The notes under the pieces: generated by a model | Databases searched by the model: none | Told to the model about the DNA's origin: nothing | Seen by the model: only the letters and a program-made list of their open reading frames with translations | Program-made: the position numbers and the translations under genes | From: Escherichia phage T4 | Length of the DNA stretch: 64,000 nucleotides | Sequence record: MZ375356.1 | Direction: 5' to 3' (one strand) | In this document: piece by piece, positions 1-64,000 of the stretch | Layout of the letters: the number at the start of each line of letters is the position of its first letter | How positions within the stretch are numbered: position 1 is the first letter of the stretch

Positions 1-1
1 T

Positions 2-1570
2 TCTGTTAATCCATATAACTTCGTTTCTACCGAAGACGTTATTGCTATTCGTGATAAAAATAACCAATATTTTCCGCGTTTAAAATTGGCCCAGGGACGT
101 ATAGTAAGAACTGAAATCATTTATGATAAATTAACACCTATTATCATTTATGATAAAAATATTGATAGAAACCAGGTTAAATTATACGTTGATGGAGCGG
201 AATGGATTAACTGGACGAGAAAGTCAATGGTTCATGCTGGTTCAACATCAACGATTTACTATATGCGTGAAACTATTGATGGAAACACTGAATTCTATTT
301 TGGTGAAGGTGAAATTTCTGTTAATGCTTCTGAAGGAGCTTTGACCGCTAATTATATCGGAGGTATTAAACCTACTCAGAACTCTACGATTGTTATTGAG
401 TACATTAGTACTAATGGTGCTGACGCGAACGGAGCAGTCGGATTTTCATACGCAGATACATTAACAAATATAACTGTCATCAATATTAATGAAAATCCAA
501 ACGATGATCCAGATTTTGTTGGGGCAGATGGAGGCGGTGATCCAGAAGATATTGAGCGTATTCGCGAATTGGGTACTATTAAACGCGAAACCCAACAACG
601 ATGCGTAACTGCGACTGACTATGATACATTCGTTTCAGAGAGATTTGGTTCTATTATTCAAGCTGTTCAGACTTTCACTGATTCTACTAAACCTGGGTAT
701 GCATTTATTGCTGCTAAACCTAAATCAGGATTGTATTTAACTACCGTACAGCGTGAAGATATTAAAAATTATCTCAAAGACTATAATTTAGCTCCTATTA
801 CGCCATCAATTATTTCTCCTAATTATCTTTTTATTAAGACTAATTTAAAAGTCACATATGCTTTAAATAAACTGCAAGAATCCGAACAGTGGCTTGAAGG
901 TCAAATAATTGATAAAATTGATCGCTATTATACCGAAGATGTAGAAATTTTTAACTCGTCTTTCGCTAAATCTAAGATGTTGACATATGTAGATGATGCA
1001 GATCATTCTGTCATTGGTTCATCAGCGACTATTCAAATGGTTCGTGAAGTACAAAACTTCTATAAAACGCCTGAAGCGGGTATTAAATACAATAATCAAA
1101 TAAAAGATCGTTCTATGGAATCTAATACGTTTTCATTTAATTCTGGACGAAAGGTTGTAAATCCTGATACTGGTTTAGAAGAAGATGTATTATATGACGT
1201 TCGTATAGTATCAACAGACCGAGATTCTAAAGGAATTGGTAAAGTTATTATTGGTCCATTTGCTTCTGGCGATGTTACAGAAAATGAAAACATTCAGCCG
1301 TATACAGGCAACGATTTTAACAAATTAGCAAATTCTGATGGACGCGACAAATACTATGTTATCGGTGAAATAAATTATCCAGCTGATGTGATTTATTGGA
1401 ATATCGCTAAAATTAATTTAACATCTGAAAAATTTGAAGTTCAGACCATTGAATTATATTCTGACCCAACCGATGATGTTATCTTTACTCGCGATGGTTC
1501 ACTGATTGTATTTGAAAATGACTTACGTCCACAATACTTAACTATCGATTTGGAGCCTATATCACAATGA
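2..1570 (+). CDS. 6: baseplate wedge protein gp6, C-terminal ~522 codons (5' end lies upstream of the window)
   Basis: Frame open from nt 2 with no stop; ATGA overlap with the next gene at 1567-1570; position immediately before gp7 in the T4 late order. Confidence 0.8.
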   Translation, partial: SVNPYNFVSTEDVIAIRDKNNQYFPRLKLAQGRIVRTEIIYDKLTPIIIYDKNIDRNQVKLYVDGAEWINWTRKSMVHAGSTSTIYYMRETIDGNTEFYFGEGEISVNASEGALTANYIGGIKPTQNSTIVIEYISTNGADANGAVGFSYADTLTNITVININENPNDDPDFVGADGGGDPEDIERIRELGTIKRETQQRCVTATDYDTFVSERFGSIIQAVQTFTDSTKPGYAFIAAKPKSGLYLTTVQREDIKNYLKDYNLAPITPSIISPNYLFIKTNLKVTYALNKLQESEQWLEGQIIDKIDRYYTEDVEIFNSSFAKSKMLTYVDDADHSVIGSSATIQMVREVQNFYKTPEAGIKYNNQIKDRSMESNTFSFNSGRKVVNPDTGLEEDVLYDVRIVSTDRDSKGIGKVIIGPFASGDVTENENIQPYTGNDFNKLANSDGRDKYYVIGEINYPADVIYWNIAKINLTSEKFEVQTIELYSDPTDDVIFTRDGSLIVFENDLRPQYLTIDLEPISQ

Positions 1571-4500
1571 CAGTAAAAGCACCTTCAGTCACTAGTCTCA
1601 GAATTTCCAAGTTATCCGCAAATCAGGTGCAAGTACGCTGGGATGACGTTGGTGCTAATTTCTACAAAATAGTAGAAATCGCTGAGACAAAAACAAACTC
1701 GGGGGAAAATCTCCCGAGTAATCAATATCGTTGGATTAATTTAGGATATACAGCAAATAATAGTTTCTTTTTTGATGATGCTGATCCATTAACAACATAC
1801 ATTATTAGAGTAGCCACAGCTGCGCAAGATTTTGAGCAGTCTGATTGGATTTATACCGAAGAGTTTGAAACTTTTGCTACAAATGCTTATACATTTCAAA
1901 ACATGATTGAAATGCAATTAGCCAATAAATTCATTCAGGAAAAATTTACTCTTAATAATTCTGATTATGTTAATTTTAATAATGATACTATAATGGCTGC
2001 ATTGATGAATGAATCATTCCAATTCAGCCCATCGTATGTTGATGTTTCATCAATAAGTAATTTTATTATTGGTGAAAATGAGTATCATGAAATACAAGGT
2101 TCTATTCAGCAAGTATGTAAGGATATTAACCGAGTTTATTTGATGGAATCAGAAGGAATTCTATATCTTTTTGAGCGCTATCAACCTGTAGTTAAAGTAT
2201 CCAATGATAAAGGACAAACCTGGAAAGCTGTAAAGCTCTTCAATGACCGTGTAGGATATCCTTTATCTAAGACAGTATATTACCAATCTGCGAACACAAC
2301 ATACGTTCTAGGATACGACAAGATTTTCTATGGCCGCAAATCTACTGATGTTAGATGGTCAGCCGATGATGTCAGATTTAGTTCTCAGGATATAACATTT
2401 GCTAAACTTGGCGACCAATTACATCTAGGATTTGATGTAGAAATTTTTGCCACTTACGCGACTTTACCAGCGAATGTATACCGCATTGCAGAAGCTATTA
2501 CTTGCACCGATGATTACATTTACGTTGTCGCCAGAGACAAAGTTAGATACATAAAAACGAGTAATGCACCTATAGATTCTGATCCATTATCTCCAACATA
2601 TTCGGAAAGACTTTTTGAACCTGATACCATGACTATAACCGGAAATCCTAAAGCAGTATGCTATAAAATGGATTCTATCTGTGATAAAGTTTTTGCTCTT
2701 ATTATTGGTGAAGTTGAAACATTAAATGCTAATCCTAGAACATCAAAAATAATTGATTCCACTGATAAAGGAATATATGTTTTAAATCATGACGAAAAAA
2801 CATGGAAAAGAGTTTTTGGTAATACCGAAGAAGAAAGAAGACGTATTCAACCCGGATATGCGAATATGTCAACTGACGGTAAATTAGTTTCTCTGTCTTC
2901 GAGTAATTTTAAATTTTTAAGTGATAATGTTGTTAATGACCCTGAAACTGCAGCAAAATATCAGTTAATTGGCGCTGTTAAATATGAATTTCCTCGTGAA
3001 TGGTTAGCTGATAAGCATTATCATATGATGGCATTTATAGCGGATGAAACATCTGATTGGGAGACTTTTACTCCTCAACCAATGAAATACTACGCAGAAC
3101 CATTCTTTAACTGGTCTAAAAAATCTAACACACGTTGTTGGATAAACAACTCTGATAGAGCTGTGGTAGTTTATGCTGATTTAAAATACACTAAAGTTAT
3201 AGAAAATATTCCGGAAACATCACCAGATAGATTAGTTCATGAATACTGGGATGATGGTGATTGCACTATAGTAATGCCAAATGTCAAATTCACTGGATTT
3301 AAAAAATACGCATCAGGAATGCTTTTCTATAAAGCCTCCGGTGAAATAATTTCTTACTATGATTTTAACTATCGTGTGAGAGATACAGTAGAAATTATTT
3401 GGAAGCCAACTGAAGTATTTTTAAAAGCATTTTTACAAAACCAAGAGCATGAGACTCCTTGGTCACCAGAAGAAGAGCGTGGATTAGCTGACCCTGATTT
3501 AAGACCATTAATTGGCACAATGATGCCTGATTCTTATTTGTTACAGGATTCGAATTTTGAGGCATTTTGCGAAGCATATATTCAGTATCTTTCTGATGGA
3601 TATGGAACTCAATACAATAATTTACGAAATTTAATTCGTAACCAATATCCACGAGAAGAGCACGCATGGGAATATTTGTGGTCAGAGATATATAAAAGAA
3701 ACATTTATTTAAATGCTGATAAACGCGATGCTGTTGCGAGATTCTTTGAATCACGTAGCTATGATTTTTATTCTACTAAAGGAATTGAAGCATCATACAA
3801 GTTTCTTTTTAAAGTTCTTTATAATGAAGAAGTTGAAATTGAAATTGAATCTGGGGCTGGTACTGAATATGATATAATCGTTCAATCTGATTCTTTGACT
3901 GAAGATTTAGTAGGACAAACGATTTATACGGCAACAGGAAGATGTAATGTTACTTATATAGAAAGAAGCTATTCTAATGGTAAATTGCAATGGACCGTAA
4001 CTATTCATAATCTTTTGGGACGATTAATTGCTGGTCAAGAAGTTAAAGCAGAAAGACTCCCTAGTTTTGAAGGCGAAATTATTCGTGGGGTTAAAGGAAA
4101 GGATTTGCTTCAAAACAATATAGACTATATTAATAGAAGTAGATCATACTATGTAATGAAAATTAAATCCAATTTACCTTCTTCCCGCTGGAAATCTGAC
4201 GTTATTCGTTTTGTTCATCCAGTAGGATTTGGATTTATAGCAATTACCCTTTTAACAATGTTTATTAATGTTGGTTTAACTCTTAAACATACAGAGACTA
4301 TAATTAATAAATACAAAAACTATAAATGGGATTCTGGATTGCCTACTGAATATGCCGACAGAATAGCTAAATTAACTCCAACCGGTGAAATTGAGCATGA
4401 TTCAGTAACAGGCGAAGCAATTTATGAGCCTGGCCCAATGGCTGATGTAAAATATCCTCTTCCTGATGACTATAATGCTGAAAATAATAATTCAATATTT

Positions 4501-4665
4501 CAAGGTCAATTGCCGTCTGAACGACGTAAATTAATGAGTCCTTTATTTGATGCATCTGGAACAACATTTGCGCAATTTAGAGATTTAGTTAATAAACGTC
4601 TAAAAGATAATATAGGAAATCCAAGAGACCCTGAAAATCCAACACAGGTTAAAATAGATGAATGA
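1567..4665 (+). CDS. 7: baseplate wedge protein gp7
   Basis: 1032-aa ORF, the length of T4 gp7; conserved position 6-7-8. Confidence 0.9.
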   Translation: MTVKAPSVTSLRISKLSANQVQVRWDDVGANFYKIVEIAETKTNSGENLPSNQYRWINLGYTANNSFFFDDADPLTTYIIRVATAAQDFEQSDWIYTEEFETFATNAYTFQNMIEMQLANKFIQEKFTLNNSDYVNFNNDTIMAALMNESFQFSPSYVDVSSISNFIIGENEYHEIQGSIQQVCKDINRVYLMESEGILYLFERYQPVVKVSNDKGQTWKAVKLFNDRVGYPLSKTVYYQSANTTYVLGYDKIFYGRKSTDVRWSADDVRFSSQDITFAKLGDQLHLGFDVEIFATYATLPANVYRIAEAITCTDDYIYVVARDKVRYIKTSNAPIDSDPLSPTYSERLFEPDTMTITGNPKAVCYKMDSICDKVFALIIGEVETLNANPRTSKIIDSTDKGIYVLNHDEKTWKRVFGNTEEERRRIQPGYANMSTDGKLVSLSSSNFKFLSDNVVNDPETAAKYQLIGAVKYEFPREWLADKHYHMMAFIADETSDWETFTPQPMKYYAEPFFNWSKKSNTRCWINNSDRAVVVYADLKYTKVIENIPETSPDRLVHEYWDDGDCTIVMPNVKFTGFKKYASGMLFYKASGEIISYYDFNYRVRDTVEIIWKPTEVFLKAFLQNQEHETPWSPEEERGLADPDLRPLIGTMMPDSYLLQDSNFEAFCEAYIQYLSDGYGTQYNNLRNLIRNQYPREEHAWEYLWSEIYKRNIYLNADKRDAVARFFESRSYDFYSTKGIEASYKFLFKVLYNEEVEIEIESGAGTEYDIIVQSDSLTEDLVGQTIYTATGRCNVTYIERSYSNGKLQWTVTIHNLLGRLIAGQEVKAERLPSFEGEIIRGVKGKDLLQNNIDYINRSRSYYVMKIKSNLPSSRWKSDVIRFVHPVGFGFIAITLLTMFINVGLTLKHTETIINKYKNYKWDSGLPTEYADRIAKLTPTGEIEHDSVTGEAIYEPGPMADVKYPLPDDYNAENNNSIFQGQLPSERRKLMSPLFDASGTTFAQFRDLVNKRLKDNIGNPRDPENPTQVKIDE

Positions 4666-5662
4666 TTCAAGTGTTATCTATCGTGCGATAGTTACTTCAA
4701 AATTTAGAACAGAAAAAATGTTGAATTTTTATAATTCAATTGGAAGTGGTCCGGATAAAAACACTATCTTTATCACATTTGGAAGATCAGAACCGTGGTC
4801 ATCAAATGAAAATGAGGTGGGCTTTGCCCCACCTTATCCAACCGATTCTGTATTAGGCGTAACTGACATGTGGACGCATATGATGGGAACAGTAAAAGTT
4901 CTTCCATCAATGCTTGATGCTGTTATTCCTCGCAGAGATTGGGGAGATACTAGATATCCGGATCCATACACATTTAGAATTAACGATATTGTAGTGTGTA
5001 ACTCAGCTCCTTACAACGCTACTGAATCAGGCGCTGGTTGGTTAGTGTATCGTTGTTTAGATGTTCCTGATACCGGAATGTGTTCAATAGCATCTTTAAC
5101 TGATAAAGATGAATGCCTTAAGTTAGGTGGAAAATGGACTCCTTCTGCTAGGTCAATGACTCCGCCTGAAGGTCGAGGAGATGCTGAAGGAACAATTGAA
5201 CCCGGAGACGGGTATGTGTGGGAATATCTATTTGAGATTCCGCCTGATGTATCTATAAATAGATGCACGAATGAATATATCGTGGTTCCTTGGCCTGAGG
5301 AATTAAAAGAAGACCCGACTAGATGGGGATATGAAGATAATCTCACTTGGCAACAAGATGATTTTGGATTAATTTACCGTGTTAAGGCAAATACTATCCG
5401 TTTTAAAGCATATTTAGATTCAGTTTATTTTCCTGAAGCTGCATTGCCAGGAAATAAAGGATTTAGACAAATATCAATAATCACGAATCCTCTTGAAGCT
5501 AAAGCTCATCCAAATGACCCAAACGTTAAAGCTGAAAAGGATTATTATGACCCAGAAGATTTAATGAGGCATTCGGGTGAAATGATTTATATGGAAAATA
5601 GGCCACCTATTATTATGGCAATGGATCAAACAGAAGAAATCAATATTCTGTTTACATTTTAA
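4658..5662 (+). CDS. 8: baseplate wedge protein gp8
   Basis: 334-aa ORF matching T4 gp8 length; ATGAATGA overlap with gp7. Confidence 0.9.
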   Translation: MNDSSVIYRAIVTSKFRTEKMLNFYNSIGSGPDKNTIFITFGRSEPWSSNENEVGFAPPYPTDSVLGVTDMWTHMMGTVKVLPSMLDAVIPRRDWGDTRYPDPYTFRINDIVVCNSAPYNATESGAGWLVYRCLDVPDTGMCSIASLTDKDECLKLGGKWTPSARSMTPPEGRGDAEGTIEPGDGYVWEYLFEIPPDVSINRCTNEYIVVPWPEELKEDPTRWGYEDNLTWQQDDFGLIYRVKANTIRFKAYLDSVYFPEAALPGNKGFRQISIITNPLEAKAHPNDPNVKAEKDYYDPEDLMRHSGEMIYMENRPPIIMAMDQTEEINILFTF

Positions 5663-5667
5663 ATTAA

Positions 5668-5690
5668 GGGAGCCCATGGGCTCCCTTTTT
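5668..5690 (+). terminator. rho-independent terminator after gene 8
   Basis: Perfect 18-nt palindrome gggagcccatgggctccc followed by TTTTT. Confidence 0.7.
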
Positions 5691-5693
5691 CTT

Positions 5694-5701
5694 TATAAAT
5701 A
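5694..5701 (+). promoter_or_regulatory. T4 late promoter (TATAAATA) for gene 9
   Basis: Exact TATAAATA about 25 nt upstream of the gp9 ATG. Confidence 0.7.
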
Positions 5702-5725
5702 CTATAAACTCATAAGGAAACCGCT

Positions 5726-6592
5726 ATGTTCATTCAAGAACCAAAGAAATTGATTGATACCGGCGAAATTGGTAACGCTTCTACTGGTGATATCTTATTC
5801 GACGGTGGTAATAAAATTAATAGTGATTTTAACGCAATTTATAATGCGTTTGGCGATCAGCGTAAAATGGCAGTAGCAAATGGCACTGGAGCAGATGGTC
5901 AAATTATCCATGCTACTGGATATTATCAAAAACACTCTATTACAGAGTACGCAACTCCAGTGAAAGTTGGCACTAGACATGATATTGATACCTCTACTGT
6001 AGGTGTTAAAGTTATCATTGAAAGAGGCGAACTCGGCGATTGTGTTGAATTCATTAACTCTAATGGATCAATATCAGTTACTAATCCTTTGACAATTCAA
6101 GCTATTGATTCAATTAAAGGTGTTTCAGGTAATTTAGTAGTAACTAGCCCATATAGTAAAGTTACTTTACGCTGTATTTCATCTGATAATTCTACGTCGG
6201 TTTGGAATTATTCTATTGAAAGTATGTTTGGACAAAAGGAATCACCAGCTGAAGGTACATGGAATATTTCTACATCTGGATCAGTTGACATTCCATTATT
6301 TCATCGTACTGAATACAATATGGCTAAATTGCTAGTTACGTGCCAATCGGTAGATGGAAGAAAAATTAAAACAGCAGAAATAAATATTCTTGTGGATACT
6401 GTTAATTCAGAGGTAATTTCTTCTGAATATGCTGTCATGCGAGTTGGGAATGAAACCGAAGAAGACGAAATCGCTAATATTGCATTTAGTATTAAAGAAA
6501 ATTATGTAACGGCGACTATAAGTTCTTCAACTGTCGGTATGAGAGCAGCAGTTAAAGTTATCGCTACGCAGAAAATCGGGGTGGCTCAATAA
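5726..6592 (+). CDS. 9: baseplate wedge / long tail fibre socket protein gp9
   Basis: 288-aa ORF matching T4 gp9 length and position. Confidence 0.9.
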   Translation: MFIQEPKKLIDTGEIGNASTGDILFDGGNKINSDFNAIYNAFGDQRKMAVANGTGADGQIIHATGYYQKHSITEYATPVKVGTRHDIDTSTVGVKVIIERGELGDCVEFINSNGSISVTNPLTIQAIDSIKGVSGNLVVTSPYSKVTLRCISSDNSTSVWNYSIESMFGQKESPAEGTWNISTSGSVDIPLFHRTEYNMAKLLVTCQSVDGRKIKTAEINILVDTVNSEVISSEYAVMRVGNETEEDEIANIAFSIKENYVTATISSSTVGMRAAVKVIATQKIGVAQ

Positions 6593-8400
6593 TGAAACAA
6601 AATATTAATATCGGTAATGTTGTAGATGATGGTACCGGTGACTACCTGCGTAAAGGTGGTATAAAAATAAATGAAAACTTTGATGAGCTTTATTATGAAC
6701 TCGGTGATGGTGATGTTCCATATTCAGCCGGTGCCTGGAAAACTTATAATGCTTCATCAGGACAAACATTAACAGCAGAATGGGGAAAATCATACGCTAT
6801 TAATACATCTTCTGGAAGAGTGACTATAAATCTTCCAAAGGGTACAGTTAATGATTACAACAAGGTAATTAGAGCTAGAGACGTATTTGCTACATGGAAC
6901 GTCAACCCAGTTACACTAGTAGCTGCTTCCGGCGATACGATTAAAGGGTCTGCAGTACCAGTTGAAATTAATGTTCAATTCAGCGATTTAGAACTAGTGT
7001 ATTGTGCCCCAGGACGTTGGGAATATGTCAAAAATAAACAAATTGACAAAATTACCAGTTCAGACATTAGTAATGTAGCTCGCAAAGAATTTTTAGTTGA
7101 AGTTCAAGGACAAACAGACTTTTTAGATGTTTTCCGTGGAACTAGTTATAATGTAAATAACATCAGAGTAAAACATCGTGGTAACGAATTGTATTACGGC
7201 GATGTGTTTAGCGAAAACAGCGATTTTGGCTCTCCAGGCGAAAATGAAGGAGAACTGGTTCCTCTTGATGGATTTAACATTCGATTAAGACAGCCTTGTA
7301 ATATTGGTGACACTGTTCAAATTGAAACATTTATGGATGGTGTATCACAGTGGAGAAGTTCATATACAAGACGTCAAATTAGATTGTTAGATTCAAAATT
7401 AACGTCAAAAACTTCTTTAGAAGGAAGCATTTACGTTACTGATTTATCAACAATGAAATCAATTCCATTTTCTGCTTTTGGATTAATTCCAGGAGAACCT
7501 ATTAATCCTAACTCTCTTGAGGTTCGTTTTAACGGGATTTTACAGGAATTGGCTGGCACAGTTGGAATGCCATTATTTCATTGTGTTGGTGCCGATTCAG
7601 ACGATGAAGTAGAATGCTCTGTTTTAGGTGGAACTTGGGAACAATCTCATACCGATTATTCAGTTGAAACTGATGAAAACGGCATACCAGAAATTTTACA
7701 TTTCGATAGAGTATTTGAGCATGGTGACATTATCAATATCACCTGGTTTAATAATGATTTGGGTACATTATTAACAAAAGATGAGATTATTGATGAAACT
7801 GATAATCTCTATGTATCGCAAGGACCTGGAGTAGATATTTCTGGTGATGTAAATTTAACAGACTTCGATAAAATTGGTTGGCCAAATGTAGAAGCAGTTC
7901 AATCTTATCAACGCGAATTTAATGCTGTTTCAAATATCTTTGATACGATTTATCCTATTGGAACTATATATGAAAACGCTGTTAATCCAAATAACCCTGT
8001 TACATATATGGGATTCGGCTCATGGAAATTATTTGGGCAAGGAAAAGTTTTAGTTGGATGGAATGAAGATATTTCGGACCCTAACTTTGCTCTAAATAAC
8101 AACGATTTAGATTCGGGTGGAAATCCTTCACATACCGCAGGTGGAACAGGTGGTTCTACTTCTGTTACATTGGAAAATGCTAATCTTCCTGCAACTGAAA
8201 CAGATGAAGAAGTTCTAATAGTTGATGAAAATGGATCAGTCATTGTTGGTGGGTGTCAATACGATCCAGATGAATCCGGTCCAATTTACACTAAATACCG
8301 TGAAGCTAAAGCATCTACTAACTCTACTCACACTCCGCCAACATCAATAACTAACATTCAACCATATATTACAGTTTATCGTTGGATAAGGATTGCATAA
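6592..8400 (+). CDS. 10: baseplate wedge protein gp10
   Basis: 602-aa ORF matching T4 gp10; start overlaps gp9 stop. Confidence 0.9.
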
Positions 8401-9059
8401 TGAGTTTACTTAATAATAAAGCGGGAGTTATTTCCCGCTTAGCCGATTTTCTTGGTTTTAGACCTAAAACTGGCGACATTGATGTAATGAATCGTCAATC
8501 AGTCGGGTCAGTGACAATATCTCAATTAGCGAAAGGATTTTATGAACCAAACATAGAATCAGCTATTAATGACGTTCATAATTTTTCTATAAAAGACGTT
8601 GGCACAATTATTACTAATAAAACTGGTGTTTCTCCTGAGGGTGTTTCTCAAACTGATTATTGGGCATTTTCTGGAACTGTAACAGACGATTCTCTTCCTC
8701 CGGGTTCTCCTATTACGGTATTAGTATTTGGTCTTCCAGTTTCAGCAACAACTGGAATGACGGCAATTGAGTTTGTTGCAAAAGTTCGCGTTGCACTACA
8801 AGAAGCTATTGCGTCATTTACTGCTATCAATTCATATAAAGACCATCCAACTGATGGTAGTAAATTAGAAGTTACTTATTTAGATAATCAAAAACATGTA
8901 TTAAGCACATATTCTACATATGGAATAACTATTTCCCAAGAAATTATATCTGAGTCTAAGCCTGGCTATGGTACATGGAATTTATTGGGCGCACAAACTG
9001 TAACTTTAGATAATCAGCAGACTCCTACAGTATTTTATCATTTTGAGAGAACAGCATGA
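8400..9059 (+). CDS. 11: baseplate wedge protein gp11 (short tail fibre attachment)
   Basis: ATG at 8400 overlapping the gp10 stop gives 219 aa beginning MSLLNNKAG, as in T4 gp11; the ORF track start at 8382 is a non-ATG upstream codon. Confidence 0.88.
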
Positions 9060-10639
9060 GTAATAATACATATCAACACGTTTCTAATGAATCTCGTTAT
9101 GTAAAATTTGATCCTACCGATACGAATTTTCCACCGGAGATTACTGATGTTCAGGCTGCTATAGCAGCCATTTCTCCTGCTGGAGTAAATGGAGTTCCTG
9201 ATGCATCGTCAACAACAAAGGGAATTCTATTTCTTGCCACTGAACAGGAAGTTATAGATGGAACTAATAATACCAAAGCAGTTACACCAGCAACGTTGGC
9301 AACAAGATTATCTTATCCAAATGCAACTGAAACTGTTTACGGATTAACAAGATATTCAACCAATGATGAAGCCATTGCCGGAGTTAATAATGAATCTTCT
9401 ATAACTCCAGCTAAATTTACTGTCGCCCTTAATAATGCGTTTGAAACGCGAGTTTCAACTGAATCCTCAAATGGTGTTATTAAAATTTCATCTCTACCGC
9501 AAGCATTAGCTGGTGCAGATGATACTACTGCAATGACTCCATTAAAAACACAGCAGTTAGCTATTAAATTAATTGCGCAAATTGCTCCTTCTGAAACCAC
9601 AGCTACCGAATCGGACCAAGGTGTTGTTCAATTAGCAACAGTAGCGCAGGTTCGTCAGGGAACTTTAAGAGAAGGCTATGCAATTTCTCCTTATACGTTT
9701 ATGAATTCATCTGCTACTGAAGAATATAAAGGCGTAATTAAATTAGGAACACAATCAGAAGTTAACTCGAATAATGCTTCTGTTGCGGTTACTGGCGCAA
9801 CTCTTAATGGTCGTGGTTCTACGACGTCAATGAGAGGCGTAGTTAAATTAACTACAACCGCCGGTTCACAGAGTGGAGGCGATGCTTCATCAGCCTTAGC
9901 TTGGAATGCTGACGTTATCCACCAAAGAGGTGGTCAAATTATCTATGGAACACTCCGCATTGAAGACACATTTACAATAGCTAATGGTGGAGCAAATATT
10001 ACGGGTACCGTCAGAATGACTGGCGGTTATATTCAAGGTAACCGCATCGTAACACAAAATGAAATTGATAGAACTATTCCTGTCGGAGCTATTATGATGT
10101 GGGCCGCTGATAGTCTTCCTAGTGATGCTTGGCGCTTCTGCCATGGTGGAACTGTTTCAGCGTCAGATTGTCCATTATATGCTTCTAGAATTGGAACAAG
10201 ATATGGCGGAAACCCATCAAATCCTGGATTGCCTGACATGCGTGGTCTTTTTGTTCGTGGTTCTGGTCGTGGTTCTCACTTAACAAATCCAAATGTTAAT
10301 GGTAATGACCAATTTGGTAAACCTAGATTAGGTGTAGGTTGTACCGGTGGATATGTTGGTGAAGTACAGAAACAACAGATGTCTTATCATAAACATGCTG
10401 GCGGATTTGGTGAGTATAATGATTCTGGGGCATTCGGTAATACCCGTAGATCAAATTTTGTTGGTACACGTAAAGGACTTGACTGGGATAACCGTTCATA
10501 CTTCACCAATGACGGATATGAAATTGACCCAGAATCACAACGAAATTCCAAATATACATTAAATCGTCCTGAATTAATTGGAAATGAAACACGTCCATGG
10601 AACATTTCTTTAAACTACATAATTAAGGTAAAAGAATGA
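9056..10639 (+). CDS. 12: short tail fibre protein gp12
   Basis: 527-aa ORF matching T4 gp12; ATGA overlaps at both ends. Confidence 0.9.
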
Positions 10640-12099
10640 CAGATATTGTACTGAATGACTTACCATTCGTTGACGGCCCTCCTGCAGAGGGCCAGAGCCG
10701 CATTTCCTGGATTAAAAACGGCGAAGAAATATTAGGAGCTGACACACAGTATGGAAGTGAAGGCTCAATGAATAGACCTACGGTTTCTGTACTAAGAAAT
10801 GTTGAAGTTCTTGATAAAAACATTGGAATACTTAAAACATCTTTAGAAACCGCAAATAGTGATATTAAAACAATTCAGGGCATCTTAGATGTATCTGGTG
10901 ATATTGAAGCTTTGGCCCAAATAGGTATCAATAAAAAGGATATTTCTGACCTCAAAACGCTAACCAGTGAACACACAGAAATATTAAATGGAACTAATAA
11001 TACGGTTGACAGTATTCTTGCTGATATTGGTCCATTTAACGCCGAGGCCAACTCTGTATACAGAACGATCAGAAATGATTTACTGTGGATAAAGCGTGAA
11101 CTTGGACAATACACTGGTCAAGATATTAATGGTCTTCCTGTTGTAGGAAATCCTAGTAGTGGAATGAAGCATCGCATTATTAATAATACTGATGTCATCA
11201 CTTCGCAGGGAATACGTTTAAGCAAATTAGAAACAAAATTTATTGAATCTGATGTAGGTTCTTTGACCATTGAAGTTGGTAATCTTCGTGAAGAGCTTGG
11301 ACCGAAACCACCATCATTTTCACAGAACGTTTATAGTCGTTTAAATGAAATTGACACTAAACAGACAACAGTTGAGTCTGACATTAGTGCTATTAAGACC
11401 TCAATAGGATATCCAGGAAATAATTCGATTATCACGAGTGTTAATACAAACACTGATAATATTGCATCTATTAATTTAGAGCTAAATCAAAGTGGAGGTA
11501 TTAAACAGCGTTTAACCGTTATTGAAACTTCCATTGGTTCAGATGATATTCCTTCGAGTATTAAAGGTCAAATCAAAGATAATACAACTTCAATCGAATC
11601 TCTAAATGGAATCGTCGGTGAAAACACTTCATCTGGCTTAAGAGCGAATGTTTCATGGTTAAACCAAATTGTTGGAACTGATTCTAGCGGTGGACAACCT
11701 TCTCCTCCTGGGTCTCTTTTAAACCGAGTTTCTACAATTGAAACTTCTGTTTCAGGCTTGAATAACGATGTTCAAAACCTACAAGTAGAGATTGGTAATA
11801 ACAGCACAGGAATTAAAGGGCAAGTTGTAGCGTTAAATACTTTAGTAAATGGAACTAATCCAAACGGTTCAACTGTTGAAGAGCGCGGATTAACCAATTC
11901 AATAAAAGCTAACGAAACTAACATTGCATCAGTTACACAAGAAGTGAATACAGCTAAAGGCAATATATCTTCTTTACAAGGTGATGTTCAAGCTCTCCAA
12001 GAAGCCGGTTATATTCCTGAAGCTCCAAGAGATGGGCAAGCTTACGTTCGTAAAGATGGCGAATGGGTATTGCTTTCTACCTTTTTATCACCAGCATAA
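10636..12099 (+). CDS. wac: fibritin (whisker) Wac
   Basis: 487-aa ORF; C-terminal foldon-like motif [27 protein letters not shown]; heptad-rich middle region. Confidence 0.92.
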
Positions 12100-12102
12100 C
12101 AT

Positions 12103-12118
12103 GGGGCCGCAAGGCCCC
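12103..12118 (+). other. GC stem-loop with GNRA-type loop (ggggcc-GCAA-ggcccc) between wac and gene 13
   Basis: Inverted repeat read directly; no strong U tract, so more likely a processing or stability hairpin than a terminator. Confidence 0.5.
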
Positions 12119-12130
12119 AAAGGATTTTAA

Positions 12131-13832
<1,702 letters not shown>

Positions 13833-13873
13833 TAAATATTATAAACTAATTAAAGCCCGGATTAGGAGAAGTC

Positions 13874-17011
<3,138 letters not shown>

Positions 17012-17042
17012 ATATATTAAAGCATATTAAAGAGGATTAAAA

Positions 17043-19022
17043 ATGACTTTATTATCTCCGGGCATTGAGCTCAAAGAAACTACGGTTCAAAGCACCGTAG
17101 TTAATAACTCTACTGGTACAGCAGCTTTGGCCGGTAAATTCCAGTGGGGTCCTGCTTTTCAGATTAAACAGGTTACAAATGAAGTAGATTTAGTTAATAC
17201 TTTTGGTCAACCAACCGCTGAAACTGCTGACTATTTTATGTCTGCGATGAATTTCTTGCAGTACGGAAATGACTTACGAGTAGTTCGTGCTGTTGATAGA
17301 GATACCGCTAAAAACTCATCGCCAATTGCTGGTAATATTGAATACACAATTTCTACCCCAGGTAGTAGCTATGCGGTTGGAGATAAAATCACGGTCAAAT
17401 ATGTTTCAGATGATATTGAAACTGAAGGTAAAATTACTGAAGTAGACGCAGATGGAAAAATTAAGAAAATTAATATTCCTACTGCAAAAATTATCGCTAA
17501 AGCGAAAGAAGTCGGTGAATATCCAACACTAGGTTCTAACTGGACTGCGGAAATTTCTTCATCTTCCTCTGGTTTAGCTGCAGTAATAACTCTTGGAAAA
17601 ATTATTACTGATTCTGGTATTTTATTAGCTGAAATTGAAAATGCTGAAGCTGCTATGACAGCGGTTGACTTTCAAGCAAATCTTAAAAAATATGGAATTC
17701 CAGGAGTAGTAGCGCTTTATCCAGGCGAATTAGGCGATAAAATTGAAATTGAAATCGTATCTAAAGCTGACTATGCAAAAGGAGCTTCTGCATTACTCCC
17801 AATTTATCCAGGTGGTGGTACTCGTGCATCTACTGCTAAAGCAGTGTTTGGATATGGACCGCAAACTGATTCACAGTACGCTATTATAGTTCGTCGTAAT
17901 GATGCTATTGTTCAAAGCGTTGTTCTTTCAACTAAGCGTGGTGAAAAAGATATTTACGATAGTAACATCTATATCGATGACTTTTTCGCAAAAGGTGGTT
18001 CAGAATATATTTTTGCAACTGCACAAAACTGGCCAGAAGGCTTCTCTGGAATTTTAACTCTGTCTGGTGGATTATCATCAAATGCTGAAGTAACAGCAGG
18101 AGATTTGATGGAAGCTTGGGACTTCTTTGCTGACCGTGAATCTGTTGACGTTCAACTGTTTATTGCAGGTTCTTGTGCCGGTGAATCTTTAGAAACAGCA
18201 TCTACTGTCCAAAAACACGTCGTTTCAATTGGGGATGCTCGCCAAAATTGCTTAGTATTGTGCTCTCCTCCGCGTGAAACTGTAGTTGGAATTCCTGTAA
18301 CCCGTGCTGTTGATAACTTAGTCAATTGGAGAACTGCGGCAGGTTCATACACTGATAATAACTTTAATATCAGTTCAACCTATGCAGCAATTGATGGTAA
18401 CTATAAGTATCAGTATGACAAATATAATGATGTGAATCGTTGGGTTCCATTAGCAGCTGATATTGCTGGTTTATGCGCAAGAACTGATAACGTATCTCAG
18501 ACTTGGATGTCTCCAGCTGGTTATAATCGTGGTCAGATTCTTAACGTTATTAAACTTGCTATTGAAACTCGCCAGGCTCAGCGCGACCGTTTATACCAAG
18601 AAGCTATCAACCCGGTAACCGGTACAGGTGGTGATGGTTACGTATTGTATGGTGATAAAACAGCTACTTCTGTTCCTTCTCCATTTGATCGTATTAACGT
18701 TCGTCGTCTGTTTAATATGTTGAAAACGAATATCGGACGTAGTTCAAAATATCGTTTGTTCGAATTAAACAACGCGTTTACTCGTTCATCATTCCGCACA
18801 GAAACTGCCCAGTACTTACAGGGAATTAAAGCTCTCGGTGGAATTTATGAATATCGTGTAGTTTGCGATACAACAAATAACACTCCGTCAGTAATTGATA
18901 GAAATGAGTTTGTTGCAACATTCTACATCCAACCGGCTAGAAGCATTAACTACATTACCTTAAACTTCGTAGCAACTGCTACTGGTGCAGATTTCGATGA
19001 GTTAACTGGTCTTGCTGGTTAA
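17043..19022 (+). CDS. 18: tail sheath protein gp18
   Basis: 659-aa ORF matching T4 gp18. Confidence 0.92.
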   Translation: MTLLSPGIELKETTVQSTVVNNSTGTAALAGKFQWGPAFQIKQVTNEVDLVNTFGQPTAETADYFMSAMNFLQYGNDLRVVRAVDRDTAKNSSPIAGNIEYTISTPGSSYAVGDKITVKYVSDDIETEGKITEVDADGKIKKINIPTAKIIAKAKEVGEYPTLGSNWTAEISSSSSGLAAVITLGKIITDSGILLAEIENAEAAMTAVDFQANLKKYGIPGVVALYPGELGDKIEIEIVSKADYAKGASALLPIYPGGGTRASTAKAVFGYGPQTDSQYAIIVRRNDAIVQSVVLSTKRGEKDIYDSNIYIDDFFAKGGSEYIFATAQNWPEGFSGILTLSGGLSSNAEVTAGDLMEAWDFFADRESVDVQLFIAGSCAGESLETASTVQKHVVSIGDARQNCLVLCSPPRETVVGIPVTRAVDNLVNWRTAAGSYTDNNFNISSTYAAIDGNYKYQYDKYNDVNRWVPLAADIAGLCARTDNVSQTWMSPAGYNRGQILNVIKLAIETRQAQRDRLYQEAINPVTGTGGDGYVLYGDKTATSVPSPFDRINVRRLFNMLKTNIGRSSKYRLFELNNAFTRSSFRTETAQYLQGIKALGGIYEYRVVCDTTNNTPSVIDRNEFVATFYIQPARSINYITLNFVATATGADFDELTGLAG

Positions 19023-19038
19023 TACGGTGCATTCTAAA

Positions 19039-19056
19039 GGCCTGTTTCGGCAGGCC
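19039..19056 (+). other. stem-loop downstream of gene 18 (ggcctg...caggcc)
   Basis: Inverted repeat read directly. Confidence 0.45.
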
Positions 19057-19057
19057 A

Positions 19058-19065
19058 TATAAATA
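19058..19065 (+). promoter_or_regulatory. T4 late promoter (TATAAATA), distal copy upstream of gene 19
   Basis: Exact TATAAATA. Confidence 0.6.
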
Positions 19066-19116
19066 CACTATATCCTTAATTCTTTAATTCTATATGCCCT
19101 AGGTTAAACATAGGGA

Positions 19117-19124
19117 TATAAATA
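19117..19124 (+). promoter_or_regulatory. T4 late promoter (TATAAATA), proximal copy upstream of gene 19
   Basis: Exact TATAAATA 15 nt before the gp19 ATG region. Confidence 0.65.
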
Positions 19125-19138
19125 CTACAGAGGCTAAT

Positions 19139-19630
19139 ATGTTTGTAGATGATGTAACACGAGCGTTTGAATCTGGTGATTTTGCTCGACCTAACTTATT
19201 CCAAGTAGAAATTTCTTATCTTGGACAAAATTTTACGTTCCAATGTAAAGCTACTGCTCTACCAGCTGGTATTGTAGAAAAAATTCCAGTCGGATTTATG
19301 AACCGTAAAATTAACGTAGCAGGCGATCGTACATTCGATGACTGGACTGTTACAGTAATGAACGATGAAGCTCATGATGCTCGTCAGAAGTTCGTTGATT
19401 GGCAAAGCATTGCTGCGGGGCAAGGAAACGAAATTACTGGTGGAAAACCTGCAGAGTATAAAAAGAGCGCTATCGTTCGTCAATATGCTCGTGACGCTAA
19501 AACAGTAACAAAAGAAATTGAAATTAAAGGTCTGTGGCCTACTAACGTGGGTGAACTTCAATTAGATTGGGATTCAAACAATGAAATCCAAACTTTTGAA
19601 GTAACTCTTGCTCTCGATTATTGGGAATAA
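19139..19630 (+). CDS. 19: tail tube protein gp19
   Basis: 163-aa ORF matching T4 gp19. Confidence 0.92.
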   Translation: MFVDDVTRAFESGDFARPNLFQVEISYLGQNFTFQCKATALPAGIVEKIPVGFMNRKINVAGDRTFDDWTVTVMNDEAHDARQKFVDWQSIAAGQGNEITGGKPAEYKKSAIVRQYARDAKTVTKEIEIKGLWPTNVGELQLDWDSNNEIQTFEVTLALDYWE

Positions 19631-19662
19631 AATGAATGGGGAGAAATCCCCATCCTGCTTAA

Positions 19663-21287
<1,625 letters not shown>

Positions 21288-21288
<1 letters not shown>

Positions 21289-21530
21289 TGGAAGGTTTAA
21301 TTGAAGCTATTAAATCAAACGACCTCGTAGCCGCTCGTAAATTATTTGCTGAAGCCATGGCTGCAAGAACGATTGATTTAATTAAAGAAGAAAAAATCGC
21401 TATCGCTCGCAATTTCTTAATCGAAGGTGAAGAACCTGAAGACGAGGATGAAGATGAAGATGACGAAGATAGTGATGATAAAGACGACAAAAAAGACGAA
21501 GACTCTGACGAAGACGAGGATGATGAATAA
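21288..21530 (+). CDS. 67: prohead core protein gp67 with poly-acidic C-terminal tail
   Basis: 80-aa ORF; C-terminal run [30 protein letters not shown]. Confidence 0.85.
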
Positions 21531-21955
21531 TGCTTCTGATCCCTGAAACTCATGAATTAGTTCTCGAGAATGTCGAAGCACTTATTCCTGAAGCACAGGG
21601 TCGCTTTGACGAATTGTCTTCTGCTTTAAATAAAGACGATATAAATACAATTGTCGAGAATATGCTTGATGATGAAACTGATTTAGCGGTTGCATTAGCT
21701 TCTATTAATGAAAATATGCCGTTAAATGAATTCATCGTTAAACATGTTTCTGCCCGTGGTGAAATTACTCGCACTAAAGACCGCAAAACGCGTGAACGAA
21801 ATGCATTTCAAACCACTGGGCTGTCTAAAGCAAAACGTAGACAAATTGCTCGTAAAGCTACCAAAACGAAGATTGCCAATCCAGCAGGTCAATCTCGTGC
21901 TCAGCGTAAGCGTAAAAAAGCTCTTAAACGCCGTAAAGCATTAGGATTAAGCTAA
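21530..21955 (+). CDS. 68: prohead core protein gp68
   Basis: 141-aa ORF with basic C-terminus; conserved position between 67 and 21. Confidence 0.85.
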
Positions 21956-22593
21956 TGAATGAACCCCAATTACTAATTGAAACTTGGGGTCAACCTGGCG
22001 AAATTATTGATGGCGTACCAATGCTTGAATCTCATGATGGAAAAGACTTAGGTTTAAAACCGGGTTTATACATCGAAGGAATATTCATGCAAGCGGAAGT
22101 CGTCAATAGAAATAAACGTCTTTATCCAAAACGTATATTAGAAAAAGCGGTAAAAGACTATATTAATGAGCAAGTTTTAACTAAACAAGCTCTCGGAGAA
22201 TTAAATCATCCTCCACGCGCTAATGTTGACCCGATGCAAGCCGCTATCATTATAGAAGATATGTGGTGGAAAGGAAATGACGTATACGGACGAGCTCGTG
22301 TTATTGAAGGTGACCATGGTCCTGGAGATAAATTAGCAGCTAATATTCGTGCCGGATGGATTCCAGGAGTTTCTTCTCGTGGATTAGGTTCATTGACTGA
22401 CACAAATAAAGGTTATCGTATCGTAAACGAAGGATTCAAATTAACTGTAGGTGTTGATGCAGTATGGGGTCCAAGTGCTCCAGATGCATGGGTAACTCCT
22501 AAGGAAATTACCGAATCACAGACGGCGGAAGCCGATACAAGTGCCGATGACGCCTATATGGCTCTCGCAGAGGCCATGAAAAAAGCGTTATAA
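21955..22593 (+). CDS. 21: prohead core protease gp21
   Basis: 212-aa ORF matching T4 gp21. Confidence 0.9.
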   Translation: MNEPQLLIETWGQPGEIIDGVPMLESHDGKDLGLKPGLYIEGIFMQAEVVNRNKRLYPKRILEKAVKDYINEQVLTKQALGELNHPPRANVDPMQAAIIIEDMWWKGNDVYGRARVIEGDHGPGDKLAANIRAGWIPGVSSRGLGSLTDTNKGYRIVNEGFKLTVGVDAVWGPSAPDAWVTPKEITESQTAEADTSADDAYMALAEAMKKAL

Positions 22594-22596
22594 ATA
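22589..22596 (+). promoter_or_regulatory. T4 late promoter (TATAAATA) for gene 22
   Basis: Exact TATAAATA overlapping the gp21 stop codon. Confidence 0.6.
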
Positions 22597-22623
22597 TTAT
22601 TATCTAAACAACAGGACTACAAA

Positions 22624-23433
22624 ATGCTTAAAGAACAACTGATTGCCGAAGCGCAGAAAATTGATGCTTCCGTTGCTCTTGATAGTATTTTCGAATCAGT
22701 TAATATTTCTCCGGAAGCAAAAGAAACTTTCGGCACTGTATTCGAAGCTACCGTCAAGCAGCACGCCGTTAAATTAGCTGAATCTCATATCGCTAAAATT
22801 GCTGAAAAAGCAGAAGAAGAAGTAGAAAAAAATAAAGAAGAAGCCGAAGAAAAAGCTGAGAAGAAAATCGCTGAGCAAGCTTCTAAATTCATTGACCATC
22901 TTGCAAAAGAATGGCTCGCTGAAAATAAATTAGCAGTTGATAAAGGCATCAAAGCCGAACTGTTTGAATCCATGCTTGGTGGATTAAAAGAGCTCTTTGT
23001 TGAACACAACGTTGTTGTTCCAGAAGAATCAGTTGATGTTGTAGCTGAAATGGAAGAAGAGCTGCAAGAACATAAAGAAGAATCAGCTCGTCTGTTCGAA
23101 GAACTCAATATGCGCGACGCATATATCAATTATGTGCAGCGTGAAGTGGCATTGAGCGAAAGTACTAAAGATCTGACTGAGTCTCAAAAAGAAAAAGTCT
23201 CTGCTCTGGTCGAAGGTATGGATTATTCAGATGCATTCTCAAGTAAATTGAGTGCAATCGTAGAAATGGTGAAGAAATCTAATAAAGATGAAAGCACTAT
23301 TACTGAGAGTATAAATACTCCTGATACTGAAGCAGCCGGACTGAATTTCGTCACTGAAGCTGTAGAAGATAAAGCTGCACAGGGTGCAGAAGATATTGTA
23401 AGTGTATATGCGAAAGTCGCATCTCGTTTCTAA
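22624..23433 (+). CDS. 22: prohead core scaffold protein gp22
   Basis: 269-aa Glu/Lys-rich helical ORF matching T4 gp22. Confidence 0.9.
   Translation: MLKEQLIAEAQKIDASVALDSIFESVNISPEAKETFGTVFEATVKQHAVKLAESHIAKIAEKAEEEVEKNKEEAEEKAEKKIAEQASKFIDHLAKEWLAENKLAVDKGIKAELFESMLGGLKELFVEHNVVVPEESVDVVAEMEEELQEHKEESARLFEELNMRDAYINYVQREVALSESTKDLTESQKEKVSALVEGMDYSDAFSSKLSAIVEMVKKSNKDESTITESINTPDTEAAGLNFVTEAVEDKAAQGAEDIVSVYAKVASRF
23310..23317 (+). promoter_or_regulatory. T4 late promoter (TATAAATA) inside the 3' end of gene 22, candidate P23
   Basis: Exact TATAAATA about 135 nt upstream of the gp23 ATG; T4 late promoters are known to lie within upstream genes. Confidence 0.5.
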
Positions 23434-23451
23434 TTTTAAAGGTTAACACAA

Positions 23452-25017
23452 ATGACTATCAAAACTAAAGCTGAACTTTTGAACAAATGGAAGCCATTAC
23501 TGGAAGGTGAAGGTTTACCGGAAATTGCTAATAGCAAACAAGCGATTATCGCTAAAATCTTTGAAAACCAGGAAAAAGATTTCCAGACAGCTCCGGAATA
23601 TAAAGACGAAAAAATTGCTCAGGCATTCGGTTCTTTCTTAACAGAAGCTGAAATCGGTGGTGACCACGGTTACAATGCTACCAACATCGCTGCAGGTCAG
23701 ACTTCTGGCGCAGTAACTCAGATTGGCCCAGCTGTTATGGGTATGGTACGTCGTGCTATTCCTAACCTGATTGCTTTCGATATTTGTGGTGTTCAGCCGA
23801 TGAACAGCCCGACTGGCCAGGTATTCGCACTGCGCGCAGTATATGGTAAAGACCCAGTGGCTGCCGGTGCTAAAGAAGCATTCCACCCAATGTATGGTCC
23901 AGATGCAATGTTCTCTGGTCAGGGTGCTGCTAAGAAATTCCCAGCTCTGGCTGCTAGCACACAAACCACAGTAGGTGATATCTATACTCACTTCTTCCAG
24001 GAAACTGGTACTGTATATCTGCAAGCTTCTGTTCAAGTAACAATCGATGCTGGTGCGACTGATGCTGCTAAATTAGATGCTGAAATTAAGAAACAAATGG
24101 AAGCTGGTGCACTGGTAGAAATCGCTGAAGGTATGGCTACTTCTATCGCTGAACTCCAGGAAGGTTTCAATGGTTCTACCGATAACCCATGGAATGAAAT
24201 GGGCTTCCGTATCGATAAGCAAGTTATCGAAGCTAAATCTCGTCAGCTGAAAGCTGCTTACTCTATTGAATTAGCACAAGACCTCCGCGCTGTTCACGGT
24301 ATGGATGCTGATGCTGAACTGTCTGGTATTCTGGCTACAGAAATTATGCTGGAAATCAACCGTGAAGTTGTTGATTGGATTAACTACTCAGCTCAGGTTG
24401 GTAAATCTGGTATGACCCTGACTCCGGGTTCTAAAGCTGGTGTATTTGACTTCCAGGACCCAATTGATATTCGTGGTGCTCGCTGGGCGGGTGAATCCTT
24501 TAAAGCTCTGTTGTTCCAGATTGACAAAGAAGCAGTTGAAATTGCTCGTCAGACCGGTCGTGGTGAAGGTAACTTCATTATCGCTTCCCGTAACGTAGTT
24601 AACGTTCTGGCTTCAGTTGATACCGGCATTTCTTATGCTGCACAGGGTCTGGCTACCGGCTTTAACACTGATACTACCAAGTCAGTATTTGCTGGTGTTC
24701 TGGGTGGTAAATACCGCGTATATATCGACCAGTATGCTAAACAGGATTATTTCACTGTAGGTTATAAAGGTCCGAACGAAATGGATGCTGGTATTTACTA
24801 TGCTCCATATGTAGCTCTGACTCCGCTGCGTGGTTCCGATCCGAAGAACTTCCAACCGGTAATGGGATTCAAAACTCGTTACGGTATCGGTATCAACCCA
24901 TTTGCAGAATCCGCTGCTCAGGCTCCGGCTTCTCGCATCCAGAGCGGTATGCCTTCTATTCTGAATAGCCTTGGTAAAAACGCTTACTTTAGACGTGTAT
25001 ATGTTAAAGGTATCTAA
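23452..25017 (+). CDS. 23: major capsid protein gp23
   Basis: 521-aa ORF; N-terminal propeptide and body sequence recognised as T4 gp23. Confidence 0.96.
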   Translation: MTIKTKAELLNKWKPLLEGEGLPEIANSKQAIIAKIFENQEKDFQTAPEYKDEKIAQAFGSFLTEAEIGGDHGYNATNIAAGQTSGAVTQIGPAVMGMVRRAIPNLIAFDICGVQPMNSPTGQVFALRAVYGKDPVAAGAKEAFHPMYGPDAMFSGQGAAKKFPALAASTQTTVGDIYTHFFQETGTVYLQASVQVTIDAGATDAAKLDAEIKKQMEAGALVEIAEGMATSIAELQEGFNGSTDNPWNEMGFRIDKQVIEAKSRQLKAAYSIELAQDLRAVHGMDADAELSGILATEIMLEINREVVDWINYSAQVGKSGMTLTPGSKAGVFDFQDPIDIRGARWAGESFKALLFQIDKEAVEIARQTGRGEGNFIIASRNVVNVLASVDTGISYAAQGLATGFNTDTTKSVFAGVLGGKYRVYIDQYAKQDYFTVGYKGPNEMDAGIYYAPYVALTPLRGSDPKNFQPVMGFKTRYGIGINPFAESAAQAPASRIQSGMPSILNSLGKNAYFRRVYVKGI

Positions 25018-25043
25018 TCTCTAACGATAGAAACACAATTTTA

Positions 25044-25066
25044 GGGAACCTTCGGGTTCCCTTTTT
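25044..25066 (+). terminator. rho-independent terminator after gene 23
   Basis: gggaacc-TTCG-ggttccc hairpin followed by TTTTT. Confidence 0.75.
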
Positions 25067-25739
25067 CTATTTTATACGATAGCAATCAGGCATATCATCC
25101 GCATTTATCCAATTGCGAATAGTTTTAGGACTAACTTTAAAATGCTCCGCTGCGTAATCAGGATTATCAAATTTAACGCCCTTTATACATATTGGAATAA
25201 ATTTTTTAATACCACCAAGTTTTTCAGAAATAGCTTTACGATGTGAAATCGATATAGGTTTGTTTTTTCGTGGATGAACATGTGTTTTATAATATTCATT
25301 GCGCCCTTTAACTCGCTTCGCAATAGTTTCATCAGATTGCTTAACGCCTGTTTTTGCCTTTGATATTTTTCGTTTAGCTTCCACAGTCATTCCTTCTTTT
25401 GTTCGTATTGATAACATATTACGATATGAAGGATCTTGCAAATGAACTAACTGGATTTCCTCTGCCACCAATAGCAGCATTATAGGTATCAGTTCTCATA
25501 ACGAATTCCTCATTAACTAGTAAAGCTTCCATTTTATACATCTCCTCAGATGAGGAGAAAGAATAAAGAATTTCTTTTTTAAAGTTATGAATACCATATT
25601 TTTTGATGGATTTTTTGATGTTTACGCCAGAACCCATATAACCATCGTTTTCGTCAAGAGTAGCATGAGCTCCGATGTAAATTTTTCCATTGATGATATT
25701 AGTAATTTGATATATTAAATATTTCATTTTAAACATCAC
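25067..25739 (-). pseudogene. segD: GIY-YIG homing endonuclease SegD, split into two overlapping reading frames
   Basis: N-terminal ORF (25419-25739) carries the GIY-YIG motif ([10 protein letters not shown]...GYMGSG); C-terminal ORF (25067-25480) carries the basic linker/DNA-binding repeats; 673 nt total is not a multiple of 3. Confidence 0.75.
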
Positions 25740-25789
25740 TCCGTTTGTATATGATTATAATCATATTACTTTGGTCTTGTAAATAACTT

Positions 25790-25797
25790 TATAAATA
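25790..25797 (+). promoter_or_regulatory. T4 late promoter (TATAAATA) for gene 24
   Basis: Exact TATAAATA about 28 nt upstream of the gp24 ATG. Confidence 0.65.
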
Positions 25798-25824
25798 GTA
25801 TTATATTTCAACAAGGAAAATACA

Positions 25825-27108
25825 ATGGCTAAAATCAACGAACTTCTGCGCGAATCAACCACAACGAATAGCAACTCAATCGGTCGCCCAAATCTCGTTG
25901 CTTTGACTCGCGCTACCACTAAATTAATATATTCTGACATTGTAGCAACGCAAAGAACTAATCAACCTGTTGCTGCTTTTTATGGTATCAAATACCTTAA
26001 CCCAGACAACGAATTTACATTTAAAACTGGTGCTACTTACGCTGGCGAAGCTGGATATGTAGACCGAGAACAAATCACAGAATTAACAGAAGAGTCTAAA
26101 TTAACTCTCAATAAAGGCGATTTATTCAAATATAATAATATCGTTTATAAAGTATTAGAAGATACTCCATTTGCTACTATCGAAGAAAGTGATTTAGAAT
26201 TAGCTCTTCAGATTGCAATCGTTCTTTTAAAGGTTCGTCTATTTTCTGACGCAGCGTCAACAAGCAAATTTGAAAGCTCTGATAGTGAAATTGCGGATGC
26301 TAGATTCCAGATTAATAAATGGCAAACTGCAGTTAAATCTCGTAAACTTAAAACTGGCATCACAGTTGAATTAGCGCAAGATTTAGAAGCAAATGGATTC
26401 GATGCTCCTAATTTCTTGGAAGATTTGCTTGCAACTGAAATGGCAGATGAAATCAATAAAGACATTCTGCAGTCTTTGATTACAGTGTCAAAACGCTATA
26501 AAGTTACAGGAATTACTGATAGTGGATTCATCGATTTGAGTTATGCATCTGCTCCTGAAGCTGGTCGTTCATTATACCGAATGGTATGTGAAATGGTTTC
26601 GCATATCCAAAAAGAATCAACTTATACAGCAACGTTCTGTGTTGCTTCAGCTCGTGCCGCTGCGATTCTTGCTGCATCAGGCTGGTTAAAACATAAACCA
26701 GAAGATGACAAATATCTTTCACAAAATGCCTACGGGTTCTTAGCTAATGGTTTACCGCTTTATTGCGATACTAACAGCCCATTAGATTATGTAATCGTTG
26801 GCGTAGTAGAAAATATCGGTGAAAAAGAAATTGTTGGATCAATTTTCTATGCTCCGTATACAGAAGGTCTCGACTTAGATGACCCTGAACATGTAGGTGC
26901 ATTTAAAGTTGTTGTTGATCCAGAAAGCTTACAACCATCTATCGGTTTATTAGTTAGATATGCTTTATCAGCAAATCCTTATACTGTAGCAAAAGATGAA
27001 AAAGAAGCAAGAATAATTGACGGTGGAGACATGGATAAAATGGCAGGTCGTTCAGATTTGTCTGTTTTATTAGGTGTTAAGCTACCAAAAATTATCATTG
27101 ATGAATAA
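25825..27108 (+). CDS. 24: capsid vertex protein gp24
   Basis: 427-aa ORF, a gp23 paralogue, matching T4 gp24. Confidence 0.92.
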   Translation: MAKINELLRESTTTNSNSIGRPNLVALTRATTKLIYSDIVATQRTNQPVAAFYGIKYLNPDNEFTFKTGATYAGEAGYVDREQITELTEESKLTLNKGDLFKYNNIVYKVLEDTPFATIEESDLELALQIAIVLLKVRLFSDAASTSKFESSDSEIADARFQINKWQTAVKSRKLKTGITVELAQDLEANGFDAPNFLEDLLATEMADEINKDILQSLITVSKRYKVTGITDSGFIDLSYASAPEAGRSLYRMVCEMVSHIQKESTYTATFCVASARAAAILAASGWLKHKPEDDKYLSQNAYGFLANGLPLYCDTNSPLDYVIVGVVENIGEKEIVGSIFYAPYTEGLDLDDPEHVGAFKVVVDPESLQPSIGLLVRYALSANPYTVAKDEKEARIIDGGDMDKMAGRSDLSVLLGVKLPKIIIDE

Positions 27109-27114
27109 AACAAA

Positions 27115-27135
27115 GGGACCTTTCGGTCCCTTTTT
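27115..27135. terminator. hairpin terminator between convergent genes 24 and rnlB
   Basis: gggacc-TTTC-ggtccc followed by TTTTT; flanked by an A-run on the other side. Confidence 0.7.
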
Positions 27136-27137
27136 AT

Positions 27138-28142
27138 TTAACTTACCAACTCAATCCAAGCTGGACGAAGTACATCTTGTACCATTTTAACTAATTCCTT
27201 TTTAATCAAAGAAGGATTATCTGCTTGAGTTAGAGTAATACCTTCACGAGAAGTTTCTTCCAAAATATCTTGAACAGTTAGCCCCATCACCTTTCCAAAA
27301 TCCTTTGGACCAATTTCGCCAATTTTAGAAATAACGTTATTTACGCGGTTCAGTGTAACGTAACAAGCTAAAATTCCCACCAATTTGTTATCAGCTTCTG
27401 ATAGCTCAACTTTAGCTTTAATAGGCTTATCAGACTTTTTCTTTTCACTAAATTTAGAGTTCTTGCATTTAATCGCTACACGATTTCCATTACGAAGCCA
27501 AGAAGGATAACAAGGTTTCAATACATATCCTTCAGCAGTAAATACTTCGCCTTTTGCTTCGGCATTCCAAACGCATTTATTTGCATCAACTAATCCAGCA
27601 TGGTCTACTGTAAAATTATAATCTTGGACGACAGAATCTAAATCATTTGGCAATTTAATAAGCTCTTCAAATTTACCGCGACCTAAAAGTGGAGCCATTT
27701 TAAATTTAAATGTATTACAGAATGATTCCATCATATAATCATCTACATAAGTCACATCACCGCTTTCTGTAGTAACAATAATGTCAAATACATAAAAATC
27801 TTTATCACCATAATCAACATTCTTCTGAATGCCAGGTCCAGCGAATTCGCCAAAGACTTGATAAGATACAACCGCTGAGGTTTCCATAATATCTTGTACA
27901 GCTTTAATGGAATCAGCATAATTCTTCAAAATAATTTCATACCCAAAGAAATCTTCAGCAGGAAGAATCGGTCCAGTGCGTTTAGCGCAAGTCACTTTAT
28001 CACGCTCAATAATCAATGAGAAATTTGTGCCGTGAATCTTTTCACGAGCTACCCACTCCCCACCAGTCAATCCCAAGCTATAAAGTTTTTCAATAAATTT
28101 AGAGTTGTAATGATTTTCAAGACTGCTATACTTTTTAAACAT
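27138..28142 (-). CDS. rnlB: RNA ligase 2 (Rnl2)
   Basis: 334-aa ORF starting [12 protein letters not shown]; lysine nucleotidyltransferase motif region IHGTNFSL. Confidence 0.9.
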
Positions 28143-28151
28143 AATTAATCC

Positions 28152-28430
28152 TCAAAATGTAATTTCTAACCAATCACCATCACGCTGATCACTATTGACT
28201 TTAAAGCTGAATCCTTCTTTTCTCAGCCAATCACCAATTTCTTCTGTAATCAATTTATCACGAGCAATACAATAATAATTAAAATGTGTTTTACCTTGTT
28301 CAGCTGCTTTATTAGCAAGTTCTGAAAAATCTTTAATAAAACACTCTAGCTTAAACTGTTTACTTTTTAATGCTTTTTCGCGTAATTGATTAGCAAAAGA
28401 TTCATTTTCATAAAGATCATACTGTTCCAT
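28152..28430 (-). CDS. hypothetical protein (positional equivalent of T4 24.2)
   Basis: 92-aa ORF; position only. Confidence 0.6.
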   Translation of the reverse strand: MEQYDLYENESFANQLREKALKSKQFKLECFIKDFSELANKAAEQGKTHFNYYCIARDKLITEEIGDWLRKEGFSFKVNSDQRDGDWLEITF

Positions 28431-28632
28431 TTTTCACCTTTTTATTGATATGTCTTTTTCTATAGACAACTTTTTCTCGAGTTTCAAATTTATTCTTAGC
28501 AGTCATAGCTCGAGCCCATAATACAGCCACTTCTTTTGCCTGTAAGTTTAATTCACGAGCAATTTCAATGAATGACTTTCCAGACTCATGAAGAGTAAAC
28601 ACCACAACCTCAGTTCTCATAATCAATCTCAT
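28417..28632 (-). CDS. hypothetical small protein with helix-turn-helix-like segment (positional equivalent of T4 24.3)
   Basis: 71-aa ORF; SGKSFIEIARELNL resembles an HTH. Confidence 0.55.
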   Translation of the reverse strand: MRLIMRTEVVVFTLHESGKSFIEIARELNLQAKEVAVLWARAMTAKNKFETREKVVYRKRHINKKVKNGTV

Positions 28633-28700
28633 GTTATCGAGTTGGTGCCATTATATACATCATTTTCTGATTGTGTTTTGTGTGCTTTCAAAATGAAGAA

Positions 28701-28716
28701 AGGGGCCGAAGCCCCT
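28701..28716 (-). terminator. hairpin immediately downstream of the hoc remnant (minus strand)
   Basis: Minus strand reads aggggc-TTCG-gcccct followed by TTCTTCATTTTG. Confidence 0.55.
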
Positions 28717-29271
28717 TATGATAATGATACTTCATTAGAAGTAACGCTTAGTGCATCATAATCTGTCGCGGTTACTTGGGCTACGCATTTAATTCTTTTT
28801 ACTCCACTTGTAGTTGGAGTATAGCTAAATGTAGAGTTAGTTTCTCCACCAACTTGTGAATCATCTACATACCACTGATACGTAGCAGATGCTCCATCAG
28901 GTTGAGAAGCTAAGGCAGCAGTAAATTGAACTGGGGTTCCAATCACTCCAGCCGCAGGACTAGCAGGAGTTACGGCTAAGGTAGTCGTCTGTGTCTTATT
29001 TTTAACTGTGATAGTTGTTGTCGCTTCAGCCGTTTCCGGGCCTCCTTCAGAAAGTGTATTTGTTGCAACTACTTTAATAGTCTTTTGACCGGCAGGTCCT
29101 TTTAGCATAACTAAAAGTTGCTTCAGCTCCATCTTGTGGAACATTATCTACGCTCCAAGCATATGTAATAGTTCCGCCTCCAGTTTGACCACTGGGTGTA
29201 GCAGTAAACTGCTTAGTTTCATCAATAACCCCTGTAGGTGTTTTAGGAGTTATATCAACTGTAAAAGTCAT
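28716..29271 (-). pseudogene. hoc: outer capsid protein Hoc, frame-disrupted and lacking the C-terminal half
   Basis: Ig-like N-terminal ORF (29074-29271, MTFTVDITPKTPTG...) and a second Ig-like ORF (28716-29144) in another frame; 556 nt covers about 185 codons, versus about 376 aa for T4 Hoc. Confidence 0.8.
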
Positions 29272-29280
29272 AAGTTATCC

Positions 29281-29961
29281 TTATTTTAATGTTACGAAAG
29301 AAGAGTTGCGTGTTTCACGAATTAAAACTGATCCATCGCGATTAATGTAATAAATTAAGCTAAATAAAGTTTGGTGTGCTGACGCATGTTCAAAACTAGT
29401 TGGGTGAGATTTCCAATCAGGAGTTTCAGCAATCCATTGATAAATCCACCAAGGAACAGTACAGAATCCTGGATTTTTTCCAATCAGTTGAAGATTCGGA
29501 CTAAAGTTTTCCGGAAGAGTAAATACAGACGGCTTTTCAGATTCAATAATCTCAGCTACAGCCTGTTCGAATTTTTCTTCAACAAAAGGAGTATCTTCAA
29601 TCAAAACATCGGTATTTTCAGGAATTTTATCCGTTTCTACTACTTCAATTTTAATGTCAGATTTAATCGGAGAATCAATCAGAAGTGCTGCTTCTGGATT
29701 GACTTCTTCATCGTCATATTTTAATCCCTCTGCGGCATCAGCAGCATCAATTAAGTCTTTAATAGATAACCCATCAGTCTCTGGCATAGGTTCACTAGCG
29801 AGCTTCTGGAGGGCTTCTTCAATATCAACAACGATATTATCAAAAGATTTATTCTTTTTGACCTTTATACCAAACTGTTCAGCATATTCAGCTAATTTAG
29901 CTTTAGCTTCTTTGTTATCATCAAGAGCCTTCAGCTCTGCAATATAATCTTTATCTATCAT
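29281..29961 (-). CDS. inh: acidic 226-aa protein at the T4 inh position (inhibitor of prohead protease)
   Basis: Position between hoc and segE; identity rests on synteny and partial recall. Confidence 0.55.
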   Translation of the reverse strand: MIDKDYIAELKALDDNKEAKAKLAEYAEQFGIKVKKNKSFDNIVVDIEEALQKLASEPMPETDGLSIKDLIDAADAAEGLKYDDEEVNPEAALLIDSPIKSDIKIEVVETDKIPENTDVLIEDTPFVEEKFEQAVAEIIESEKPSVFTLPENFSPNLQLIGKNPGFCTVPWWIYQWIAETPDWKSHPTSFEHASAHQTLFSLIYYINRDGSVLIRETRNSSFVTLK

Positions 29962-29974
29962 AATATTTCCTCAG

Positions 29975-29982
29975 TATAAATA
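29975..29982 (+). promoter_or_regulatory. T4 late promoter (TATAAATA) for segE
   Basis: Exact TATAAATA 28 nt upstream of the segE ATG. Confidence 0.6.
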
Positions 29983-30009
29983 TAGATTATTTATTACTCG
30001 GAAAATAGT

Positions 30010-30538
30010 ATGTACCACTTTGTATATGAAACAACAAATCTAATAAATGGTAAAAAGTATATAGGAAAGCACTCTACTGATGACTTGAATGATGGTTACC
30101 TTGGTTCCGGTAAGGCAATTCAGCAGGCTATAAAGAAATATGGTGAAAACAATTTCTCTAGAACAATACTAAAAGAGTTTAAAACTTCCGAAGAAGCGTA
30201 CATGTATGAAGAAGAAATTATAACTCCTGAACTAATAAAAAGCAAAAATTATAATATGAAACCTGGTGGAATTGGTGGAATTGGTGGAATTGTTATGACT
30301 ACAGATGTTATAGCAAAGATGAAAGAATCTTCCGCTAAAAGATTTGAAAACTCACCGGGCACGGTATTAGGTAAAACTTGTTACTAATGGAACTAAAAAT
30401 ATTTTTATTAAACCTGGAGAACTTGTTCCAGAAGGATTTGTAAAAGGGATGGTTCATCCTAATAGAAAGTCCAGAAAAGGATGTAAAGTCAAACCGACTA
30501 CCACAGGAACTTTTTGGGTCAATAATGGCGCAAAATAA
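30010..30538 (+). pseudogene. segE: GIY-YIG homing endonuclease SegE, frame-disrupted
   Basis: 125-aa ORF with GIY-YIG motif (KKYIGKHSTD...GYLGSG) stops at 30387; the C-terminal continuation (TNGTKNIFIKPGELVPEGFVKG...) runs in the +1 frame to 30538; 529 nt is not a multiple of 3. Confidence 0.75.
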
Positions 30539-30629
30539 ATTAATACAACCAGACGGTATTATTCCCGACGGATTTATTAAAGGTCGTCTCATGAAAAGAG
30601 ATTCTAAAGGCAAATTTAGTAAGGCAATT

Positions 30630-32138
30630 ATGGATATTAAAGTACATTTTCACGACTTCAGTCATGTACGCATCGATTGTGAAGAGAGCACGTTCCACGA
30701 ATTAAGAGATTTCTTTTCGTTTGAGGCCGATGGATATAGATTTAATCCTCGCTTCAGATATGGCAACTGGGATGGACGAATCCGTCTTTTAGATTATAAT
30801 CGTCTTCTTCCATTCGGCTTAGTCGGGCAAATTAAAAAATTCTGTGATAATTTTGGCTATAAAGCCTGGATTGACCCACAAATTAACGAAAAAGAAGAAT
30901 TATCAAGAAAAGATTTTGATGAATGGCTTTCTAAATTAGAAATCTATTCAGGAAATAAAAGAATTGAACCGCACTGGTATCAAAAAGATGCAGTGTTCGA
31001 AGGATTAGTTAATCGTCGTAGAATTCTTAATCTTCCAACATCTGCAGGTAAATCTTTAATTCAAGCTTTGCTTGCGCGATATTATTTGGAAAATTATGAA
31101 GGTAAAATTCTTATCATTGTTCCAACAACTGCTCTGACAACTCAGATGGCTGATGACTTCGTCGACTATCGTTTATTCAGCCATGCAATGATAAAGAAAA
31201 TTGGTGGCGGAGCATCAAAAGATGATAAATATAAAAATGATGCACCAGTCGTTGTTGGTACATGGCAAACTGTAGTAAAACAACCGAAAGAATGGTTCTC
31301 ACAGTTTGGAATGATGATGAATGATGAATGCCATCTTGCTACAGGAAAAAGTATTTCATCTATCATATCAGGTTTAAATAACTGCATGTTCAAATTCGGT
31401 TTGTCTGGTTCATTACGTGATGGCAAAGCCAATATCATGCAGTATGTTGGAATGTTTGGTGAAATATTTAAACCAGTAACGACTTCTAAATTAATGGAAG
31501 ATGGACAAGTAACTGAGCTAAAAATTAATAGTATTTTTCTTCGCTATCCCGATGAGTTCACTACTAAATTAAAGGGAAAAACTTACCAAGAAGAAATAAA
31601 AATTATTACTGGGCTTAGTAAAAGAAATAAATGGATCGCTAAATTAGCTATTAAGCTTGCGCAAAAAGATGAAAACGCTTTTGTCATGTTTAAACATGTA
31701 TCGCATGGTAAAGCTATTTTCGATTTAATTAAAAATGAATACGATAAAGTTTATTACGTATCAGGGGAAGTTGATACCGAAACCCGCAATATAATGAAAA
31801 CCTTAGCTGAAAATGGTAAAGGAATAATTATAGTAGCTAGTTATGGTGTATTTTCTACTGGTATTTCAGTTAAAAATCTGCATCACGTTGTTTTAGCGCA
31901 CGGTGTTAAATCAAAAATCATTGTATTACAAACAATCGGTCGTGTATTACGTAAGCATGGTTCTAAGACAATAGCAACAGTCTGGGACCTCATAGATGAC
32001 GCAGGCGTCAAGCCAAAATCTGCTAATACGAAAAAGAAATATGTTCATTTGAACTATCTTTTAAAACACGGCATTGATCGTATTCAGCGCTACGCAGATG
32101 AAAAATTTAATTACGTAATGAAAACAGTTAATTTATAA
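30630..32138 (+). CDS. uvsW: UvsW helicase (SF2, recombination/repair)
   Basis: 502 aa from MDIKVHFHDF; Walker A (PTSAGKS) and DEAH-like (MNDECH) motifs; the ORF is open 35 codons further upstream (30525). Confidence 0.92.
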   Translation: MDIKVHFHDFSHVRIDCEESTFHELRDFFSFEADGYRFNPRFRYGNWDGRIRLLDYNRLLPFGLVGQIKKFCDNFGYKAWIDPQINEKEELSRKDFDEWLSKLEIYSGNKRIEPHWYQKDAVFEGLVNRRRILNLPTSAGKSLIQALLARYYLENYEGKILIIVPTTALTTQMADDFVDYRLFSHAMIKKIGGGASKDDKYKNDAPVVVGTWQTVVKQPKEWFSQFGMMMNDECHLATGKSISSIISGLNNCMFKFGLSGSLRDGKANIMQYVGMFGEIFKPVTTSKLMEDGQVTELKINSIFLRYPDEFTTKLKGKTYQEEIKIITGLSKRNKWIAKLAIKLAQKDENAFVMFKHVSHGKAIFDLIKNEYDKVYYVSGEVDTETRNIMKTLAENGKGIIIVASYGVFSTGISVKNLHHVVLAHGVKSKIIVLQTIGRVLRKHGSKTIATVWDLIDDAGVKPKSANTKKKYVHLNYLLKHGIDRIQRYADEKFNYVMKTVNL

Positions 32139-32140
32139 GG

Positions 32141-32152
32141 GCTTCGGCCCTT
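32141..32152 (+). other. short hairpin (gggc-TTCG-gccc) between uvsW and uvsW.1
   Basis: Inverted repeat read directly. Confidence 0.45.
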
Positions 32153-32394
32153 TGGAGAAAAAGATGTTACTAGAATTTAAACAATTTCTTTATGAAGCTT
32201 CTATTGATGAATTTATGGGTAAAATTGCCTCTTGTCAAACATTAGAAGGTTTAGAAGAACTTGAAGCTTATTATAAGAAAAGAGTCAAAGAAACTGAATT
32301 AAAAGATACTGATGACATCTCTGTGAGAGATGCTTTGGCAGGAAAAAGAGCTGAATTAGAAGATTCAGACGATGAAGTAGAAGAAAGCTTTTAA
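32152..32394 (+). CDS. uvsW.1: UvsW.1-like small acidic protein
   Basis: 80-aa ORF directly after uvsW; the start may be the internal Met at 32164. Confidence 0.7.
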   Translation: MEKKMLLEFKQFLYEASIDEFMGKIASCQTLEGLEELEAYYKKRVKETELKDTDDISVRDALAGKRAELEDSDDEVEESF

Positions 32395-32449
32395 ATTAAA
32401 AAAGGCCCAACCAAAAAGGAAGGGCCAAAACTATAGACTAAAGGTCACA

Positions 32450-32617
32450 CTATAGCAAAAGTTGTGTTTCATTTAATTGTTCTTCCGAACTTTCTGAAAC
32501 TGGTAGTTCTTTAATGTAATTATAGCAAGGCCCAGGATGTACAGGACCTTTGTCTGTTTCAACAACCAATGCAGAATCGATTGGAGTTTTACAGACAACA
32601 CAAATCTTATCTGACAT
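32450..32617 (-). CDS. 55-aa CxxC...C small protein (positional equivalent of T4 uvsY.-2)
   Basis: Manually translated: MSDKICVVCKTPIDSALVVETDKGPVHPGPCYNY...; below the ORF-track length cutoff. Confidence 0.5.
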   Translation of the reverse strand: MSDKICVVCKTPIDSALVVETDKGPVHPGPCYNYIKELPVSESSEEQLNETQLLL

Positions 32618-32643
32618 GATTGTCTCCTCTGAATTATATCTAT

Positions 32644-32802
32644 TTATACAACTCTCATATGCATATCAATGCCCATATCTTTAGAATAAAAATATTCATC
32701 AAGATATCCGGCAAATTTTCCTTTAATATAAAGGACATCTTCACCACACGGGTGGTCGGCCAGGATACGAATATCCTGACGCTTAAGATTATGCTTTTTC
32801 AT
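32644..32802 (-). CDS. 52-aa small protein (positional equivalent of T4 uvsY.-1); start uncertain
   Basis: Manually translated MKKHNLKRQDIRILADHPCGEDVLYIKGKFAGYLDEYFYSKDMGIDMHMRVV; the frame is open further upstream without an ATG. Confidence 0.4.
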   Translation of the reverse strand: MKKHNLKRQDIRILADHPCGEDVLYIKGKFAGYLDEYFYSKDMGIDMHMRVV

Positions 32803-32865
32803 TAAGAATTGAATTTCCGTTTCAAATTCTTCTTCATAATTAAAAGCATCATCAATGCTATCTCA

Positions 32866-33279
32866 TTATTTTCCAGCCTCAAATGCTCGCATGTCTTGAA
32901 TATGCTTAATAGCAAATCCACGTGATTTAATAGCATCAAGAGCTCCGCTACAGAAATCTAATAAAATCCCCCAATACTGCAACGAGGTATCAACCTTTAA
33001 AACATCCTTATCCGCTGATAGAACTGTCTTCATTTCTGATTTCTCGTAACGATCCATACTAAATTCATCACCATCTCCTCGTCCCGAGTAGTAGTCTAAT
33101 CTAGCTTTAAGAGCAACTTTTTTCTGTGCTTCAATTCTAAGCATTTCCTTTTTAATACTTGAATGCTTATTAAGCCATTTACTATATAACATCACATTAT
33201 TAGCTGCTTCATACTGTAATTTAGTCGAATCTATAAACACATCTTTCTTCAATTCTTCTTGAAGATCTTCTAATCTCAT
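32866..33279 (-). CDS. uvsY: recombination mediator UvsY
   Basis: 137-aa ORF starting MRLEDLQEELKKDVF. Confidence 0.92.
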   Translation of the reverse strand: MRLEDLQEELKKDVFIDSTKLQYEAANNVMLYSKWLNKHSSIKKEMLRIEAQKKVALKARLDYYSGRGDGDEFSMDRYEKSEMKTVLSADKDVLKVDTSLQYWGILLDFCSGALDAIKSRGFAIKHIQDMRAFEAGK

Positions 33280-33296
33280 ATTGTTCTCTATTCAAT

Positions 33297-33335
33297 TGTT
33301 ATTGGTTGTTATTGGATGTTATTGGATGTTATTGG
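33297..33335. repeat. four tandem 10-bp repeats (t/a)TGTTATTGG in the uvsY leader
   Basis: Direct reading: ttgttattgg ttgttattgg atgttattgg atgttattgg. Confidence 0.9.
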
Positions 33336-33349
33336 ATGGACTTAGATTC

Positions 33350-33376
33350 ATTATACCACGTTTTAACGTGAAGCAT
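33350..33376 (-). promoter_or_regulatory. MotA-dependent middle promoter for uvsY (MotA box ATGCTTCA, -10 TATAAT)
   Basis: Minus strand reads AATGCTTCA-N13-TATAAT; MotA box at 33369-33376 and -10 at 33350-33355; overlaps the 3' end of gene 25. Confidence 0.65.
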
Positions 33377-33774
33377 TATACTCTATTACTGGAAGCCAGC
33401 TGCAGTTTTATCTGCTCAATATCATCAGGATTATCGATGACCGAAAAGCGTATTTCTACTATCAGAGTATAATCGTCATAAACGGGTATCACATTAACTG
33501 CTAATTTATCAATACGTGGCTCATAGTTTCTTACTGCGCTTTCGATATTGCGTTCAACCGTGTCAGCAGTAAGAGGAGTCATATTTTCAAAAAGCTGGTC
33601 TGATAAATCACATCCAAATTCAGGGTCAAACGGTCTTGAACCTTTTCTTGTTGTAATAATTCCCAAAAGACTGTTTTTAATTGACCTTAATCCAAGCGAT
33701 CTGGAAACGTCTTTGTTCCAATCCATTTTCATTTCCGGGTCAATATCAGAATAAAGCTTATTAATATTTGCCAT
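33376..33774 (-). CDS. 25: baseplate wedge protein gp25
   Basis: 132-aa ORF starting [22 protein letters not shown]. Confidence 0.92.
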   Translation of the reverse strand: MANINKLYSDIDPEMKMDWNKDVSRSLGLRSIKNSLLGIITTRKGSRPFDPEFGCDLSDQLFENMTPLTADTVERNIESAVRNYEPRIDKLAVNVIPVYDDYTLIVEIRFSVIDNPDDIEQIKLQLASSNRV

Positions 33775-34400
33775 TATAGTAACTCAAAGAACTCTTTGAG
33801 GCCTCTTATTACGTGAGCATGGGTTTTTCCACACTCTGGACACTTAATTGGAACAGCCAAATAAACGGTAGGCTTTAAAAGCATATCTTTTATAGCTACA
33901 ATATCTGACTCTGTGATGATAGAATATAAATCTTCTAGTTCCTTTTCATTTAAGTCTTCAACTGGAATGCTTTCCCCGTTAGCATGAATCGTTTCTATAC
34001 ATGATACTATCATGTGGGCTATATTTTTATCATCAAAAATTTTAGGGTATCGGAATTTAATTTTAATGTCACCTAGTGTATACCAGAGGTCTTCTGGTGC
34101 ATCTATTTGTGTATGTAATAGATTTATATGGGTTGGTATTTCAGTTCCACAGGTGCACTTCCAGGAGTTTTCGTGATTAACTTCACCGAGAGAATGTGCC
34201 CATAAATGAATCAACAATAGTTCTGATTCTTGGCGGTTTAAATCTTTTGCATTTGTGCAGTCTTTGATTAGCTTTTTAACAATTACTTCTACGGAACCAT
34301 TATTTTTGGCAGTAATAAGTTCTAGATATTCTTTAAGCGTGAATGCGCGACAATTGATTATTTTAGAACCAACTCTCACATCAAATTTGTATTCATACAT
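33774..34400 (-). CDS. 26: baseplate hub protein gp26
   Basis: 208-aa ORF matching T4 gp26 position and length. Confidence 0.88.
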
Positions 34401-34421
34401 ATTTAGCTCCTTTATTTATCA

Positions 34422-34433
34422 TATTTATAAATA
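34422..34433. promoter_or_regulatory. divergent, overlapping late promoters (TATTTATAAATA) for gene 26 (-) and gene 51 (+)
   Basis: Forward TATAAATA at 34426-34433; reverse-complement TATAAATA at 34422-34429. Confidence 0.65.
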
Positions 34434-34450
34434 GAATAAAAGGAGCATCT

Positions 34451-35200
34451 ATGGCAAACATTATTCGTTGTAAATTACCAGATGGTGTTCATCGTTTTAA
34501 ACCATTTACGGTAGAAGATTATCGAGATTTTTTGTTAGTTCGAAACGATATAGAACATCGGTCACCACAAGAACAAAAAGAAATAATTACTGATTTAATT
34601 GATGATTATTTTGGAGACTATCCGAAGACTTGGCAACCATTTATATTTTTGCAGGTATTTGTAGGGTCAATAGGTAAAACTAAAGTACCGGTCACATTTA
34701 TATGTCCAAAATGTAAAAAAGAAAAGACAGTTCCATTTGAAATATATCAAAAAGAATTAAAGGAACCTGTTTTTGATGTAGCTAATGTTAAAATTAAATT
34801 AAAGTTTCCTTCTGAGTTTTATGAAAATAAAGCAAAGATGATTACTGAAAATATTCATTCTGTTCAAGTAGATGAAATATGGTATGATTGGAAGGAAATT
34901 AGCGAGTCCAGTCAAATAGAACTAGTTGACGCCATCGAGATAGAAACATTAGAAAAAATTCTCGATGCAATGAATCCTATTAATTTAACTCTACACATGT
35001 CATGCTGTAATAAGTACATTAAAAAATACACTGATATAGTAGACGTGTTTAAGCTATTAGTTAACCCAGATGAGATATTTACTTTTTATCAAATTAATCA
35101 CACACTCGTAAAAAGTAATTATAGCTTAAATTCAATAATGAAAATGATTCCTGCCGAGCGCGGATTCGTATTAAAACTGATTGAGAAGGATAAACAATAA
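34451..35200 (+). CDS. 51: baseplate hub assembly protein gp51
   Basis: 249-aa ORF matching T4 gp51. Confidence 0.88.
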
Positions 35201-36375
35201 TGAGTATGTTGCAACGCCCCGGATATCCAAATCTCAGCGTTAAATTATTTGATAGCTACGACGCTTGGAGTAATAATAGATTTGTTGAATTAGCTGCTAC
35301 TATTACCACATTAACTATGCGGGATTCTCTTTATGGCCGAAATGAAGGAATGCTGCAGTTTTATGATTCTAAAAACATCCATACAAAAATGGATGGAAAT
35401 GAAATAATTCAGATTTCTGTAGCTAATGCAAATGATATTAATAATGTTAAAACACGAATTTATGGATGTAAGCATTTTTCCGTGTCAGTAGATTCAAAAG
35501 GTGATAACATCATTGCTATTGAATTGGGAACTATTCATTCTATAGAAAATCTTAAATTTGGTAGACCATTTTTCCCTGATGCAGGTGAATCTATAAAAGA
35601 AATGCTTGGTGTCATTTATCAGGATCGCACATTATTAACTCCAGCAATAAATGCTATAAATGCTTATGTTCCTGATATTCCATGGACTAGCACATTTGAA
35701 AACTATTTGTCATATGTAAGAGAAGTTGCTCTAGCTGTAGGAAGCGACAAATTTGTATTTGTATGGCAAGACATCATGGGCGTTAACATGATGGACTATG
35801 ATATGATGATAAATCAAGAACCATATCCAATGATTGTCGGTGAGCCATCTTTAATAGGTCAATTCATCCAAGAATTAAAATATCCATTAGCATATGATTT
35901 CGTTTGGTTGACTAAATCGAATCCTCACAAACGTGACCCAATGAAAAACGCTACTATCTATGCGCATTCATTTTTAGATTCTTCAATACCAATGATTACT
36001 ACAGGAAAGGGTGAAAACTCTATTGTGGTGTCAAGGTCAGGTGCTTATTCTGAAATGACTTATAGGAATGGATATGAAGAAGCTATTCGTCTTCAAACTA
36101 TGGCACAATATGACGGCTATGCTAAATGTTCTACTATCGGTAATTTTAACTTGACTCCTGGTGTTAAAATTATTTTTAATGATAGTAAAAACCAATTTAA
36201 AACAGAATTTTACGTTGATGAAGTTATCCATGAATTATCCAATAATAATTCAGTAACTCATCTATATATGTTCACTAATGCAACGAAACTGGAAACAATA
36301 GACCCAGTTAAGGTTAAAAATGAATTTAAATCTGATACTACCACTGAAGAAAGTAGTTCTTCCAATAAGCAATAA
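35200..36375 (+). CDS. 27: baseplate hub protein gp27
   Basis: 391-aa ORF matching T4 gp27. Confidence 0.9.
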
Positions 36376-36853
36376 AGAAGTTTCTATTCCTAAAATGGGT
36401 CTTAAACATTATAACATTTTAAAAGATGTTAAAGGTCCTGATGAAAATTTAAAACTTCTCATTGATTCTATTTGTCCGAATTTATCACCGGCAGAAGTTG
36501 ATTTCGTTTCTATTCATTTATTGGAATTTAATGGAAAGATTAAATCTCGTAAAGAAATAGATGGTTATACTTATGACATTAATGATGTTTATGTATGCCA
36601 AAGATTGGAATTTCAATACCAAGGAAATACATTTTATTTTAGACCTCCTGGAAAATTTGAACAATTTTTAACGGTGAGCGATATGTTATCTAAATGCTTA
36701 CTTAGGGTCAACGATGAAGTTAAAGAAATTAATTTTCTTGAGATGCCAGCATTCGTTTTAAAATGGGCAAATGATATTTTTACAACTTTAGCAATTCCTG
36801 GCCCTAATGGTCCAATAACTGGAATTGGCAATATTATTGGATTATTTGAATGA
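36320..36853 (+). CDS. 28: baseplate hub distal protein gp28
   Basis: 177-aa ORF overlapping the end of gp27 by 56 nt; the start may be further downstream. Confidence 0.8.
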
Positions 36854-38619
36854 AAAAGCCACAAGAAATGCAAACGATGCGTAGAAAAGTTATTTCAGAT
36901 AATAAACCAACACAGGAAGCGGCTAAATCCGCTTCTAATACTTTATCTGGGCTTAATGACATATCTACGAAATTGGATGATGCTCAAGCTGCTTCTGAAT
37001 TAATAGCTCAAACTGTCGAAGAAAAATCGAATGAAATAATTGGAGCAATTGACAATGTAGAAAGCGCAGTGAGTGATACTACTGCCGGTTCTGAGTTAAT
37101 TGCTGAAACTGTCGAAATTGGCAACAATATTAATAAAGAAATCGGTGAATCGCTCGGAAGCAAATTAGATAAATTAACAAGTTTACTAGAGCAAAAAATC
37201 CAGACAGCTGGAATTCAACAGACTGGAACTAGTTTAGCTACGGTTGAAAGCGCTATTCCTGTTAAAGTCGTTGAGGATGATACTGCTGAATCTGTGGGTC
37301 CTTTATTACCAGCTCCTGAAGCAGTTAATAATGATCCTGACGCTGATTTTTTCCCTACCCCTCAGCCAGTTGAGCCAAAGCAAGAATCACCAGAAGAAAA
37401 ACAGAAAAAAGAAGCATTTAACTTAAAATTATCTCAAGCTTTAGATAAATTAACGAAGACTGTTGATTTTGGATTTAAAAAATCCATTTCAATTACTGAT
37501 AAAATATCAAGCATGCTATTTAAGTACACCGTCAGTGCTGCTATTGAAGCTGCTAAAATGACTGCAATGATATTGGCTGTTGTTGTTGGAATAGACCTTT
37601 TGATGATTCACTTTAAATACTGGTCAGATAAATTTTCAAAAGCCTGGGATTTGTTTAGTACAGACTTTACCAAATTCTCTAGCGAAACCGGAACTTGGGG
37701 TCCTTTATTACAGAGCATCTTTGATTCTATTGATAAAATTAAACAACTTTGGGAAGCGGGAGATTGGGGTGGATTGACAGTAGCTATTGTTGAAGGGCTT
37801 GGAAAGGTTCTTTTTAATTTAGGTGAACTTATTCAATTAGGTATGGCTAAATTATCTGCAGCAATTCTTCGAGTCATTCCTGGTATGAAGGATACTGCTG
37901 ATGAAGTAGAAGGAAGAGCATTAGAAAATTTCCAAAATTCTACTGGAGCATCTCTCAATAAAGAAGACCAAGAAAAAGTAGCAAATTATCAAGATAAACG
38001 AATGAATGGAGACCTTGGCCCAATAGCAGAAGGACTAGACAAAATCTCTAACTGGAAAACTCGTGCATCTAACTGGATTCGTGGTGTAGATAATAAAGAA
38101 GCGCTGACTACCGACGAAGAGCGTGCGGCAGAAGAAGAAAAATTAAAGCAACTTTCACCGGAAGAAAGAAAAAATGCTTTAATGAAGGCTAATGAAGCTC
38201 GTGCTGCGATGATTCGTTTTGAAAAATATGCCGATTCAGCTGATATGAGTAAAGACTCAACGGTTAAATCAGTTGAAGCTGCCTATGAAGACCTTAAAAA
38301 ACGGATGGATGACCCGGATAATAATTCACCGGCAGTTAAAAAAGAACTTGCTGCTAGATTTTCTAAAATTGATGCTACTTATCAAGAGCTCAAGAAAAAT
38401 CAGCCTAATGCCAAACCTGAAACTTCTGCTAAATCACCAGAAGCGAAACAAGTCCAGGTGATTGAAAAGAACAAAGCACAGCAAGCTCCTGTTCAACAAG
38501 CATCTCCTTCGATCAATAATACTAATAATGTTATTAAGAAAAATACTGTCGTTCATAATATGACACCTGTAACGAGCACGACTGCTCCTGGTGTATTTGA
38601 TGCGACTGGAGTTAATTAA
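36850..38619 (+). CDS. 29: tail length tape-measure / hub protein gp29
   Basis: 589-aa ORF at the T4 gp29 position. Confidence 0.9.
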   Translation: MKKPQEMQTMRRKVISDNKPTQEAAKSASNTLSGLNDISTKLDDAQAASELIAQTVEEKSNEIIGAIDNVESAVSDTTAGSELIAETVEIGNNINKEIGESLGSKLDKLTSLLEQKIQTAGIQQTGTSLATVESAIPVKVVEDDTAESVGPLLPAPEAVNNDPDADFFPTPQPVEPKQESPEEKQKKEAFNLKLSQALDKLTKTVDFGFKKSISITDKISSMLFKYTVSAAIEAAKMTAMILAVVVGIDLLMIHFKYWSDKFSKAWDLFSTDFTKFSSETGTWGPLLQSIFDSIDKIKQLWEAGDWGGLTVAIVEGLGKVLFNLGELIQLGMAKLSAAILRVIPGMKDTADEVEGRALENFQNSTGASLNKEDQEKVANYQDKRMNGDLGPIAEGLDKISNWKTRASNWIRGVDNKEALTTDEERAAEEEKLKQLSPEERKNALMKANEARAAMIRFEKYADSADMSKDSTVKSVEAAYEDLKKRMDDPDNNSPAVKKELAARFSKIDATYQELKKNQPNAKPETSAKSPEAKQVQVIEKNKAQQAPVQQASPSINNTNNVIKKNTVVHNMTPVTSTTAPGVFDATGVN

Positions 38620-38627
38620 GGAATAAT

Positions 38628-39722
38628 ATGGCAATTGTTAAAGAAATAACTGCTGATTTAATTAAAAAGTCCGGTGAGAAAATTTCAGCCGGACAGAGTA
38701 CTAAATCAGAAGTAGGAACTAAAACATACACAGCCCAGTTTCCAACTGGGCGTGCTAGTGGTAATGACATTACAGAGGACTTCCAGGTAACAGATCTATA
38801 TAAGAATGGATTATTATTTACTGCATACAATATGTCATCTAGGGATTCTGGAAGTCTTAGATCGATGAGATCTAACTACTCTTCTTCATCTTCGAGTATT
38901 TTACGTACAGCTAGAAACACTATTAGTAGTACAGTATCAAAACTATCAAATGGATTAATATCAAATAATAATTCAGGAACAATAAGTAAATCTCCTATCG
39001 CAAACATTCTTTTACCGAGATCTAAATCTGATGTTGATACATCATCACATAGATTTAATGATGTTCAAGAAAGCCTTATCAGTAGAGGCGGAGGTACTGC
39101 TACTGGTGTGCTAAGTAATATTGCTTCAACCGCAGTATTTGGGGCACTGGAAAGTATAACACAAGGTATAATGGCTGATAATAATGAACAGATTTATACG
39201 ACAGCCAGAAGTATGTATGGTGGTGCTGAAAATAGAACTAAAGTGTTTACATGGGATTTGACTCCACGTTCAACAGAAGATTTAATGGCTATTATTAATA
39301 TCTATCAATATTTTAACTATTTTTCTTATGGTGAAACGGGTAAATCTCAATATGCTGCTGAAATAAAGGGGTATTTAGATGATTGGTATCGTTCTACGTT
39401 AATTGAACCTTTATCTCCGGAAGACGCAGCTAAAAATAAAACACTATTTGAGAAAATGACATCGAGTTTAACTAACGTTCTAGTAGTTTCAAACCCGACA
39501 GTTTGGATGGTGAAAAACTTTGGCGCAACATCTAAGTTTGATGGAAAAACGGAAATATTTGGTCCATGTCAAATACAGAGCATTAGATTTGATAAAACAC
39601 CTAATGGTAACTTTAACGGATTAGCTATTGCTCCAAACCTCCCTAGTACATTTACTCTCGAGATTACTATGAGAGAAATTATCACGTTAAACCGTGCTTC
39701 TTTATATGCGGGGACTTTTTAA
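38628..39722 (+). CDS. 48: baseplate tail-tube junction protein gp48
   Basis: 364-aa ORF matching T4 gp48. Confidence 0.9.
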   Translation: MAIVKEITADLIKKSGEKISAGQSTKSEVGTKTYTAQFPTGRASGNDITEDFQVTDLYKNGLLFTAYNMSSRDSGSLRSMRSNYSSSSSSILRTARNTISSTVSKLSNGLISNNNSGTISKSPIANILLPRSKSDVDTSSHRFNDVQESLISRGGGTATGVLSNIASTAVFGALESITQGIMADNNEQIYTTARSMYGGAENRTKVFTWDLTPRSTEDLMAIINIYQYFNYFSYGETGKSQYAAEIKGYLDDWYRSTLIEPLSPEDAAKNKTLFEKMTSSLTNVLVVSNPTVWMVKNFGATSKFDGKTEIFGPCQIQSIRFDKTPNGNFNGLAIAPNLPSTFTLEITMREIITLNRASLYAGTF

Positions 39723-40687
39723 TGTATTCTTTAGAGGAATTTAATAATCAAGCAATAAACGCAGATTTCCAACGTAATAATATGTTTAGCTGCGTTTTTG
39801 CGACAACTCCATCAACTAAAAGCTCTTCGTTGATAAGTTCAATTAGCAACTTTTCTTATAATAACTTGGGCCTAAATTCAGATTGGTTAGGATTAACTCA
39901 AGGTGATATTAATCAGGGAATTACCACGCTAATTACAGCTGGCACACAAAAACTGATAAGAAAATCAGGAGTCAGTAAATATCTTATTGGTGCCATGAGT
40001 CAACGTACAGTTCAAAGTTTATTAGGCTCATTTACAGTTGGTACATATTTAATTGACTTCTTTAACATGGCATATAACTCATCTGGATTGATGATATACT
40101 CTGTAAAAATGCCAGAGAATAGATTATCCTATGAAACTGACTGGAACTATAATTCTCCTAATATTCGTATAACCGGAAGAGAATTAGACCCTTTGGTTAT
40201 TTCATTTAGAATGGATTCAGAAGCTTGTAACTATCGTGCAATGCAAGACTGGGTTAACTCCGTTCAAGACCCAGTAACTGGACTGCGTGCTTTGCCACAA
40301 GATGTCGAGGCAGATATTCAGGTTAATCTTCATTCTCGCAATGGATTACCTCATACTGCGGTGATGTTCACCGGATGCATTCCAATATCAGTGAGCGCTC
40401 CTGAGTTATCATATGATGGAGATAACCAAATAACTACATTTGATGTTACTTTTGCGTACAGAGTGATGCAGGCTGGAGCAGTTGATAGGCAAGCTGCGCT
40501 TGAATGGCTTGAATCTGCTGCTATAAATGGTATTCAAAGCGTTCTCGGAAATAGTGGAGGTGTTACTGGACTATCTAATTCGCTTTCACGACTTAGTAGA
40601 TTAGGGGGAACTGCAGGAAGCATTTCAAACATTAATACTATGACAGGAATTGTCAATTCGCAGAGTAAAATATTAGGAGCAATATAA
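39722..40687 (+). CDS. 54: baseplate tail-tube initiator gp54
   Basis: 321-aa ORF at the T4 gp54 position. Confidence 0.9.
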   Translation: MYSLEEFNNQAINADFQRNNMFSCVFATTPSTKSSSLISSISNFSYNNLGLNSDWLGLTQGDINQGITTLITAGTQKLIRKSGVSKYLIGAMSQRTVQSLLGSFTVGTYLIDFFNMAYNSSGLMIYSVKMPENRLSYETDWNYNSPNIRITGRELDPLVISFRMDSEACNYRAMQDWVNSVQDPVTGLRALPQDVEADIQVNLHSRNGLPHTAVMFTGCIPISVSAPELSYDGDNQITTFDVTFAYRVMQAGAVDRQAALEWLESAAINGIQSVLGNSGGVTGLSNSLSRLSRLGGTAGSISNINTMTGIVNSQSKILGAI

Positions 40688-40690
40688 CAA

Positions 40691-40716
40691 TGGGGACCGA
40701 AAGGTCCCCATATTTT
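40691..40716. terminator. hairpin terminator between convergent genes 54 and the alt-upstream ORF
   Basis: tggggacc-GAAA-ggtcccca followed by TATTTTTATTT. Confidence 0.7.
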
Positions 40717-41006
40717 TATTTACGGAATGAAATGAAAGCAGCAACTGAAGCAACTAAACTGTCTTCAATATAAACTTCAATTTTTACAGGAGCTTCTGAC
40801 TCAAATTTACCTGTTACTACACCCTGAAAAATACTTTCAGTCTGTTCTGGCTTTGAAAAATTTTCAGAAGGAAAAATTCCGAACTTTTTATCTGTTCCAA
40901 AAATTTTGATAAATTCATCGTAAACCGCTTCGTTAAAAGCATTATCAGCAGGAATAACGCCTTCAACTACAAGTTCTTGACCTAAAAAGCGTAAAGAAGA
41001 TTTCAT
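40716..41006 (-). CDS. hypothetical 96-aa protein (positional equivalent of T4 alt.-3)
   Basis: ORF with a Shine-Dalgarno GAGGAA upstream; directly downstream of an early promoter. Confidence 0.65.
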   Translation of the reverse strand: MKSSLRFLGQELVVEGVIPADNAFNEAVYDEFIKIFGTDKKFGIFPSENFSKPEQTESIFQGVVTGKFESEAPVKIEVYIEDSLVASVAAFISFRK

Positions 41007-41037
41007 TTTGTGTTCCTCATGTTATGTTAGTAAGACT

Positions 41038-41067
41038 ACTATAACACAACACGAGGGACTTGTAAAC
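41038..41067 (-). promoter_or_regulatory. T4 early promoter (GTTTAC-N18-TATAGT)
   Basis: Minus strand reads GTTTACAAGTCCCTCGTGTTGTGTTATAGT; part of a 53-bp block duplicated at 54227-54279. Confidence 0.7.
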
Positions 41068-41424
41068 TACATTTTGAACTTTTTAGTACGCGTAATAGGC
41101 ATGCGTCGATTTTATACTGTTTCATTGTTTGAAGAGCAGTATCAAAAACAGCATTAATGACACCAATTGGATTTCCACCCAAGTTTTTAAGCTTAACTAA
41201 TGATAGTTTCTCATTAACACCTATCATTACGATATGCATCATTTTATCGCCTGGTTTAACGTTTTATTTGTATCACCGCCAGAGGTGTATGTACAAAATC
41301 TAAATCCAGGAAGTACACTTTCTTCACCGGCTTGAATAGCAAAAATTTGTGGTATTTTATGCTTAGGATTTAAGTTAACAACCGGCGCCGAAGCGCCGTC
41401 AAATAATTCTGTAATAAGTTCCAT
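41039..41424 (-). pseudogene. tandem paralogue of the Alt N-terminus split across two frames (T4 alt.-2/alt.-1 equivalents)
   Basis: ORF 41239-41424 (MELITELFDGASAPV...CTYTSGGDTN) and ORF 41039-41242 (MMHIV...QYKIDACLLRVLKS) are collinear with Alt residues 1-125 but in different frames. Confidence 0.7.
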
Positions 41425-41427
41425 GAT

Positions 41428-43476
41428 TTATCCTTGAACGAACTTGTAAGGCATGTTTGCAATATCTATGCAAGACGCAATAATTCCAAGAGATGATTCT
41501 ACTTTCTGTTTAACATTTGATGAAACAAATGATGCAAAGTCAACTCTATCTTCTATATCACCTGTCATTGTAACCAATTCACCAGTTTCCATTAAATGGT
41601 CTCCGTCATAGATTACCGATTCGGTGAGTTCTTCTGTGGTCATAACTTCAGCTTGAATAAGCTTGTTGTTAGTTTTAACTGTTCCATCATTGTAAGATGC
41701 ATCGGTTATTTTATTAACTTTGACCATTAATCCACGTGGCAAAATGACTTCCATTTCATTTGAAGGCGCTAAACTTCCACCGGGTAAAACAACATTGACC
41801 TTATCAGCCCCAGTAATAACCCATCCAATTCCAACTAAATTATCGCTAGAATTTACAAGTCCTTCATCAGTTTTATCAATAGAAACGCTTAAACGCTTTT
41901 CGTCTGGTAAAACACCTATAGATGAATCAGTCATCCAAGTACCAAAAATATTTGGATATAATGATGTTGACACAAAGTTTCTAAAATAAAAAACTCGATT
42001 TTTTACCATTGCTTCGTATATTGAAGGTAACATTCGTTGTGAACGATACAAAGTAATACCTTTTGGTAATCGTTCACCATTTTTAAAGGCTGAATCTAAA
42101 TTATCAATAGCTTTTTCTATGTCAGATGCTGTCAAAATACTTGTACGCTCATCTGGATTATATAATCCCAAAAGAGCATTATTTATGTCTACATATCCTG
42201 AACCTACGTATTCACGAATTCCGCGTTTTTGCGCTGGTGTGTATTTAGATGAATCTTTATTTTCGACTATAGGATGTAATGACCATCCAGCGGTAAGAGC
42301 ATATCCACGTAATTCTCTTCGAATAATCTTTGTTTTTATTGCATTCCAAGAATTTTGTACTAACTCATTTGCAGCATCTTGGTTTAAATGCGAATGTTTG
42401 TTAATATTTCTTTCAAACCAAGCACCCTTATATTTTTCTAAAGTATCATCGACGATAGAAGCAATAGTTTCTAAGGTTTTTATTGAAGTAATAGATTCTT
42501 TTCGTAATCTTTCTAAAGCTTTATTTTTTATTTCTGCGTTAATAATGGATTCTTTATCTTCAGGAATTATAGAAGCTTCTCTGAATGCCATCCCAGCTGT
42601 AACACTGCTAAGAGCATTCTCTAGTGCAAATCCTGAAGTAGAAATTACCGTTAATTCATTAGAATCAGAAATTAAAGGCGCGTCCGCTGGTTTATTTAAT
42701 TCGGCCGCTGAAGCCTCAAATTTTTGAAACATTGGTGTTTCAAATCTAGAAGATTCCAATGACTGACTTTGCGCAATTGCTCTACGGGAAATTTTAACTT
42801 TAACGATTACAGCTTGGTCAGAACGTTTATCATTTTCTTGCGCAATAGATGCTGCAATTGCCTCATTTTTAGTTACTTGAGCCCCAGTATCTTTATTGAT
42901 ATAAACATCACCGACCTTCGATTCAACTTTAGTAAAGAGCTCGGTACTAATTTCCGGAACTCCTGGAATGTCTTCTAGTGATACATTTTTGCGATGTATA
43001 AGAATATATGCATACTTTTTATCGTAATCCCAGAGTTCCTTAAGAAGGACGTATCTACCACCTGAACGACTACGGATAAGTCTATCAGCAATAACTTGAA
43101 TTTGTCGAGCTTGGCCAGCAGTTTTAGACTTAAGAATACGGAGCATACAGGCATCAATTTTATACTGGCGCATTGTTTGCATTGCAACAGTAAAAACTGA
43201 ATTGATATAATTAATTGGGCTTGGACCAAGACCTTTTAATTTAGCAATTGAACCTTTAGCAGTTAATGTAAAAGGAACAATATGCATCATTTTATCGCCC
43301 ATCTTTAAATCACGATTAGTATCACCTCCAGATGTATAGGTACATAAACGAAAGCCTGGTTGTTCAATTGCATCATCAACATGAACTGAAAAAATTTGCG
43401 GTATTTTCTTCTTTGGATATAAGTTTGTAATTGGAAGAGTAGTATCTTCGTCAAATAATTCTGTAATAAGTTCCAT
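41428..43476 (-). CDS. alt: Alt ADP-ribosyltransferase (capsid-packaged, modifies host RNA polymerase)
   Basis: 682 aa from MELITELFDEDTTLPITNLYPKK. Confidence 0.9.
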   Translation of the reverse strand: MELITELFDEDTTLPITNLYPKKKIPQIFSVHVDDAIEQPGFRLCTYTSGGDTNRDLKMGDKMMHIVPFTLTAKGSIAKLKGLGPSPINYINSVFTVAMQTMRQYKIDACMLRILKSKTAGQARQIQVIADRLIRSRSGGRYVLLKELWDYDKKYAYILIHRKNVSLEDIPGVPEISTELFTKVESKVGDVYINKDTGAQVTKNEAIAASIAQENDKRSDQAVIVKVKISRRAIAQSQSLESSRFETPMFQKFEASAAELNKPADAPLISDSNELTVISTSGFALENALSSVTAGMAFREASIIPEDKESIINAEIKNKALERLRKESITSIKTLETIASIVDDTLEKYKGAWFERNINKHSHLNQDAANELVQNSWNAIKTKIIRRELRGYALTAGWSLHPIVENKDSSKYTPAQKRGIREYVGSGYVDINNALLGLYNPDERTSILTASDIEKAIDNLDSAFKNGERLPKGITLYRSQRMLPSIYEAMVKNRVFYFRNFVSTSLYPNIFGTWMTDSSIGVLPDEKRLSVSIDKTDEGLVNSSDNLVGIGWVITGADKVNVVLPGGSLAPSNEMEVILPRGLMVKVNKITDASYNDGTVKTNNKLIQAEVMTTEELTESVIYDGDHLMETGELVTMTGDIEDRVDFASFVSSNVKQKVESSLGIIASCIDIANMPYKFVQG

Positions 43477-43504
43477 CATATCCTCTCTAGTGTTTATTCT
43501 ATTC

Positions 43505-43512
43505 TATTTATA
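43505..43512 (-). promoter_or_regulatory. T4 late promoter (TATAAATA, minus strand) upstream of alt
   Basis: Reverse complement of forward tatttata; about 30 nt upstream of the alt ATG. Confidence 0.55.
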
Positions 43513-43517
43513 AAATT

Positions 43518-43534
43518 AAAGGCCCGAAGGCCTT
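43518..43534 (-). other. hairpin (aaaggcc-CGAA-ggccttt) between alt and the upstream small ORF
   Basis: Inverted repeat read directly. Confidence 0.5.
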
Positions 43535-43722
43535 TAATAATCTATTGGTAAGAGAGTACGATATATTTCAAACTTTGGACCTTTTTCATAAGCATCAAAT
43601 GTTTCTGTGAATTTATTATAAGCATATGCATCTATAAATTCAATCATGATTTGTGATACAGAAGTAGAAACATCTCCACCTTCTTTTTGAGCCACGACAA
43701 TTGTTTCTAAGTAAGCTTTCAT
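43534..43722 (-). CDS. hypothetical 62-aa protein (positional equivalent of T4 alt.1)
   Basis: ORF between alt and the ligase gene; ATGA overlap with the ligase stop. Confidence 0.6.
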   Translation of the reverse strand: MKAYLETIVVAQKEGGDVSTSVSQIMIEFIDAYAYNKFTETFDAYEKGPKFEIYRTLLPIDY

Positions 43723-45182
43723 AGACCAGTTACCTCATGAAAATCACCAAATACATCTTCGAATGTATTAGCTTTAGTTTTATCTTCACGTAAACGAATC
43801 GCAATCGGAAGAAATAATTTAACGTAATCAGTGCGGCCATCAGATTTTAACCAACCGTTGCATTCGCACTCTAGAATTTTTCCAATATAATAATTTTGGT
43901 TTTCCATAATGCGAGTACGGTCAAGTTCATGCGATTTTACACCGGCTTTATCTTTTAAGCCTGAACCAGCATTTACCTTAATTTTTCCACACTCTGACTC
44001 AAGAATAAATCCACCCGCTTTAGTAGGGTCTTTACGGTGAGGATAAATTCCTACAATTTTTAAATCAACATCAATTACTTCTTTAAATTTATAAAGATTT
44101 TTTGAACGAGCATTTTCCCATAATCCATCGATATTTTTGAGAATAATACCTTCAAGACCTTGGTCAATATACTTTTTATAAATTACCTTAGCTTCATCTA
44201 GGTTATTTACTACCTGGTTTTCAATTAAAATTACTTTATCATATCCAGATGTCATTTGTTCTAGTTTAGAAAAACGTACATCATATTTCAAACGAAATGC
44301 AGGAAGACTGTATATTTCTACCAACGGGACATAATCCCAGACCTGAAACTTCATGCATTGTGCTTCTTTTTCAGAAATGGTTCCCTTTAAAGATTTATTG
44401 GCGATTCCATTAGAAGCAGTACGTGATTCAGCTACTTCGGCGAATTCTTTAGCTTTACTGTTTTCAGGATAAGCATCAAAAAGAAAATCTAGGCCTTCTG
44501 GCTCCTTTTTAACTTGCTCATGGTATACCAATTCGCCATCAATCAACACACCTTCTGGATGAATCTGGCGGGCTTCAGCGGTCATTTTAATTAACTCTTC
44601 CTTAAGAAGATCTAATCCTAGATATTCATTACCAGCTCGTGATAAAAGACGAACATCATCTAATTCATCACCTCTAACTTCAGCAAAACACCGAGCTCCA
44701 TCAGCTTTTAACTGAGCAAAGGCTGGAAATTTGATATTCTTATTAATGCCTTTTTCATCATAAGAACTTGCGAGCATTTGAGGTTGTTCAGGAATTAAAC
44801 CTGGCCAAACTTTGTTTGCAATAGATACTGAAGCACCACATTCAAGGTCTCGCATCATCACTCGACGCAAAACTTCAACATCATCTTTTTTACCATCGGT
44901 GATATATCCAGTTAATTCCTCAATTGCTGCATTTCCAGTCAATTTCCGAGTAGCTAATGTGAATTCAATGAAGTCAAGCATATCGGTAAGAGTCAACATT
45001 CCAAAACTCTGGGTAGCAATACCAGGTTTAGGCCATTTCTTGATATAATACTGTAACCCACGAGAATAAGTCAGACGATATACTCGTTTAAGCAATTCAT
45101 TATCTTTATTCTTTTCAAGAATTGCTTGCTTCTGTTTAGTTGAACCAATAGATGCTATTTCGTTCAGAATTTTAAGAATCAT
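43719..45182 (-). CDS. 30: ATP-dependent DNA ligase
   Basis: 487-aa ORF starting MILKILNEIASIGSTKQKQ; adenylation motif KADGAR. Confidence 0.95.
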   Translation of the reverse strand: MILKILNEIASIGSTKQKQAILEKNKDNELLKRVYRLTYSRGLQYYIKKWPKPGIATQSFGMLTLTDMLDFIEFTLATRKLTGNAAIEELTGYITDGKKDDVEVLRRVMMRDLECGASVSIANKVWPGLIPEQPQMLASSYDEKGINKNIKFPAFAQLKADGARCFAEVRGDELDDVRLLSRAGNEYLGLDLLKEELIKMTAEARQIHPEGVLIDGELVYHEQVKKEPEGLDFLFDAYPENSKAKEFAEVAESRTASNGIANKSLKGTISEKEAQCMKFQVWDYVPLVEIYSLPAFRLKYDVRFSKLEQMTSGYDKVILIENQVVNNLDEAKVIYKKYIDQGLEGIILKNIDGLWENARSKNLYKFKEVIDVDLKIVGIYPHRKDPTKAGGFILESECGKIKVNAGSGLKDKAGVKSHELDRTRIMENQNYYIGKILECECNGWLKSDGRTDYVKLFLPIAIRLREDKTKANTFEDVFGDFHEVTGL

Positions 45183-45448
45183 TGTTCATCCTTTAGAGTT
45201 TGGTTTACAGCTCTATTATAAATCAATTCATCATTAAGCTCAGTCAAAGACCTGTGGTACGTGGTTCTAACTTTATTTCCTTGCATCCAGTGCTTGATAT
45301 AAATGAAACCTTGCTCTACACATTTTTTAAAAATTCGTTCGTCTTTTTGAGCTCGGAATTCTGGATTGCATCTAAAAAATTGATTTACGTGACCGTAATC
45401 ACGTGTAGTATTACCTTCATTTTCATAAATAGTGTGAACAACAAACAT
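45179..45448 (-). CDS. hypothetical 89-aa protein (30.1 position)
   Basis: ORF with ATGA overlap to the ligase gene. Confidence 0.6.
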   Translation of the reverse strand: MFVVHTIYENEGNTTRDYGHVNQFFRCNPEFRAQKDERIFKKCVEQGFIYIKHWMQGNKVRTTYHRSLTELNDELIYNRAVNQTLKDEQ

Positions 45449-45786
45449 TAGAATGCTCCTTGGAAAATATTATCACCACAAGTAGGTCTATTATACAAAT
45501 ACTCTATACCGCCGGGCTTAATATAGTTCCATGTCTGAAACGGATGCGTCTGATATGGATGATATGGATTATAAGGATTAAATCCAGGAGTTCTCCAGGT
45601 AGTGTTCCAAGGAAAAGAATCGTTTTTAATCATCTTTTCAATTACATCTTTTATAGCTTTTTCACTATCAAAACTTTCTTTATTTTCCTTTGGTGAAAAA
45701 AGCTTATTCTCTACATCGTTCCATGTATAAACTCGCTGAGCAGTTTTTGGAATATTGTCACGCTCTCCTCGAGCCATCCAATACAC
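45448..45786 (-). CDS. hypothetical 112-aa protein (30.2 position)
   Basis: ORF; position only. Confidence 0.6.
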   Translation of the reverse strand: MYWMARGERDNIPKTAQRVYTWNDVENKLFSPKENKESFDSEKAIKDVIEKMIKNDSFPWNTTWRTPGFNPYNPYHPYQTHPFQTWNYIKPGGIEYLYNRPTCGDNIFQGAF

Positions 45787-45851
45787 AGGAACACGTAATA
45801 TTTCACTCGCGTGATCGCAGTGGTGAGCGAGATCGTCAATAACAAATTACG

Positions 45852-46097
45852 TTATTTCTCTTTTGCTTTTTTGAACAACTCTTCTTTTGAAGAATCATGA
45901 CTACACATCAGTACTTCTGAGAAAGCACCAGGAAAAAGAGCATTCAAATTAAATTGACGATTTAATAGAGCGTCAATAGAATCACCCAATGCTGTAACAG
46001 CAACAAAATTATAATCTTCTTTTAATTTGTTAATTACACAGAGCATCTTTATATGGAGACAAGTAACGAATAAAATCCGAACGATTGTATTTTTCAA
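45852..46097 (-). CDS. hypothetical 81-codon ORF with a non-ATG (TTG) start; may be spurious or an alternate-frame ORF
   Basis: Overlaps the tail of a longer open frame (46030-46272) in another phase. Confidence 0.3.
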   Translation of the reverse strand: MKNTIVRILFVTCLHIKMLCVINKLKEDYNFVAVTALGDSIDALLNRQFNLNALFPGAFSEVLMCSHDSSKEELFKKAKEK

Positions 46098-46272
46098 TTA
46101 ACTTGACGCCAAGTTCTTCATCACAGTTAAAGAGTTTACCAGGAGAAATAAATTTCTCATCTTGGATCATTTTTAAAATATGTTCTAACGGAAGATTATA
46201 TTTCTGAGCAAAATAAGGAAGGCCTGATTGCCAGCTTAAACATACTCCATCAATATCAGTTAATAGTAGGCT

Positions 46273-46734
46273 TCATAGAGAGTCTCTTAATAGGTTTAAC
46301 ACATCAATAAATTCAGCTTCGGTTAGTATTGTATCATCTTTTGTTAGACCACTAGCAATGCTGTGCTTCAAAACTTTTCCTTTCGAGGCTTGTAATGCAT
46401 CACGAAAGCCCTTGTTTTGAATCGCTGCTTCAAAATATGCATTTGTGTATAATTCTTTCCACGCCGGGGAGTATCTTGAAAACGGAACTCCAAGCCAAAA
46501 GAGGGTCCCACGGTCCTGAGCTCTAGCATAAGACCTTCCAGCTTGTTGGGCGGCAAGCCCGGATAACCCAAATATACGTTGTTGTTCAACATTTTTCACC
46601 TTACACCCTTGGAGGAATCCTTCAAGACCTCCAAATTGAATACCATCCATAACGAAAGGCCATTGGGCGAAATTACTTAATGCACATGATGGCCACCTAA
46701 AATTGCTTCTAATCTCTAACTCAGACATTTTCAA
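46273..46734 (-). CDS. NADAR/YbiA-like (DUF1768) domain protein
   Basis: 153-aa ORF; LSNFAQWPFVMDGIQFGGLEGFLQGCKV resembles the N-terminal NADAR signature (E. coli YbiA FSNFAAWPIKVDGKTW...EHYFQAQKF); assignment is by eye, not by search. Confidence 0.5.
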   Translation of the reverse strand: MKMSELEIRSNFRWPSCALSNFAQWPFVMDGIQFGGLEGFLQGCKVKNVEQQRIFGLSGLAAQQAGRSYARAQDRGTLFWLGVPFSRYSPAWKELYTNAYFEAAIQNKGFRDALQASKGKVLKHSIASGLTKDDTILTEAEFIDVLNLLRDSL

Positions 46735-46927
46735 TGCTTATAATTTCAACATCAGCCCAATGACCATAGCAAGGAAGACGAAATTCAACTGGCCAGTTAG
46801 GGTCCTTTTCTAATATAATAGACTCAACTTGTGGTTCTTCGTGTTCATCAGTATACGGATTTTTATCTGTTACTTTATATGTGACCTTAATGTACTGAAT
46901 TCCAAAAATCTTATTAATTATATTCAT
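46721..46927 (-). CDS. hypothetical 68-aa protein
   Basis: ORF; translationally coupled to neighbours. Confidence 0.55.
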   Translation of the reverse strand: MNIINKIFGIQYIKVTYKVTDKNPYTDEHEEPQVESIILEKDPNWPVEFRLPCYGHWADVEIISIENV

Positions 46928-47121
46928 ACTAATTCCTTTAATCCGTAGATAGGAGATAATTCATCACCCATACGAAGGTCTTCATTTCCATCTACCCAGG
47001 AAACAATATAAGCCTCTTTTATTTGAATACCACTCCATTTAAATGGAGGTAGAACCTTAGAAATTAATCCAGGTATACCAACTCCCTTTAATTCAACAGT
47101 TTGACCTAAAAAGAATTTCAT
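46924..47121 (-). CDS. hypothetical 65-aa protein
   Basis: ORF; TAATG overlap with the upstream gene. Confidence 0.55.
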   Translation of the reverse strand: MKFFLGQTVELKGVGIPGLISKVLPPFKWSGIQIKEAYIVSWVDGNEDLRMGDELSPIYGLKELV

Positions 47122-47401
47122 TAGAACCTCATCTGAAAACCGTGCGATTTAACATTACCGCCGCCAATATCAGAAATGTTAATTTCACGCGCAATTGAAG
47201 GGTCAATGTCAATTTCACGATTGAGTTTAGTGATAGCTAAAGTATCACGCCCATTTACAGTACGGAACTCTAAAGGACAAACCACATCAACGTAGTTTTA
47301 ATCGATTCGCTAGTAAGTTGCAAATGTGCAGGAAGGTCTTTAGGTGCCTTTGAGAAAACCACTTCACAGAAATTTTTGCGGGTATCAAAATAAGTAGTCA
47401 T
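47121..47401 (-). pseudogene. hypothetical ~93-codon gene split across two frames
   Basis: ATG at 47401 gives MTTYFDTRKNFCEVVF...SIKTT then a stop; a second frame continues ...VVCPLEFRTVNGRDTLAITKLNREIDIDPS... to the stop at 47121; the junction lies in an A-run. Confidence 0.45.
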
Positions 47402-47422
47402 AAACATAATATTTTCCTCAGT

Positions 47423-47438
47423 AAGGGGCTGAAGCCCC
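47423..47438 (-). other. hairpin (aggggc-TGAA-gcccct)
   Basis: Inverted repeat read directly. Confidence 0.5.
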
Positions 47439-47448
47439 TCATTTTATT

Positions 47449-47812
47449 TTAAATATCAAATTCATTAAGAACTACATCAAAGATTGCTTCAAGATGCTCA
47501 GGTAGCTCTGTTACTCAGAATATGACGAATCCAAGTTTTAACTAAGAGTTTACGATTAGCACCATTCCAGCAAGGATGAGTCCCTAAATCGCGTTGGCGG
47601 AAATCATCATCCAGAGCGATTTTGAAGTTGGAACCTTTCATCGTGATTGAAACCGTGATACCGTTTTCAAATCGCATATAAACGTAGTTAGGAGTCATAT
47701 ACTGTTCAATTTCGCATACTGATCCATTTTGATGTTTCCAGAGGCAAATAGTATCAATAGAACCTGCAATACCATTAGAAACATATTTACGTTCAAAGTT
47801 AATGTAGTTCAT
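47449..47812 (-). CDS. hypothetical protein; 104-aa ORF (47498-47812) with a possible out-of-frame C-terminal continuation
   Basis: After the stop at 47498 the +1 frame reads VTELPEHLEAIFDVVLNEFDI to a stop at 47449. Confidence 0.45.
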
Positions 47813-47994
47813 TTTTATTCTCCGAGATGTTTAATTGCGGTACAGGTATAATATCATATCCTGTACCAAAGTAAACAATTATTTTACTACTTTCCAATGC
47901 TGCATGTCAAGTTTACCAACTTTTTTCATCTTCTCAATTAAGCGTTCTGCACGTTGGCGAGCTAACATAATGCCATTCGCCTAATTCATTTTGT

Positions 47995-48207
47995 TCAATT
48001 TTTCCAACGAACTGTATTCAATTCATAAATCCAACCAGTAAAGAAATTATGAACTTGAATTGTAAAGGTGAAATCTGTTCCCATACCTTCTGTTGTTTCT
48101 ACTTCAATAATATCACCTTCAACTGCCATTAAGAACCACATAGTTTCATCATATTTACCATTGAAGCATTTAGTTTTAACTGCAGCGTTCAGATTAATCG
48201 TTTTCAT
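47995..48207 (-). CDS. hypothetical 70-aa protein
   Basis: ORF; position only. Confidence 0.55.
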   Translation of the reverse strand: MKTINLNAAVKTKCFNGKYDETMWFLMAVEGDIIEVETTEGMGTDFTFTIQVHNFFTGWIYELNTVRWKN

Positions 48208-48282
48208 TTTATTCTCCTTTGTTTGTGTAAGATAATACTATCACAAAGGAACTATACTGTAAACAACTTTGTGCAATCTTTG

Positions 48283-48310
48283 GAAAATAAAAAAGGACTC
48301 CCGAAGGAGT
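48283..48310 (-). terminator. rho-independent terminator after the 30.9-position gene
   Basis: Minus strand reads ggactcc-TTCG-ggagtcc followed by TTTTTATTTT. Confidence 0.75.
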
Positions 48311-48317
48311 CCTCAAC

Positions 48318-48494
48318 TTATGCTTTCTGCTTACCAAAACGAGAAGCATCATCTCGAAGAACCGCACGTGCTCGGCGCATGATCTTCTCAACAGTTTGAT
48401 TGATACGAGAGTTCGACCCACGCTTGTAGCCAGCGCGTTTAGAATCACCAACTTTCTTTTCAACTGCTTTCTTTGCTTTAGCTTGTTTTGCCAT
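48318..48494 (-). CDS. small Lys/Arg-rich protein (30.9 position)
   Basis: ATG-initiated MAKQAKAKKAVEKKVGDSKRAGYKRG...; the track extends to 48536 using a non-ATG start. Confidence 0.55.
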   Translation of the reverse strand: MAKQAKAKKAVEKKVGDSKRAGYKRGSNSRINQTVEKIMRRARAVLRDDASRFGKQKA

Positions 48495-48738
48495 TATAAA
48501 TTCTCTTTTAAATGAAAATGCAGGACTTATTGGCATTGCCTGCGCAAGCCCTCAAGGGGAACATAGGTTTTTGGATATTTAACGACCAGGATAACCATAA
48601 ACCCGTCATCATTCACATTCAAGAGGTACACCGTAAAACTGTCGGGGTCTTAAAACTATAATGATTCGCAAATCATTAATCAGACAGTTCGACGGCTCCT
48701 CGATTTAGCTCACACTAAGGCAGTGAATCTCCAATAAA

Positions 48739-48987
48739 TTACTTCAGTGTTACCACAAAGTGACGAACTGCTTTTCGTGCAGCAGAAGCCAGAGGCTTAG
48801 CATATTTAAGTTCATCTTTTTCCTGAAGCTCAGCAGCTAATGCAGTTTGAGCAGGATTCAGATGTTTGAAATAACGCAGGATTTCAAGAGCTTCGGCTTC
48901 AACATCAATAGATGCGCCATAGTTTTCGTGACCATTATTCCATGCGTTTCGTTGCAGTTCAAGAGCGTGTTGTAATTGTTTAATCAT
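48739..48987 (-). CDS. rIII: rIII lysis-inhibition accessory protein
   Basis: 82-aa ORF starting MIKQLQHALELQRNAWNNGHENYG. Confidence 0.88.
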   Translation of the reverse strand: MIKQLQHALELQRNAWNNGHENYGASIDVEAEALEILRYFKHLNPAQTALAAELQEKDELKYAKPLASAARKAVRHFVVTLK

Positions 48988-49134
48988 TTAAAAATTCTCG
49001 TTAGAGATTAAAACTCGGTAGTCACGTTCTTCTGAATTTCATCTTCTTTCGACAGATCTCTCAGTTGTAGACTACCACATAGAATTGTTCGGTTAACTTA
49101 TTATTCCGACACCCAATTCATATTATTATTTATA

Positions 49135-49470
49135 TCACTTATAAAGACACGGAATAGCTTTATAGTGACAGGTAACGAATTTTTGTTTAATTTCTTTTGG
49201 CTGCTTAAGACCCAGAGCTACAAAAGGATGCGGAACATTTCGAATTTGACCAACTGGAAGAGAAGTCAAATCACCAACTTCGCAGAAACCTTCAGGAACA
49301 TCAGGACCGACAGAGTGAACTACACACAGTTCAGGAACTTCACCTTGAACACGTTTACCGATAATAAGTCCTGATTCTGTAACTTCTTCATCACCGGCTT
49401 GTGCAGGTTCAGAAACTAAAATAACATATTCACCGACAGCACGAATTGGTAGCTGTTGTACTTCAGACAT
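49135..49470 (-). CDS. 31: co-chaperonin gp31 (GroES analogue for capsid folding)
   Basis: 111-aa ORF starting [19 protein letters not shown]. Confidence 0.92.
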
Positions 49471-49523
49471 CGTTTTTCCTTTTTGTTAACAGATGAATTA
49501 ATAACAAATAGTTCTTAAAGCAT

Positions 49524-49832
49524 TTATTTACCAATAAATTGAAGCAAATGCTCAACTTTCATACCATTAACGGAAATCAATTTGTCAATAGAAAAACCTC
49601 GCCACGCACCAAGCTCAACATCAAATACTGGAATCATGTCAGTAGATTCTTTCCGAGTAGATTCAGTCAATTTGCCAGTTTGCATGGTTGGCATAAAGTC
49701 TGCATCACGAGTACCTTTCATAGTACGAATAGTACCATCAGACTTTTCAAAAACTACGTTTGAAACACCCATGGACAATTTAGTTTTCAAAATTTCACGA
49801 ATTGCTACTTTCTGCTCAGTTGTCAGTTTCAT
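49524..49832 (-). CDS. hypothetical 102-aa protein (31.1 position)
   Basis: ORF; position only. Confidence 0.6.
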   Translation of the reverse strand: MKLTTEQKVAIREILKTKLSMGVSNVVFEKSDGTIRTMKGTRDADFMPTMQTGKLTESTRKESTDMIPVFDVELGAWRGFSIDKLISVNGMKVEHLLQFIGK

Positions 49833-50078
49833 TTATTTACCTATTACAGTTTTAATATGAGTTGTTCCACGTTCTTTAAGGGTGGAAAGTAATTTTTGGC
49901 ATTTTTCTAAATCAGATTTCCAACTATATGGTCTATCAATACAAACCCAATTTGTCTTATAATACTGTTTCCATTTAGAGAAAAAATATTTCTTATACTC
50001 TACAGCAAATGAGATGTTCTCGTTAGAATAAGAACTAATTGCTGTGAGTTTACCAAACGAAATTTCATTATTCACCAC
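49833..50078 (-). CDS. hypothetical 81-aa protein (31.2 position)
   Basis: ORF; position only. Confidence 0.55.
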   Translation of the reverse strand: MVNNEISFGKLTAISSYSNENISFAVEYKKYFFSKWKQYYKTNWVCIDRPYSWKSDLEKCQKLLSTLKERGTTHIKTVIGK

Positions 50079-50649
50079 AGAATTCGTTGATATTTTCCCA
50101 GTTTAACTTATTCAAGTTTTTCTTAGGAACATTAAACACTTCAATACCTGCATTTCGCAGAATATCATCCCAACCGGGTTTATTTTTGTCGTATGTTTCA
50201 CAATAAACCAGCTTTTTAATACCAGATTGAGCTATCGCTTTTGCGCAATCTGGACAAGGAGAAAGTGTTACATACATAGTAGCACCTTCAATAGAAGAAC
50301 CATTTCGTGCAGCAAACAAAATTGCATTTAGTTCAGCATGAATTTCATTTTTAGATGACCATTCCGAGTGAGCACTACGATGTTCTTTCGCCAAAACAAA
50401 ACGATCAGTTGAACCAAATGATACGCATTCAGGCTTATGACCTTGAATGATAGCATGTTTAGGCTTATTCAACAACCATCCTTGCTCAGCAGCATAATCA
50501 CAACAGTTCACACCCCCTGCGGGTGAACCATTATACCCAGTAGAAATAATACGTCCATTCTTTTCAATTACTGCTCCTACCTTCCAGGAGCAACATTTTG
50601 ATTCCTGCGATACTAAATATGCAATTTGAAGTACTGTACTCGCTTTCAT
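50068..50649 (-). CDS. cd: dCMP deaminase
   Basis: 193-aa ORF; zinc-binding deaminase motifs HAELNAI and PCPDCAKAI. Confidence 0.92.
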   Translation of the reverse strand: MKASTVLQIAYLVSQESKCCSWKVGAVIEKNGRIISTGYNGSPAGGVNCCDYAAEQGWLLNKPKHAIIQGHKPECVSFGSTDRFVLAKEHRSAHSEWSSKNEIHAELNAILFAARNGSSIEGATMYVTLSPCPDCAKAIAQSGIKKLVYCETYDKNKPGWDDILRNAGIEVFNVPKKNLNKLNWENINEFCGE

Positions 50650-50984
50650 TTCATAATCACCAGATAAGCAGATTTAGCAGTTTCAACACGATAAATTTCG
50701 TGACGAAGTTTAGTTATACTTTTAATAACAGAACTAATTATATTCTGCCCATCTTTAAAGCGGTTTTTCTTATCAATAAAAACTGCGCCAGTCATCTTTT
50801 TGTGAAGCTCAACTGGATACTTCGTCACAATAATAGCATCATACACAGAAGGATGAATACTATTCACCAGAGTATCATTCATTAAAGTTATTCTAATGAA
50901 CTGTGCTGTTTCAGAATCAAGCGCTCTATGATCGCCAGTATCATTTTCAAGACAATTATCAATTATATCAGTTAAATTCATCAT
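50646..50984 (-). CDS. hypothetical 112-aa protein (cd.1 position)
   Basis: ORF; ATGA coupling. Confidence 0.55.
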   Translation of the reverse strand: MMNLTDIIDNCLENDTGDHRALDSETAQFIRITLMNDTLVNSIHPSVYDAIIVTKYPVELHKKMTGAVFIDKKNRFKDGQNIISSVIKSITKLRHEIYRVETAKSAYLVIMK

Positions 50985-51220
50985 AGTACGCCATACACCC
51001 TTTGTGCTTCAACTAATCCATCAAAATCCAGTTTAAGATGCGATATTTGATCGCCATCACCTGGATTCACAATTACTAATACTGAACGAGGAGTTTCGGT
51101 AATAACACGAACCGATGTTTCAGGAAATCGTTCAGAAACCTTATTTACTAATTCCTGCGCAAATAGTTTAACTTTTTCTTGGAATTCTTTAACAGTAATC
51201 GGTTTTTCACTTAGCAACAT
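50981..51220 (-). CDS. hypothetical 79-aa protein (cd.2 position)
   Basis: ORF; position only. Confidence 0.55.
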   Translation of the reverse strand: MLLSEKPITVKEFQEKVKLFAQELVNKVSERFPETSVRVITETPRSVLVIVNPGDGDQISHLKLDFDGLVEAQRVYGVL

Positions 51221-51282
51221 TTTGTTTTCCTCATTTGTTTTGGTAGAGCTATAATATCACAACTCTACCGTAAAGTAAACCA

Positions 51283-51498
51283 TTAAATCGCTTTGAATTC
51301 CGCAGTTTGAGATTCAAAGCGAATATCGCCTTTGATAACAAGCTCAGCATCAAGACCAAATACGACAATGATATGCGCGGAACCTGGATACAGTGTAATG
51401 GCAATAGAATCCACCTGGTCTGGAAGCAAAGTGTTCAATACATGAGTCACTTGAGCATGGATTCGAAGCTCAGCTGCGTTATCAAGTTTTTCAAACAT
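51283..51498 (-). CDS. hypothetical 71-aa protein (cd.3 position)
   Basis: ORF; position only. Confidence 0.5.
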   Translation of the reverse strand: MFEKLDNAAELRIHAQVTHVLNTLLPDQVDSIAITLYPGSAHIIVVFGLDAELVIKGDIRFESQTAEFKAI

Positions 51499-51556
51499 AT
51501 TATTAGCGATTTTGGCTACACTACTTCTACGATTTTAGAGTAAGTCGGAAACATAT

Positions 51557-51747
51557 TTACCTCACATAATTTTCTTCAAGCCAATCAATAACATCCAACG
51601 CATTATCAAAAGTTGAACCATCTACTCTGTCTTCTGTTTCATAATCAAGAACATCTGCCTACTCTTCCGTCAACAATAGGCCATAGACAAAATAGATATT
51701 TCTTTTCTTTTTCAATTTTATCACAAAGACGATAAATCTTTTCTAGG

Positions 51748-51755
<8 letters not shown>
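51557..51755 (-). pseudogene. hypothetical ~66-codon gene split across two frames
   Basis: ATG at 51755 gives MNNLEKIYRLCDKIEKEKKYLFCLWPIVDGRVG... then a stop; the +1 frame continues DVLDYETEDRVDGSTFDNALDVIDWLEENYVR to 51557. Confidence 0.4.
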
Positions 51756-53074
<1,319 letters not shown>

Positions 53075-53078
<4 letters not shown>

Positions 53079-53374
53079 TTACATTTATCCTCTTTTAGCT
53101 CTTGACGATAATAACATATCATAGTTTTCTGGTCATGTACATATCGTTTTACATCATTAAGCCAAATACGAAATTCCTGAGAATCTTCAAATGGCATACC
53201 GACCCAGGCTTTACCATCAATAACTTTAACTTGCCAAGATAGTTTAGCTTCATCATATGACTTTATTTGCACAGGCCAATTAGGATGAACTGTTTCTTTC
53301 TTTACTTCTAGAGGCTTTGTCGAACAACCAACTAGAAGACCAATAGATAATATTACTGCTGATAGTTTAATCAT
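53075..53374 (-). CDS. pseT.2: outer-membrane lipoprotein, o-spanin (Rz1 equivalent)
   Basis: Signal peptide plus lipobox MIKLSAVILSIGLLVGC; ATGA-coupled downstream of a TM/coiled-coil partner. Confidence 0.75.
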
Positions 53375-53724
53375 TTAGAAAGGTCCTGGATGTCTTCTGC
53401 GAACTTGTTGAAGGAGTTGTTGATTTGTTTTTCAACCAATCCTGGCTTATGAGCCACCACATCCGCCTTCTTTGCATCTTTGCGCAGTTTTTCATTTTCA
53501 CGCTCAATAGCAGCAATTGCCTCACGATTTTTATTATTCATCGCATCAATATAATTATACTGAATTCGCAAATTATTTAATGCTAAGGCGTTTTCATTGG
53601 CCGTTTTTGTAATTTCAGTAACTGATGTTTCTAATCTTTCTACCTTATGTTTTAAAATAATAGATGTTCCGCCAAATGCTATTACAAGTAATAGCAATCC
53701 AGCTGTAAAATTACTTACATGCAT
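53371..53724 (-). CDS. pseT.3: inner-membrane i-spanin (Rz equivalent)
   Basis: N-terminal TM helix (AGLLLLVIAFGGTSIIL) followed by a coiled-coil-like periplasmic domain. Confidence 0.75.
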   Translation of the reverse strand: MHVSNFTAGLLLLVIAFGGTSIILKHKVERLETSVTEITKTANENALALNNLRIQYNYIDAMNNKNREAIAAIERENEKLRKDAKKADVVAHKPGLVEKQINNSFNKFAEDIQDLSK

Positions 53725-54221
53725 AAAGTTTTAATAACCTCTACAATATCGTCTTGAGAAAGACCGTTAATTAAAATATGATGTTCAGCTGGAGATTTAG
53801 AAATTTTAAAGCATGCCTCAACATCTTCTGCCATATCCGATGCACTACGATTTGGATTACTAATACCAAGGCGATGTTTTCCCGTCAAAGGATTAACGAT
53901 GATATAGCATTTGCAGCTATTGATATGAACATTGGGTTGAGTCTGATTAATGAACACTTCACAATCATACTTAGCAAGTTGATTTTCTAAAAAGACTTTC
54001 ATCTCTTCAACCGCATCAGGAAGCATATCACGGGCTTGCTCAAGACGACGATTTCGATATTCTTTAATGGTCGTTTTCCGCTTGACTTGCTTAGCTAAAT
54101 CTTTCTTAAGATCAGTGATATATCCAACTCGACGATTTCCTTTGAATACAGAAATCCCATCTGTAGTATCACCGTATGCTTCAACGACCATTTCAGTAGT
54201 AATAAGTTGTAAATCCATCAT
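53715..54221 (-). CDS. alc: Alc (blocks host transcription elongation on cytosine-containing DNA)
   Basis: 168-codon ORF beginning MMDLQLITTEMVVEAYGD (167 aa from the second Met); directly downstream of an early promoter. Confidence 0.85.
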   Translation of the reverse strand: MMDLQLITTEMVVEAYGDTTDGISVFKGNRRVGYITDLKKDLAKQVKRKTTIKEYRNRRLEQARDMLPDAVEEMKVFLENQLAKYDCEVFINQTQPNVHINSCKCYIIVNPLTGKHRLGISNPNRSASDMAEDVEACFKISKSPAEHHILINGLSQDDIVEVIKTLCM

Positions 54222-54249
54222 AAAGTCCTCATGTTATGTCAGTAAGACT

Positions 54250-54279
54250 ACTATAACACAACACGAGGGACTTGTAAAC
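54250..54279 (-). promoter_or_regulatory. T4 early promoter (GTTTAC-N18-TATAGT) for alc
   Basis: Identical in sequence to the promoter at 41038-41067. Confidence 0.7.
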
Positions 54280-54282
54280 AAC

Positions 54283-55870
<1,588 letters not shown>

Positions 55871-55897
55871 AATAAAATGGGCCTTGCGGCCCACTCC

Positions 55898-56400
55898 TTA
55901 AAAGTATTTTTTAAAACTCATCATAACTTTATCATCAACATCATTATCAATCTGTGCAACAAGGTAAGATGACAGTTCTACTTCTTGCGGCGCGGATTGA
56001 ACATTATCAGAATTAAGATATTCACGAATCCAAGGATATGGATGTTTAACCGGAGCATCGGTAATTGGGCATGGAAGACCGCACTGTTTCATACGAGATA
56101 CAGTTAAGTAATCAATAAAGCTCCACATGCTATTTGTATTTAATCCAGGAACATCACCATCTTTAAATAAATGAACTGCCCAGTCTTTTTCCTGGCGGTT
56201 AACTTCCATGAAAATATCAACTGCTTCTTGTTCACACTCTTGGGCAATTTTAACCCATTCATCACCATCAGTACCGGATTGAAGTTGACGAATAATATAT
56301 TGGGTGCCTTTAAGGTGAAGCTGTTCATCACGTGCAATGAACTTCATAATCTTGGCATTACCTTCCATGATTTCCATGTTCTTATGGAAGTTAAAGGTAC
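55898..56400 (-). CDS. nrdB: ribonucleotide reductase small subunit NrdB, exon 2
   Basis: In-frame continuation ...TFNFHKNMEIMEGNAKIMKFIARDEQLH...; splice junction inferred to give SFA-C-TFNF; exon 1 + exon 2 = 1167 nt (388 aa). Confidence 0.85.
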
Positions 56401-56996
56401 CGTATGTTCGATTGAGCTCGCTAATTCTCAACCCGTTCTCTTATGAACTGCTGCATGTTACCATGCAGTCCAGACTATATCACAATCCCGGAGGGATTCT
56501 CCCCATTTCGAGTCGCTTGACCCTACGTCCGAAGACTAGTCGTTGAACCTTGTTTTGCAATTGTCGCCGTGCCATCGTTTATATGTTGATGGTGATAAAT
56601 CTTTCTTATCACAATATGGACAATTCAATTGAATTCTATTTGGATTTAATTTACATCTGTCATTATGTTTTAGATAAAATCCAGGACCTTTACCAATGTG
56701 ACCACAGAAATCACATGTGATTTCTTTTTGTGCAGGATGGGTCCCGTTCTTAACCATTTCTAATGTTTTTGCTGATGTTCTTTTCTTATGTTCTTCCATC
56801 AGAATCTTTAGGTAGGTCCGTTAGCATCTATCCAAATTTTTCTATAGTTCAATTGTGCATCCTCTTAAAAGTATAATCATATTTATATTATACTAATTAA
56901 AGGTGCAAGCAAAACCTTGGCTGCTAGTTTTCCATAAAGGACTTTCCAGCAATTAAAGGAGTTTTCGATAAACGTTACCGTTTAAAGGCGCATTTT
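56401..56996 (-). mobile_element. group I self-splicing intron in nrdB (about 596 nt)
   Basis: Interrupts the conserved R2 motif FYVSFAC; 5' exon ends in U, intron ends in G; shares core sequence blocks with the td intron. Confidence 0.8.
56536..56799 (-). CDS. I-TevIII: I-TevIII remnant (intron ORF, C-terminal zinc-finger/DNA-binding part only)
   Basis: 87-aa ORF with CDFCGH...CPYC motifs and no catalytic domain. Confidence 0.6.
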   Translation of the reverse strand: MEEHKKRTSAKTLEMVKNGTHPAQKEITCDFCGHIGKGPGFYLKHNDRCKLNPNRIQLNCPYCDKKDLSPSTYKRWHGDNCKTRFND

Positions 56997-57660
56997 ACGC
57001 AAAAGATACATAAAAACGAATAGCTTCTAAGGCATTAATAACGTGCAAACAGAGGTAAAGAGATTTCATCAGATCTCGTTTAGCTCTTTGCTCAACGTCT
57101 TTATCAGCTAGAATTAGACCTTGGTCTTTATAATATTCAACCATGTCTTTAGCATTTTCCCATTCACGGGTTTTAACCAAGACATCATCGTAATATCGCC
57201 CAATGGACTCAGCACGTTTCATAATAGCTTCATCTAATACAATCTCATCAAACACCTTCGATGGATCAGTATAAAGATTTCGCATGATATGAGTATATGA
57301 ACGACTGTGAATAGTTTCACTAAAAGTCCATGTAGCAACCCATGTATCAAGGCTTGGGTCTGAAATTAATGACATAAGTACAGCAGATGGCGCACGACCC
57401 TGAATGCTATCCAAAAGTGATTGATACTTCAGGTTGTTAGTAAAAATATTTTGCTGATACTGAGGAAGCTTATTAAATTGCGCAGCATCCATCATTAAGT
57501 TTACTTCTTCAGAACGCCAAAAAAAACTGATCTGCCGCTCAATGAGTTCTTCAAATACTCGATGTCGTTGAATATCATATCGAGCTAAACCTAATCCAGA
57601 ACCAAAGAACATCGGTTCATTCAAAACATCAACTGGATTTGTATTAAAAACTGTACTCAT
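56997..57660 (-). CDS. nrdB: ribonucleotide reductase small subunit NrdB, exon 1
   Basis: MSTVFNTNPVDVLNEPMFFG...LEAIRFYVSFA followed by an in-frame stop at the start of the intron. Confidence 0.88.
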
Positions 57661-58355
57661 TTAGAATCCTTAAATTTACATTTATCATAATGCCATCTTA
57701 AAGCATTGCCTTTATTAACTTTCTTACCACAGTGCGGGCAAGGTGGATACTCTGCTCCTTGTTTAGTTCTCAAAGAAATCAAATCACGGGTTTCTTTAGT
57801 ATGAGGAACATCTCTTGTCGGAGAAATTGTACCATACATCGGATTAAGCACGCCGACTTTAGCAGCAGCTATATTCTTTTTAGCTTCTTCAGTTTTAGGC
57901 TTTCTCATCTTTTTCTTAGTTTCTTCGCTTTTAGCCCTTCCTTTGGTTGCCGCCGATATTTTGTGTTTGGTTTCTTCTGTTAAACGCAGACCTGTTTTCG
58001 CTTTTGACATTTTCAGTCTCGTTTCTTCAGAAATGACCGTACCTTTGCGAAATTGCGAATTTAACTTCTTTGCATGGGCATATATTTTAGAATGAACTTT
58101 ATAATGACGTTTCTTAGTTCCTTTCATATTGCACATCATGAAAAATGCGAATATAACAGATTTTACCGGATAAATCTTTGATAAAATAGCATGCGCTATA
58201 AAATGCTCTCTAGCTGTTAATTCAACTAAATTTTCTTTATCATCAGAACCTCCCATGCATCTAGGGATTATATGATGTGTCTCTTTATATTCGGATAAAG
58301 GTTCCCGAGCCTGAGCTCGGGAAATTAGGTCGTTATAGATTTTTTGATAATTCAT
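57657..58355 (-). CDS. mobE: HNH homing endonuclease MobE (free-standing)
   Basis: 232-aa ORF between nrdA and nrdB; HNH motif HHIIPRCMGGSDDKENLVELTAREHFIAH; C-terminal zinc-finger-like CPHCGK. Confidence 0.8.
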   Translation of the reverse strand: MNYQKIYNDLISRAQAREPLSEYKETHHIIPRCMGGSDDKENLVELTAREHFIAHAILSKIYPVKSVIFAFFMMCNMKGTKKRHYKVHSKIYAHAKKLNSQFRKGTVISEETRLKMSKAKTGLRLTEETKHKISAATKGRAKSEETKKKMRKPKTEEAKKNIAAAKVGVLNPMYGTISPTRDVPHTKETRDLISLRTKQGAEYPPCPHCGKKVNKGNALRWHYDKCKFKDSK

Positions 58356-60619
58356 TACAATTTACACGCTGCACAATCATCGGCTTTAGGAGTTTCTATT
58401 TCATAATCATCAGTACCAGAACCATCACGGGTATTATGATAATAGAAATTTTTAATGCCATAATACCATCCGTATAGCATGTCATCAATCATTATTGACA
58501 TTGGAACCTTTCCTTTTGGAAAAATCTGCGGGTCATAATATGTATTCGCTGAAGCTGATTGACATACCCATTTCAGCATAATAGCTACCTGCGTAAGATA
58601 AGGTTTATTACCTTTCTTAGCTAATTTCCATGTATAATCATAGAGGTCTATGTTATGCTCAATATTGGGCACGACTTGATTAAAGGAACCCTCTTTTGAT
58701 TCTTTAACACTTACCGGTCCACGTGGAGGCTCGATGCCGTTTGTACTGTTAGAAACTTGGGAAGATGACTCACATGGCATAAGTGCTGATAATGTGCTAT
58801 TACGGATGCCAAATAGCTTAAGGTCTTCCCGCAGCGCCGACCAGTCACAAACGTATTTTGGAGCTGCGATTTGGTCAATCTTTTTATTGTACCAGTCGAT
58901 AGGTAATTCGCCTCGAGACCAACGAGTGTCTGAATAATATTCGCAAGGTCCTTTTTCTTTGGCGAGCTTAATGGATGCTTTAATGAGTCCATACTGTAAT
59001 CTCTCAAATAGTTCATGTGTTAAATCGTTAGCATCTTCATAAGAAGCAAAGTTACTTGCCAGCCAAGCTGCATAGTTGGTAACACCTACACCGAGGTTAC
59101 GACGCTTTTTAGCTTTTTCTGCTTCAGGAACCGGATATCCTTGGTAATCCAACAGATTATCAAGAGCACGAACTTGAACTTCTGCCAATTCATTAATTTT
59201 ATCTTGGTCTTGCCAGTCAAAATTATCTAATACGAATGCAGAGAGAGTACACAATCCAATTTCAGCATCAGGGCTATTCACATCATTTGTTGGAATAGCA
59301 ATTTCACAGCACAAGTTACTCTGACGAATAGGTGCCTTTTCACGAATAAACGGAGTATAGTTATTCGTATTATCAATGAACTGCACATAAATCCTTGCTG
59401 TTCCTGAACGTTCAGTCATGAGCAATTCAAATAGTTCACGGGCTTTAATACGCTTTTTACGAATATTAGGGTCTTTTTCTGCTGCTTCGTATAATTCACG
59501 GAAACGGTCTTGGTCTTTAAAATAAGAATAATAAAGCTCGCCACCCATTTCATGCGGACTGAACAAAGTAATGTAATCGTTTTTTCCAAAACGTTCCATC
59601 ATCAAATCATTCAGTTGAACACCATAATCCATATGACGAATGCGGTTTTCTTCTACGCCTTTGTTATTTTTCAAAACGAGAAGATTTTCAACTTCCAAAT
59701 GCCAAATAGGATAATAAGCAGTAGCAGCGCCGCCACGAATTCCACCCTGTGAACATGATTTAACTGCAGTCTGAAAATGTTTCCAAAAAGGAATAACACC
59801 AGTATGGCGTACTTCACCCATGCCAATCTTAGAACCTTCGGCACGAATCATACCAACGTTAATACCAATTCCAGCGCGTTTAGAGATATATTCAACAATT
59901 GAAGCAGAAGCCTTATTGATAGACTTCAATGAATCTCCTGCCTCAATAACAACACATGAACTAAACTGTCGAGTCGGAGTACGACAACCAGCCATAATAG
60001 GAGTTGGCAATGAAATCTGTCGAGTAGATACTGCTTCATAAAAACGGATAACATGTTTTAATCTATCAACAGGTTCATCTTGATGCAGTGCCATTCCAAT
60101 AGTCATAAATGCAAACTGTGGAGTTTCATAAATTTGACCAGTGGTTTTATCTTTAACTAGATATTTTTCTTTTAATTGCATTGCCCCGGAATAAGTAAAT
60201 TCCATATCCCGTTCGTGCTTAATTTTTGATTCTAAAAATGTAATTTCTTCTGCTGAATATTTTGACAATAATTCAGGGTCGTATTTACCTGCATTTACAC
60301 AATAAGAAATATGGTCAATAAATGAACGTGGTTCATACTGCCCATAAACATGCTTACGAAGAGCAAACATTAAACAGCGTGCAGCTACATATTGATAATC
60401 AGGTTCTTCAACCGAAATAGAATTCGCAGCAGCCTTAATGACAATAGTCTGAATATCATCAGTTGTCATTCCATCACGGAGATAAGATTTAATATTTTCA
60501 TATAATTCATAAGGATCTACTGATGTTCCTTCAGCTGCCCAAGATAAAACTTTAATAATTTTTTGTGGGTCAAAGCTCTGAGAAACACCACTACTTTTGA
60601 TAACATTAATTAATTGCAT
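58355..60619 (-). CDS. nrdA: ribonucleotide reductase large subunit NrdA
   Basis: 754-aa ORF; ATP-cone N-terminus and catalytic Cys-containing segments (SNLCCEI, CESSSQVSN). Confidence 0.95.
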   Translation of the reverse strand: MQLINVIKSSGVSQSFDPQKIIKVLSWAAEGTSVDPYELYENIKSYLRDGMTTDDIQTIVIKAAANSISVEEPDYQYVAARCLMFALRKHVYGQYEPRSFIDHISYCVNAGKYDPELLSKYSAEEITFLESKIKHERDMEFTYSGAMQLKEKYLVKDKTTGQIYETPQFAFMTIGMALHQDEPVDRLKHVIRFYEAVSTRQISLPTPIMAGCRTPTRQFSSCVVIEAGDSLKSINKASASIVEYISKRAGIGINVGMIRAEGSKIGMGEVRHTGVIPFWKHFQTAVKSCSQGGIRGGAATAYYPIWHLEVENLLVLKNNKGVEENRIRHMDYGVQLNDLMMERFGKNDYITLFSPHEMGGELYYSYFKDQDRFRELYEAAEKDPNIRKKRIKARELFELLMTERSGTARIYVQFIDNTNNYTPFIREKAPIRQSNLCCEIAIPTNDVNSPDAEIGLCTLSAFVLDNFDWQDQDKINELAEVQVRALDNLLDYQGYPVPEAEKAKKRRNLGVGVTNYAAWLASNFASYEDANDLTHELFERLQYGLIKASIKLAKEKGPCEYYSDTRWSRGELPIDWYNKKIDQIAAPKYVCDWSALREDLKLFGIRNSTLSALMPCESSSQVSNSTNGIEPPRGPVSVKESKEGSFNQVVPNIEHNIDLYDYTWKLAKKGNKPYLTQVAIMLKWVCQSASANTYYDPQIFPKGKVPMSIMIDDMLYGWYYGIKNFYYHNTRDGSGTDDYEIETPKADDCAACKL

Positions 60620-60936
60620 AAGTCCTCAACTTGAAAATCGTCTTTAAACAATCGGTTAACTATATGAGCTATTATATCACCATGACACGGCTTTGGTTTA
60701 CATGTGCATCCTAGCCTCATTCCACGTAAAGGCTCTAAATGTGCTTTAGTTATTTCTCCGGATTTAATTCGACGTATAAAATCTTTTTTGAATAATTCAA
60801 TGGCAGCCTCCCGGCTGCCAGCATCTTTACCGACGTAATTTCCCCAAAATGTACCGCGGTGAATATTAACATCAAAGTCGGATTTATATTTATTCACTAC
60901 CCGGCATAGACGGCCCACGCTGGAATAATTCGTCAT
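60610..60936 (-). CDS. hypothetical 108-aa protein (nrdA.1 position)
   Basis: ORF; C-x-C...C-H cluster near the C-terminus. Confidence 0.55.
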
Positions 60937-61165
60937 ATTGTTTTTCCGTTAAAACAGTAATATCGTAGTAACAGTCAGAAGAAGTTTTAACTGTGGAAAT
61001 TTTATTATCAAAATACTCACGAGTCATTTTATGAGTATAGTATTTTTTACCATAAATGGTAATAGGCTGTTCTGGTCCTGGAACTTCTAACTCGCTTGGG
61101 TTAGGAAGTGTAAAAAGAACTACACCAGAAGTATCTTTAAATCGTAAAATCATATATCCTCGCAA
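60890..61165 (-). CDS. hypothetical 91-aa protein (nrdA.2 position)
   Basis: ORF overlapping the next gene by 47 nt. Confidence 0.5.
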
Positions 61166-61173
61166 TAATAAAA

Positions 61174-61485
61174 TTACACCGCCATCTTTCCTTTAATAGG
61201 AGGGTGTGATACATAGTTGTTAAGAACGAAATCTTTAGGCCTAAGTTTAAGAACATATTTTAATTGTTCTTTAGTAGAAAGATATCGGAATTTATAAGGT
61301 AGACCACTTATTACCAGCTCACAAAGCTCTTTAGGTTCACGCCTCAAAATTTCTTTACATTGTTCTACGTGATTCATATAGATATGAGTATTACCACCAG
61401 AAAATATCAAATCCCCTGGAATAAGATTACACATCTTAGCTACAATATGAACTAACGTAGCATATGACGCAATATTAAACGGTAG
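61174..61485 (-). CDS. td: thymidylate synthase, exon 2
   Basis: Begins [16 protein letters not shown]..., completing the conserved DVFLG|LPFNIASYA motif; exons total 861 nt (286 aa). Confidence 0.92.
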
Positions 61486-62493
61486 CATTATGTTCAGATA
61501 AGGTCGTTAATCTTACCCCGGAATTATATCCAGCTGCATGTCACCATGCAGAGCAGACTATATCTCCAACTTGTTAAAGCAAGTTGTCTATCGTTTCGAG
61601 TCACTTGACCCTACTCCCCAAAGGGATAGTCGTTAGGCATTTATGTAGAACCAATTCCATTTATCAGATTTTACACGATAAGTAACTAATCCAGACGAAA
61701 TTTTAAAATGTCTAGCTGCATCTGCTGCACAATCAAAAATAACCCCATCACATGAAATCTTTTTAATATTACTAGGCTTTTTACCTTTCATCTTTTCTGA
61801 TATTTTAGATTTAGTTATGTCTGAATGCTTATGATTAAAGAATGAATTATTTTCACCTGAACGATTTCTGCATTTACTACAAGTATAAGCAGAAGTTTGT
61901 ATGCGAACACCGCACTTACAAAACTTATGGGTTTCTGGATTCCAACGCCCGTTTTTACTTCCGGGTTTACTGTAAAGAGCTTTCCGACCATCAGGTCCAA
62001 GTTTAAGCATCTTAGCTTTAACAGTTTCAGAACGTTTCTTAATAATTTCTTCTTTTAATGGATGCGTAGAACATGTATCACCAAACGTTGCATCAATATT
62101 GTATCCATTAATTTTAGAAAGCTCTTTAATCCAAAAATTTTCTCGTTCAATAATCAAATCTTTCTCATATGGAATTTCTTCCAAAATAGAACATAAACAC
62201 ATTACCATGTTTGTTAAAAGACCTCTGAAGTTTTATAGAAGAATGGCATCCTTTTTCTAAATCTTTAAAATGCCTCTTCCATCTCTTTTCAAAATCTTTA
62301 GCACTTCCTACATATACTTTATTGTTTAAAGTATTTTTAATCTGATAAATTCCGCTTTTCATAAATACCTCTTTAAATATAGAAGTATTTATTAAAGGGC
62401 AGTCCTACAATTTAGCACGGGATTGTCTACTAGAGAGGTTCCCCGTTTAGATAGATTACAAGTATAAGTCACCTTATACTCAGGCCTCAATTA
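61486..62493 (-). mobile_element. group I self-splicing intron in td (1008 nt here) carrying I-TevI
   Basis: Minus strand: exon ...CTTGGGT | TAATTGAGGCCTGAGTATAAGGTGAC... to ...ACATAATG | CTACCG; the 5' sequence is recognised as the td intron. Confidence 0.9.
61633..62362 (-). pseudogene. I-TevI: GIY-YIG homing endonuclease I-TevI, frame-disrupted
   Basis: N-terminal ORF MKSGIYQIKNTLNNKVYVGSAKDFEKRWKRH...NKHGNVF then a frame change; the C-terminal ORF carries the zinc finger CKCGVRIQTSAYTCSKC and DNA-binding domain; 730 nt is not a multiple of 3. Confidence 0.8.
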
Positions 62494-63663
<1,170 letters not shown>

Positions 63664-63685
63664 TCAATGACACATAATATTTTCC

Positions 63686-63928
63686 TCAAACAGACTTTTT
63701 CACAATTTTCCAATCAGCTTTAAACTGCTCGACGTCAGAATGGTAAATCCAAAATCCTGCGCTTTCTCCGTCTTCATAAAGAGGACATCCATCGCATTCA
63801 TCTTCCCATCCCATATCACGTAAAAGATGTTCAGCTTTTTCAACAAGTTCAGAATCTTTACCGATGATATTAAAATACCATTTACCTCTAACTTCTGAAT
63901 CTTTGATGCTCTGGCGTTGTAATCTCAT
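63686..63928 (-). CDS. hypothetical 80-aa protein (frd.1 position)
   Basis: ORF; position only. Confidence 0.5.
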   Translation of the reverse strand: MRLQRQSIKDSEVRGKWYFNIIGKDSELVEKAEHLLRDMGWEDECDGCPLYEDGESAGFWIYHSDVEQFKADWKIVKKSV

Positions 63929-64000
63929 TTTATTCTCCTTAGCAAGCTTTAATCAAAAGATATAAACAGACCAACATAACTGCTGCCATAATATAAGGTG

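Follow-up and report, generated by a model that had tools for sequence, protein, structure and literature searches.

Two deletions break hoc in the genome-reduced T4 strain T4_583L, whose virions are predicted to lack Hoc

We found that hoc is broken by two deletions in the 64,000-nucleotide stretch of Escherichia phage T4 DNA analysed here (sequence record MZ375356.1; the window). It is very likely that this stretch comes from the genome-reduced strain T4_583L, that hoc acquired both lesions within that lineage during CRISPR/Cas9-based iterative genome reduction (CiPGr), and that its virions, as predicted from the remaining coding capacity, carry no Hoc. The allele is neither natural nor new, and a fragment of it already stands in the GenBank annotation of T4_583L. 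The window covers T4 from gene 6 as far as frd.1, with an identity of 99.6-99.9%; set against a reference 99.7-99.9% identical to it, the hoc lesions are, as judged by alignment, a specific change and no chance pattern.

T4_583L, at 151,790 bp, is the smallest T4 obtained by CiPGr (Yuan et al., Nucleic Acids Res 2022, PMC9825161). The method takes phages, here wild-type T4, through 300-600 passages on SpCas9-bearing E. coli MG1655 with a pooled library of plasmids; each of these has a spacer and a repair template of 2 x 50 bp designed to delete 100 bp or a whole gene, and the library spared structural and known essential genes (PMC9825161).

Two deletions account for all differences in hoc

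Pairwise alignment with the T4 reference (AF158101; hoc of 1131 nt, 376 aa), the check that an earlier note on this DNA had named, revealed two differences only, a 2-bp deletion and a 579-bp deletion, so defining both the indel and the deleted segment; the locus is neither collinear nor in frame with full-length hoc. The earlier note, made from the letters and a list of open reading frames (ORFs), had held that hoc is frame-disrupted, its N-terminal ORF stopping near the opening of a second one, and the alignment places the cause at codon 56, where the 2-bp deletion lies. The absence of the 3' half, likewise proposed there, corresponds to the 579-bp deletion, with which codon 185 and everything up to and including the stop are lost. 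The features of the locus are as follows.

29281-29961, minus strand: inh, intact, 226 aa, the upstream neighbour of hoc
29074-29271, minus strand: hoc fragment 1, a 65-aa ORF from the ORF listing that starts MTFTVDITPKTPTG and ends EATFSYAKRTCRSKDY, then stop
28716-29144, minus strand: hoc fragment 2 in its longest form, 142 aa, from the ORF listing; it contains MLKGPAGQKTIK and ends SNEVSLS, then stop
28716-29108, minus strand: hoc fragment 2 in its GenBank form, 130 aa, starting at the ATG at 29108
29105-29106, minus strand: junction of the 2-bp deletion, where TA of codon 56 (GTA) is lost, giving a frameshift; alignment GTTATG(TA)CTAAAAGG, lost bases in parentheses
29099-29117, no strand assigned: remnant of the inverted repeat at the 2-bp deletion, CTTTTAG-TTATG-CTAAAAG, with a perfect 7-bp stem
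28721-28722, minus strand: junction of the 579-bp deletion in the alignment, GTATCATTA joined to TCATAAGGGG, with 1 nt of placement ambiguity
28716-28718, minus strand: TAA, the stop codon now used by hoc, in the wild type 3 nt 3' of the hoc stop
28717-28700, minus strand: native intrinsic terminator hairpin of hoc, AAGGGGCTTCGGCCCCTT, GGGGC-TTCG-GCCCC, then a T-rich tail

In one of its two equivalent placements, the 579-bp deletion removes exactly codon 185 through the native TAA, leaving 552 nt of the 5' part of hoc, and the two sides of the junction share at most 1 nt; in the wild type, a CGG motif directly follows its left breakpoint. The 2-bp deletion falls in an inverted repeat that reads CTTTTAGT-TATGT-ACTAAAAG in wild-type hoc, with an 8-bp stem, and it took the last base of the loop together with the first base of the right arm. 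The folding energy of this repeat as DNA is -5.4 kcal/mol in the wild type (z = -2.9) versus -4.6 kcal/mol in the window.

The two ORFs overlap on the minus strand and jointly span 556 nt, ending at a GC hairpin as the earlier note had described, and this hairpin proved to be the native terminator of hoc. Its stem of seven pairs, five of them GC, closes on a TTCG loop and is followed by TCTTCATTTT, which qualifies it as an intrinsic terminator; alignment showed the same hairpin in T4 and T2, and the new TAA stands directly in front of it. The gene order inh-hoc-24.3 is kept around the broken gene. Both lesions are also present in a second assembled genome, that of T4_7t1 (OL964745.1).

The remnants of hoc lack the capsid-binding domain

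Hoc consists of three Ig-like domains and a conserved capsid-binding domain (residues 281-376), which docks at the centre of the gp23 hexamer (Fokine et al. 2023, PMC10385173), and the full-length T4 chain is present in the solved capsid structures 5VF3 and 8T1X. The length of 376 aa and the C-terminal position of the capsid-binding domain, both given in the earlier note, agree with the reference and with this structural work (281-376, PMC10385173). In the wild-type protein, Pfam assigns residues 101-158 to a PKD domain and 193-283 to an I-set domain.

Fragment 1 comprises Hoc residues 1-55 followed by 10 out-of-frame residues (AKRTCRSKDY) and a stop; it is identical to GenBank UJD20389.1 of T4_7t1, and a Pfam search of its 65 aa returned zero matches. 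The 130-aa form of fragment 2 is composed of Met, Hoc residues 57-184 and Ser, and equals exactly GenBank QZB89788.1, annotated as 'head outer capsid protein'; Pfam detected one PKD domain above the cut-off in fragment 2. The remnants encode at most residues 1-55, or residues 57-184, the latter representing part of Ig-like domain 1 plus domain 2, and the frameshift uncouples the N-terminal 55 residues from the remainder. Codons 185-376 are absent, and with them Ig-like domain 3 (I-set, 193-283) and the capsid-binding domain (281-376). We found neither one unbroken ORF of about 376 aa between inh and 24.3, nor a string of three Ig-like/PKD domains, of which one PKD match is left, nor the capsid-binding domain defined by Fokine et al. 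(PMC10385173). Because everything from residue 185 on is deleted, no hoc product can attach to the capsid, in support of the earlier claim that the remnant cannot decorate it. The virions are predicted, from the sequence, to be without Hoc fibres on their gp23 hexamers.

The loss of Hoc would appear to carry no growth cost in the laboratory, and a burst size of 109 was reported for T4_583L versus 120 for the wild type (Yuan et al., PMC9825161). Known since 1977 to be dispensable, Hoc affects the stability of the capsid only marginally, and it influences the dispersion and aggregation of particles.

The truncated gene might nevertheless make something functional, for example a soluble Ig-like adhesin from the 130-142-aa piece. 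A soluble 142-aa fragment could be translated from an upstream ATG at 29144, which lies in the same open frame as fragment 2 and has a plausible Shine-Dalgarno motif (GGAG) 8 nt before it, and the PKD domain passes the Pfam cut-off. Yet such a product would lack the capsid-binding domain and would begin in the middle of Ig-like domain 1, and in T4_7t1 a further 2-bp deletion puts a stop inside the ORF of fragment 2, a sign that selection does not maintain this piece. We consider a functional remnant highly improbable.

The hoc allele is shared with a sibling clone and arose during CiPGr

The window belongs to T4_583L because two of its predicted proteins match that strain exactly, namely QZB89788.1 (130 aa) and QZB89790.1 (125 aa). 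The second of these is a SegE variant of 125 aa that is specific to the window and differs in T4_7t1, whose record is entitled 'Mutant Escherichia phage T4 clone T4_7t1' and whose annotation notes mention 'T4583L_' locus tags. T4_583L and T4_7t1 (PMC9825161; OL964745.1; QZB89788.1, UJD20388/9.1) have an identical hoc allele with the 2-bp and the 579-bp deletion, set against a common background of numerous 1-3-bp losses in dispensable genes; T4_7t1 differs by its one extra 2-bp deletion in hoc and by partly different small deletions elsewhere. Another phage from the same study, T4_3t3 (OL964735.1), has an intact hoc of 1131 nt and departs from the wild type over the whole region by a designed deletion of exactly 100 bp in cd.3 and by a single substituted base. 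Since hoc is intact in T4_3t3, the hoc lesions arose during the CiPGr experiment.

Small deletions accumulate in dispensable genes and favour repeats

We compared the window with wild-type T4 (MT984581) and T4_3t3 and mapped the small deletions by hand onto the gene tables.

25447-63671: small deletions of 1-3 bp at 31 sites, for example 25447, 30381, 45852, 47846, 56812 and 63329

Most of these are 2-bp deletions (23 of the 31), with three of 1 bp and five of 3 bp, while small insertions are almost absent and base substitutions number only 11. The frameshifting deletions lie in segD, hoc, segE, uvsY.-1, 30.2 (four), 30.6, 30.7, 30.8 (two), 31.2, cd.3 (two), cd.4, I-TevIII, I-TevI, frd and intergenic DNA. 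Essential genes are hit by none of the 26, and the 25-kb block of structural genes (gene 6 to gene 23) is free of all 31 small deletions. With essential genes taken as about 56% of the window, a rough estimate, the chance of 0/26 is about 1e-9 (3e-10 computed for 27). This avoidance of essential genes therefore points to selection on real mutations and not to sequencing error. The sole small deletion in an essential gene is an in-frame loss of 3 bp (TTA) at 38319 in gene 29, a tail-length/baseplate hub gene, common to the window and T4_7t1, the latter also having a 3-bp deletion in gene 48. About 19 small deletions are common to the two clones, and each has about a dozen of its own. Yuan et al. 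(PMC9825161) counted 1322 unplanned 1-/2-base deletions, in T4 populations only, and considered 'some of them' probably CRISPR-escape mutations; many deletions of this kind in dispensable genes, as expected of a CiPGr-derived T4, are what the window contains.

The positions of the deletions are far from random with respect to repeats. Loss of one unit of a short tandem repeat explains 15 of the 31, against 5.5 +/- 2.0 for random placement, and none of 5000 random trials reached 15; the repeats concerned are (TA)2-3, (AC)3, (ACG)2, (TAA)3 and homopolymer runs. Perfect inverted repeats with a stem of at least 7 bp contain five of the 31, where about 0.8 would be expected (P = 0.0014; one hairpin accounts for two of them), and the 2-bp deletion in hoc belongs to this class. 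We also considered whether the small deletions cluster, as Cas9 scars, at potential SpCas9 cuts, and they do not, with 32% of the 31 within 2 nt of such a cut versus 36% of random positions. The small-deletion signature is distinctive and only partly explained by the source paper.

A separate observation concerns gene 30.2, where paired complementary 2-bp deletions (45838 and 45852) occupy the arms of an 8-bp palindrome that reads AATATAAC-AAATTAC-GTTATATT in the wild type. T4_7t1 has the right-arm deletion only, and the window has both, which restores a perfect palindrome of 6 bp; the pair looks like a templated quasi-palindrome correction.

T4 DNA is hydroxymethylated and glucosylated, which can cause base-calling trouble on some platforms, and the frameshift, the truncation or both could in principle be sequencing or assembly errors in a phage whose hoc is normal. 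Such errors would have had to produce the same two lesions in two separately isolated and assembled clones, to avoid essential genes or leave a 3-bp change there, and to spare T4_3t3, which comes from the same study and is free of small deletions in the region; moreover, the authors saw 1-/2-base deletions directly in population reads, and the library sequencing was Illumina (PMC9825161). We regard errors as a very unlikely source of the allele. Less likely still is that the strain inherited a natural variant or a classical hoc mutation, such as that of the hoc-deletion display strains, from before CiPGr. Natural T2 does carry a deletion that shifts the frame of hoc at the site of the 2-bp lesion, and hoc-minus T4 strains go back to 1977 (Ishii & Yanagida 1977), but T4_3t3, with the same experiment and starting phage behind it, has an intact hoc, and the T2 lesion is a different one (11 bp versus 2 bp). 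Among the 17 phage records at least 99% identical, OL964745.1 alone aligns unbroken across the deletion. A scan of IMG/VR viral contigs for both hoc junctions yielded none, a weak result given that the positive control found only one T4-type contig. We thus keep to lesions acquired in the CiPGr lineage.

Other changes in T4_583L and T4_7t1

The gene segE (30010-30640) has several 2-bp deletions and a 9-bp tandem expansion, with three copies of GGTGGAATT versus two. The 3' end of segE now shares the frame of uvsW (30525-32138), so that the joint ORF has 537 aa, 35 of them additional at the N terminus; the original start of uvsW (MDIKVHF) is unchanged. At about 33297-33336, in the gap between uvsY and gene 25, a tandem repeat of TGTTATTGG(A/T) is 20 bp longer than in the wild type, and in T4_7t1 it is longer by a further 10 bp.

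Base substitutions in the window are nonsynonymous in 10 of 11 cases (365, 2761, 4445, 10415, 10418, 11224, 18246, 38770, 54516 and 57513). Most of them sit in genes of the baseplate and tail, the changes being gp6 L>I, gp7 A>T and G>D, gp12 H>Y and D>N, wac E>K, gp18 D>N and gp48 T>I. Such a bias would fit adaptation in the course of passaging, and it agrees with the Ka/Ks values above 1 obtained by Yuan et al. (PMC9825161) for T7 and seszw.

Compared with AF158101, T4_7t1 (OL964745.1) has three unplanned deletions of near-equal size (2046, 2046 and 2054 bp), with 0-1 nt of junction homology, extending from nrdG to I-TevII, from nrdC.11 to mobD.1 and from vs.3 to vs.8.

Possible origins of the two hoc lesions

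A deletion that ends exactly at a stop codon hints at a template-directed event, and the 579-bp deletion may have been programmed by a CiPGr repair template, possibly a faulty or chimeric one, with arms ending in GAAGTATCATTA and beginning with TCATAAGGGGC. Its 3' breakpoint is the last base of the hoc stop and its 5' breakpoint the first base of codon 185, the homology at the junction is at most 1 nt, and a designed-looking 905-bp deletion in nrdC.3 of T4_7t1 is likewise flush with a gene boundary and free of junction homology; in addition, 58% of the cassettes differed from the design as cloned (PMC9825161). The designs, with their 50-bp arms, remove 100 bp or an entire gene, whereas here 579 bp are gone and 552 nt of 5' hoc are kept. 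Homology of 0-1 nt likewise marks the junctions of the roughly 2-kb deletions in T4_7t1, which were unplanned, so that a clean junction is no proof of design. We consider a programmed origin possible but the less likely of the two, and lean towards an unplanned one. The main text of Yuan et al. (PMC9825161) does not name hoc.

Two other sources were considered and set aside. Escape deletions arising by minihomology are flanked by direct repeats of 3-13 nt, of which one copy is kept (Wu et al., mBio 2021, PMC8262927); the 579-bp deletion has at most 1 nt of homology, and a nearby ATCAT pair went unused, both copies remaining. For proflavine-type mutagenesis as the source of the frameshifts, a literature search gave nothing relevant, and the CiPGr paper explains the strain.

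Both lesions may have been fixed through the destruction of SpCas9 target sites in hoc, a step that we propose with less confidence. NGG motifs on the coding strand adjoin both lesions, but NGG sites are frequent in T4, and the 31 small deletions taken together are not enriched near potential cuts. For the 2-bp deletion, a candidate target is ACTTTTAGTTATGTACTAAA-AGG, with the deletion at its positions 14-15; at the left end of the 579-bp deletion, the candidate is TTCTAATGAAGTATCATTAA-CGG, with the breakpoint 1-2 nt from the predicted cut and the CGG itself deleted. Both changes would give resistance to such spacers. The 2-bp deletion itself probably arose from misalignment at the hairpin-forming inverted repeat, a step held with similarly limited confidence.

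Comparison with T2, classical hoc mutants and Cas9-escape deletions

The natural hoc of T2 (NC_054931.1; 856-1860 of the aligned stretch) is a pseudogene with three lesions. An 11-bp deletion (GTACTAAAAGG) directly after codon 55 took the whole right arm of the inverted repeat. Further on, an A-run has lost 1 bp and 2 bp are missing near the 3' end, and the gene is annotated as two or three fragments (62 aa; 113-117 aa). As in the window, T2 hoc is split by frameshifts, with the first lesion at the same inverted repeat, and the N-terminal fragments end nearly alike, with ...FSYTCRSKDY in T2 and ...FSYAKRTCRSKDY in the window, each before a stop. In contrast to the window, T2 keeps the full gene length and is a natural isolate that was not selected by Cas9. 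Two independent lineages would appear to have broken hoc at the same hairpin, which, with n=2 events, is suggestive and no more. Our literature search found no open-access paper saying that T2 is without Hoc, and the claim for T2 rests on the DNA alignment.

A wider reading, which we put forward tentatively and hold to be rather doubtful, is that structure-driven mutation, and not simple scarring at Cas9 cuts, produced the frameshift in hoc along with many of the 2-bp deletions that abound in T4 alone. It would act by slippage in short tandem repeats and by templated changes in inverted repeats that form hairpins, maybe stimulated by the repair of double-strand breaks or by the loss of a fidelity factor in these lineages. 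On this reading the hoc repeat after codon 55 would be prone to repeated mutation, and the decay of hoc in T2 would have begun there too.

Classical hoc-minus T4 and the hoc-deletion strains used for display and vaccines are also viable phages that lack the 155 Hoc fibres. Their alleles were deliberately isolated or constructed, whereas the allele in the window has two lesions and came up, probably unplanned, during passaging with a Cas9 library. The escape deletions of Wu et al. (PMC8262927) were selected by Cas9 and, like the hoc allele, affect dispensable T4 genes; a further likeness is that the 579-bp deletion has its left breakpoint 1-2 nt away from where SpCas9 is predicted to cut. The escape deletions differ from the hoc allele in their flanking repeats of 3-13 nt, compared with at most 1 nt at the 579-bp deletion and none at the 2-bp deletion.

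Discussion

The description of hoc given in the earlier note was accurate in every particular, and the loss of hoc that it described is unsurprising and already known, as the loss of a dispensable gene in a published, CRISPR-selected and genome-reduced strain. The hoc lesion matches no designed deletion, and the genotype of T4_583L is not inferable from the library design. What remains curious is mutational, not functional, namely the tandem-repeat and hairpin signature, the deletion pair in gene 30.2 and the site in hoc that is common to T2; the pattern of small deletions is a ready data set on deletion mutagenesis in T4 under Cas9 pressure. Where T4_583L serves as a chassis, or in work on mucus adherence, immunogenicity or Hoc display, its surface is predicted to be Hoc-null, and the properties of the wild type may not be assumed.

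Follow-up and report, generated by a model that had tools for sequence, protein, structure and literature searches.

The segE locus of the analysed phage DNA is very probably a known gene that became a pseudogene as mutations built up in a T4 mutant lineage of laboratory origin, and the twin repeat at its 3' end is the normal internal repeat of the SegE protein. The DNA is a stretch of 64,000 nucleotides from Escherichia phage T4 (MZ375356.1), referred to below as the window. Position, sequence and domain content all identify the locus as T4 segE. A megablast search with positions 29900-30800 identified the region as phage T4, with T4 and its close relatives as matches, and the window is 99.6-99.8% identical to positions 81494-146076 of the T4 reference genome (NC_000866), save for a deletion of about 570 bp within hoc. 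In the reference, segE (112057-112674) encodes 205 aa in one frame, its neighbours are inh and uvsW, and its stop codon lies 2 nt before the uvsW ATG (112677). The window locus is collinear with this gene, that is, free-standing, located in the inh-uvsW gap and oriented as uvsW, and homologues from three other genera sit in the same slot. The gene, its place beside uvsW and the start of UvsW are all already established, and the disrupted allele is already present in GenBank in the record of clone T4_7t1.

Table 1. Coordinates of the segE locus, its lesions and neighbouring features in the window, with small indels found elsewhere (positions are those of the window; T4 positions are those of the reference)
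Feature	Position	Strand	Evidence
Late-promoter box TATAAATA (T4 consensus), 28 nt before the segE ATG	29975..29982	+	exact match
segE fragment 1: truncated 125-aa ORF, GIY-YIG catalytic domain and linker	30010..30387	+	ORF list, Pfam, T4 alignment
In-frame 3-bp deletion in the YYN motif, NYYNM to NYNM	30250..30256	+	alignments
9-bp tandem repeat TGGTGGAAT, 3.2 copies, one more than the reference	30264..30292	+	Tandem Repeats Finder, alignment
Repeat copy 1 (residues 116-145 of the wild type, TVLGKTCYTNGTKNIFIKPGELVPEGFVKG), interrupted by deletion 1	30361..30448	+	alignments
2-bp deletion 1: T4 112423-112424, TGTTATACT to TGTTACT	junction 30381/30382	+	alignment
segE fragment 2, +1 frame, wild-type SegE residues 124-173, ends at a TAA made by deletion 2	30383..30538	+	alignment
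Repeat copy 2 (residues 162-191 of the wild type, TTTGTFWVNNGAINKLIQPDGIIPDGFIKG), interrupted by deletion 2	30497..30584	+	alignments
2-bp deletion 2: T4 112576-112577, GCAATAAAT to GCAAAAT	junction 30532/30533	+	alignment
segE fragment 3, encoding wild-type residues 175-205 and shifted into the uvsW frame	30534..30626	+	ORF list, alignment
2-bp deletion 3: T4 112671-112672, GGCATAATTATG to GGCAATTATG; segE TAA stop removed	junction 30626/30627	+	alignment
uvsW, intact, 503 codons, native ATG	30630..32138	+	PDB match, T4 annotation
Small indels elsewhere in the window	25448 segD; 29106 hoc; 32859 uvsY.-1; 45839-46262 30.2; 47503 30.7		
Small indels elsewhere in the window, continued	47963/48011 30.8; 51511/51518 cd.3; 51657 cd.4; 56813 I-TevIII; 62195 I-TevI; 63330 frd		

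The lesions were read from a base-by-base difference list and from a three-way alignment in which the window was set against reference T4 and the best match. Exactly five changes separate segE of the window from the reference: an in-frame 3-bp deletion, a 9-bp tandem duplication and three 2-bp deletions (Table 1). The extra copy of the 9-bp unit adds Gly-Gly-Ile to the protein (GGIGGI to GGIGGIGGI). Deletion 1 shifts the reading frame and thereby brings a premature TAA in frame, so that the ORF starting at ATG 30010 ends after 125 codons ('...ggt aaa act tgt tac TAA', stop at 30385-30387). The +1 frame from 30383 encodes TNGTKNIFIKPGELVPEGFVKGMVHPNRKSRKGCKVKPTTTGTFWVNNGAK and runs into a TAA at 30536-30538; like deletion 1, deletion 2 brings this stop into frame, 150 nt further on. 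The frame of the third fragment is opened by ATG 30525, which is out of frame in the wild type. After the first two deletions the last segE piece is shifted by -4 and thus falls into the uvsW frame, and deletion 3 takes away the stop codon that would have separated it from uvsW. Since the net length change is zero (-3 +9 -2 -2 -2), the start codons of segE and uvsW are 620 nt apart in the window and in the wild type alike. Inspection of 29400-30900, with an ORF list and translation of the three forward frames, bore out the first-pass annotation, which had described segE as frame-disrupted with a stop at 30387 and a C-terminal continuation in the +1 frame to 30538. An uninterrupted ORF of about 205 aa that joins the catalytic domain to the twin-repeat region is missing from the window, with both stops lying in between. 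Lacking a continuous ORF, the locus is a segE pseudogene and not a functional member of its family. To judge from its sequence, fragment 2, which has no start codon of its own, is untranslated pseudogene sequence.

We then compared the disrupted region with other phage records. Using a 321-nt query that spans the three 2-bp deletions (30340-30660), 158 phage records were matched, one of which is identical while the other 157 are 6 nt longer. The sole identical record is OL964745.1, titled 'Mutant Escherichia phage T4 clone T4_7t1', which is annotated with a 369-nt 'GIY-YIG nuclease' CDS and a 1614-nt helicase CDS. Clone T4_3t3 (OL964735.1), deposited earlier in the same series, carries an intact 618-bp segE. 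In addition to their identity over 30340-30660, the window and T4_7t1 have the internal hoc deletion and many small deletions in common. In contrast to the window, T4_7t1 is without the 9-bp duplication and has another 3-bp deletion in the same YYN motif (NYYM, versus NYNM in the window), and the window has about 25 further indel sites at which the two differ. As the two genomes share many indels and each has private ones, they are sibling clones of one mutated lineage, and the different 3-bp deletions in the YYN motif are independent hits in a TA-rich stretch, TATTATAATAT. Many differences between the window and NC_000866 are adjacent-base swaps or compensating +/-1 pairs common to T4_3t3; being shared in this way, they reflect reference errors or strain differences. 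An exact-pattern scan of IMG/VR for the deletion junctions found none, and the wild-type control pattern was likewise not found there. Our literature search did not recover the study or method behind the 'Mutant T4 clone' series OL964735-OL964745; a preprint that uses OL964735 as T4 reference is silent on mutants.

The two similar peptides at the 3' end of segE are homologous. Copies 1 and 2 gave an ungapped local alignment of 30 aa with a BLOSUM62 score of 65, which none of 5000 shuffles reached (20.6 +/- 4.2, maximum 42), and at the DNA level they match at 35 of 52 aligned positions. In this respect the first-pass annotation, which had noted a frame open from 30525 into uvsW with a similar peptide just before ATG 30630, was correct. 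In wild-type SegE, both copies lie within one frame. A protein-homologue search with the C-terminal 94 aa of SegE returned no matches; a tblastn search of phage records with the same piece was used instead, and 183 records encode the region as a single continuous piece. Both copies are kept in one frame in Salmonella phage STP4-a (Gelderlandvirus), Escherichia phage G5211 (Krischvirus) and Shigella phage ESh27 (Mosigvirus). In these homologues, the invariant key positions of copy 1 are G, P-x-G-F and G; those of copy 2 are G, W-x-N-N-G, N-K, P-x-G and G. The copies are diverged from each other and conserved across genera, so the duplication is old and not local to this genome; on these alignments the two peptides are copies of an ancient intragenic repeat that is part of the normal SegE protein. 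For the STP4-a homologue, which is annotated with 136 aa (575-985 of the compared piece), we observed a 211-codon ORF from a GTG at 350 (350-985); it has a complete GIY-YIG N-terminus, and the RefSeq start was probably called too late.

The first-pass annotation had instead seen in the region a tandem, frame-staggered duplication of a C-terminal element of SegE, which would leave the 3' end of segE and its relation to the uvsW start ambiguous; expression by recoding might be added to this view. We consider this exceedingly improbable. In its favour, the peptides share real homology and occupy different frames of the window, but the wild type has both copies in one frame, and two 2-bp deletions explain the stagger base for base. 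Alignment with the reference segE-uvsW region returned an intact SegE in one frame with the repeat as part of the normal protein, the very outcome that the first-pass annotation had named as refuting its reading. A recent tandem duplication would show high DNA identity between the copies and relatives without the second one, whereas the copies match at the modest level given above, are conserved across genera and are both present in all examined homologues. Programmed recoding would be expected to leave the frame split conserved in relatives. However, 157 of the 158 records and the diverged homologues encode the region in one frame, which leaves nothing there for recoding to act on, and since relatives are without the split, the window locus is not a recoding site. 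Neither the 3' end of segE nor the start of uvsW is ambiguous: in the reference and in those 157 records SegE has 205 aa and ends 2 nt before the uvsW ATG, and the N-terminus of UvsW is fixed by structures, as described below. That is, the disrupted frame of segE stands, while the duplication and the ambiguous segE-uvsW boundary find no support in the reference alignment, the homologues or the structures.

By sequence, the twin repeat has no named counterpart. Pfam offered no named family for it, and a profile search against the PDB returned no solved structure that matches the repeat. We had at first assumed a NUMOD3 module, which Pfam did not support; a weak NUMOD3 hit (E=0.0049) occurred in one of the four aligned homologues (member and residues unspecified), with none reported for T4 SegE or for either repeat-bearing fragment of the window. 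When 70 kb of T4, including segC, segD, segG, I-TevI and mobE, was translated in six frames and scanned for the motif, the repeat was located only in SegE. As no Pfam family is named, a DNA-binding role of the twin repeat is suggested by its position in a GIY-YIG homing endonuclease.

Downstream of the lesions, uvsW is intact. In the third frame, ATG 30525 begins MAQNKLIQPDGIIPDGFIKGRLMKRDSKGKFSKAI and no stop follows up to the uvsW ATG at 30630, which yields an ORF of 537 codons that includes LIQPDGIIPDGFIKGRLMKRDSKGKFSKAI. Residues 36-537 of this long ORF align to residues 1-502 of the chain of PDB entry 2OCA with a single difference (K versus R), and 1RIF aligns to the N-terminal part of UvsW, likewise from chain residue 1. 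Since both chains begin with MDIKV, which corresponds to ATG 30630, the start of UvsW is not ambiguous. In duplex calculations with the 3' end of 16S rRNA, the native UAAGG Shine-Dalgarno sequence was found to be kept before 30630 with a spacer that is 2 nt shorter (6 to 4 by the counting of the tool), while ATG 30525 has no Shine-Dalgarno sequence in reach, the nearest AGGA being 15 nt away. We infer that translation of UvsW still begins at its native ATG, 30630; the 35-codon extension from ATG 30525 is a by-product of deletion 3 that probably goes unused. In the reference, a single 587-aa uvsW is annotated (112677-114440), and the reference differs from the window here by small indels; in the stretch 32136-32394, uvsW of the window ends at 32138 and is followed by a separate ORF of 80 codons, uvsW.1. 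The single 587-aa gene in NC_000866 presumably stems from a known sequencing error in the reference, reported along with the structures of UvsW and UvsW.1.

One might alternatively see a gain of function here, in which translation starts at ATG 30525 and produces a 537-aa UvsW with an N-terminal extension of 35 residues containing most of SegE repeat 2. The frame is indeed open from 30525 into uvsW, and the automated GenBank annotation of T4_7t1 has the corresponding 1614-nt CDS. But gene callers default to the longest ORF, a Shine-Dalgarno sequence at usable distance is present before 30630 and not before 30525, and the extension exists only through the deletion of a stop codon in a mutagenised line. 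We therefore rate such a gain of function as very unlikely. If ATG 30525 were used, for which we see a slim chance, UvsW would carry an N-terminal extension that includes the last 31 SegE codons (most of repeat 2), an accidental domain fusion.

The deletions may also have altered uvsW transcription. According to Edgell et al. (2010, PMC2988022), the segE promoter lies in the non-coding region upstream of the ORF. The consensus late-promoter box at this place in the window (Table 1) could give rise to transcripts that would run through segE into uvsW. A second, late-promoter-like box, AATAAATA, lies within the segE codons A-I-N-K (T4 112575-112582), 102 nt upstream of the uvsW ATG. The same box is found at the same place in STP4-a (886 of the compared piece), and ESh27 has an exact TATAAATA at the homologous codons (874). 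From its motif and position, AATAAATA is a candidate for the uvsW late promoter that is said to be embedded in segE. In the window, deletion 2 destroys this box (30529-30540). If AATAAATA is the embedded promoter, its loss would mean that late uvsW transcription starts from TATAAATA upstream of segE, on which it probably depends in the window. Around uvsW, the lesions change three things: the proximity of the segE stop to the uvsW start is lost, the spacer between Shine-Dalgarno sequence and AUG is 2 nt shorter, and the conserved late-promoter-like box within segE is destroyed.

As for the segE product itself, the 125-aa ORF retains a recognizable catalytic domain. Pfam assigned it to PF19835, SegE_GIY-YIG (37.7 bits, cut-off 25; E=2.9e-9), and to PF01541, GIY-YIG (23.8 bits, cut-off 22.6; E=5.5e-5). 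The YYN motif, which is invariant across the alignment of four homologues, has lost one residue in the window. In a profile search against the PDB, a weak match to the I-TevI catalytic domain 1LN0 (E=0.2) placed YYN opposite 'NGYN' of I-TevI. In GIY-YIG homing endonucleases the catalytic domain is N-terminal and the DNA-binding modules are C-terminal (PMC1564403; PMC2330249), and SegE homing is stated to depend on the gene being intact (Kadyrov et al. 1997, as cited in PMC2330249). Only the N-terminal fragment of 125 aa, which alone possesses a start codon together with the late promoter TATAAATA ahead of it, could be made from the window allele, with the catalytic domain and a damaged YYN motif and without the C-terminal repeats. 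Fragments 2 and 3 would not be translated as SegE, and the only way in which fragment 3 might be read is as a uvsW leader. As the C-terminal region of GIY-YIG homing endonucleases is their DNA-binding part, site-specific cleavage and homing should be lost, and segE of the window would be dead.

The origin of the lesions was addressed by analysing all small indels of the window. Compared with T4_3t3, 34 were found, of which 23 are exact 2-bp deletions. Essential coding sequence makes up 33.5 kb (52% of the window), and none of the 27 frameshifting indels falls into it (binomial p=2.7e-9). The sole indel in an essential gene is an in-frame 3-bp deletion at 38320 in gene 29 (baseplate hub/tail-length). 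Read errors would ignore whether a gene is essential, so the indels are genuine mutations that passed selection. A sequencing or assembly artefact, with systematic read errors at TA-rich sites behind the 2-bp gaps and an intact segE in the real phage, would fit the small size of all gaps and their AT-rich contexts, and the only other record with the gaps, T4_7t1, is probably from the same laboratory and pipeline. However, in addition to the avoidance of essential genes, T4_3t3 of the same series is without the segE gaps, and the window and T4_7t1 differ at many such sites, which is unexpected for errors driven by sequence context. We judge an artefact to be highly improbable.

The deletions have a very pure signature. 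Among the 23 deletions of 2 bp, 22 touch a 5'-TA-3' step (30% expected; p=6e-11), including each of the three in segE, and 13 can be expressed as loss of TA or AT. The same kind of deletion recurs in about 15 further dispensable genes, where its density is about 1 per kb of dispensable coding sequence, and substitutions are very few. It could be argued that segE simply decayed in a wild T4-like phage, since the homing cycle includes a phase of degeneration. Genes of this class are dispensable and known to degenerate, and T4 itself has, by annotation, a defective I-TevIII. Natural relatives of T4, however, differ mostly by substitutions (2-5%), unlike the 2-bp TpA deletions seen here; indels aside, the window closely matches laboratory clones of T4, and the allele was seen only in a record titled as a mutant T4 clone. 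Natural decay is thus highly unlikely, and the titles in GenBank together with the mutation pattern lead us to read the lesions as the outcome of laboratory mutagenesis.

The specificity for 2 bp at TpA suggests a mutagen that targets TpA steps. Treatment with psoralen and UVA forms crosslinks between thymines across 5'-TpA; if both base pairs of such a crosslink were lost, the outcome would, hypothetically, be exactly a 2-bp TpA lesion. Interstrand crosslinking by psoralen plus UVA is our leading candidate, although we put it forward tentatively, with somewhat less than even confidence. An intercalating frameshift mutagen is the alternative; such mutagens also prefer pyrimidine-purine steps and classically cause +/-1 changes in T4. 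A literature search on proflavine, acridine, psoralen and trimethylpsoralen mutagenesis of T4 yielded nothing relevant and no documented agent for this signature.

Several other loci of the window were inspected in parallel. The hoc gene has an internal deletion of about 570 bp, with its junction at 28722-28729 (28716-29271), and the additional 2-bp deletion listed in Table 1, so that two short ORFs remain. The internal deletion is common to T4_7t1 and absent from T4_3t3 and the wild type. I-TevI in the td intron (62094-62195) carries two 3-bp deletions and one 2-bp deletion, and the flanking td exons are untouched. One 2-bp deletion each was found in segD and I-TevIII, with gene 24 untouched. 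Upstream of uvsY, near the annotated oriF, a 10-bp tandem array of TGTTATTGGA (33297-33338) has 4.2 copies in the window, which makes it 20 bp longer than in reference T4 and 10 bp shorter than in T4_7t1. That is, the copy number of this array varies between sibling clones.

Taken together, the window is best read as a heavily mutagenised T4, and the broken segD, hoc, 30.2-30.8, cd.3, cd.4, I-TevI, I-TevIII and frd have the same cause as the broken segE. On such genomes, a 125-aa 'GIY-YIG nuclease' and a 537-aa 'UvsW' reported by gene callers are artefacts of a mutagenised pseudogene. The genes that tolerate frameshifts provide a dispensability map for this part of T4. The biological weight of the segE allele is small, as a known dispensable gene was inactivated by small deletions in a mutagenised laboratory phage; the curious features are the lineage's signature of 2-bp deletions at TpA and the accidental in-frame fusion to uvsW.

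Wild-type T4 segE (NP_049795, 205 aa; Kadyrov et al. 1997; Edgell et al. 2010, PMC2988022) is a free-standing GIY-YIG homing endonuclease gene, with which the window locus shares position, neighbours, the upstream late promoter and the N-terminal GIY-YIG domain, at about 98% identity of the gene DNA. Unlike T4 segE, its ORF is spread over three frames by the three 2-bp deletions, its stop codon is gone, YYN is one residue short and GGI has been added. Like modular GIY-YIG enzymes such as I-TevI (catalytic domain, linker and C-terminal DNA-binding modules or NUMODs; Dunin-Horkawicz et al. 2006, PMC1564403), SegE has an N-terminal GIY-YIG domain that is followed by short repeated C-terminal modules, but its twin W-x-N-N-G...P-x-G-F-x-K-G repeat matches no Pfam family or structure by sequence. 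In the window, segE resembles I-TevIII, annotated as defective in T4, in being a homing endonuclease gene without function beside an intact host gene. The defect of I-TevIII, however, is a natural deletion fixed in T4, whereas the segE lesions described here were seen only in a laboratory mutant lineage.

Follow-up and report, generated by a model that had tools for sequence, protein, structure and literature searches.

The 64,000-nucleotide stretch of Escherichia phage T4 DNA analysed here (record MZ375356.1; hereafter the window) carries four tandem copies of a 10-bp unit in the short interval between gene 25 and uvsY. What are these four copies, and how did they arise? A preliminary description, made from the sequence alone, had read them as an exact, AT-rich and iteron-like array, a candidate for the unwinding element of a T4 origin at uvsY or for a protein- or RNA-binding array.

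The uvsY promoter, leader and origin

The features of the locus, with the evidence on which each was placed, are as follows.

33376–33774, minus strand: gene 25 (baseplate wedge subunit); its TAA stop (33378–33376) overlaps the MotA box (ORF list and homologous T4 annotation)
33369–33377, minus strand: MotA box AATGCTTCA (sequence; M77695 annotation; PMC2988021 consensus)
33357–33370, no strand: palindrome CACGTT-AA-AACGTG in the promoter spacer (sequence; partly conserved in relatives)
33350–33355, minus strand: −10 element TATAAT (sequence; M77695 annotation)
33343, minus strand: inferred +1, an A (T4 115371 from PMC2988021, mapped via AF158101 and alignment)
33296–33335, minus strand: four tandem decamers, +9 to +48 of the uvsY leader (sequence, Tandem Repeats Finder, shuffles)
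33316–33335, minus strand: 20 bp extra relative to wild-type T4, equivalent to the two promoter-proximal units or to CATCCAATAA twice (alignments with AF158101, M77695, MT984581 and T4_3t3)
33273–33343, minus strand: region matching the unwinding element (DUE) and R-loop zone of oriF, exact boundaries putative (AF158101 rep_origin 115321 and the DUE description in PMC3016281)
33280–33295, minus strand: 3′ leader TTGAATAGAGAACAAT, unchanged (sequence; identical in all aligned Tequatrovirus sequences)
32866–33279, minus strand: uvsY coding sequence, 137 aa (ORF list; comparison with MT984581)

All promoter elements of uvsY are readily recognized on the minus strand. The MotA box (33377–33369) is the same AATGCTT that is marked 'mot box' in GenBank M77695, and the −10 TATAAT (33355–33350) comprises the same bases that are labelled 'TATA_box' there. 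The two are separated by a spacer of 13 nt (33368–33356). Box, spacer and −10 fit the published middle-promoter consensus and spacing, in which (a/t)(a/t)(a/t)TGCTTtA is located 12 ± 1 bp from the −10 (PMC2988021). The MotA-type promoter of the preliminary description is therefore present, with the sole qualification that the range given for it starts at 33376, one base inside the MotA box. A generic sigma-70 promoter scan did not flag the uvsY promoter, as expected for a MotA promoter, which lacks a −35 element. The spacer palindrome (CACGTTAAAACGTG) is perfect and fills the gap between the MotA box and the −10. The corresponding spacer in RB3, ime09 and sb3, CACGTATAAACGTG, is still palindromic with 5-bp arms; one arm is broken in fPS-90, and Mosigvirus has no palindrome. 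A second TATAAT (33375–33380) straddles the end of gene 25 (its last sense codon and its stop) and the beginning of the MotA box.

The start of the PuvsY transcript is listed at T4 position 115371 in the review by Hinton (2010; PMC2988021, Table 1). When this published coordinate is mapped through its AF158101 position and alignment, it falls on window position 33343, an A that is the seventh nucleotide past TATAAT. Downstream of the −10, the minus strand reads GAATCT, then AAGTCCAT, then the decamers. The mapped start lies 8 nt upstream of the array, which is transcribed and occupies +9 to +48 of a 64-nt leader. As had been described, four tandem decamers (33335–33296) precede the uvsY ATG. 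Transcript mapping that placed the start downstream of the repeats had been named as evidence against that description; since the published start is upstream of them, this is not what is found. The ATG itself is at 33279, and a Shine-Dalgarno-like GAG likely lies a few bases 5′ of it, within TTGAATAGAGAACAAT. The coding sequence (32866–33279) has no DNA differences from that of wild-type T4 MT984581, and UvsY matches that of the sibling mutant T4_7t1 at 100% by tblastn.

AF158101 annotates rep_origin oriF (oriuvsY) at 115321, 7 nt into uvsY, with the uvsY transcript as the primer RNA. In the window, the locus has the same position between gene 25 and uvsY, and its flanks are identical to those of AF158101 and M77695 apart from the repeat. 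The locus is the T4 replication origin oriF, or ori(uvsY), together with the MotA-dependent uvsY middle promoter and its 5′ leader. That T4 has an origin at uvsY with a middle promoter and a DUE, as the preliminary description stated, is documented in the AF158101 rep_origin feature, the M77695 annotation and the review by Kreuzer and Brister (PMC3016281).

According to that review, about 100 bp is enough for oriF function on plasmids, and the minimal origin consists of the middle promoter and the DUE. The transcript persists in the DUE as an R-loop, as is known for wild-type oriF, leaving the non-template strand single-stranded, and the R-loop RNA, probably after processing by RNase H, primes leading-strand synthesis (PMC3016281). 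In vitro, a preformed R-loop in the DUE suffices and the promoter is dispensable (PMC3016281). R-loop formation is independent of specific sequence, and heterologous unwinding elements can substitute for the DUE (PMC3016281). The titles of references 11 and 14 in the same review report the locus as a recombination hot spot.

The boundaries of the DUE used here rest on this review and on GenBank annotation. In wild-type T4, the decamers occupy +9 to +28, in the middle of the stretch from the start (+1) to the annotated origin point (+51); in the window, the equivalent of that point, which ends the DUE zone, is at +71. The array thus lies within the transcribed leader and inside the region described as the DUE, at the position that had been proposed for it.

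Relative to wild-type T4 oriF (AF158101, M77695), the window has the same position, MotA box, spacer, −10, leader flanks and uvsY, and the published architecture of a middle promoter with an R-loop-holding DUE (PMC3016281). It differs in having four decamers instead of two. The 20 added bp lengthen the leader and the DUE and leave the promoter, the ribosome-binding region and UvsY untouched. Promoter, origin and the part played by the downstream leader all belong to established T4 knowledge, and the array is a known element that varies in copy number.

Composition and predicted properties of the array

The array consists of two copies of CCAATAACAT followed by two of CCAATAACAA, all contiguous on the minus strand (33335–33296; consensus CCAATAACAW). 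The term 'exact' applies to it only as two variants, since the four units differ: two end in T and two in A. Tandem Repeats Finder placed the repeat at 33297–33338 with a period of 10, 4.2 copies, 96% matches and a score of 77, the top score in the 64-kb window. All four exact occurrences of the decamer in the window are inside the array (0.55 ± 0.69 expected; 0 of 100 shuffles reached four). With one mismatch allowed, 22 further sites were found against about 15 expected, and thus there is no meaningful dispersed family.

The AT-richness attributed to the array is real but modest: it contains 30% GC (70% A+T), compared with 36% GC (64% A+T) for the window. The RNA-like strand is free of G for 47 nt (33340–33294). 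No other run of this kind in the window is as long, although some reach 46 nt; the same run would be 27 nt in the wild type. By nearest-neighbour calculation, 20-bp segments in the array rank at the 25th–38th percentile for instability in the window, and 60-bp segments over the leader are among its least stable ~6–9%. The least stable stretch, at about 33300–33250, is just downstream of the array. Since the decamers are not a local stability minimum, sequence alone leaves the DUE behaviour of the region unexplained. The free-energy difference between the RNA–DNA and DNA–DNA duplexes is near zero across the array, slightly better than the window mean and unexceptional.

The array RNA is predicted to be 57–76% unpaired within the leader. 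With one, two, four and five copies, the ribosome-binding region has a predicted accessibility of 0.54, 0.62, 0.67 and 0.67, respectively. No Rfam match was obtained at E ≤ 1 for 32800–33800 on either strand. We discarded a structured RNA element on these grounds (no Rfam match, array predicted unpaired). An exceptionally AT-rich or unstable element was likewise discarded: the decamers are just mildly below average in stability, and the G-less run is nearly matched elsewhere. The decamers form a moderately AT-rich, G-less, unstructured stretch, and nothing in them points to a specific structured element or to one of unusual instability.

Copy number in relatives and in the mutagenised lineage

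Copy number, which the preliminary description had called easy to compare between isolates, proved to be so: the comparison gave a series of one, two, four and five copies. A 701-nt query around the array matched 14 T4-type records (T4, T4T, RB55, RB59) at 97.1% over 681 nt. In most other Tequatrovirus genomes the match covered 671 nt, and in one record, OL964745.1, it covered 711 nt; these differences are multiples of 10. Match length (681 nt) and alignments show that each of the 14 ordinary T4-type records has two copies. Seven other Tequatrovirus phages (T2, T6, RB3, ime09, sb3, fPS-90 and F26) have one copy. Within one mutant series, T4_3t3 (OL964735.1) has two copies and T4_7t1 (OL964745.1) has five, with four in the window. 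The leader flanks are near-invariant across the copy-number series. The implication that four copies are a feature of T4 does not hold, as wild-type T4 has two and four or five are found only in the laboratory-mutant lineage.

The leader is 44 nt long in wild-type T4 and 64 nt long in the window, with the 20 bp added at +9 to +28. All added units are the T variant, CCAATAACAT, which shows that copying started from the promoter-proximal unit, in the register CATCCAATAA. These alignments argue that one copy is the ancestral Tequatrovirus state, that two copies are a T4-specific duplication, and that further expansion occurred only in the mutant lineage.

Outside Tequatrovirus, no tandem array was found in the uvsY leader of any of six genera (Mosigvirus, Karamvirus, Jiaodavirus, Dhakavirus, Krischvirus and Pseudotevenvirus). 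Most of these have a TATAAT-type −10 upstream of uvsY, and AATGCTTCA is found upstream only in Mosigvirus. In the first five, gene 25 is the immediate upstream neighbour of uvsY, and in Pseudotevenvirus (RB43) an unnamed gene occupies this place. Searches of IMG/VR returned five contigs with a single-copy, T4-like version and no array of three or more copies, and both two-copy matches have unrelated flanks. In metagenome contigs, 14 arrays of at least three copies were found, all 14 of them unrelated minisatellites without T4 flanks. These contigs (L020–L033, for example Ga0126342_10020708) carry CCAATAACAA or CCAATAACAT minisatellites of up to at least nine copies. In these unrelated contigs, a motif of low complexity seems to have recurred by chance.

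The closest record to the window is 'Mutant Escherichia phage T4 clone T4_7t1' (OL964745.1), with 99.9% identity over 50 kb. T4_3t3 (OL964735.1), from the same series, is essentially wild type over 50 kb. Differences of the window from T4_3t3 and wild-type MT984581 include 32 small deletions, of which 23 remove 2 bp, six remove 3 bp and three remove 1 bp; 13 of the 23 2-bp deletions are written as TA or AT. There are 11 single-nucleotide differences, of which nine are G:C to A:T. A deletion of ~0.58 kb (junction at 28722–28729) takes the 3′ part of hoc, which encodes the head outer capsid protein; it is common to the window and T4_7t1 and absent from T4_3t3 and the wild type. The genes hit by frameshifting 2-bp deletions are dispensable (segD, hoc, segE, uvsY.-1, 30.x, cd.x and frd), and several in-frame 3-bp deletions are found elsewhere, for example in gene 29. 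Examples of mutation sites are 25448, 29106, 30382, 32859, 45839–48011, 51511–51657 and 62094–63672.

Only two insertions distinguish the window from T4_3t3 and the wild type, and both are unit gains at two-copy repeats, namely the uvsY decamer and a 9-mer in segE. The segE repeat, TGGTGGAAT, goes from two to three copies at 30264–30292 (3.2 copies, compared with 2.2 in the wild type and T4_7t1). Within the segE repeat region (30253–30292), a 3-bp deletion lies just upstream of the gained unit.

The window and T4_7t1 have in common the hoc deletion, many mutations, including many of the 2-bp deletions, and the T-variant expansion. They differ in decamer number (four and five) and in private small deletions in each. 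This combination of common and private mutations indicates that the two split from an already mutated ancestor and are now one decamer apart. The mutation pattern of the window looks like the outcome of repeated chemical mutagenesis with selection for viability; that the mutagen was a TA/AT-directed crosslinker such as psoralen is a guess. In the literature, we found no paper describing the mutant series, and one in which OL964735 serves as the reference sequence. The four copies are a derived, laboratory-arisen state.

Origin and meaning of the extra copies

Taken with the published account of oriF, these observations suggest how the array came about. We consider it very probable that the locus is the known oriF and PuvsY bearing a laboratory-arisen, tolerated slippage expansion in the DUE and uvsY leader, and not an iteron or dedicated binding array. 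Following the literature, MotA/AsiA-modified RNA polymerase would start at about 33343, and the nascent RNA would stay hybridised to the template as a persistent R-loop in the DUE, the ~50 bp that follow the promoter. Leading-strand synthesis would be primed by this RNA, probably after RNase H has processed it, and the displaced strand would admit the gp41/61 primosome, with gp59 speeding gp41 loading. The decamers would be a plain part of the leader and DUE.

Duplication of the promoter-proximal unit would most likely have occurred by slipped-strand misalignment or unequal recombination at the existing direct repeat, and the perfect 20-bp repeat, once formed, may have eased further steps. The locus would be permissive, being non-coding and having a DUE that tolerates sequence change. 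The expansion would be tolerated because DUE function is not sequence-specific. Origin activity itself may add instability, given the displaced single strand, the nearby starts of DNA synthesis and the hot-spot reports.

The alternative that survives best is an adaptive expansion: in the mutagenised lineage, phages whose G-less leader and DUE had become longer while staying free of structure would have been favoured through higher oriF firing or UvsY output. As a mediator of recombination and repair, UvsY would help a phage whose DNA is damaged repeatedly, and insertions account for just 2 of ~35 indel events in the window. The uvsY decamer locus nevertheless changed at least twice in the lineage (from two to four here; five in the sibling), whereas ordinary T4 laboratory strains are all still at two copies. 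The slight rise with copy number in the predicted accessibility of the ribosome-binding region points the same way. However, once two perfect copies exist, more slippage is expected without selection, and the predicted RNA effect is small. Most other two-copy repeats of the window are in coding sequence, where a 10-bp gain would be a frameshift, so that their stability tells little about the mutation rate. On balance, we regard selection for the expansion as unlikely. It is similarly doubtful that decamer copy number is a selectable tuning knob of oriF, whereby the step from two to four or five copies would have been favoured under repeated mutagenesis because a longer G-less, unstructured DUE and leader makes R-loops more persistent and so raises origin firing, or raises UvsY supply.

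A second alternative is that the decamers act like iterons and bind a replication initiator or some other protein that recognizes DNA or RNA. They recur every 10 bp, about one helical turn, beside an origin, and another T4 origin, oriE, has 12-nt iterons of unknown role (PMC3016281). Direct repeats at a T4 origin are, however, all that the two have in common. At oriE, the repeats stand at even distances and are conserved where relatives have syntenic regions (PMC3016281), whereas the uvsY decamers abut one another, occur once in most relatives and have expanded only in a laboratory lineage. Iteron-type origins have spaced repeats of ~17–22 bp and a nearby initiator gene, and the uvsY decamers have neither: the units are contiguous 10-bp blocks, and the neighbours are gp25, gp26, uvsY and uvsY.-1/-2, with no initiator gene among those flanking the array (gp25, UvsY and uvsY.-1). 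Nor is an array conserved in related replicons, with one copy in the seven Tequatrovirus phages and none in the six other genera. There are no exact copies outside the array in 64 kb, and heterologous sequence can stand in for the DUE (PMC3016281). The earlier suggestion of an iteron-like, protein- or RNA-binding array finds no support, given this absence of conservation and of dispersed copies, the replaceability of the DUE (PMC3016281) and the fact that the decamers are not a stability minimum; we consider it very improbable. An assembly or sequencing artefact is more improbable still, since although assemblers can miscount short tandem repeats, the array is just 40–50 bp, shorter than one read, its flanks are perfectly collinear, and an independent GenBank record of the same series is also expanded (five copies, with the same T-variant units).

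The expanded oriF can instead be set beside other R-loop-primed origins. T4 oriG, or ori(34), which lies outside the window, likewise has a MotA-dependent middle promoter and an A+T-rich DUE with an R-loop primer (PMC3016281); it has little sequence homology to oriF, according to the same review. ColE1-type origins also use a promoter transcript that forms a persistent RNA–DNA hybrid and is cut by RNase H into a leading-strand primer (PMC3016281 and general knowledge). By contrast, ColE1 needs a folded RNA II, a G-rich hybrid segment and control by the antisense RNA I, whereas the uvsY leader is G-less, predicted to be unstructured and without known antisense control.

What is new at this locus is the expanded allele alone: 20 bp added to the DUE of a viable phage, and 30 bp in its sibling. 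No paper describing an expanded oriF allele was found in the literature. A tolerated expansion of this kind fits the published view that the DUE acts by its physical properties and not by a specific sequence. At most, the series of one, two, four and five copies would allow DUE length to be tested against R-loop formation, origin firing and UvsY expression. If copy number did prove to be a tuning knob, the same series would provide alleles for the question of R-loop control at T4 origins.

The window also carries a warning, in that its features may stem from laboratory mutagenesis and not from natural selection. A 2-bp deletion at 32859, 7 nt downstream of the uvsY coding sequence, frameshifts uvsY.-1, and the wild-type 74-aa uvsY.-1 ORF is broken into short ORFs, for example 32644–32802 and 32802–32939. 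The ORF list also contains a 537-aa 'UvsW' (30525–32138) that begins 35 codons upstream of the usual MDIKVHF start. This upstream extension was probably opened by frameshifts at the end of segE, and the 537-aa form is likely an ORF-calling artefact and not a new protein. Finally, 12 bp, AAGCTTTGGCCC, at 10907–10918 in the fibritin (wac) region are present in the window and in T4_3t3 and absent from MT984581; this is a difference between T4 stocks and not a mutation of the lineage.

Follow-up and report, generated by a model that had tools for sequence, protein, structure and literature searches.

The window analysed here, a stretch of 64,000 nucleotides from Escherichia phage T4 (MZ375356.1), contains two genes that are preceded by almost the same short block of DNA. 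The first, alt.-3 (40716..41006, minus strand, ATG at 41006-41004), is non-essential and encodes a 96-residue DUF5498 protein; the second, alc (53715..54218, minus strand, ATG at 54218-54216), encodes the 167-residue inhibitor of host transcription. The block upstream of alt.-3 (copy A, 41014..41067) lies at site A, between the alt.-2 remnant and alt.-3, and that upstream of alc (copy B, 54226..54279) lies at site B, between rnlA (gene 63) and alc; at both sites the cassette starts 0-5 nt past the stop codon of the upstream gene. The two copies are on the minus strand and form direct repeats with a spacing of 13,212 bp. Their common core is 54 nt long, running from GTTTAC to GAGGA, with one mismatch at core position 40, which is A in copy A and G in copy B (T/C on the plus strand); a repeat search of the window adds three further upstream bases, giving 57 nt at 96% identity (41014-41070 / 54226-54282). 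An earlier note on this DNA had described blocks of 53 bp (41015-41067 and 54227-54279) with a single T/C difference, fused to two different early genes; a direct match on the minus strand bears this out, the neighbouring genes being alt.-3 and alc.

The chance expectation of such a match is 0.00 (100 dinucleotide-preserving shuffles), and the pair is the longest dispersed repeat of high identity in the 64 kb, the runner-up being 31 nt. Outside the core, the flanks on either side are unrelated between the two copies. A duplication reaching into the coding sequence was considered and rejected, as Alt.-3 and Alc give no protein alignment; since the two proteins lack similarity, the duplicated thing is a regulatory unit and not a gene. 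The 2.5 kb around the cassettes are 100% identical to T4T (HM137666) and other T4 isolates. Taken as a bare repeat, without the hairpin described below, this is unremarkable in a genome that has been studied so thoroughly.

Both copies carry the same promoter and ribosome-binding elements in the same order. In copy A the -35 element GTTTAC occupies 41067-41062, the -10 element TATAGT with its preceding TGn 41043-41038, and the Shine-Dalgarno sequence GAGGA 41018-41014; in copy B, the -35, -10 and Shine-Dalgarno elements are found at 54279-54274, 54255-54250 and 54230-54226 (all minus strand). Motif searches at both sites agree with the arrangement reported earlier, GTTTAC-N18-TATAGT followed by a leader and GAGGA, which is equivalent to TTTACA-N17-TATAGT with 10/12 consensus matches and a TG ahead of the -10. 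The DNA upstream of the promoter is A/T-rich (AAAAAGTTCAAAATGTA at site A, AAAAATTATAAAAAATTTAT at site B), and the distance from GAGGA to the ATG is 7 nt in each case. These motifs support the prediction that the cassette consists of a sigma-70-type T4 early promoter, a leader and a Shine-Dalgarno sequence. The T4 early promoters have been characterized as ‘uber’ UP/-35/TGn/-10 promoters (Hinton 2010, PMC2988021). The cassette shares with the canonical members (PMC2988021) the GTTTAC(A) -35, the 18-nt spacer (17 when counted from TTTACA), the TGn motif, TATAGT/TATAAT and the A/T-rich upstream region; it differs from them in that unrelated T4 early promoter-leaders are 55-70% identical, whereas copies A and B are 98% identical, the normally unconstrained spacer included.

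No promoter is annotated at either site in the T4 records AF158101, HM137666 and MT984581, and the literature examined yielded no T4 start-site map, no early-promoter hairpin at alc, and no start-site, read-through or translation results for either site. Both promoters are reportedly predicted in the early-promoter list of Miller et al. 2003, and the repeat or the hairpin may have been noted there before, or in Liebig and Rüger 1989. Two more early-type promoters, GTTTAC-N17/18-TATTAT, are located at 51280 and 47876 (minus strand). They feature perfect inverted repeats of 7-8 bp around the -10 (CGGTAGAG...CTCTACC and GGTACAGG...CCTGTACC), which end 10-17 nt short of the Shine-Dalgarno sequence.

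In a T4 time course, alt.-3 and alc are both classified as early RNA and early protein (PMC9697503 supplements), consistent with the co-regulation that the earlier note had proposed. The genes just upstream of site A, alt.-1 and alt.-2, belong to the middle RNA class (PMC9697503 supplements); the contrast with the early RNA of alt.-3 fits an independent early start at site A. Between alt.-3 and the convergent gene 54 there is a GC-rich, terminator-like 9-bp hairpin (ATGGGGACC...GGTCCCCAT, 40690-40711), likely to be the 3' end of the alt.-3 transcript; its plus strand carries a run of T, and it probably acts as a terminator in both directions.

The region upstream of site A is variable among related phages. 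T4 retains, in alt.-1 and alt.-2 (window 41070-43480), what is left of a second alt paralog whose full length is 2058 nt. This paralog is intact in T2, T6, G28, Kha5h, IME339, UGKSEcP2, KMB39 and YwIITB1, is a remnant in F26, pSe_SNUABM_01, HMD-9 and SYGD1 as it is in T4, and is absent in ECML-134, which has a single alt. A 31-nt repeat (41397-41427 / 43449-43479) marks both alt starts in T4.

A further property, absent from the earlier note, is that the spacer of the promoter can base-pair with the leader and the Shine-Dalgarno sequence, which makes the cassette a long, imperfect palindrome. Core positions 12-25 (CCTCGTGTTGTGTT, comprising spacer and the -10's first base) form the main stem with positions 40-53 (AACATAACATGAGG, leader and Shine-Dalgarno sequence), and an inner 4-bp stem, AGTA/TACT, with a GTCT loop holds the remainder of the -10 and the expected start site. 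In copy A, the 5' arm, a segment of spacer that includes the anti-Shine-Dalgarno CCTC, is located at 41043..41056, and the 3' arm, 5' UTR that includes the Shine-Dalgarno GAGG, at 41015..41028. In copy B, the same 5' arm in the promoter spacer is at 54255..54268 and the 3' arm (GACATAACATGAGG, 5' UTR and Shine-Dalgarno sequence) is at 54227..54240; all four arms are on the minus strand. This complementarity probably explains why the repeated unit extends from the spacer and stops exactly at the Shine-Dalgarno sequence.

Folded as RNA, the 54-mer reaches -22.0 kcal/mol (z = -5.4), and folded as DNA -10.9 kcal/mol (z = -4.7), with 0/200 shuffles as good in either case. The same hairpin is dominant in 126 nt of genomic context (z = -3.7 at site A, -4.0 at site B; 0/200 shuffles each), and the predicted fold pairs GAGG with CCUC at a probability of about 1. 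I-TevI in the td intron, near 62362 (minus strand), served as a positive control: its known hairpin, which sequesters the Shine-Dalgarno sequence and AUG, is recovered by this folding. The leaders initiated at the cassette promoters, when folded by themselves, are without structure, less so even than their shuffles (z = +1.1 and +1.8 for folding energy). A promoter-born transcript is expected to start at about core positions 35-39, downstream of the 5' arm (12-25); because the start site lies 3' of that arm, any transcript from the cassette promoter lacks it. RNA entering from upstream has both arms, so that its GAGG is predicted to be paired with CCUC.

An Rfam scan of 40500-55000 gave no match at either cassette. 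The same scan placed a sub-threshold hit to Atu_C8, a Rhizobiales sRNA, at 48279-48362 on the minus strand (31 bits against a gathering threshold of 50, E = 0.005), which is probably due to chance.

Within the genus Tequatrovirus the hairpin is retained in all 21 of 21 cassette variants, at -16 to -23 kcal/mol, and the Shine-Dalgarno sequence is paired at a probability of about 1 in 20 of them and of 0.89 in the remaining one. This retention is weak support for the structure, because the 3' arm is invariant and the 5'-arm substitutions are not clearly gentler than random (mean ddG of 2.70, compared with 2.89 for random transitions and 3.54 for all random substitutions). Two-sided compensatory changes were not found within the genus, and the only departure from the invariant 3' arm is the G40A change private to T4. 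The A at this position (core 40, window 41028) is present at T4 site A only, among 17 genomes and extra metagenomic copies, the base being G elsewhere; it converts a U.G wobble atop the main stem into U-A.

Stronger evidence comes from other genera. The region upstream of alc has the same layout in four other genera, with GTTTACA, an arm that begins with the anti-Shine-Dalgarno, the -10 and start in the loop and an arm ending in the Shine-Dalgarno sequence. Stems are given here for three of them: TCTCCGTTTTTG / CAAAAACGGAGA in Karamvirus (CkP1, z = -5.1), TCTCCGTTTAGTT / AACTAAACGGAGA in Gelderlandvirus (UTK0003, z = -4.1) and TCCTCATCAG / CTGATGAGGA in Jiaodavirus (RoM12a and Kpn17-11, z = -3.0 and -3.8). 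The sequences of these stems differ, and every position is a standard pair. The stems were compared pair by pair with a script: between Karamvirus and Gelderlandvirus, where the comparison is unambiguous, nine pairs are identical, three are changed on both sides and none is changed on one side only, while counts against T4 depend on the register chosen and should be read with caution. A MAFFT alignment of the alc leaders of the five genera places the arms in different registers and is not a structural alignment. The cross-genus comparison of sequences gives strong support for a hairpin at alc that is conserved with compensatory change.

At alt.-3 the picture is more varied. In Kanagawavirus PEi26 (AP014715), the promoter spacer (GAATGAACG) can pair with alt.-3 codons 2-4 (CGTTCATTC), giving a hairpin of -32 kcal/mol (z = -4.7) that encloses the -10, the Shine-Dalgarno sequence and the AUG. 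Karamvirus has a weaker version of this spacer pairing at alt.-3 (z = -2.2). A hairpin masking the Shine-Dalgarno sequence is absent upstream of alc in Mosigvirus and upstream of alt.-3 in Mosigvirus, Marfavirus and Gaprivervirus; the design is not universal. The Mosigvirus promoter-leaders (alt.-3 of AV112 and alc of SHSML-52-1) have a small hairpin inside the spacer in place of the masking stem. In Gaprivervirus VR20 (NC_028894) and EAWsc9 (PQ341120), a 234-nt ORF resembling N-terminal Alc lies directly upstream of alc and replaces the cassette.

These comparisons bear on the possibility that the cassette is a plain duplicated module of early promoter and ribosome-binding site, whose palindrome is fortuitous or has a role in the DNA itself, such as in promoter opening or strength or as a cruciform. 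The promoters at 51280 and 47876, whose inverted repeats around the -10 do not include the Shine-Dalgarno sequence, suggest that palindromy is associated with promoters generally, and palindromes around the -10 may be a general, unexplained trait of T4 early promoters; the substitutions within Tequatrovirus, which show no bias toward preserving structure, are also in keeping with such a role. It does not predict, however, that at alc in five genera the 3' arm ends in the Shine-Dalgarno sequence and the 5' arm begins with the anti-Shine-Dalgarno, in stems of unrelated sequence, nor the almost invariable pairing of the Shine-Dalgarno sequence among the 21 Tequatrovirus variants. We regard this explanation as unlikely.

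The hairpin is stable and sits exactly at a gene boundary, after the upstream stop codon, as might be expected of an element for processing or stability of the upstream message, such as a protector of its 3' end, an RNase III-like site or an attenuator setting alc and alt.-3 apart from the rnlA and alt transcripts. In related phages, moreover, the promoter-early stem-loop (PeSL) cassettes join an early promoter with a stem-loop that has been proposed as a terminator (see below). The stem lacks a following U-tract at both T4 sites and in the other genera, and is therefore not an intrinsic terminator; stems of 9-14 bp, as in the other genera, are short for RNase III. Such a role also leaves unexplained why the Shine-Dalgarno sequence should be the constant partner in the pairing, and we consider it decidedly improbable. 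At both loci, no terminator-like site separates the cassette from the upstream gene on the minus strand.

An arrangement of translational coupling can also be envisaged, in which alc and alt.-3 would be translated on polycistronic RNA only when a ribosome terminating upstream melts the stem. The stop codons, 0-5 nt before the -35, are about 11-16 nt before the 5' arm, and a ribosome could reach the first pairs; the distance is nevertheless marginal for unwinding a stem of 14 bp. The embedded strong promoter would already supply an open transcript, and in T4 the reading frame that precedes site A, alt.-2, has decayed to a remnant. Coupling of this kind seems to us hardly credible. The same geometry counts to some extent against masking, in that a ribosome terminating at the upstream stop might partly open the stem. 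The processing, coupling and DNA-level explanations all account for the pairing of the Shine-Dalgarno sequence in five genera less well than does masking of the ribosome-binding site in read-through RNA.

The distribution of the cassette was examined with a 63-nt query, which found 997 places in 499 phage records; all the records listed were T4-like phages and all those retrieved were Tequatrovirus. Genomes carry the cassette twice, at fixed orthologous positions, the exceptions being partial records and one genome with three copies. The third copy, in vB_EcoM-G28 (NC_054916; cassettes at 4140 and 4491 of the extracted locus), results from a 351-bp tandem duplication that spans the 3' end of rnlA, the cassette and the 5' part of alc, leaving a truncated alc ORF ahead of the full alc.

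Both copies were extracted from 17 genomes, and an IMG/VR scan added eight loci to the comparative set. In the 17 genomes, variation is limited to core positions 11-34; positions 35-54, comprising the start region, the leader and the Shine-Dalgarno sequence, are identical in all copies but T4 site A. Copies from the same genome differ at 2.12 positions on average, whereas random pairing between genomes gives 2.83 +/- 0.18 (p = 0.0002). Some rare variants are found at both sites in a given genome and almost nowhere else: T19C in UGKSEcP2 and in YwIITB1, T33A in SYGD1, and G32A with C34T in IME339. G28 has G29A and G32A at both loci, yet both of these variants are common elsewhere. There are also locus-specific haplotypes, namely T11/T15/A16 at site A only (five genomes) and C27 at site B only (four genomes), so that homogenisation is incomplete. 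Beyond Tequatrovirus, the identity of the A and B paralogs in Mosigvirus is 83%, while T4 and Mosigvirus orthologs are 73% and 65% identical; each of the Mosigvirus alt.-3 and alc promoter-leaders is nearer its paralog than its T4 ortholog.

These sequence patterns point to occasional ectopic gene conversion which, on top of purifying selection, would keep the copies alike. The alc copy is more likely to be the donor, we infer, because alc has the hairpin-promoter design in four other genera. The minimum homology for T4 recombination, as reportedly found by Singer et al. in 1982, is about 50 bp, and the repeat of about 54 bp is close to that limit.

The earlier note had regarded the repeat as a substrate for homologous recombination and for deletion of the intervening 13 kb. 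The former holds to the extent that short gene-conversion patches appear, while the deletion finds no counterpart: chimeric queries for the deletion junction (rnlA 3' end-cassette-alt.-3) and for the reciprocal junction (alt.-2-cassette-alc) were not spanned at a single place in any of 499 Tequatrovirus records. The 13-kb interval carries alt, gene 30 (DNA ligase), 30.1-30.9, rIII, gene 31, cd, pseT and alc. Genes 30 and 31 of T4 are essential by classical genetics, so a 13-kb deletion could not survive as phage, and a 13-kb duplication would exceed the T4 headful; for these reasons neither recombinant product should survive. The repeat is thus a substrate for short conversion patches and not for viable rearrangements.

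Repeated cassettes of a related kind, the PeSLs, are known from T4-type phages, including the PST/T4 pair, and recombine into mini-circles (Arbiol et al. 2010, PMC2839356; Comeau et al. 2014, PMC4122927). As defined by Comeau et al. (PMC4122927), a PeSL has an early promoter followed by the Shine-Dalgarno sequence and start codon of the downstream gene, with a stem-loop just upstream; the PST/T4 early-promoter consensus used in the PeSL work is TTTACW-N17-TAYWAT (PMC2839356, PMC4122927). The T4 cassette likewise combines a repeated early promoter, a Shine-Dalgarno sequence, an ATG and a stem-loop, with promoter, Shine-Dalgarno sequence and start codon in the same order, and in both systems the repeats are substrates for homologous exchange. 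In PeSLs, however, the stem-loop is upstream of the promoter, whereas the main stem of the T4 cassette encloses the -10 and the start site and includes the Shine-Dalgarno sequence. Upstream of site A there is a small stem (41088-41106), within the alt.-2 remnant; site B has nothing comparable. PeSLs are also present in many copies per genome, clustered in hyperplastic regions with insertions and deletions, in contrast to the two copies of the T4 cassette, which occupy conserved loci in nearly all of the 499 records, with no excision or insertion products among the records searched for junctions.

This comparison allows a further explanation to be weighed, namely that the cassette is a mobile element of the PeSL type, whose main role is that of a portable homology patch for shuffling, deleting and inserting DNA between copies. 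The mini-circles formed by PeSLs, the exchange of sequence between copies A and B, and the position of site A beside the variable region where the second alt paralog is intact, a remnant or absent are all compatible with it. The small and fixed copy number, the absence of both recombinant junctions, the essential genes 30 and 31 in the interval and the enclosure of the promoter by the stem-loop make it very improbable.

The preferred reading is that the cassette is a compact promoter-in-hairpin module for early-only translation. RNA polymerase would start about 7 nt after TATAGT, inside the hairpin loop. The promoter-born RNA would lack the 5' arm, leaving the ribosome-binding site open and allowing alc and alt.-3 to be translated straight after infection. 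Read-through RNA, coming from rnlA in the case of alc and from alt and the remnants in the case of alt.-3, would carry both arms and fold, over about 18 bp, into a hairpin with GAGG hidden inside, so that these longer, later transcripts would yield little translation of the downstream gene. As a result, Alc and Alt.-3 would be made only while the early promoter is active. The two paralogous copies would be kept near-identical by selection on promoter and hairpin, together with ectopic conversion by the phage recombination system. The repeat, the promoter motifs, the hairpin with its thermodynamic significance and cross-genus compensation, the rare variants common to both paralogs and the lack of recombinant junctions are computational results; the start site, the read-through, the translational masking and the biological purpose are what we infer from them, and we hold the scheme as a whole to be rather probable.

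T4 is the reference system for the timing of phage gene expression. If the proposal is correct, production of Alc, which terminates host transcription, and of Alt.-3, mutants of which evade the CmdTAC defence, would be restricted to the immediate-early burst despite continued transcription from upstream. The design would be compact and portable, with a promoter, a ribosome-binding site and an insulator against read-through in 54 nt. The additions to the bare repeat, namely a promoter hairpin predicted to mask the ribosome-binding site, its cross-genus compensation and the apparent conversion between copies, are in our view moderately interesting.

With regard to the maintenance of the two copies, the cassette resembles known cases of concerted evolution of dispersed repeats in that paralogs are closer than orthologs and rare variants are shared by both loci of one genome. 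Ectopic gene conversion is exemplified by bacterial rRNA operons and tuf genes. The T4 case differs in that the tract is only about 54 bp and, as discussed above, homogenisation is incomplete. It offers a tractable case for the minimum length of an ectopic gene-conversion tract in a highly recombinogenic virus and, if the conversion is real, would show a viral regulatory element undergoing concerted evolution in nature.

The closest likeness in regulation is to the T4 genes e, soc, 49 and I-TevI, whose long early transcripts have the ribosome-binding site shut away in a hairpin, with a late promoter inside the structure yielding an accessible message (PMC3014915). That 2010 review does not list alc or alt.-3 as examples. 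As in these genes, the Shine-Dalgarno sequence of the cassettes is predicted to be buried in a helix that can form solely in RNA started upstream, the position of the promoter leaves its own transcript without the 5' arm, and the size of the stem is similar. The stable helix and the open promoter-born transcript, both predicted, are accompanied by conservation of the hairpin with compensatory change. The difference is in the inner promoter: that of e, soc, 49 and I-TevI is late (TATAAATA), and it is early translation that is blocked, whereas the cassette promoter is early and sigma-70-type, and its hairpin would block translation from later or longer transcripts. The cassette may on this basis be placed in the T4 class of transcript-specific translational control, with the timing reversed. 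A wider proposal, that an early promoter within a hairpin is a general device by which T4-type phages restrict translation of certain genes (alc, alt.-3) to RNA initiated at that promoter, mirroring the late-promoter hairpins and with its copies held in step by conversion over about 54 bp, is put forward tentatively, as a possibility that we rate a little short of even. If the hairpin acts as proposed, the late-promoter trick of T4 would have an early-promoter counterpart, conserved at alc in at least five genera counting Tequatrovirus.

Follow-up and report, generated by a model that had tools for sequence, protein, structure and literature searches.

The T4 reading frames alt.-1 and alt.-2 are very probably the pseudogene remnant of a second full-length alt-like gene

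Internal head proteins of bacteriophage T4 are reported to enter the prohead core via short N-terminal targeting sequences (PMC5694885). The prohead protease gp21 cleaves Alt at two sites, following ITE-6 and LTE-619 (PMC5694885, PMC9026906), and the N-terminal propeptide documented for it comprises 6 residues only, with cleavage at ITE-6 (PMC5694885). Downstream of alt, T4 carries two short ORFs, alt.-1 and alt.-2, which have already been annotated and described. The note attached to them in NC_000866.4 explains the pair as a copy of the initial part of alt that contains a stop and a new start, and Nolan et al. 2006 list "T4 ORFs alt.-1 alt.-2" among the paralogous duplications of alt (PMC1524935). 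For Yersinia phage fPS-2 the annotation of g192c gives similarity to the Alt N-terminus and the term "putative pseudogene". In RB14 and T2, alt and arn are separated by a 2,058-bp gene encoding 685 aa, which is annotated in RB14 (YP_002854530) as alt.-2 or "Alt-like RNA polymerase ADP-ribosyltransferase" and in T2 (BBF63359) as a hypothetical protein; RB51 alt.-2 is another full-length second Alt-like ADP-ribosyltransferase of Tequatroviruses. The locus studied here is the same object as that of NC_000866.4 and of Nolan et al. 2006, with identical DNA and an annotation as the duplicated first part of alt. In contrast to the NC_000866.4 note, we describe it as what is very probably a whole-gene paralogue, shortened by a 1,699-bp deletion and a 1-nt deletion. 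Literature searches by UniProt identifiers and keywords found no published account of a deletion origin, and our additions are the reconstructed origin and the evidence of drift.

The window analysed here comprised 64,000 nucleotides of Escherichia phage T4 (MZ375356.1). On the minus strand, alt (41428-43476; taken as 41428-43479 for the similarity searches) is followed by the two short ORFs and by arn (alt.-3; 40716-41006). A bidirectional terminator, formed by a hairpin at 40690-40711, separates arn from gene 54, which is on the plus strand. alt encodes an intact ADP-ribosyltransferase with the ART domain PF03496 at residues 375-615; its downstream neighbour arn is intact as well and shows abundant early expression. 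Both short ORFs are on the minus strand. alt.-1 (NP_049810; 41239-41424) encodes 61 aa starting with MELITELFDGASAP, and alt.-2 (NP_049809; 41039-41242) encodes 67 aa starting with MMHIVMIGV, the stop codon of the former and the start codon of the latter being joined, as read from the sequence, in an ATGA overlap. In T4, alt.-1 retains the MELITE N-terminus, an intact start codon and a Shine-Dalgarno sequence, and its inherited ribosome-binding site AAGGA is located within the final alt codons. The 741 bases around the ORFs were 100% identical to OZ209023.1 and 99.5% identical to NC_000866.4. Since the region of alt.-1 and alt.-2, hereafter the stump, is base-for-base the same in NC_000866.4 and was seen again in many independent T4 records, a sequencing artefact is excluded. 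Three plus-strand ORFs (41008-41157, 41157-41303 and 41234-41335) were set aside as short antisense frames without support.

Some further features of the neighbourhood were observed. T4 and RB14 share the stem of the terminator hairpin, but their 4-nt loops are reverse complements of each other (plus strand: GAAA in T4, TTTC in RB14), the kind of flip that template switching inside a palindrome is expected to produce. RefSeq T4 lacks two C of this stem relative to the window, probably due to an old sequencing compression. A search of the whole window against Rfam returned zero RNA families.

The first-pass annotation had described the two ORFs as collinear paralogues of the Alt N-terminus. Both were found at the coordinates given above, and formal alignment bore out their similarity to Alt, which was significant. 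In BLASTP searches, alt.-1 matched residues 2-63 of the 683-aa reading of Alt (36/62 identities, E 2e-22) and alt.-2 matched residues 64-118 (34/55 identities, E 2e-21), so that the two matches are strictly collinear and lie well outside what chance would produce. The Alt profile PHROG 802 likewise matched alt.-1 at profile positions 2-60 (E 5e-19) and alt.-2 at positions 64-120 (E 8e-20), and by homology both ORFs can be assigned to the Alt-like ADP-ribosyltransferases. The ART domain PF03496 (ADPrib_exo_Tox) was absent in a Pfam search of alt.-1, alt.-2 and the open 128-aa version of the stump in phage AV121. T4 Alt and the stump hence share the homologous N-terminal region of about 118 residues (58-62% identity) and the MELITE/ITE-6 processing motif, whereas the stump lacks the catalytic domain and the C-terminal propeptide of Alt and is related to it by ancient paralogy.

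With regard to the Alt enzyme itself, identity between T4 Alt and RB14 Alt (8426-10519 of the RB14 locus) is 98-100% for residues 1-250 and 88-92% for the C-terminus, but just 26-62% for residues 250-600, which include the catalytic domain. The DNA flanking alt is about 96.5% identical between the two phages. The central module of the enzyme appears to have been swapped between alleles. No solved structure of Alt was found, and an AlphaFold2 model of residues 1-135 computed without an alignment had a mean pLDDT of 37 and was unusable. A Pfam search matched no family in the Alt N-terminal region. PF26846.1 is listed in the annotation of the stump ORF of Salmonella phage SG1 and may be a recently defined family of the Alt N-terminal domain.

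A close counterpart of the stump is the 685-aa paralogue of RB14, T2 and RB51, which occupies the same site between alt and arn and has the same start signals. Along its whole length, this protein has an identity of about 41% with the Alt of T4 and with that of RB14, and in RB14 Alt.-2 Pfam recognized ADPrib_exo_Tox (PF03496) at residues 416-620. Taking the full-length identity and the ART domain together, the paralogue is an old duplicate of the entire alt gene. The 5' end of the RB14 paralogue aligned with the T4 stump at 409/424 nt (96.5%) with one 1-nt gap. Beyond the point at which this match ends, the T4 DNA continued to match RB14 at 381/395 nt (96.5%), covering the last 20 nt of the paralogue, its stop codon, the intergenic DNA and arn. 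The stump is therefore orthologous to the full-length paralogue, with 96.5% DNA identity over the retained 5' part of about 350 nt and over the 3' end, but T4 lacks codons ~117-682 including the ART domain and has a frameshift in addition. T4 alt is the older paralogue of the lost gene and not the direct source of the stump.

The nature of the first lesion is apparent from the junction. In RB14 and T2 the 9-mer CTAAAAAGT is present in two copies: the first is found at codons ~114-116 (VLKS), and the second, exactly 1,699 bp further on, lies 11 nt ahead of the stop codon (MSKKFKM*). T4 has only one copy, at 41078-41086 on the minus strand. T4 thus carries a 1,699-bp deletion between direct repeats, which took out the ADP-ribosyltransferase domain. 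Losses of this kind, between short direct repeats, typically arise by replication slippage or illegitimate recombination, and one of these processes would account for the loss seen here. As 1,699 is not divisible by three, the last twelve codons of alt.-2 are out of frame. Codons 1-55 of this ORF correspond to residues 62-116 of the paralogue, and the tail SKCSLQVPRVVL results from reading the final codons of the paralogue, its stop codon and the putative arn promoter in another frame. The TAG of the full-length gene (41067-41069, minus strand) survives in T4 as a relic stop codon that is no longer in frame.

A strong early-promoter-like site for arn (41038-41067, minus strand) closely follows the deletion junction on its downstream side, beneath the tail of the alt.-2 ORF. 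It consists of GTTTAC, a 17-nt spacer and a TG-extended TATAGT and from its sequence would function as a promoter. When taken as 41038-41069, the site and the stop codon of the lost paralogue overlap. The arn promoter of phages that have the intact gene would therefore lie within the upstream coding sequence or at its end.

The second lesion is a 1-nt deletion. The intact alleles have an A5 run, AATAAAAAC (AAT AAA AAC = N K N), where T4 has an A4 run, AATAAAAC, at 41262-41265 of the minus strand (plus-strand TTTT). The frame break that had been proposed in the A-run aataaaacgtt was thus placed correctly and can now be stated as the loss of one A from A5. It splits the stump into its two ORFs. 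alt.-1 consists of codons 1-53 of the lost second Alt paralogue and, past the A-run frameshift, of 8 out-of-frame codons.

The T4 deletion junction was present in approximately 90 of 501 matching phage records, all of them from T4-like phages that infect Escherichia, Shigella, Yersinia, Salmonella and related bacteria. About 400 records matched the 5' part without the T4 junction, and the extra A (A5 run) was present in every match listed. A comparison across T4-like genomes for an intact duplicate, as the first-pass annotation had proposed, was positive: the 685-aa frame was open in all four full-length alleles examined among the non-junction genomes (RB14, T2, ZN18 and one uncultivated IMG/VR genome). 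Pattern scans of IMG/VR gave only two contigs with the junction and four with the start region, and the survey of lesions was accordingly limited to 19 deletion carriers and 4 intact alleles out of ~90 and ~400, respectively.

Among the 19 carriers, seven had only a stop at codon 6 (GAA to TAA; EC128, fPS-2, AV119, 215Ecol030PP, PTE-Eco15, SG1 and FL12), four had only the A-run frameshift (T4, EL, G8 and one uncultivated IMG/VR viral genome), six combined both (F1, SP21535, 235Ecol030PP, slur14, ACG-C40 and BYEP01) and two, AV121 and FL23, had neither and retained an open 128-aa frame. The codon-6 stop, E6*, which strikes the glutamate of the ITE-6 site, was thus found in 13/19 and the A5 to A4 frameshift in 10/19 carriers, with the A-run remaining in frame in 9/19 (A5, or CAAAAA in SG1). 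Additional lesions were a 9-nt deletion in F1 and a further 1-nt deletion in 235Ecol030PP. Yersinia phage fPS-2 illustrates the different routes of decay: its g192c has the same deletion junction and the same stump as T4, but keeps the A5 run and has the stop at codon 6, whereas T4 has the frameshift without the stop. Neither E6* nor the frameshift was present in the four full-length alleles examined. The simplest order of events would therefore be that the deletion came first and the point lesions later, with recombination or recurrence mixing E6* and the frameshift among carriers.

The substitutions were in line with these lesions. Variants shared with full-length alleles comprised 24 synonymous and 1 non-synonymous changes, and those private to deletion carriers 9 synonymous and 8 non-synonymous changes in addition to 3 indel events (Fisher p = 0.0014; 19 carriers, 4 intact reference alleles). 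This pattern points to a relaxation of selective constraint after the deletion. As only 4 intact alleles served as reference, older synonymous polymorphism has probably swelled the private class, and correcting for this would only sharpen the contrast with the shared variants. The alt.-2 frame was open in 18/19 carriers, which is expected over so short a time, yet is compatible with constraint. AV121 (410-796 of its locus) and FL23 (106-492), both phages from Danish pig waste or faeces, have kept the post-deletion 128-aa frame open, and residues 1-116 of the AV121 stump protein are 100% identical to many full-length alleles. A protein homologue search with the 128-aa AV121 frame gave 3 proteins, two of which resembled assembly junk. 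AV121 and FL23 are natural intermediates that could be used for probing a free N-terminal fragment.

Taken together, an intact ortholog in relatives, disabling lesions and, with 4 intact alleles for comparison, relaxed constraint were all found. We therefore consider it very probable that alt.-1 and alt.-2 are the pseudogene remnant of a second full-length alt-like gene that has been kept in most Tequatroviruses. An ancient duplication of the whole alt gene would have given rise to the 685-aa paralogue. In the T4 lineage, slippage or illegitimate recombination between the CTAAAAAGT repeats would then have removed 1,699 bp, starting at codon ~117, ending 11 nt short of the stop codon and including the catalytic domain. 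What was left would have been an open frame of 128 codons, of the kind that AV121 and FL23 have kept. The subsequent loss of one A from the A5 run would have split this frame into alt.-1 and alt.-2. Because the deletion ended just upstream of the arn early promoter, arn expression would have been unaffected, and because the stump is located on the alt transcript, it would still be transcribed. The start signals of the stump are intact, its protein products are undetected, and its sequence is drifting.

An alternative is that the ORFs still act as small proteins, Alt.-1 (with the ITE-6 propeptide) and/or Alt.-2 being made and acting alone, for example by entering or occupying prohead core sites and thereby tuning Alt packaging, or by binding an Alt partner. 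In favor of this, the MELITE-L of alt.-1 fits the gp21 site (L/I-x-E) and is identical to Alt ITE-6, albeit as a sequence match only, and the cleavage of the Alt propeptide at this site and the targeting of head proteins by short N-terminal sequences are documented (PMC5694885). Moreover, the N-terminal region of approximately 115 residues is the best conserved part between the paralogues (about 60% identity vs 41% overall), and it is conserved in 1,199 phage records (T4-like phages, Straboviridae). Given the intact start signals and MELITE, and an ATGA overlap that permits coupled translation, some translation of the stump is likely, and a short-lived alt.-1 peptide may be made. Nothing indicates that such a peptide accumulates, gets packaged or matters.

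Proteins of 6-7 kDa give few peptides and are easily missed by shotgun proteomics; for Alt.-1 and Alt.-2, examples of tryptic peptides are IPQIFAIQAGEESVLPGFR and LSLVK/NLGGNPIGVINAVFDTALQTMK. In the entries of Table S2 of PMC9697503, the alt, alt.-1 and alt.-2 RNAs are classed as middle, and arn is early as RNA and protein. This difference in timing would fit a spared arn promoter and a stump residing on the alt transcript. In the same source, the Alt.-1 and Alt.-2 proteins are given as "NA", that is, undetected in T4-infected cells in which the RNA is present; Alt.-1 has all-zero LFQ intensities and Alt.-2 has no entry among the Table S3 rows covered, while Alt and Arn were readily quantified with intensities up to 1e9 (PMC9697503). 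A virion proteome listing Alt.-1 or Alt.-2 was not found in the literature, nor did knockout or fitness data come to light. The suggestion in the first-pass annotation that a free N-terminal fragment could compete with Alt for packaging has no support in view of the 6-residue propeptide, the lack of either protein among those reported from infected cells and the presence of E6* in most carriers. The further indels and the relaxed substitutions also argue against small proteins that act alone, as does the fact that each ORF covers only about half of the conserved N-terminal region, and we regard such a function as quite improbable. Whatever the role of the N-terminal ~115 residues of Alt may be, the T4 stump is not evidence for it.

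It could also be argued that the truncated 128-aa fragment was mildly harmful, for instance by competing with Alt for core incorporation while being catalytically dead, so that E6* and the frameshift were favored and spread. The two disabling lesions are each frequent and exist in all four combinations, and the open frame was kept in only 2/19 carriers. However, the counts fit neutral decay, with 1 nonsense change among 17 private substitutions and 3 indel events, and the frequencies of the lesions may reflect shared descent, recombination and the sampling of related isolates. Selected silencing is thus judged very improbable. The broader statement that the stump is not inert, either because Alt.-1 enters or blocks prohead core sites or because the lesions were selected to silence a harmful 128-aa fragment, likewise appears quite unlikely. 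If it were true, the conserved N-terminal region of Alt would be the head-incorporation module.

A direct partial duplication, in which the first ~125 codons of alt were copied in tandem and a stop and a new start were gained later, is in line with the wording of the RefSeq note and with the stump being collinear with Alt residues 1-118 only. The DNA argues against it: the stump is 229/351 nt (65%) identical to T4's own alt, far from the 96.5% found with the 5' end of the RB14 paralogue, and right after the 9-bp repeat junction comes the end of the latter (its last 20 nt plus stop codon). In addition, the paralogue has diverged from Alt along its whole length, and the duplication therefore involved the whole gene and is much older than the truncation. 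The earlier proposal of a decayed partial duplication accordingly holds as far as a decayed, frame-broken copy of the Alt N-terminus is concerned, but not for the partial duplication, which we consider extremely improbable.

Finally, recoding, by a programmed -1 frameshift at the A-run or by termination and reinitiation at ATGA, to give an Alt N-terminal protein of about 125 aa is hardly credible, even though a stop/start overlap of this kind is a classic arrangement for translational coupling and the open 128-aa version exists in AV121 and FL23: the site ACA AAT AAA ACG contains no X XXY YYZ slippery heptamer, a TAA in the target frame restricts slipping to one position, at which tRNA re-pairing would be poor, the folding energy of the 77 nt downstream (-11.7 kcal/mol, z = -0.94) is no better than that of shuffles, transcriptional slippage requires a run longer than A4, and coupled reinitiation would yield two peptides rather than a fusion. 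As the A-run is plainly in frame (A5) in intact alleles, its shortening is a mutation and not a conserved shift signal. Programmed frameshifting was thus rejected on the slippery heptamer, the downstream structure and the conservation of the site.

In summary, alt.-1 and alt.-2 of T4 are best treated as one pseudogene of a full-length second Alt-like ADP-ribosyltransferase, at the strength given above for this origin. For T4 itself, an ordinary transcribed and decaying relic has little import beyond a tidier annotation. The locus provides a clean, small example of phage gene loss through a short-repeat deletion, followed by homopolymer slippage and nonsense mutation. T4 accordingly lacks a packaged-enzyme candidate that is present in T2, RB14 and hundreds of relatives, and this absence is relevant when results on host takeover by T4 are generalized to other phages.

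Follow-up and report, generated by a model that had tools for sequence, protein, structure and literature searches.

The stretch of DNA analyzed here (64,000 nucleotides of Escherichia phage T4, record MZ375356.1; hereafter the window) aligned with positions 81494-146076 of the T4 reference NC_000866 at 99.6-99.8% identity, and its best match in the phage collection was OL964745.1 (99.7%). In the T4 annotation, the minus strand carries genes 30.4, 30.3, 30.2, 30.1, and 30 in this order. Gene 30.4 (46721..46927 of the window, minus strand), the upstream neighbor of gene 30.3, overlaps with its stop codon the ATG of the latter (ATGTCTGA), and gene 30.3, or adfN (anti-DarT factor NADAR), occupies 46273..46728 on the minus strand with 151 codons from its ATG to a TGA at 46273-46275. 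The native start of gene 30.2 (46256..46276, minus strand; ATG at 46274-46276) was located from the T4 annotation and from an alignment of the junctions in the window, T4, and Dhakavirus MX01. Between gene 30.2 and the downstream ligase gene lies an intact gene 30.1 (DUF3045; 45179..45448, minus strand), which matched PF11243 at 1.2e-64 and is annotated in T4, and the DNA ligase gene 30 itself (T4 gp30; 43719-45182, minus strand) was placed from the ORF list and the T4 annotation.

The mechanical ORF that covers gene 30.3 (46273-46734, minus strand) consists of 153 codons from a TTG, contains LSNFAQWPFVMDGIQFGGLEGFLQGCKV, and ends at the TGA, while in the T4 annotation the gene begins two codons further in, with the ATG at 46728. 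Judged by its sequence, this ORF was identified as T4 gene 30.3/AdfN (UniProt NADAR_BPT4). Past the TGA, the same frame runs on through 80 sense codons (46030..46272, minus strand), reading SLLLTDIDGV...YKDALCN, and closes with a TAA at 46030-46032. The 153-aa ORF, its TGA, and the 80 sense codons that continue its frame as far as 46030 had all been pointed out in a preliminary description of this DNA, together with an overlapping 81-codon TTG-initiated ORF in another frame (45852..46097, minus strand), and all of them were found in the sequence as described. With the composition of this strand, the probability of at least 80 sense codons following a stop was approximately 0.003, the analytic value and the shuffles being in agreement, and this low value indicated that the stretch is a real coding sequence rather than a product of chance. 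In wild-type T4, the 30.3 frame past the TGA comprises only four sense codons, SLLF, before a TAA. The 2-bp deletion that opens this frame (see below) was also absent from the mutant clone T4_7t1 (OL964745.1), the Logan contig SRR22215992_141, and MX01, and the in-frame continuation past the adfN TGA exists only in the present variant.

Fold and Function of AdfN

The AdfN of the window corresponded to T4 gp30.3 minus one Arg (151 aa against 152 aa in the wild-type), and it matched the Pfam model PF08010 (Phage_30_3) over its entire length (positions 1-138 of 138) with 229.5 bits at a cut-off of 36, which is 8 bits lower than the score of wild-type gp30.3 (237.5 bits). The preliminary description had regarded this product as NADAR-like and had proposed a profile search against PF08719 (DUF1768/NADAR) as a check. 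This search gave no match even at E ≤ 10 in the Pfam scan, in which PF08010 was the sole match instead; a single-sequence phmmer search of AdfN against the PDB also gave none, and TIGR02464 reached E = 0.15 only. When a profile of the AdfN family (43 sequences) was used against the PDB, E. coli YbiA (2B3W) was the top sequence match (E = 0.0033), and the matched region, although a weak link, spanned the N-terminal SNF...DG...E..FQ..K motif, the same one to which the preliminary description had drawn attention.

The structure prediction that had likewise been proposed for the ORF product recovered the NADAR fold. The AlphaFold2 model of AdfN, built from an alignment of 43 homologues, had a pLDDT of 93.6 and a pTM of 0.89; a NADAR fold is defined by a helical core with two small flanking sheets. 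In a Foldseek search of the PDB, the top three matches were YbiA 2B3W (TM 0.69), the NADAR of G. lovleyi 8BAT, and the Phytophthora NADAR (PnNADAR) 8BAU, which are all three of the solved NADARs, and the remaining matches were noise (E > 2). Since both the profile-to-PDB and the fold searches recovered NADARs, the failure of PF08719 was set aside as a refutation. The literal test is a false negative because the phage clade has a Pfam model of its own, PF08010, and a rule of the kind "PF08719 hit or refute" would wrongly reject a true NADAR.

Among the 43-44 homologues, E36 and H122 were invariant and K43 was conserved in at least 90%, and all three residues were present in the window protein, with H122 directly following the strand 119-121 in the model. 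The phage NADAR clade has been described as carrying, in the last strand, a His in place of the Glu or Asp of other NADARs (PMC11125620). The C-terminal helix (137-150 in the model) was complete, as the ORF reaches the native TGA; in RB69, the adfN of which carries a 1-nt insertion, truncation of this helix lowers the activity of AdfN (PMC11825919).

Except for one Arg that is lost in frame, the adfN gene of the window is intact. When it was aligned to the T4 reference, there emerged a 3-bp in-frame deletion (CGT of CGTCGT; 46573..46578, minus strand), which converts QQRRIFG into QQRIFG by the loss of Arg51 or Arg52 in the predicted helix 47-54, after the catalytic K43, and which also shortens the alternative-frame ORF 30.3' (46368-46592) by a codon. 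No gap was observed at the Arg51/52 column in any other of the 44 aligned sequences. The deletion was common to the window, OL964745.1, the protein T4583L_205, and the contig SRR22215992_141, and T4583L_205 and OL964745.1 are the only deposited entries with the exact 151-aa product.

The function of AdfN as a counter-defense enzyme against DarTG1 is already known. T4 gene 30.3 was renamed adfN in Nature Communications in 2025, where it was reported that T4 and T2 need the gene to plate on hosts with DarTG1 and that it is enough to rescue RB69; the purified AdfN strips ADP-ribose off DarT1-modified DNA, is guanine-specific and does not counter DarTG2, and is weakened by the E36A and K43A mutations, from which the roles of the catalytic Glu and Lys were deduced (PMC11825919). 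Independently, T4 gp30.3 was found to hydrolyze guanine-ADPr in vitro (Toxins 2024; PMC11125620). According to these studies, AdfN acts during infection as a NADAR-fold enzyme cleaving the ADP-ribose that the bacterial DarT1 toxin puts on guanines of the phage DNA, and this removal allows T-even phages to replicate on DarTG1-carrying hosts. This mechanism is the one published for the wild-type protein, of which the fold and the catalytic residues only were confirmed herein. The NADAR and counter-defense assignment made in the preliminary description was therefore right, as borne out by the fold, the YbiA profile match, the residues E36, K43, and H122, and the published function, and it had already been published.

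Gene 30.2 and the Stretch Behind adfN

In wild-type T4, gene 30.2 encodes a protein of 278 aa, begins with an ATG that overlaps the 30.3 TGA by 4 nt as ATGA, and reads MKPTILTDIDGVCLSWQSG... In the window, the alignment to T4 identified four 2-bp deletions in this gene, after positions 46261, 46035, 45852, and 45838. The first of them (TT of ATTTTA, codon 6; 46260..46263, minus strand) leaves the native frame with MKPTIN followed by a stop and puts residues 6-81 into the adfN frame, and it is because of this shift of 30.2 that the 80 sense codons seem to continue adfN. These codons were identical to residues 6-81 of T4 gp30.2 (LTDIDGV...KDALC), including HAD motif I (DxDG), and matched positions 16-91 of phrog_420 (E = 7e-27).

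The second deletion (about 46035/46036, minus strand) leads into the 81-codon ORF, the homologous part of which (VINKLKEDYNF...KKAKEK) corresponds to gp30.2 residues 82-143 and matched phrog_420 at positions 89-150 (E = 8e-22) with HAD motifs II and III. Between the third and fourth deletions (about 45852/45853 and 45838/45839, minus strand), six residues, YNVICY, lie in yet another frame, their first codon being altered here. The C-terminal part of gp30.2, from IDDLAHH... to the native stop (45448..45852, minus strand), matched phrog_420 at positions 173-266 of 267 (E = 1e-20) with HAD motif IV (DD), and the gp30.2 C-terminus is covered by a GTG-started mechanical ORF of 112 codons (45448-45786, minus strand). 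The overlapping 81-codon ORF and the 112-codon ORF thus result from the shifts of frame caused by the later deletions. The three fragments were collinear on phrog_420 and could be reassembled into T4 gp30.2 through the frames 0>1>2>0>1. No intact 30.2 ORF was found in the window, and its 30.2 is a null allele that cannot make the enzyme.

As for the nature of this enzyme, intact gp30.2 matched no model of Pfam or NCBIfam, and hence its assignment to the HAD family required the family motifs and the structure. Among 47 homologues, D8, D10, G11, K132, D150, and D151 were invariant and T96 was nearly invariant. The HAD motifs I-IV (DxD, T/S, K, DD), which these residues make up, all occurred in the DNA of the window, distributed among different frames. 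A profile of the gp30.2 family against the PDB gave a weak match to the mouse 5'(3')-deoxyribonucleotidase 2JAO (E = 0.04). The AlphaFold2 model of an intact homologue of 97% identity, P0075, had a pLDDT above 90 for residues 1-190, followed by a disordered C-terminal tail, and it contained a Rossmann-like HAD core. With this model, Foldseek retrieved 111 PDB matches at E ≤ 1e-3, the best 50 of which were HAD-superfamily proteins or engineered enzymes on HAD scaffolds, including several deoxyribonucleotidases. On the basis of these results, gp30.2 is assigned as an uncharacterized HAD-family hydrolase, probably a phosphatase. A literature search on gp30.2 found nothing specific.

All these results led us to consider it very probable that the locus consists of two adjacent and separately translated T4 genes, the second of which, frameshifted by deletions of a laboratory lineage, gives rise to the apparent extension of the first. 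The preliminary description had offered three other readings of the stretch behind the TGA, namely stop-codon readthrough, a separate small gene starting at MIQDEKF, and a longer ancestor interrupted by a nonsense codon. Readthrough or recoding of the TGA, which would yield a NADAR protein with an 80-residue C-terminal extension, has the open in-frame stretch itself as the sole point in its favor, and it is refuted by the comparison of genomes and must be regarded as exceedingly improbable: the stretch owes its existence to a 2-bp deletion lacking in wild-type T4, T4_7t1, SRR22215992_141, and MX01, the frame in wild-type T4 is closed by a TAA four codons past the TGA, and the added residues would form only the truncated N-terminus of a HAD protein, devoid of motifs II-IV. 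There is equally little chance of an independent gene at MIQDEKF (46030-46170, 46 aa), even though an ATG-started ORF is mechanically present, since its Met is the internal Met37 of gp30.2, its end is due only to the second 2-bp deletion, and it has no family of its own but matches the interior of phrog_420. The fused ancestor fails in that 30.2 is a separate gene having its own ATG at the ATGA junction. In fact, both T4 and MX01 show the arrangement that the preliminary description had itself named as contrary to its reading, a gene ending in TGA and, behind it, an independent gene with an ATG start, except that the latter had been expected to be small, whereas it encodes 278 aa in T4 and 212 aa in MX01.

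Origin of the Deletions

Compared with the T4 reference, the window contained 23 two-bp, 15 one-bp, and 5 three-bp deletions as well as a deletion of approximately 570 bp in hoc. The uncompensated frameshifts were all located in dispensable genes or intergenic DNA in the alignment to T4, the dispensable genes affected being segD, hoc, segE, uvsY.-1, 30.2, 30.6-30.8, 31.2, cd.2-cd.4, mobE, intron ORFs, and frd, and none of the 23 two-bp deletions fell within the structural-gene block at 1-25060 (P = 1.1e-5). Moreover, the alleles at the locus were nested: SRR22215992_141 has the CGT deletion of adfN and a SNP in 30.4 with 30.2 intact, OL964745.1 ("Mutant T4 clone T4_7t1") has in addition two of the 30.2 deletions, and the full set of four is present in the window, the first one at codon 6 being found in neither of the other two.

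[quoted passage not shown] The main text of that paper does not name 30.2 or 30.3 (PMC9825161). In the window, no enrichment of deletions at SpCas9 NGG cut sites was detected, the mean distance being 7.1 nt, compared with 6.9 nt for randomly placed positions, and the small deletions at most 1 nt from a cut site numbering 9 of 36 against 10.1 expected; CRISPR escape is no more than a possible origin of the small deletions. From the shared alleles and the names, we infer that the lesions mark a laboratory genome-reduction lineage of T4, and those in 30.2 would then be a mark of this lineage and not a natural feature.

Two other origins of the deletions have to be weighed against this one. If the 2-bp deletions were errors of sequencing or assembly, gene 30.2 of the actual phage would be intact, and the occurrence of many deletions within short repeats (TATA, ACAC, TTTT) as well as the lack of enrichment at Cas9 cut sites would fit such an explanation. 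We nevertheless consider it improbable, since the two-bp deletions avoid 25 kb of essential structural genes, the deletions are confined to dispensable genes, intron ORFs, and intergenic DNA, and the nested series extends over three independent assemblies; this bias in gene class, together with the nesting, is the pattern expected of heritable mutations accumulating under selection. A natural decay of 30.2 in a wild T4-like phage, which would make it an evolutionary pseudogene, has a precedent in that frameshifted accessory genes do occur in nature, as exemplified by the insertion in RB69 adfN (PMC11825919). It is highly improbable here, as the window is in essence T4, its alleles recur only in records labeled as mutant T4 clones, and four independent 2-bp deletions within one gene of 837 bp, accompanied by 19 in other dispensable genes and intergenic DNA of an otherwise T4-identical background, do not make a pattern of natural divergence. 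Heritable laboratory mutations filtered by selection are thus the best fit to the data.

The adfN-30.2 Pair and Comparison with Known Systems

By tblastn, gp30.2 was detected in 1439 phage records, and a single piece covered at least 80% of the query in 922 of these; homologues of AdfN occurred in 1510, and their hosts were distributed much as those of gp30.2. adfN and 30.2 lie side by side in T4, close relatives such as ime09, and Dhakavirus MX01, where the ATGA junction recurs and precedes MKPVILTDIDGV, the shared start at the junction in T4 and MX01 being MKP(T/V)ILTDIDGV. The 4-nt overlap in T-even phages suggests translational coupling of adfN and 30.2. Beyond the close T-even relatives, the adjacency was looked for and not found in Klebsiella phage JD18 or in Aeromonas phage 31, where 30.2 remains next to 30.1 and the ligase gene and no PF08010 gene flanks it. 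These two phages weaken the notion of a functional pair, and a dedicated AdfN-gp30.2 partnership is unlikely; the position of 30.2 beside 30.1 and the ligase gene there rather suggests a role linked to ligase or to nucleotides.

AdfN has been reported to need an unidentified T4 factor for full activity outside T-even infection (PMC11825919). It is very unlikely that gp30.2 is this factor; if it were, the phage of the window, with its null 30.2 and an AdfN short of one Arg, could serve directly as a test strain.

Taken together, nothing new was found at the locus, because AdfN is known and the extension past its stop codon is a by-product of laboratory frameshifts in 30.2, and for the same reason the observation carries little weight as a discovery. 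What it does illustrate is that engineered or serially passaged phage genomes can mimic recoding signals, and gp30.2, as a widespread yet uncharacterized HAD hydrolase, is worth an enzymatic assay.

Compared with wild-type T4 AdfN/gp30.3, the gene of the window has the same locus, the NADAR fold, E36, K43, and the clade-specific last-strand His, and differs by the loss of one Arg at 51/52. The cellular NADARs 8BAT (DarG1-type, from Geobacter lovleyi), 8BAU (Phytophthora), and 2B3W (YbiA) share with AdfN the fold (TM 0.58-0.69, normalized to the query) and the N-terminal SNF...DG...E..FQ..K motif, but only 15-17% identity. The third catalytic residue is His in AdfN, Asp in DarT1-linked NADARs, and Glu in YbiA (PMC11125620). 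AdfN lacks the N-terminal extension of DarG1 (PMC11825919). In addition, adfN is an orphan gene to which no DarT toxin is linked.

Among the CiPGr clones, T4_7t1 (OL964745.1) shares with the window the 3-bp adfN deletion and two of the four 30.2 deletions, the window having two more, and T4_583L has an AdfN product, T4583L_205, identical to that of the window. As for gp30.2, its family has the fold and motifs I-IV in common with HAD hydrolases such as the 5'(3')-deoxyribonucleotidases 2JAO, 2I7D, and 1Q92, and in contrast to the intact T4 gp30.2/phrog_420, the window gene is split over three frames by its four 2-bp deletions.

Small deletions and their distribution

Comparison of window 25447-63671, which corresponds to the 3' 60% of the window, with the reference T4 genome revealed 23 deletions of 2 bp, 15 of one bp and five of three bp. 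In essential genes, some of the one-bp deletions were offset by one-bp insertions close by, and the reading frame was thus restored. Frameshifts without such compensation were confined to intergenic DNA or to dispensable genes, namely segD, hoc, segE, uvsY.-1, 30.2, 30.6-30.8, 31.2, cd.2-cd.4, mobE, I-TevIII, I-TevI, and frd. No enrichment of the window's small deletions was observed at SpCas9 NGG cut sites.

Larger changes were also found in the window. A deletion of approximately 570 bp affected hoc (T4 110195-110766; window region 28482-28729), and a 27-nt segment lying between duplicated CTCGAG sequences near genes 24.2/24.3 (window 28482-28508) gave no alignment to NC_000866 around these genes. 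In the intergenic DNA adjoining uvsY and oriF, a 20-bp insertion (33307-33326) consisted of two additional copies, relative to reference T4, of the 10-bp repeat TGTTATTGGA.

The adfN allele and the order of lesions

The 3-bp deletion in adfN, which deprives AdfN of one Arg, also removed one codon of 30.3', an internal ORF in an alternative frame of adfN (46368-46592, minus strand), the product of which is 75 aa in reference T4 versus 74 aa in the window. The same Arg-less AdfN allele was identified alongside an intact 278-aa 30.2 in an independent read-set assembly (Logan contig SRR22215992_141, 677-1965). Because this contig pairs the two, the adfN deletion was the earlier event in this lineage, predating the 30.2 frameshifts.

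In the protein collection, AdfN (152 aa) fell into a 90%-identity cluster, that of the intact gp30.2 homologue P0075, which also contained gp30.2 proteins of 278-279 aa and had a gp30.2 protein as its representative. This co-clustering likely arose from fused or mis-called ORFs spanning the ATGA junction. Separately, the T4 NADAR construct is described as 'gp30.3; residues 1-208' (PMC11125620, Methods 4.2), which conflicts with the 152-aa length of T4 gp30.3.

Neighbourhood of 30.2 in distant phages

In the distant Straboviridae Klebsiella phage JD18 and Aeromonas phage 31, the HAD-like 30.2 still adjoins 30.1 and the DNA ligase gene, and the AdfN homologue is not adjacent to it. This arrangement hints that gp30.2 acts together with ligase or nucleotide metabolism rather than as a partner of AdfN.

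Follow-up and report, generated by a model that had tools for sequence, protein, structure and literature searches.

Endonuclease gene lesions beside the td and nrdB group I introns of a T4 genome probably derived from laboratory Cas9 passage

Results

Relationship of the window to mutant T4 clones

The 64,000-nucleotide stretch of Escherichia phage T4 DNA analysed here (record MZ375356.1; the window) most probably belongs to a laboratory Cas9-passaged T4 lineage and not to wild-type phage, a reading to which we give a probability of about 0.9 from sequence comparison. Its lesions would be laboratory-derived, in a phage that carries two known introns, those of td and nrdB. The different states of the homing endonuclease genes found side by side are mostly a laboratory by-product, and natural decay among these genes is limited to I-TevIII alone.

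Window identity to T4 records ranges from 99.7 to 99.9%, and the window differs from every T4 record in the collection compared. The closest match is OL964745, deposited as "Mutant Escherichia phage T4 clone T4_7t1", and the annotation of that record cites 'T4583L_' locus tags. T4_583L is a mutant named in CiPGr, a Cas9 genome-reduction study of T4 (Yuan et al. 2022, PMC9825161); the connection between OL964745 and the study is made through clone naming. The CiPGr hosts carried Cas9 together with guide and donor libraries against non-essential genes, serial passage exceeded 2000 generations overall, and 'one- or two-base deletions in T4 only' were reported (PMC9825161). Among the CiPGr T4 mutants, OL964745 (T4_7t1) has most of the small deletions and the hoc deletion in common with the window, and the lesion pattern of the window matches the deletions reported in the study. 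The window and OL964745 differ at about 19 sites over the 34 kb compared, and each has private lesions. The window is without the mobE lesion and the extra I-TevI hits of OL964745, and one segE site carries different 3-nt deletions in the two clones. We infer the origin of the window from this sibling clone.

The lesion pattern was determined against modern wild-type T4 (MT984581). The window carries 39 indels versus 20 substitutions, and 2-nt deletions make up most of the indels. Essential genes account for 56% of the coding sequence and contain none of the 21 frameshifting indels (P = 3.5e-8); the sole indel to fall in any essential gene, a 3-nt deletion in gene 29, keeps the reading frame. 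The lesions are bunched among a few dispensable genes (P about 0.002), with five in segE, four in 30.2, and three in I-TevI, and 2-nt deletions also occur in the unrelated dispensable genes hoc, 30.2, 30.7, 30.8, cd.3, cd.4, and frd. The window has the two marks of a CiPGr lineage: derived lesions in common with a deposited mutant clone, and frameshifting indels confined to non-essential genes. In the proposed history, the lineage would have been passaged on Cas9 hosts bearing the guide and donor libraries against non-essential genes, and the breaks in I-TevI, segD, and segE, together with an extra deletion in the I-TevIII remnant, would have arisen during the CiPGr experiment.

Origin of the small deletions

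CRISPR-escape mutations are the cause of the small deletions preferred by the CiPGr authors (PMC9825161). The proportion of deletions within 1 nt of a possible SpCas9 NGG cut was 0.29 compared to 0.30 under the null, in a test over all possible cuts in which the GG/CC background was too dense for this proportion to speak for or against CRISPR escape. Five of the 28 deletions are 15 nt or more away from every possible SpCas9 NGG cut. With these distant deletions, CRISPR escape is unlikely to be the full explanation. A laboratory route other than Cas9 escape, in which synthesis errors in the 50-bp homology arms of chip-made donor cassettes were carried into the phage by the active recombination of T4 or slippage occurred under relaxed selection, is possible but on balance doubtful. 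It is favoured by the error-free share of the cloned cassettes, which was only 42% (PMC9825161), by deletions that are as near to NGG cuts as random positions, and by the five distant deletions, for which no NGG protospacer offers a seed or PAM position. The small intergenic deletions are all found no more than 50 nt from where a dispensable gene ends, which is the expected place for the arms of whole-gene deletions, but this proximity is weak evidence because T4 intergenic regions are short. An arm error should also usually bring in the deletion that the cassette was designed for, of 100 bp or of the whole gene, and such deletions are absent at the sites concerned; the preference of the CiPGr authors for escape mutations is a further point against it. 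The donor-arm or slippage route is a variant of the laboratory explanation and differs from it in mechanism alone.

The indels could instead be sequencing or assembly artefacts in genes that are really wild-type, but this is very unlikely. Many deletions fall within short AT-rich repeats, for example TATA or ACGACG, which makes slippage or alignment errors plausible, and T4 DNA is heavily modified. Errors of this kind should be everywhere, yet the frameshifting indels spare the essential genes. Most of the lesions are also present in the independently assembled sibling, and the private lesions of each clone are as expected of a lineage. The population reads in the source paper likewise showed such deletions (PMC9825161). 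The artefact explanation is rejected on the essential-versus-dispensable distribution of the lesions and on their sharing with the sibling clone.

Lesions in the homing endonuclease genes

I-TevI normally cuts intron-less td alleles, and the intron is then copied in. The I-TevI gene in the window (GIY-YIG family; 61633..62362, minus strand) is disrupted. A 2-nt deletion at 62195 shifts the frame after residue 56, in line with the frame break in the original prediction. The N-terminal leftover is a 65-residue fragment (62165-62362) whose PF01541 match is limited to profile positions 2-43 out of 78. Two in-frame 3-nt deletions follow at 62119 and 62094, and the zinc-finger and DNA-binding part (I-TevI_ZnF and I-TevI_DNA-bd) persists solely in another frame (61633-62208). 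Wild-type I-TevI has a complete GIY-YIG domain in frame with the zinc finger and the DNA-binding domain; the window does not. The three I-TevI deletions of 2, 3, and 3 nt account for both the truncated endonuclease and a td intron of 1008 instead of 1016 nt. Compared to the wild-type T4 td intron with I-TevI, the locus, boundaries, ribozyme core, and exons are the same, and the difference lies in the I-TevI ORF, which is intact in the wild type and carries three laboratory-derived deletions here.

The two free-standing GIY-YIG genes are also frame-broken, in agreement with the original prediction. The segD gene (25067..25736, minus strand) has a 2-nt deletion at 25448, which breaks the frame after about residue 96. 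The segE gene (30010..30627, plus strand) has a 3-nt deletion together with a 9-nt tandem duplication in the region of about 30253-30272, and three 2-nt deletions follow at 30382, 30533, and 30626, which makes five lesions. Activity has been shown experimentally for I-TevI and SegE, and SegD is listed without an activity test (PMC2988022 Table 1).

The free-standing HNH homing endonuclease gene mobE (57657..58355, minus strand) is intact, as predicted. It encodes 232 residues with PF01844 HNH and NUMOD3 domains and is identical to mobE of modern wild-type T4. It corresponds to mobE plus nrdB.1 in the old T4 RefSeq annotation, where two single-base errors split the gene. MobE nicks intron-less nrdB, and the stranded nrdB intron is carried along by co-conversion (PMC2790892). 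The location of mobE between nrdA and nrdB is the same here as in the MobE trans-homing system (Wilson and Edgell 2009, PMC2790892), from which this clone shows no difference, whereas mobE in the sibling OL964745 is broken by a 2-nt deletion. The intact state of mobE is clone-specific.

The I-TevIII remnant ORF (56536..56799, minus strand) encodes 87 residues, compared to 97 residues from an ATG at 56826 in the wild type. It corresponds to residues 184-269 of a 269-residue full-length homologue. The HNH_3 domain of that homologue spans residues 4-48 and is missing from the T4 remnant, which bears out the prediction that only a C-terminal part survives. A Pfam search with the remnant gave zero hits, and the HNH catalytic motif is absent from it. 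The full-length version occurs in phage RB3 and relatives; relative to the nrdB intron of RB3 and TadeuszReichstein (1089 nt), the T4 version lacks about 491 nt, a natural deletion in which the HNH domain was lost. The window shares its locus, boundaries, core, and natural deletion of about 491 nt with the wild-type T4 nrdB intron and its defective I-TevIII, and differs from it by one extra 2-nt deletion at about 56813. This additional deletion is laboratory-derived and breaks up the start region annotated for the remnant ORF.

The original prediction read these genes as several stages of selfish-element decay side by side. That reading holds for I-TevIII and is not supported for I-TevI, segD, and segE, which are intact in wild-type T4 (NC_000866 and MT984581). 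Homing endonuclease genes are expected to degenerate after fixation in a population, and I-TevIII is a genuine natural deletion derivative that is present in every T4 record compared and is described in the literature. Spontaneous degeneration of I-TevI, segD, and segE to different stages in a natural T4 lineage is nevertheless extremely unlikely. All three genes are intact in all of the wild-type T4 records compared, and the one record that shares their lesions is deposited as a mutant clone (OL964745). The same 2-nt type of deletion recurs in unrelated dispensable genes with substitutions nearly absent, and three to five independent lesions per gene on a background that is about 99.9% wild-type do not fit slow neutral decay. 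A uniform mutator lineage was considered and rejected on the by-gene clustering of the lesions.

The td and nrdB introns

The T4 intron RNAs fold a P3-P9 core, excise themselves, and restore the reading frames of NrdB and thymidylate synthase. The td intron (61486..62493, minus strand; 1008 nt) is flanked by exon 1 (62494..63042) and exon 2 (61174..61485), both on the minus strand and both of wild-type sequence. Local BLAST with td of the intron-less phage T2 places the exon junction at 62494|61485. Joining the exons gives an uninterrupted thymidylate synthase ORF of 286 residues that matches the PDB 1TIS sequence. U62494 precedes the 5' splice site, with exon UUGGGU paired to intron GCCUGA and a U.G wobble in P1, and the intron ends in AAUG with its terminal G at 61486. 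The nrdB intron (56401..56996, minus strand) is 596 nt long, compared to 598 nt in wild-type T4, and lies between exon 1 (56997..57660), which has a P50S missense change at 57513 relative to the wild type, and exon 2 (55898..56400), both on the minus strand. Alignment to nrdB of the intron-less phage RB68 leaves a single gap at exactly 56996..56401 (596 nt), and the joined exons form an uninterrupted 388-residue NrdB ORF that aligns continuously to E. coli R2. U56997 precedes the 5' splice site, with exon GCGU paired to intron GCGC, again giving a U.G wobble in P1, and the intron ends in UACG with its terminal G at 56401. Stop codons are found directly after the 5' splice sites of both introns. 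The two group I introns that had been predicted are upheld by these comparisons, in which the intron-less alleles give exact boundaries and the joined exons are in frame.

Core structure was examined by sequence alignment and covariation. The 3' catalytic core of the nrdB intron (56401..56544, minus strand) comprises P7, P7.1, P7.2, P3', P8, P7', P9, and the 3' tail, and includes the blocks shared with td. The shared strings quoted in the original prediction are present, and nrdB 56450-56544 aligns to td 61533-61634 (72.5% over 102 columns, E = 4e-7 versus the whole 64-kb window); this is the sole significant non-self match in the window. In an alignment of six related introns, 198 of 198 cells were paired, a percentage that is biased upward because the structure was modelled on td. 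This bias does not touch the compensatory changes in the other introns, and compensatory double changes were found in 12 of 33 pairs. None of 500 shuffles reached as high a value, and slid controls paired at 29-40%. P3 was counted separately, as the MAFFT core alignment displaces it by a single column between two subgroups of the introns, and it forms six of six pairs in each of the six introns with differing sequences. The helices P3, P4, P5, P7, P8, and P9 occur in canonical order with covariation. The P7.1 and P7.2 hairpins, which lie between P7 and P3' and are the signature of subgroup IA2, are present in both td and nrdB, with two compensatory pairs in P7.1 and a U-A to C-G change in P7.2. 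Together with the intron-less alleles and the rejoined exons, these alignments confirm subgroup IA2 group I cores in both introns.

An Rfam scan had been put forward as the check for group I structure, with a negative outcome named as a refutation, and it gave zero hits over the whole window at the gathering threshold (RF00028 cutoff 50 bits). Permissive scans detected significant RF00028 matches below this cutoff in the td intron (40.3 bits, E = 1e-7, 61534-61764) and in the nrdB intron (35.7 bits, E = 2e-7, 56451-56691). The matches to the RF00028 Intron_gpI model (E about 1e-7) take in J8/7 and the P3'-P8-P7'-P9 segment, but the 5' half is mis-assigned. The model is broken by the ORF in the P6 loop and by the IA2-specific P7.1/P7.2 insert. 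We take the Rfam miss to reflect a limitation of the model with ORF-bearing IA2 introns, and do not count it against group I membership. In practical terms, RF00028 at its gathering cutoff misses both of the classic T4 introns.

Discussion

The biology of these loci is already known. Textbooks or papers describe the td and nrdB introns of T4 and the homology between them, as well as the I-TevIII deletion and trans-homing by MobE. The window shows that a stretch of DNA in which selfish genes seem to have turned into pseudogenes naturally can come from an engineered laboratory genome, and that provenance and comparison to a wild-type reference should precede any evolutionary reading. Each T4 intron carries a homing endonuclease ORF in a peripheral loop, mobE stands between nrdA and nrdB, and I-TevIII of T4 lost its HNH domain through the natural internal deletion of about 491 nt. 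It is conceivable, though we hold it only tentatively, that the window records an accidental long-term experiment in which endonuclease-dead td and nrdB introns were retained through CiPGr passage, with their cores untouched and their ORF loops hit four times. Separately, the many 2-nt deletions far from any NGG site could mark a mutational route distinct from Cas9 escape, for instance synthesis errors in donor arms that T4 recombination brought in.

Guanosine-dependent self-splicing is experimentally established for wild-type T4 td and nrdB (summarised in PMC2988022). The intron lesions in the window are all in the ORF loops and none are in the ribozyme cores. With this location, td exons of wild-type sequence, and a single missense change in the nrdB exons, we would expect splicing to proceed normally, and we infer that it is probably retained in these alleles.

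Intron boundaries and core structure

The td intron lies on the minus strand at 61486-62493 (splice-site context cttgggt/taattgagg...cataatg/ctacc, slashes marking the splice sites), and the nrdB intron lies on the same strand at 56401-56996 (ttgcgt/aaaatgcgc...acatacg/gtacc). Alignment to the intron-less nrdB of phage RB68 opened one 596-nt gap at exactly 56996..56401, and comparison with the intron-less td of phage T2 showed that the td exons adjoin exactly at 62494/61485. Joining the exons gives uninterrupted frames for NrdB (388 aa) and thymidylate synthase (TS; 286 aa); without splicing, read-through meets a stop directly past the 5' splice site in both introns. All 286 residues of the rejoined TS align with the T4 thymidylate synthase crystal sequence (1TIS) with one difference, and the rejoined NrdB aligns with E. 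coli R2 with no gap at the exon junction. These data show that the intron coordinates of the original prediction are exact.

The strings quoted in that prediction as core blocks common to both introns were found, and a 102-column alignment of nrdB intron 56450-56544 with td intron 61533-61634 shows 72.5% identity (E=4e-7, searched against the whole window). No other significant non-self match was detected within the whole window. The Rfam scan proposed as a check reported no hit anywhere in the 64 kb at the gathering threshold, and sub-threshold matches to the group I intron model RF00028 were present in both introns. The td intron was matched at 61534-61764 under permissive settings (40.3 bits, E=1e-7) and the nrdB intron, scanned alone, at 56451-56691 (35.7 bits, E=2e-7), both under the 50-bit cutoff. 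The alignments cover J6/7-P7, P3', P8, J8/7-P7', and P9. The scores stay under the cutoff because the model takes P7.1/P7.2 as an insertion and mis-assigns the 5' half, the true one being several hundred nucleotides upstream, beyond the endonuclease ORF. At the gathering cutoff both classic T4 introns are missed, a false-negative result for IA2 introns that contain an ORF.

Covariation bears out the identification of two group I introns. The core from P3 to P9, with the P6 loop and ORF cut out, was aligned for the window td and nrdB introns, T4 nrdD, and three distant introns that had matched the core block only (Pectobacterium phage CB7, Klebsiella phage K54_rec6, and Pectobacterium phage Momine). 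Standard pairs occupy 198/198 cells over P4, P5, P7, P7.1, P7.2, P8, and P9, a percentage inflated because the structure was based on the known td fold. Both sides are changed in 12 of 33 pairs, and the compensatory changes in introns other than td are independent of that bias. In 500 shuffles these values were never equalled, and pairing fell to 29-40% once the partner was slid by 1-3 columns. P3, tallied apart owing to a register offset of one column, pairs 6/6 in each of the six introns with five different sequences. Both the td and the nrdB intron have the 5' splice site U.G wobble and the terminal G, and their features place them in subgroup IA2.

The DNA polymerase genes of CB7 (KY514263.1, about 40780-41530) and K54_rec6 (PQ569692.1) are split by T4-like IA2 introns with HNH ORFs, and Momine (MH807816.1) carries a related intron. 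The three records annotate none of them as introns.

Endonuclease genes and splicing

The five homing-endonuclease genes had been read as stages of selfish-element decay. That reading holds for I-TevIII, the nrdB-intron ORF. Against the 1089-nt intron of phage TadeuszReichstein, the T4 intron aligns in two segments (1-215 and 201-596) and lacks about 491 nt. The full-length homologue is a 269-aa ORF with a TTG start and HNH_3 at aa 4-48; the T4 ORF equals aa 184-269 (98% identity), a C-terminal remnant that has lost HNH_3 and in which no Pfam domain was found. This deletion is natural and already published; also known already are the T4 td and nrdB introns with their homology, and MobE trans-homing. 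A perfect 20-nt palindrome, AGAAATCACATGTGATTTCT, lies at 56706-56725 within the remnant ORF and recurs in the full-length TadeuszReichstein intron. The free-standing gene mobE (57657-58355) is intact as predicted: it encodes 232 aa, contains HNH and NUMOD3 domains, and matches modern wild-type T4 exactly. It is a single ORF in the window and modern T4 records, and is divided into mobE and nrdB.1 in NC_000866.4 because of two single-base differences (window 57919 and 58002).

I-TevI, segD, and segE are frame-broken, as had been described. I-TevI, the td-intron ORF, is shifted after residue 56 by a 2-nt deletion at 62195 and carries two in-frame 3-nt deletions at 62119 and 62094; its first frame keeps only a partial GIY-YIG match, with the zinc-finger and DNA-binding domains in another frame. 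SegD has a 2-nt deletion at 25448, and segE has a 3-nt deletion, a 9-nt tandem duplication, and three 2-nt deletions. Natural decay does not extend to these three genes: all are intact in wild-type records NC_000866 and MT984581, and their lesions are shared only with the mutant clone OL964745. PMC2988022 (Table 1) gives I-TevI, MobE, and SegE as active in experiments and SegD as untested. An ATG-initiated 191-aa ORF (61633-62208) encoding linker, zinc finger, and DNA-binding domain is left past the I-TevI frameshift. If this ORF is translated, its product could retain binding to the I-TevI operator or homing site while being unable to cut.

All four intron lesions are in ORF loops (td intron positions 299, 375, and 400; nrdB intron position 184), and none falls inside the cores, taken as about 1-95 at the 5' end and from 860 (td) or 453 (nrdB) at the 3' end. 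The td exons are wild type and the nrdB exons carry one missense change, P50S. Because of these locations and exon sequences, td and nrdB splicing would be retained in this clone. The P50S change (57513, against wild-type T4) replaces a proline conserved in E. coli R2 (FFWRPEEV) and is also present in OL964745.

Lesion pattern and lineage

Megablast searches of phage genomes with 54000-64000 and 24000-48000 gave 99.6-99.9% identity to Escherichia phage T4. The top record in both searches was not wild-type T4; it was the mutant clone T4_7t1 (OL964745.1; 159,752 bp). The window spans gene 6 to frd.1, its position 7 being equivalent to 81500 in NC_000866.4. Compared to wild-type MT984581, it has 39 indels, most of them 2-nt deletions, and only 20 substitutions; no small indels of this kind occur in the first 24 kb (genes 6-23). 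None of 21 frameshifting indels lies in essential or structural coding sequence, which is 56% of coding (P=3.5e-8). The sole indel in an essential gene is a mutant-specific, in-frame 3-nt deletion at 38320 in gene 29 (tail-length determinator). Lesions cluster among dispensable genes, leaving 19.9 of 27.7 kb untouched where 13.7 kb would be expected (P about 0.002 for dispersion). Several genes were hit repeatedly (segE 5, 30.2 4, I-TevI 3, 30.8 2, cd.3 2), and like lesions break hoc, frd, 30.7, cd.4, and others. Most lesions are common to OL964745, each clone has private ones, and one segE site carries different 3-nt deletions in the two.

The pattern is consistent with specific dispensable genes having been selected against repeatedly. 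It does not fit slow natural decay and excludes random sequencing error. In a Cas9 genome-reduction study (CiPGr; Yuan et al. 2022, PMC9825161), T4 went through as many as 600 transfers on E. coli with SpCas9; the host libraries had up to eight spacers for each non-essential gene and 2x50-bp donor arms. OL964745 is tied to that study by its annotation, which gives 'T4583L_199' and 'T4583L_205' as BLAST sources, and by the mutant T4_583L named in the paper. From this sibling clone we infer that the window would also be of CiPGr origin. The observations of the original prediction are confirmed and its interpretation is partly supported; the apparent multi-stage decay is for the most part a consequence of the genome having been engineered.

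Origin of the small deletions

T4 can escape Cas9 via small deletions at mini-homologies (PMC8262927). Deletions in the window are not enriched within 1 nt of possible NGG cut sites (0.29 observed, 0.30 null). Five 2-3-nt deletions, at window 45839-46262 and elsewhere (NC_000866 127865, 127881, 114905, 145746, and 131545), are 15-37 nt away from the nearest possible SpCas9 NGG cut site and cannot be simple protospacer, PAM, or seed escape mutations. Synthesis-error deletions in the donor arms, carried into the phage by recombination, are a possible alternative to Cas9 escape, since only 42% of cloned cassettes were error-free; the distance of some deletions from any cut site also favors this alternative.

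Other changes were noted in the window. Hoc has an internal deletion of about 570 nt (junction 28722-28729) and a separate 2-nt deletion at 29106, both also in OL964745. The frame of frd (dihydrofolate reductase; 63039-63618) is broken by a 2-nt deletion at 63330, and the frd-frd.1 spacer has two more at 63624 and 63672. A 20-nt insertion at 33307, in the uvsY-gene 25 spacer adjoining oriF, consists of two extra copies of TGTTATTGGA. OL964745 differs there by one further 10-nt copy, indicating instability of the tandem repeat within this lineage.
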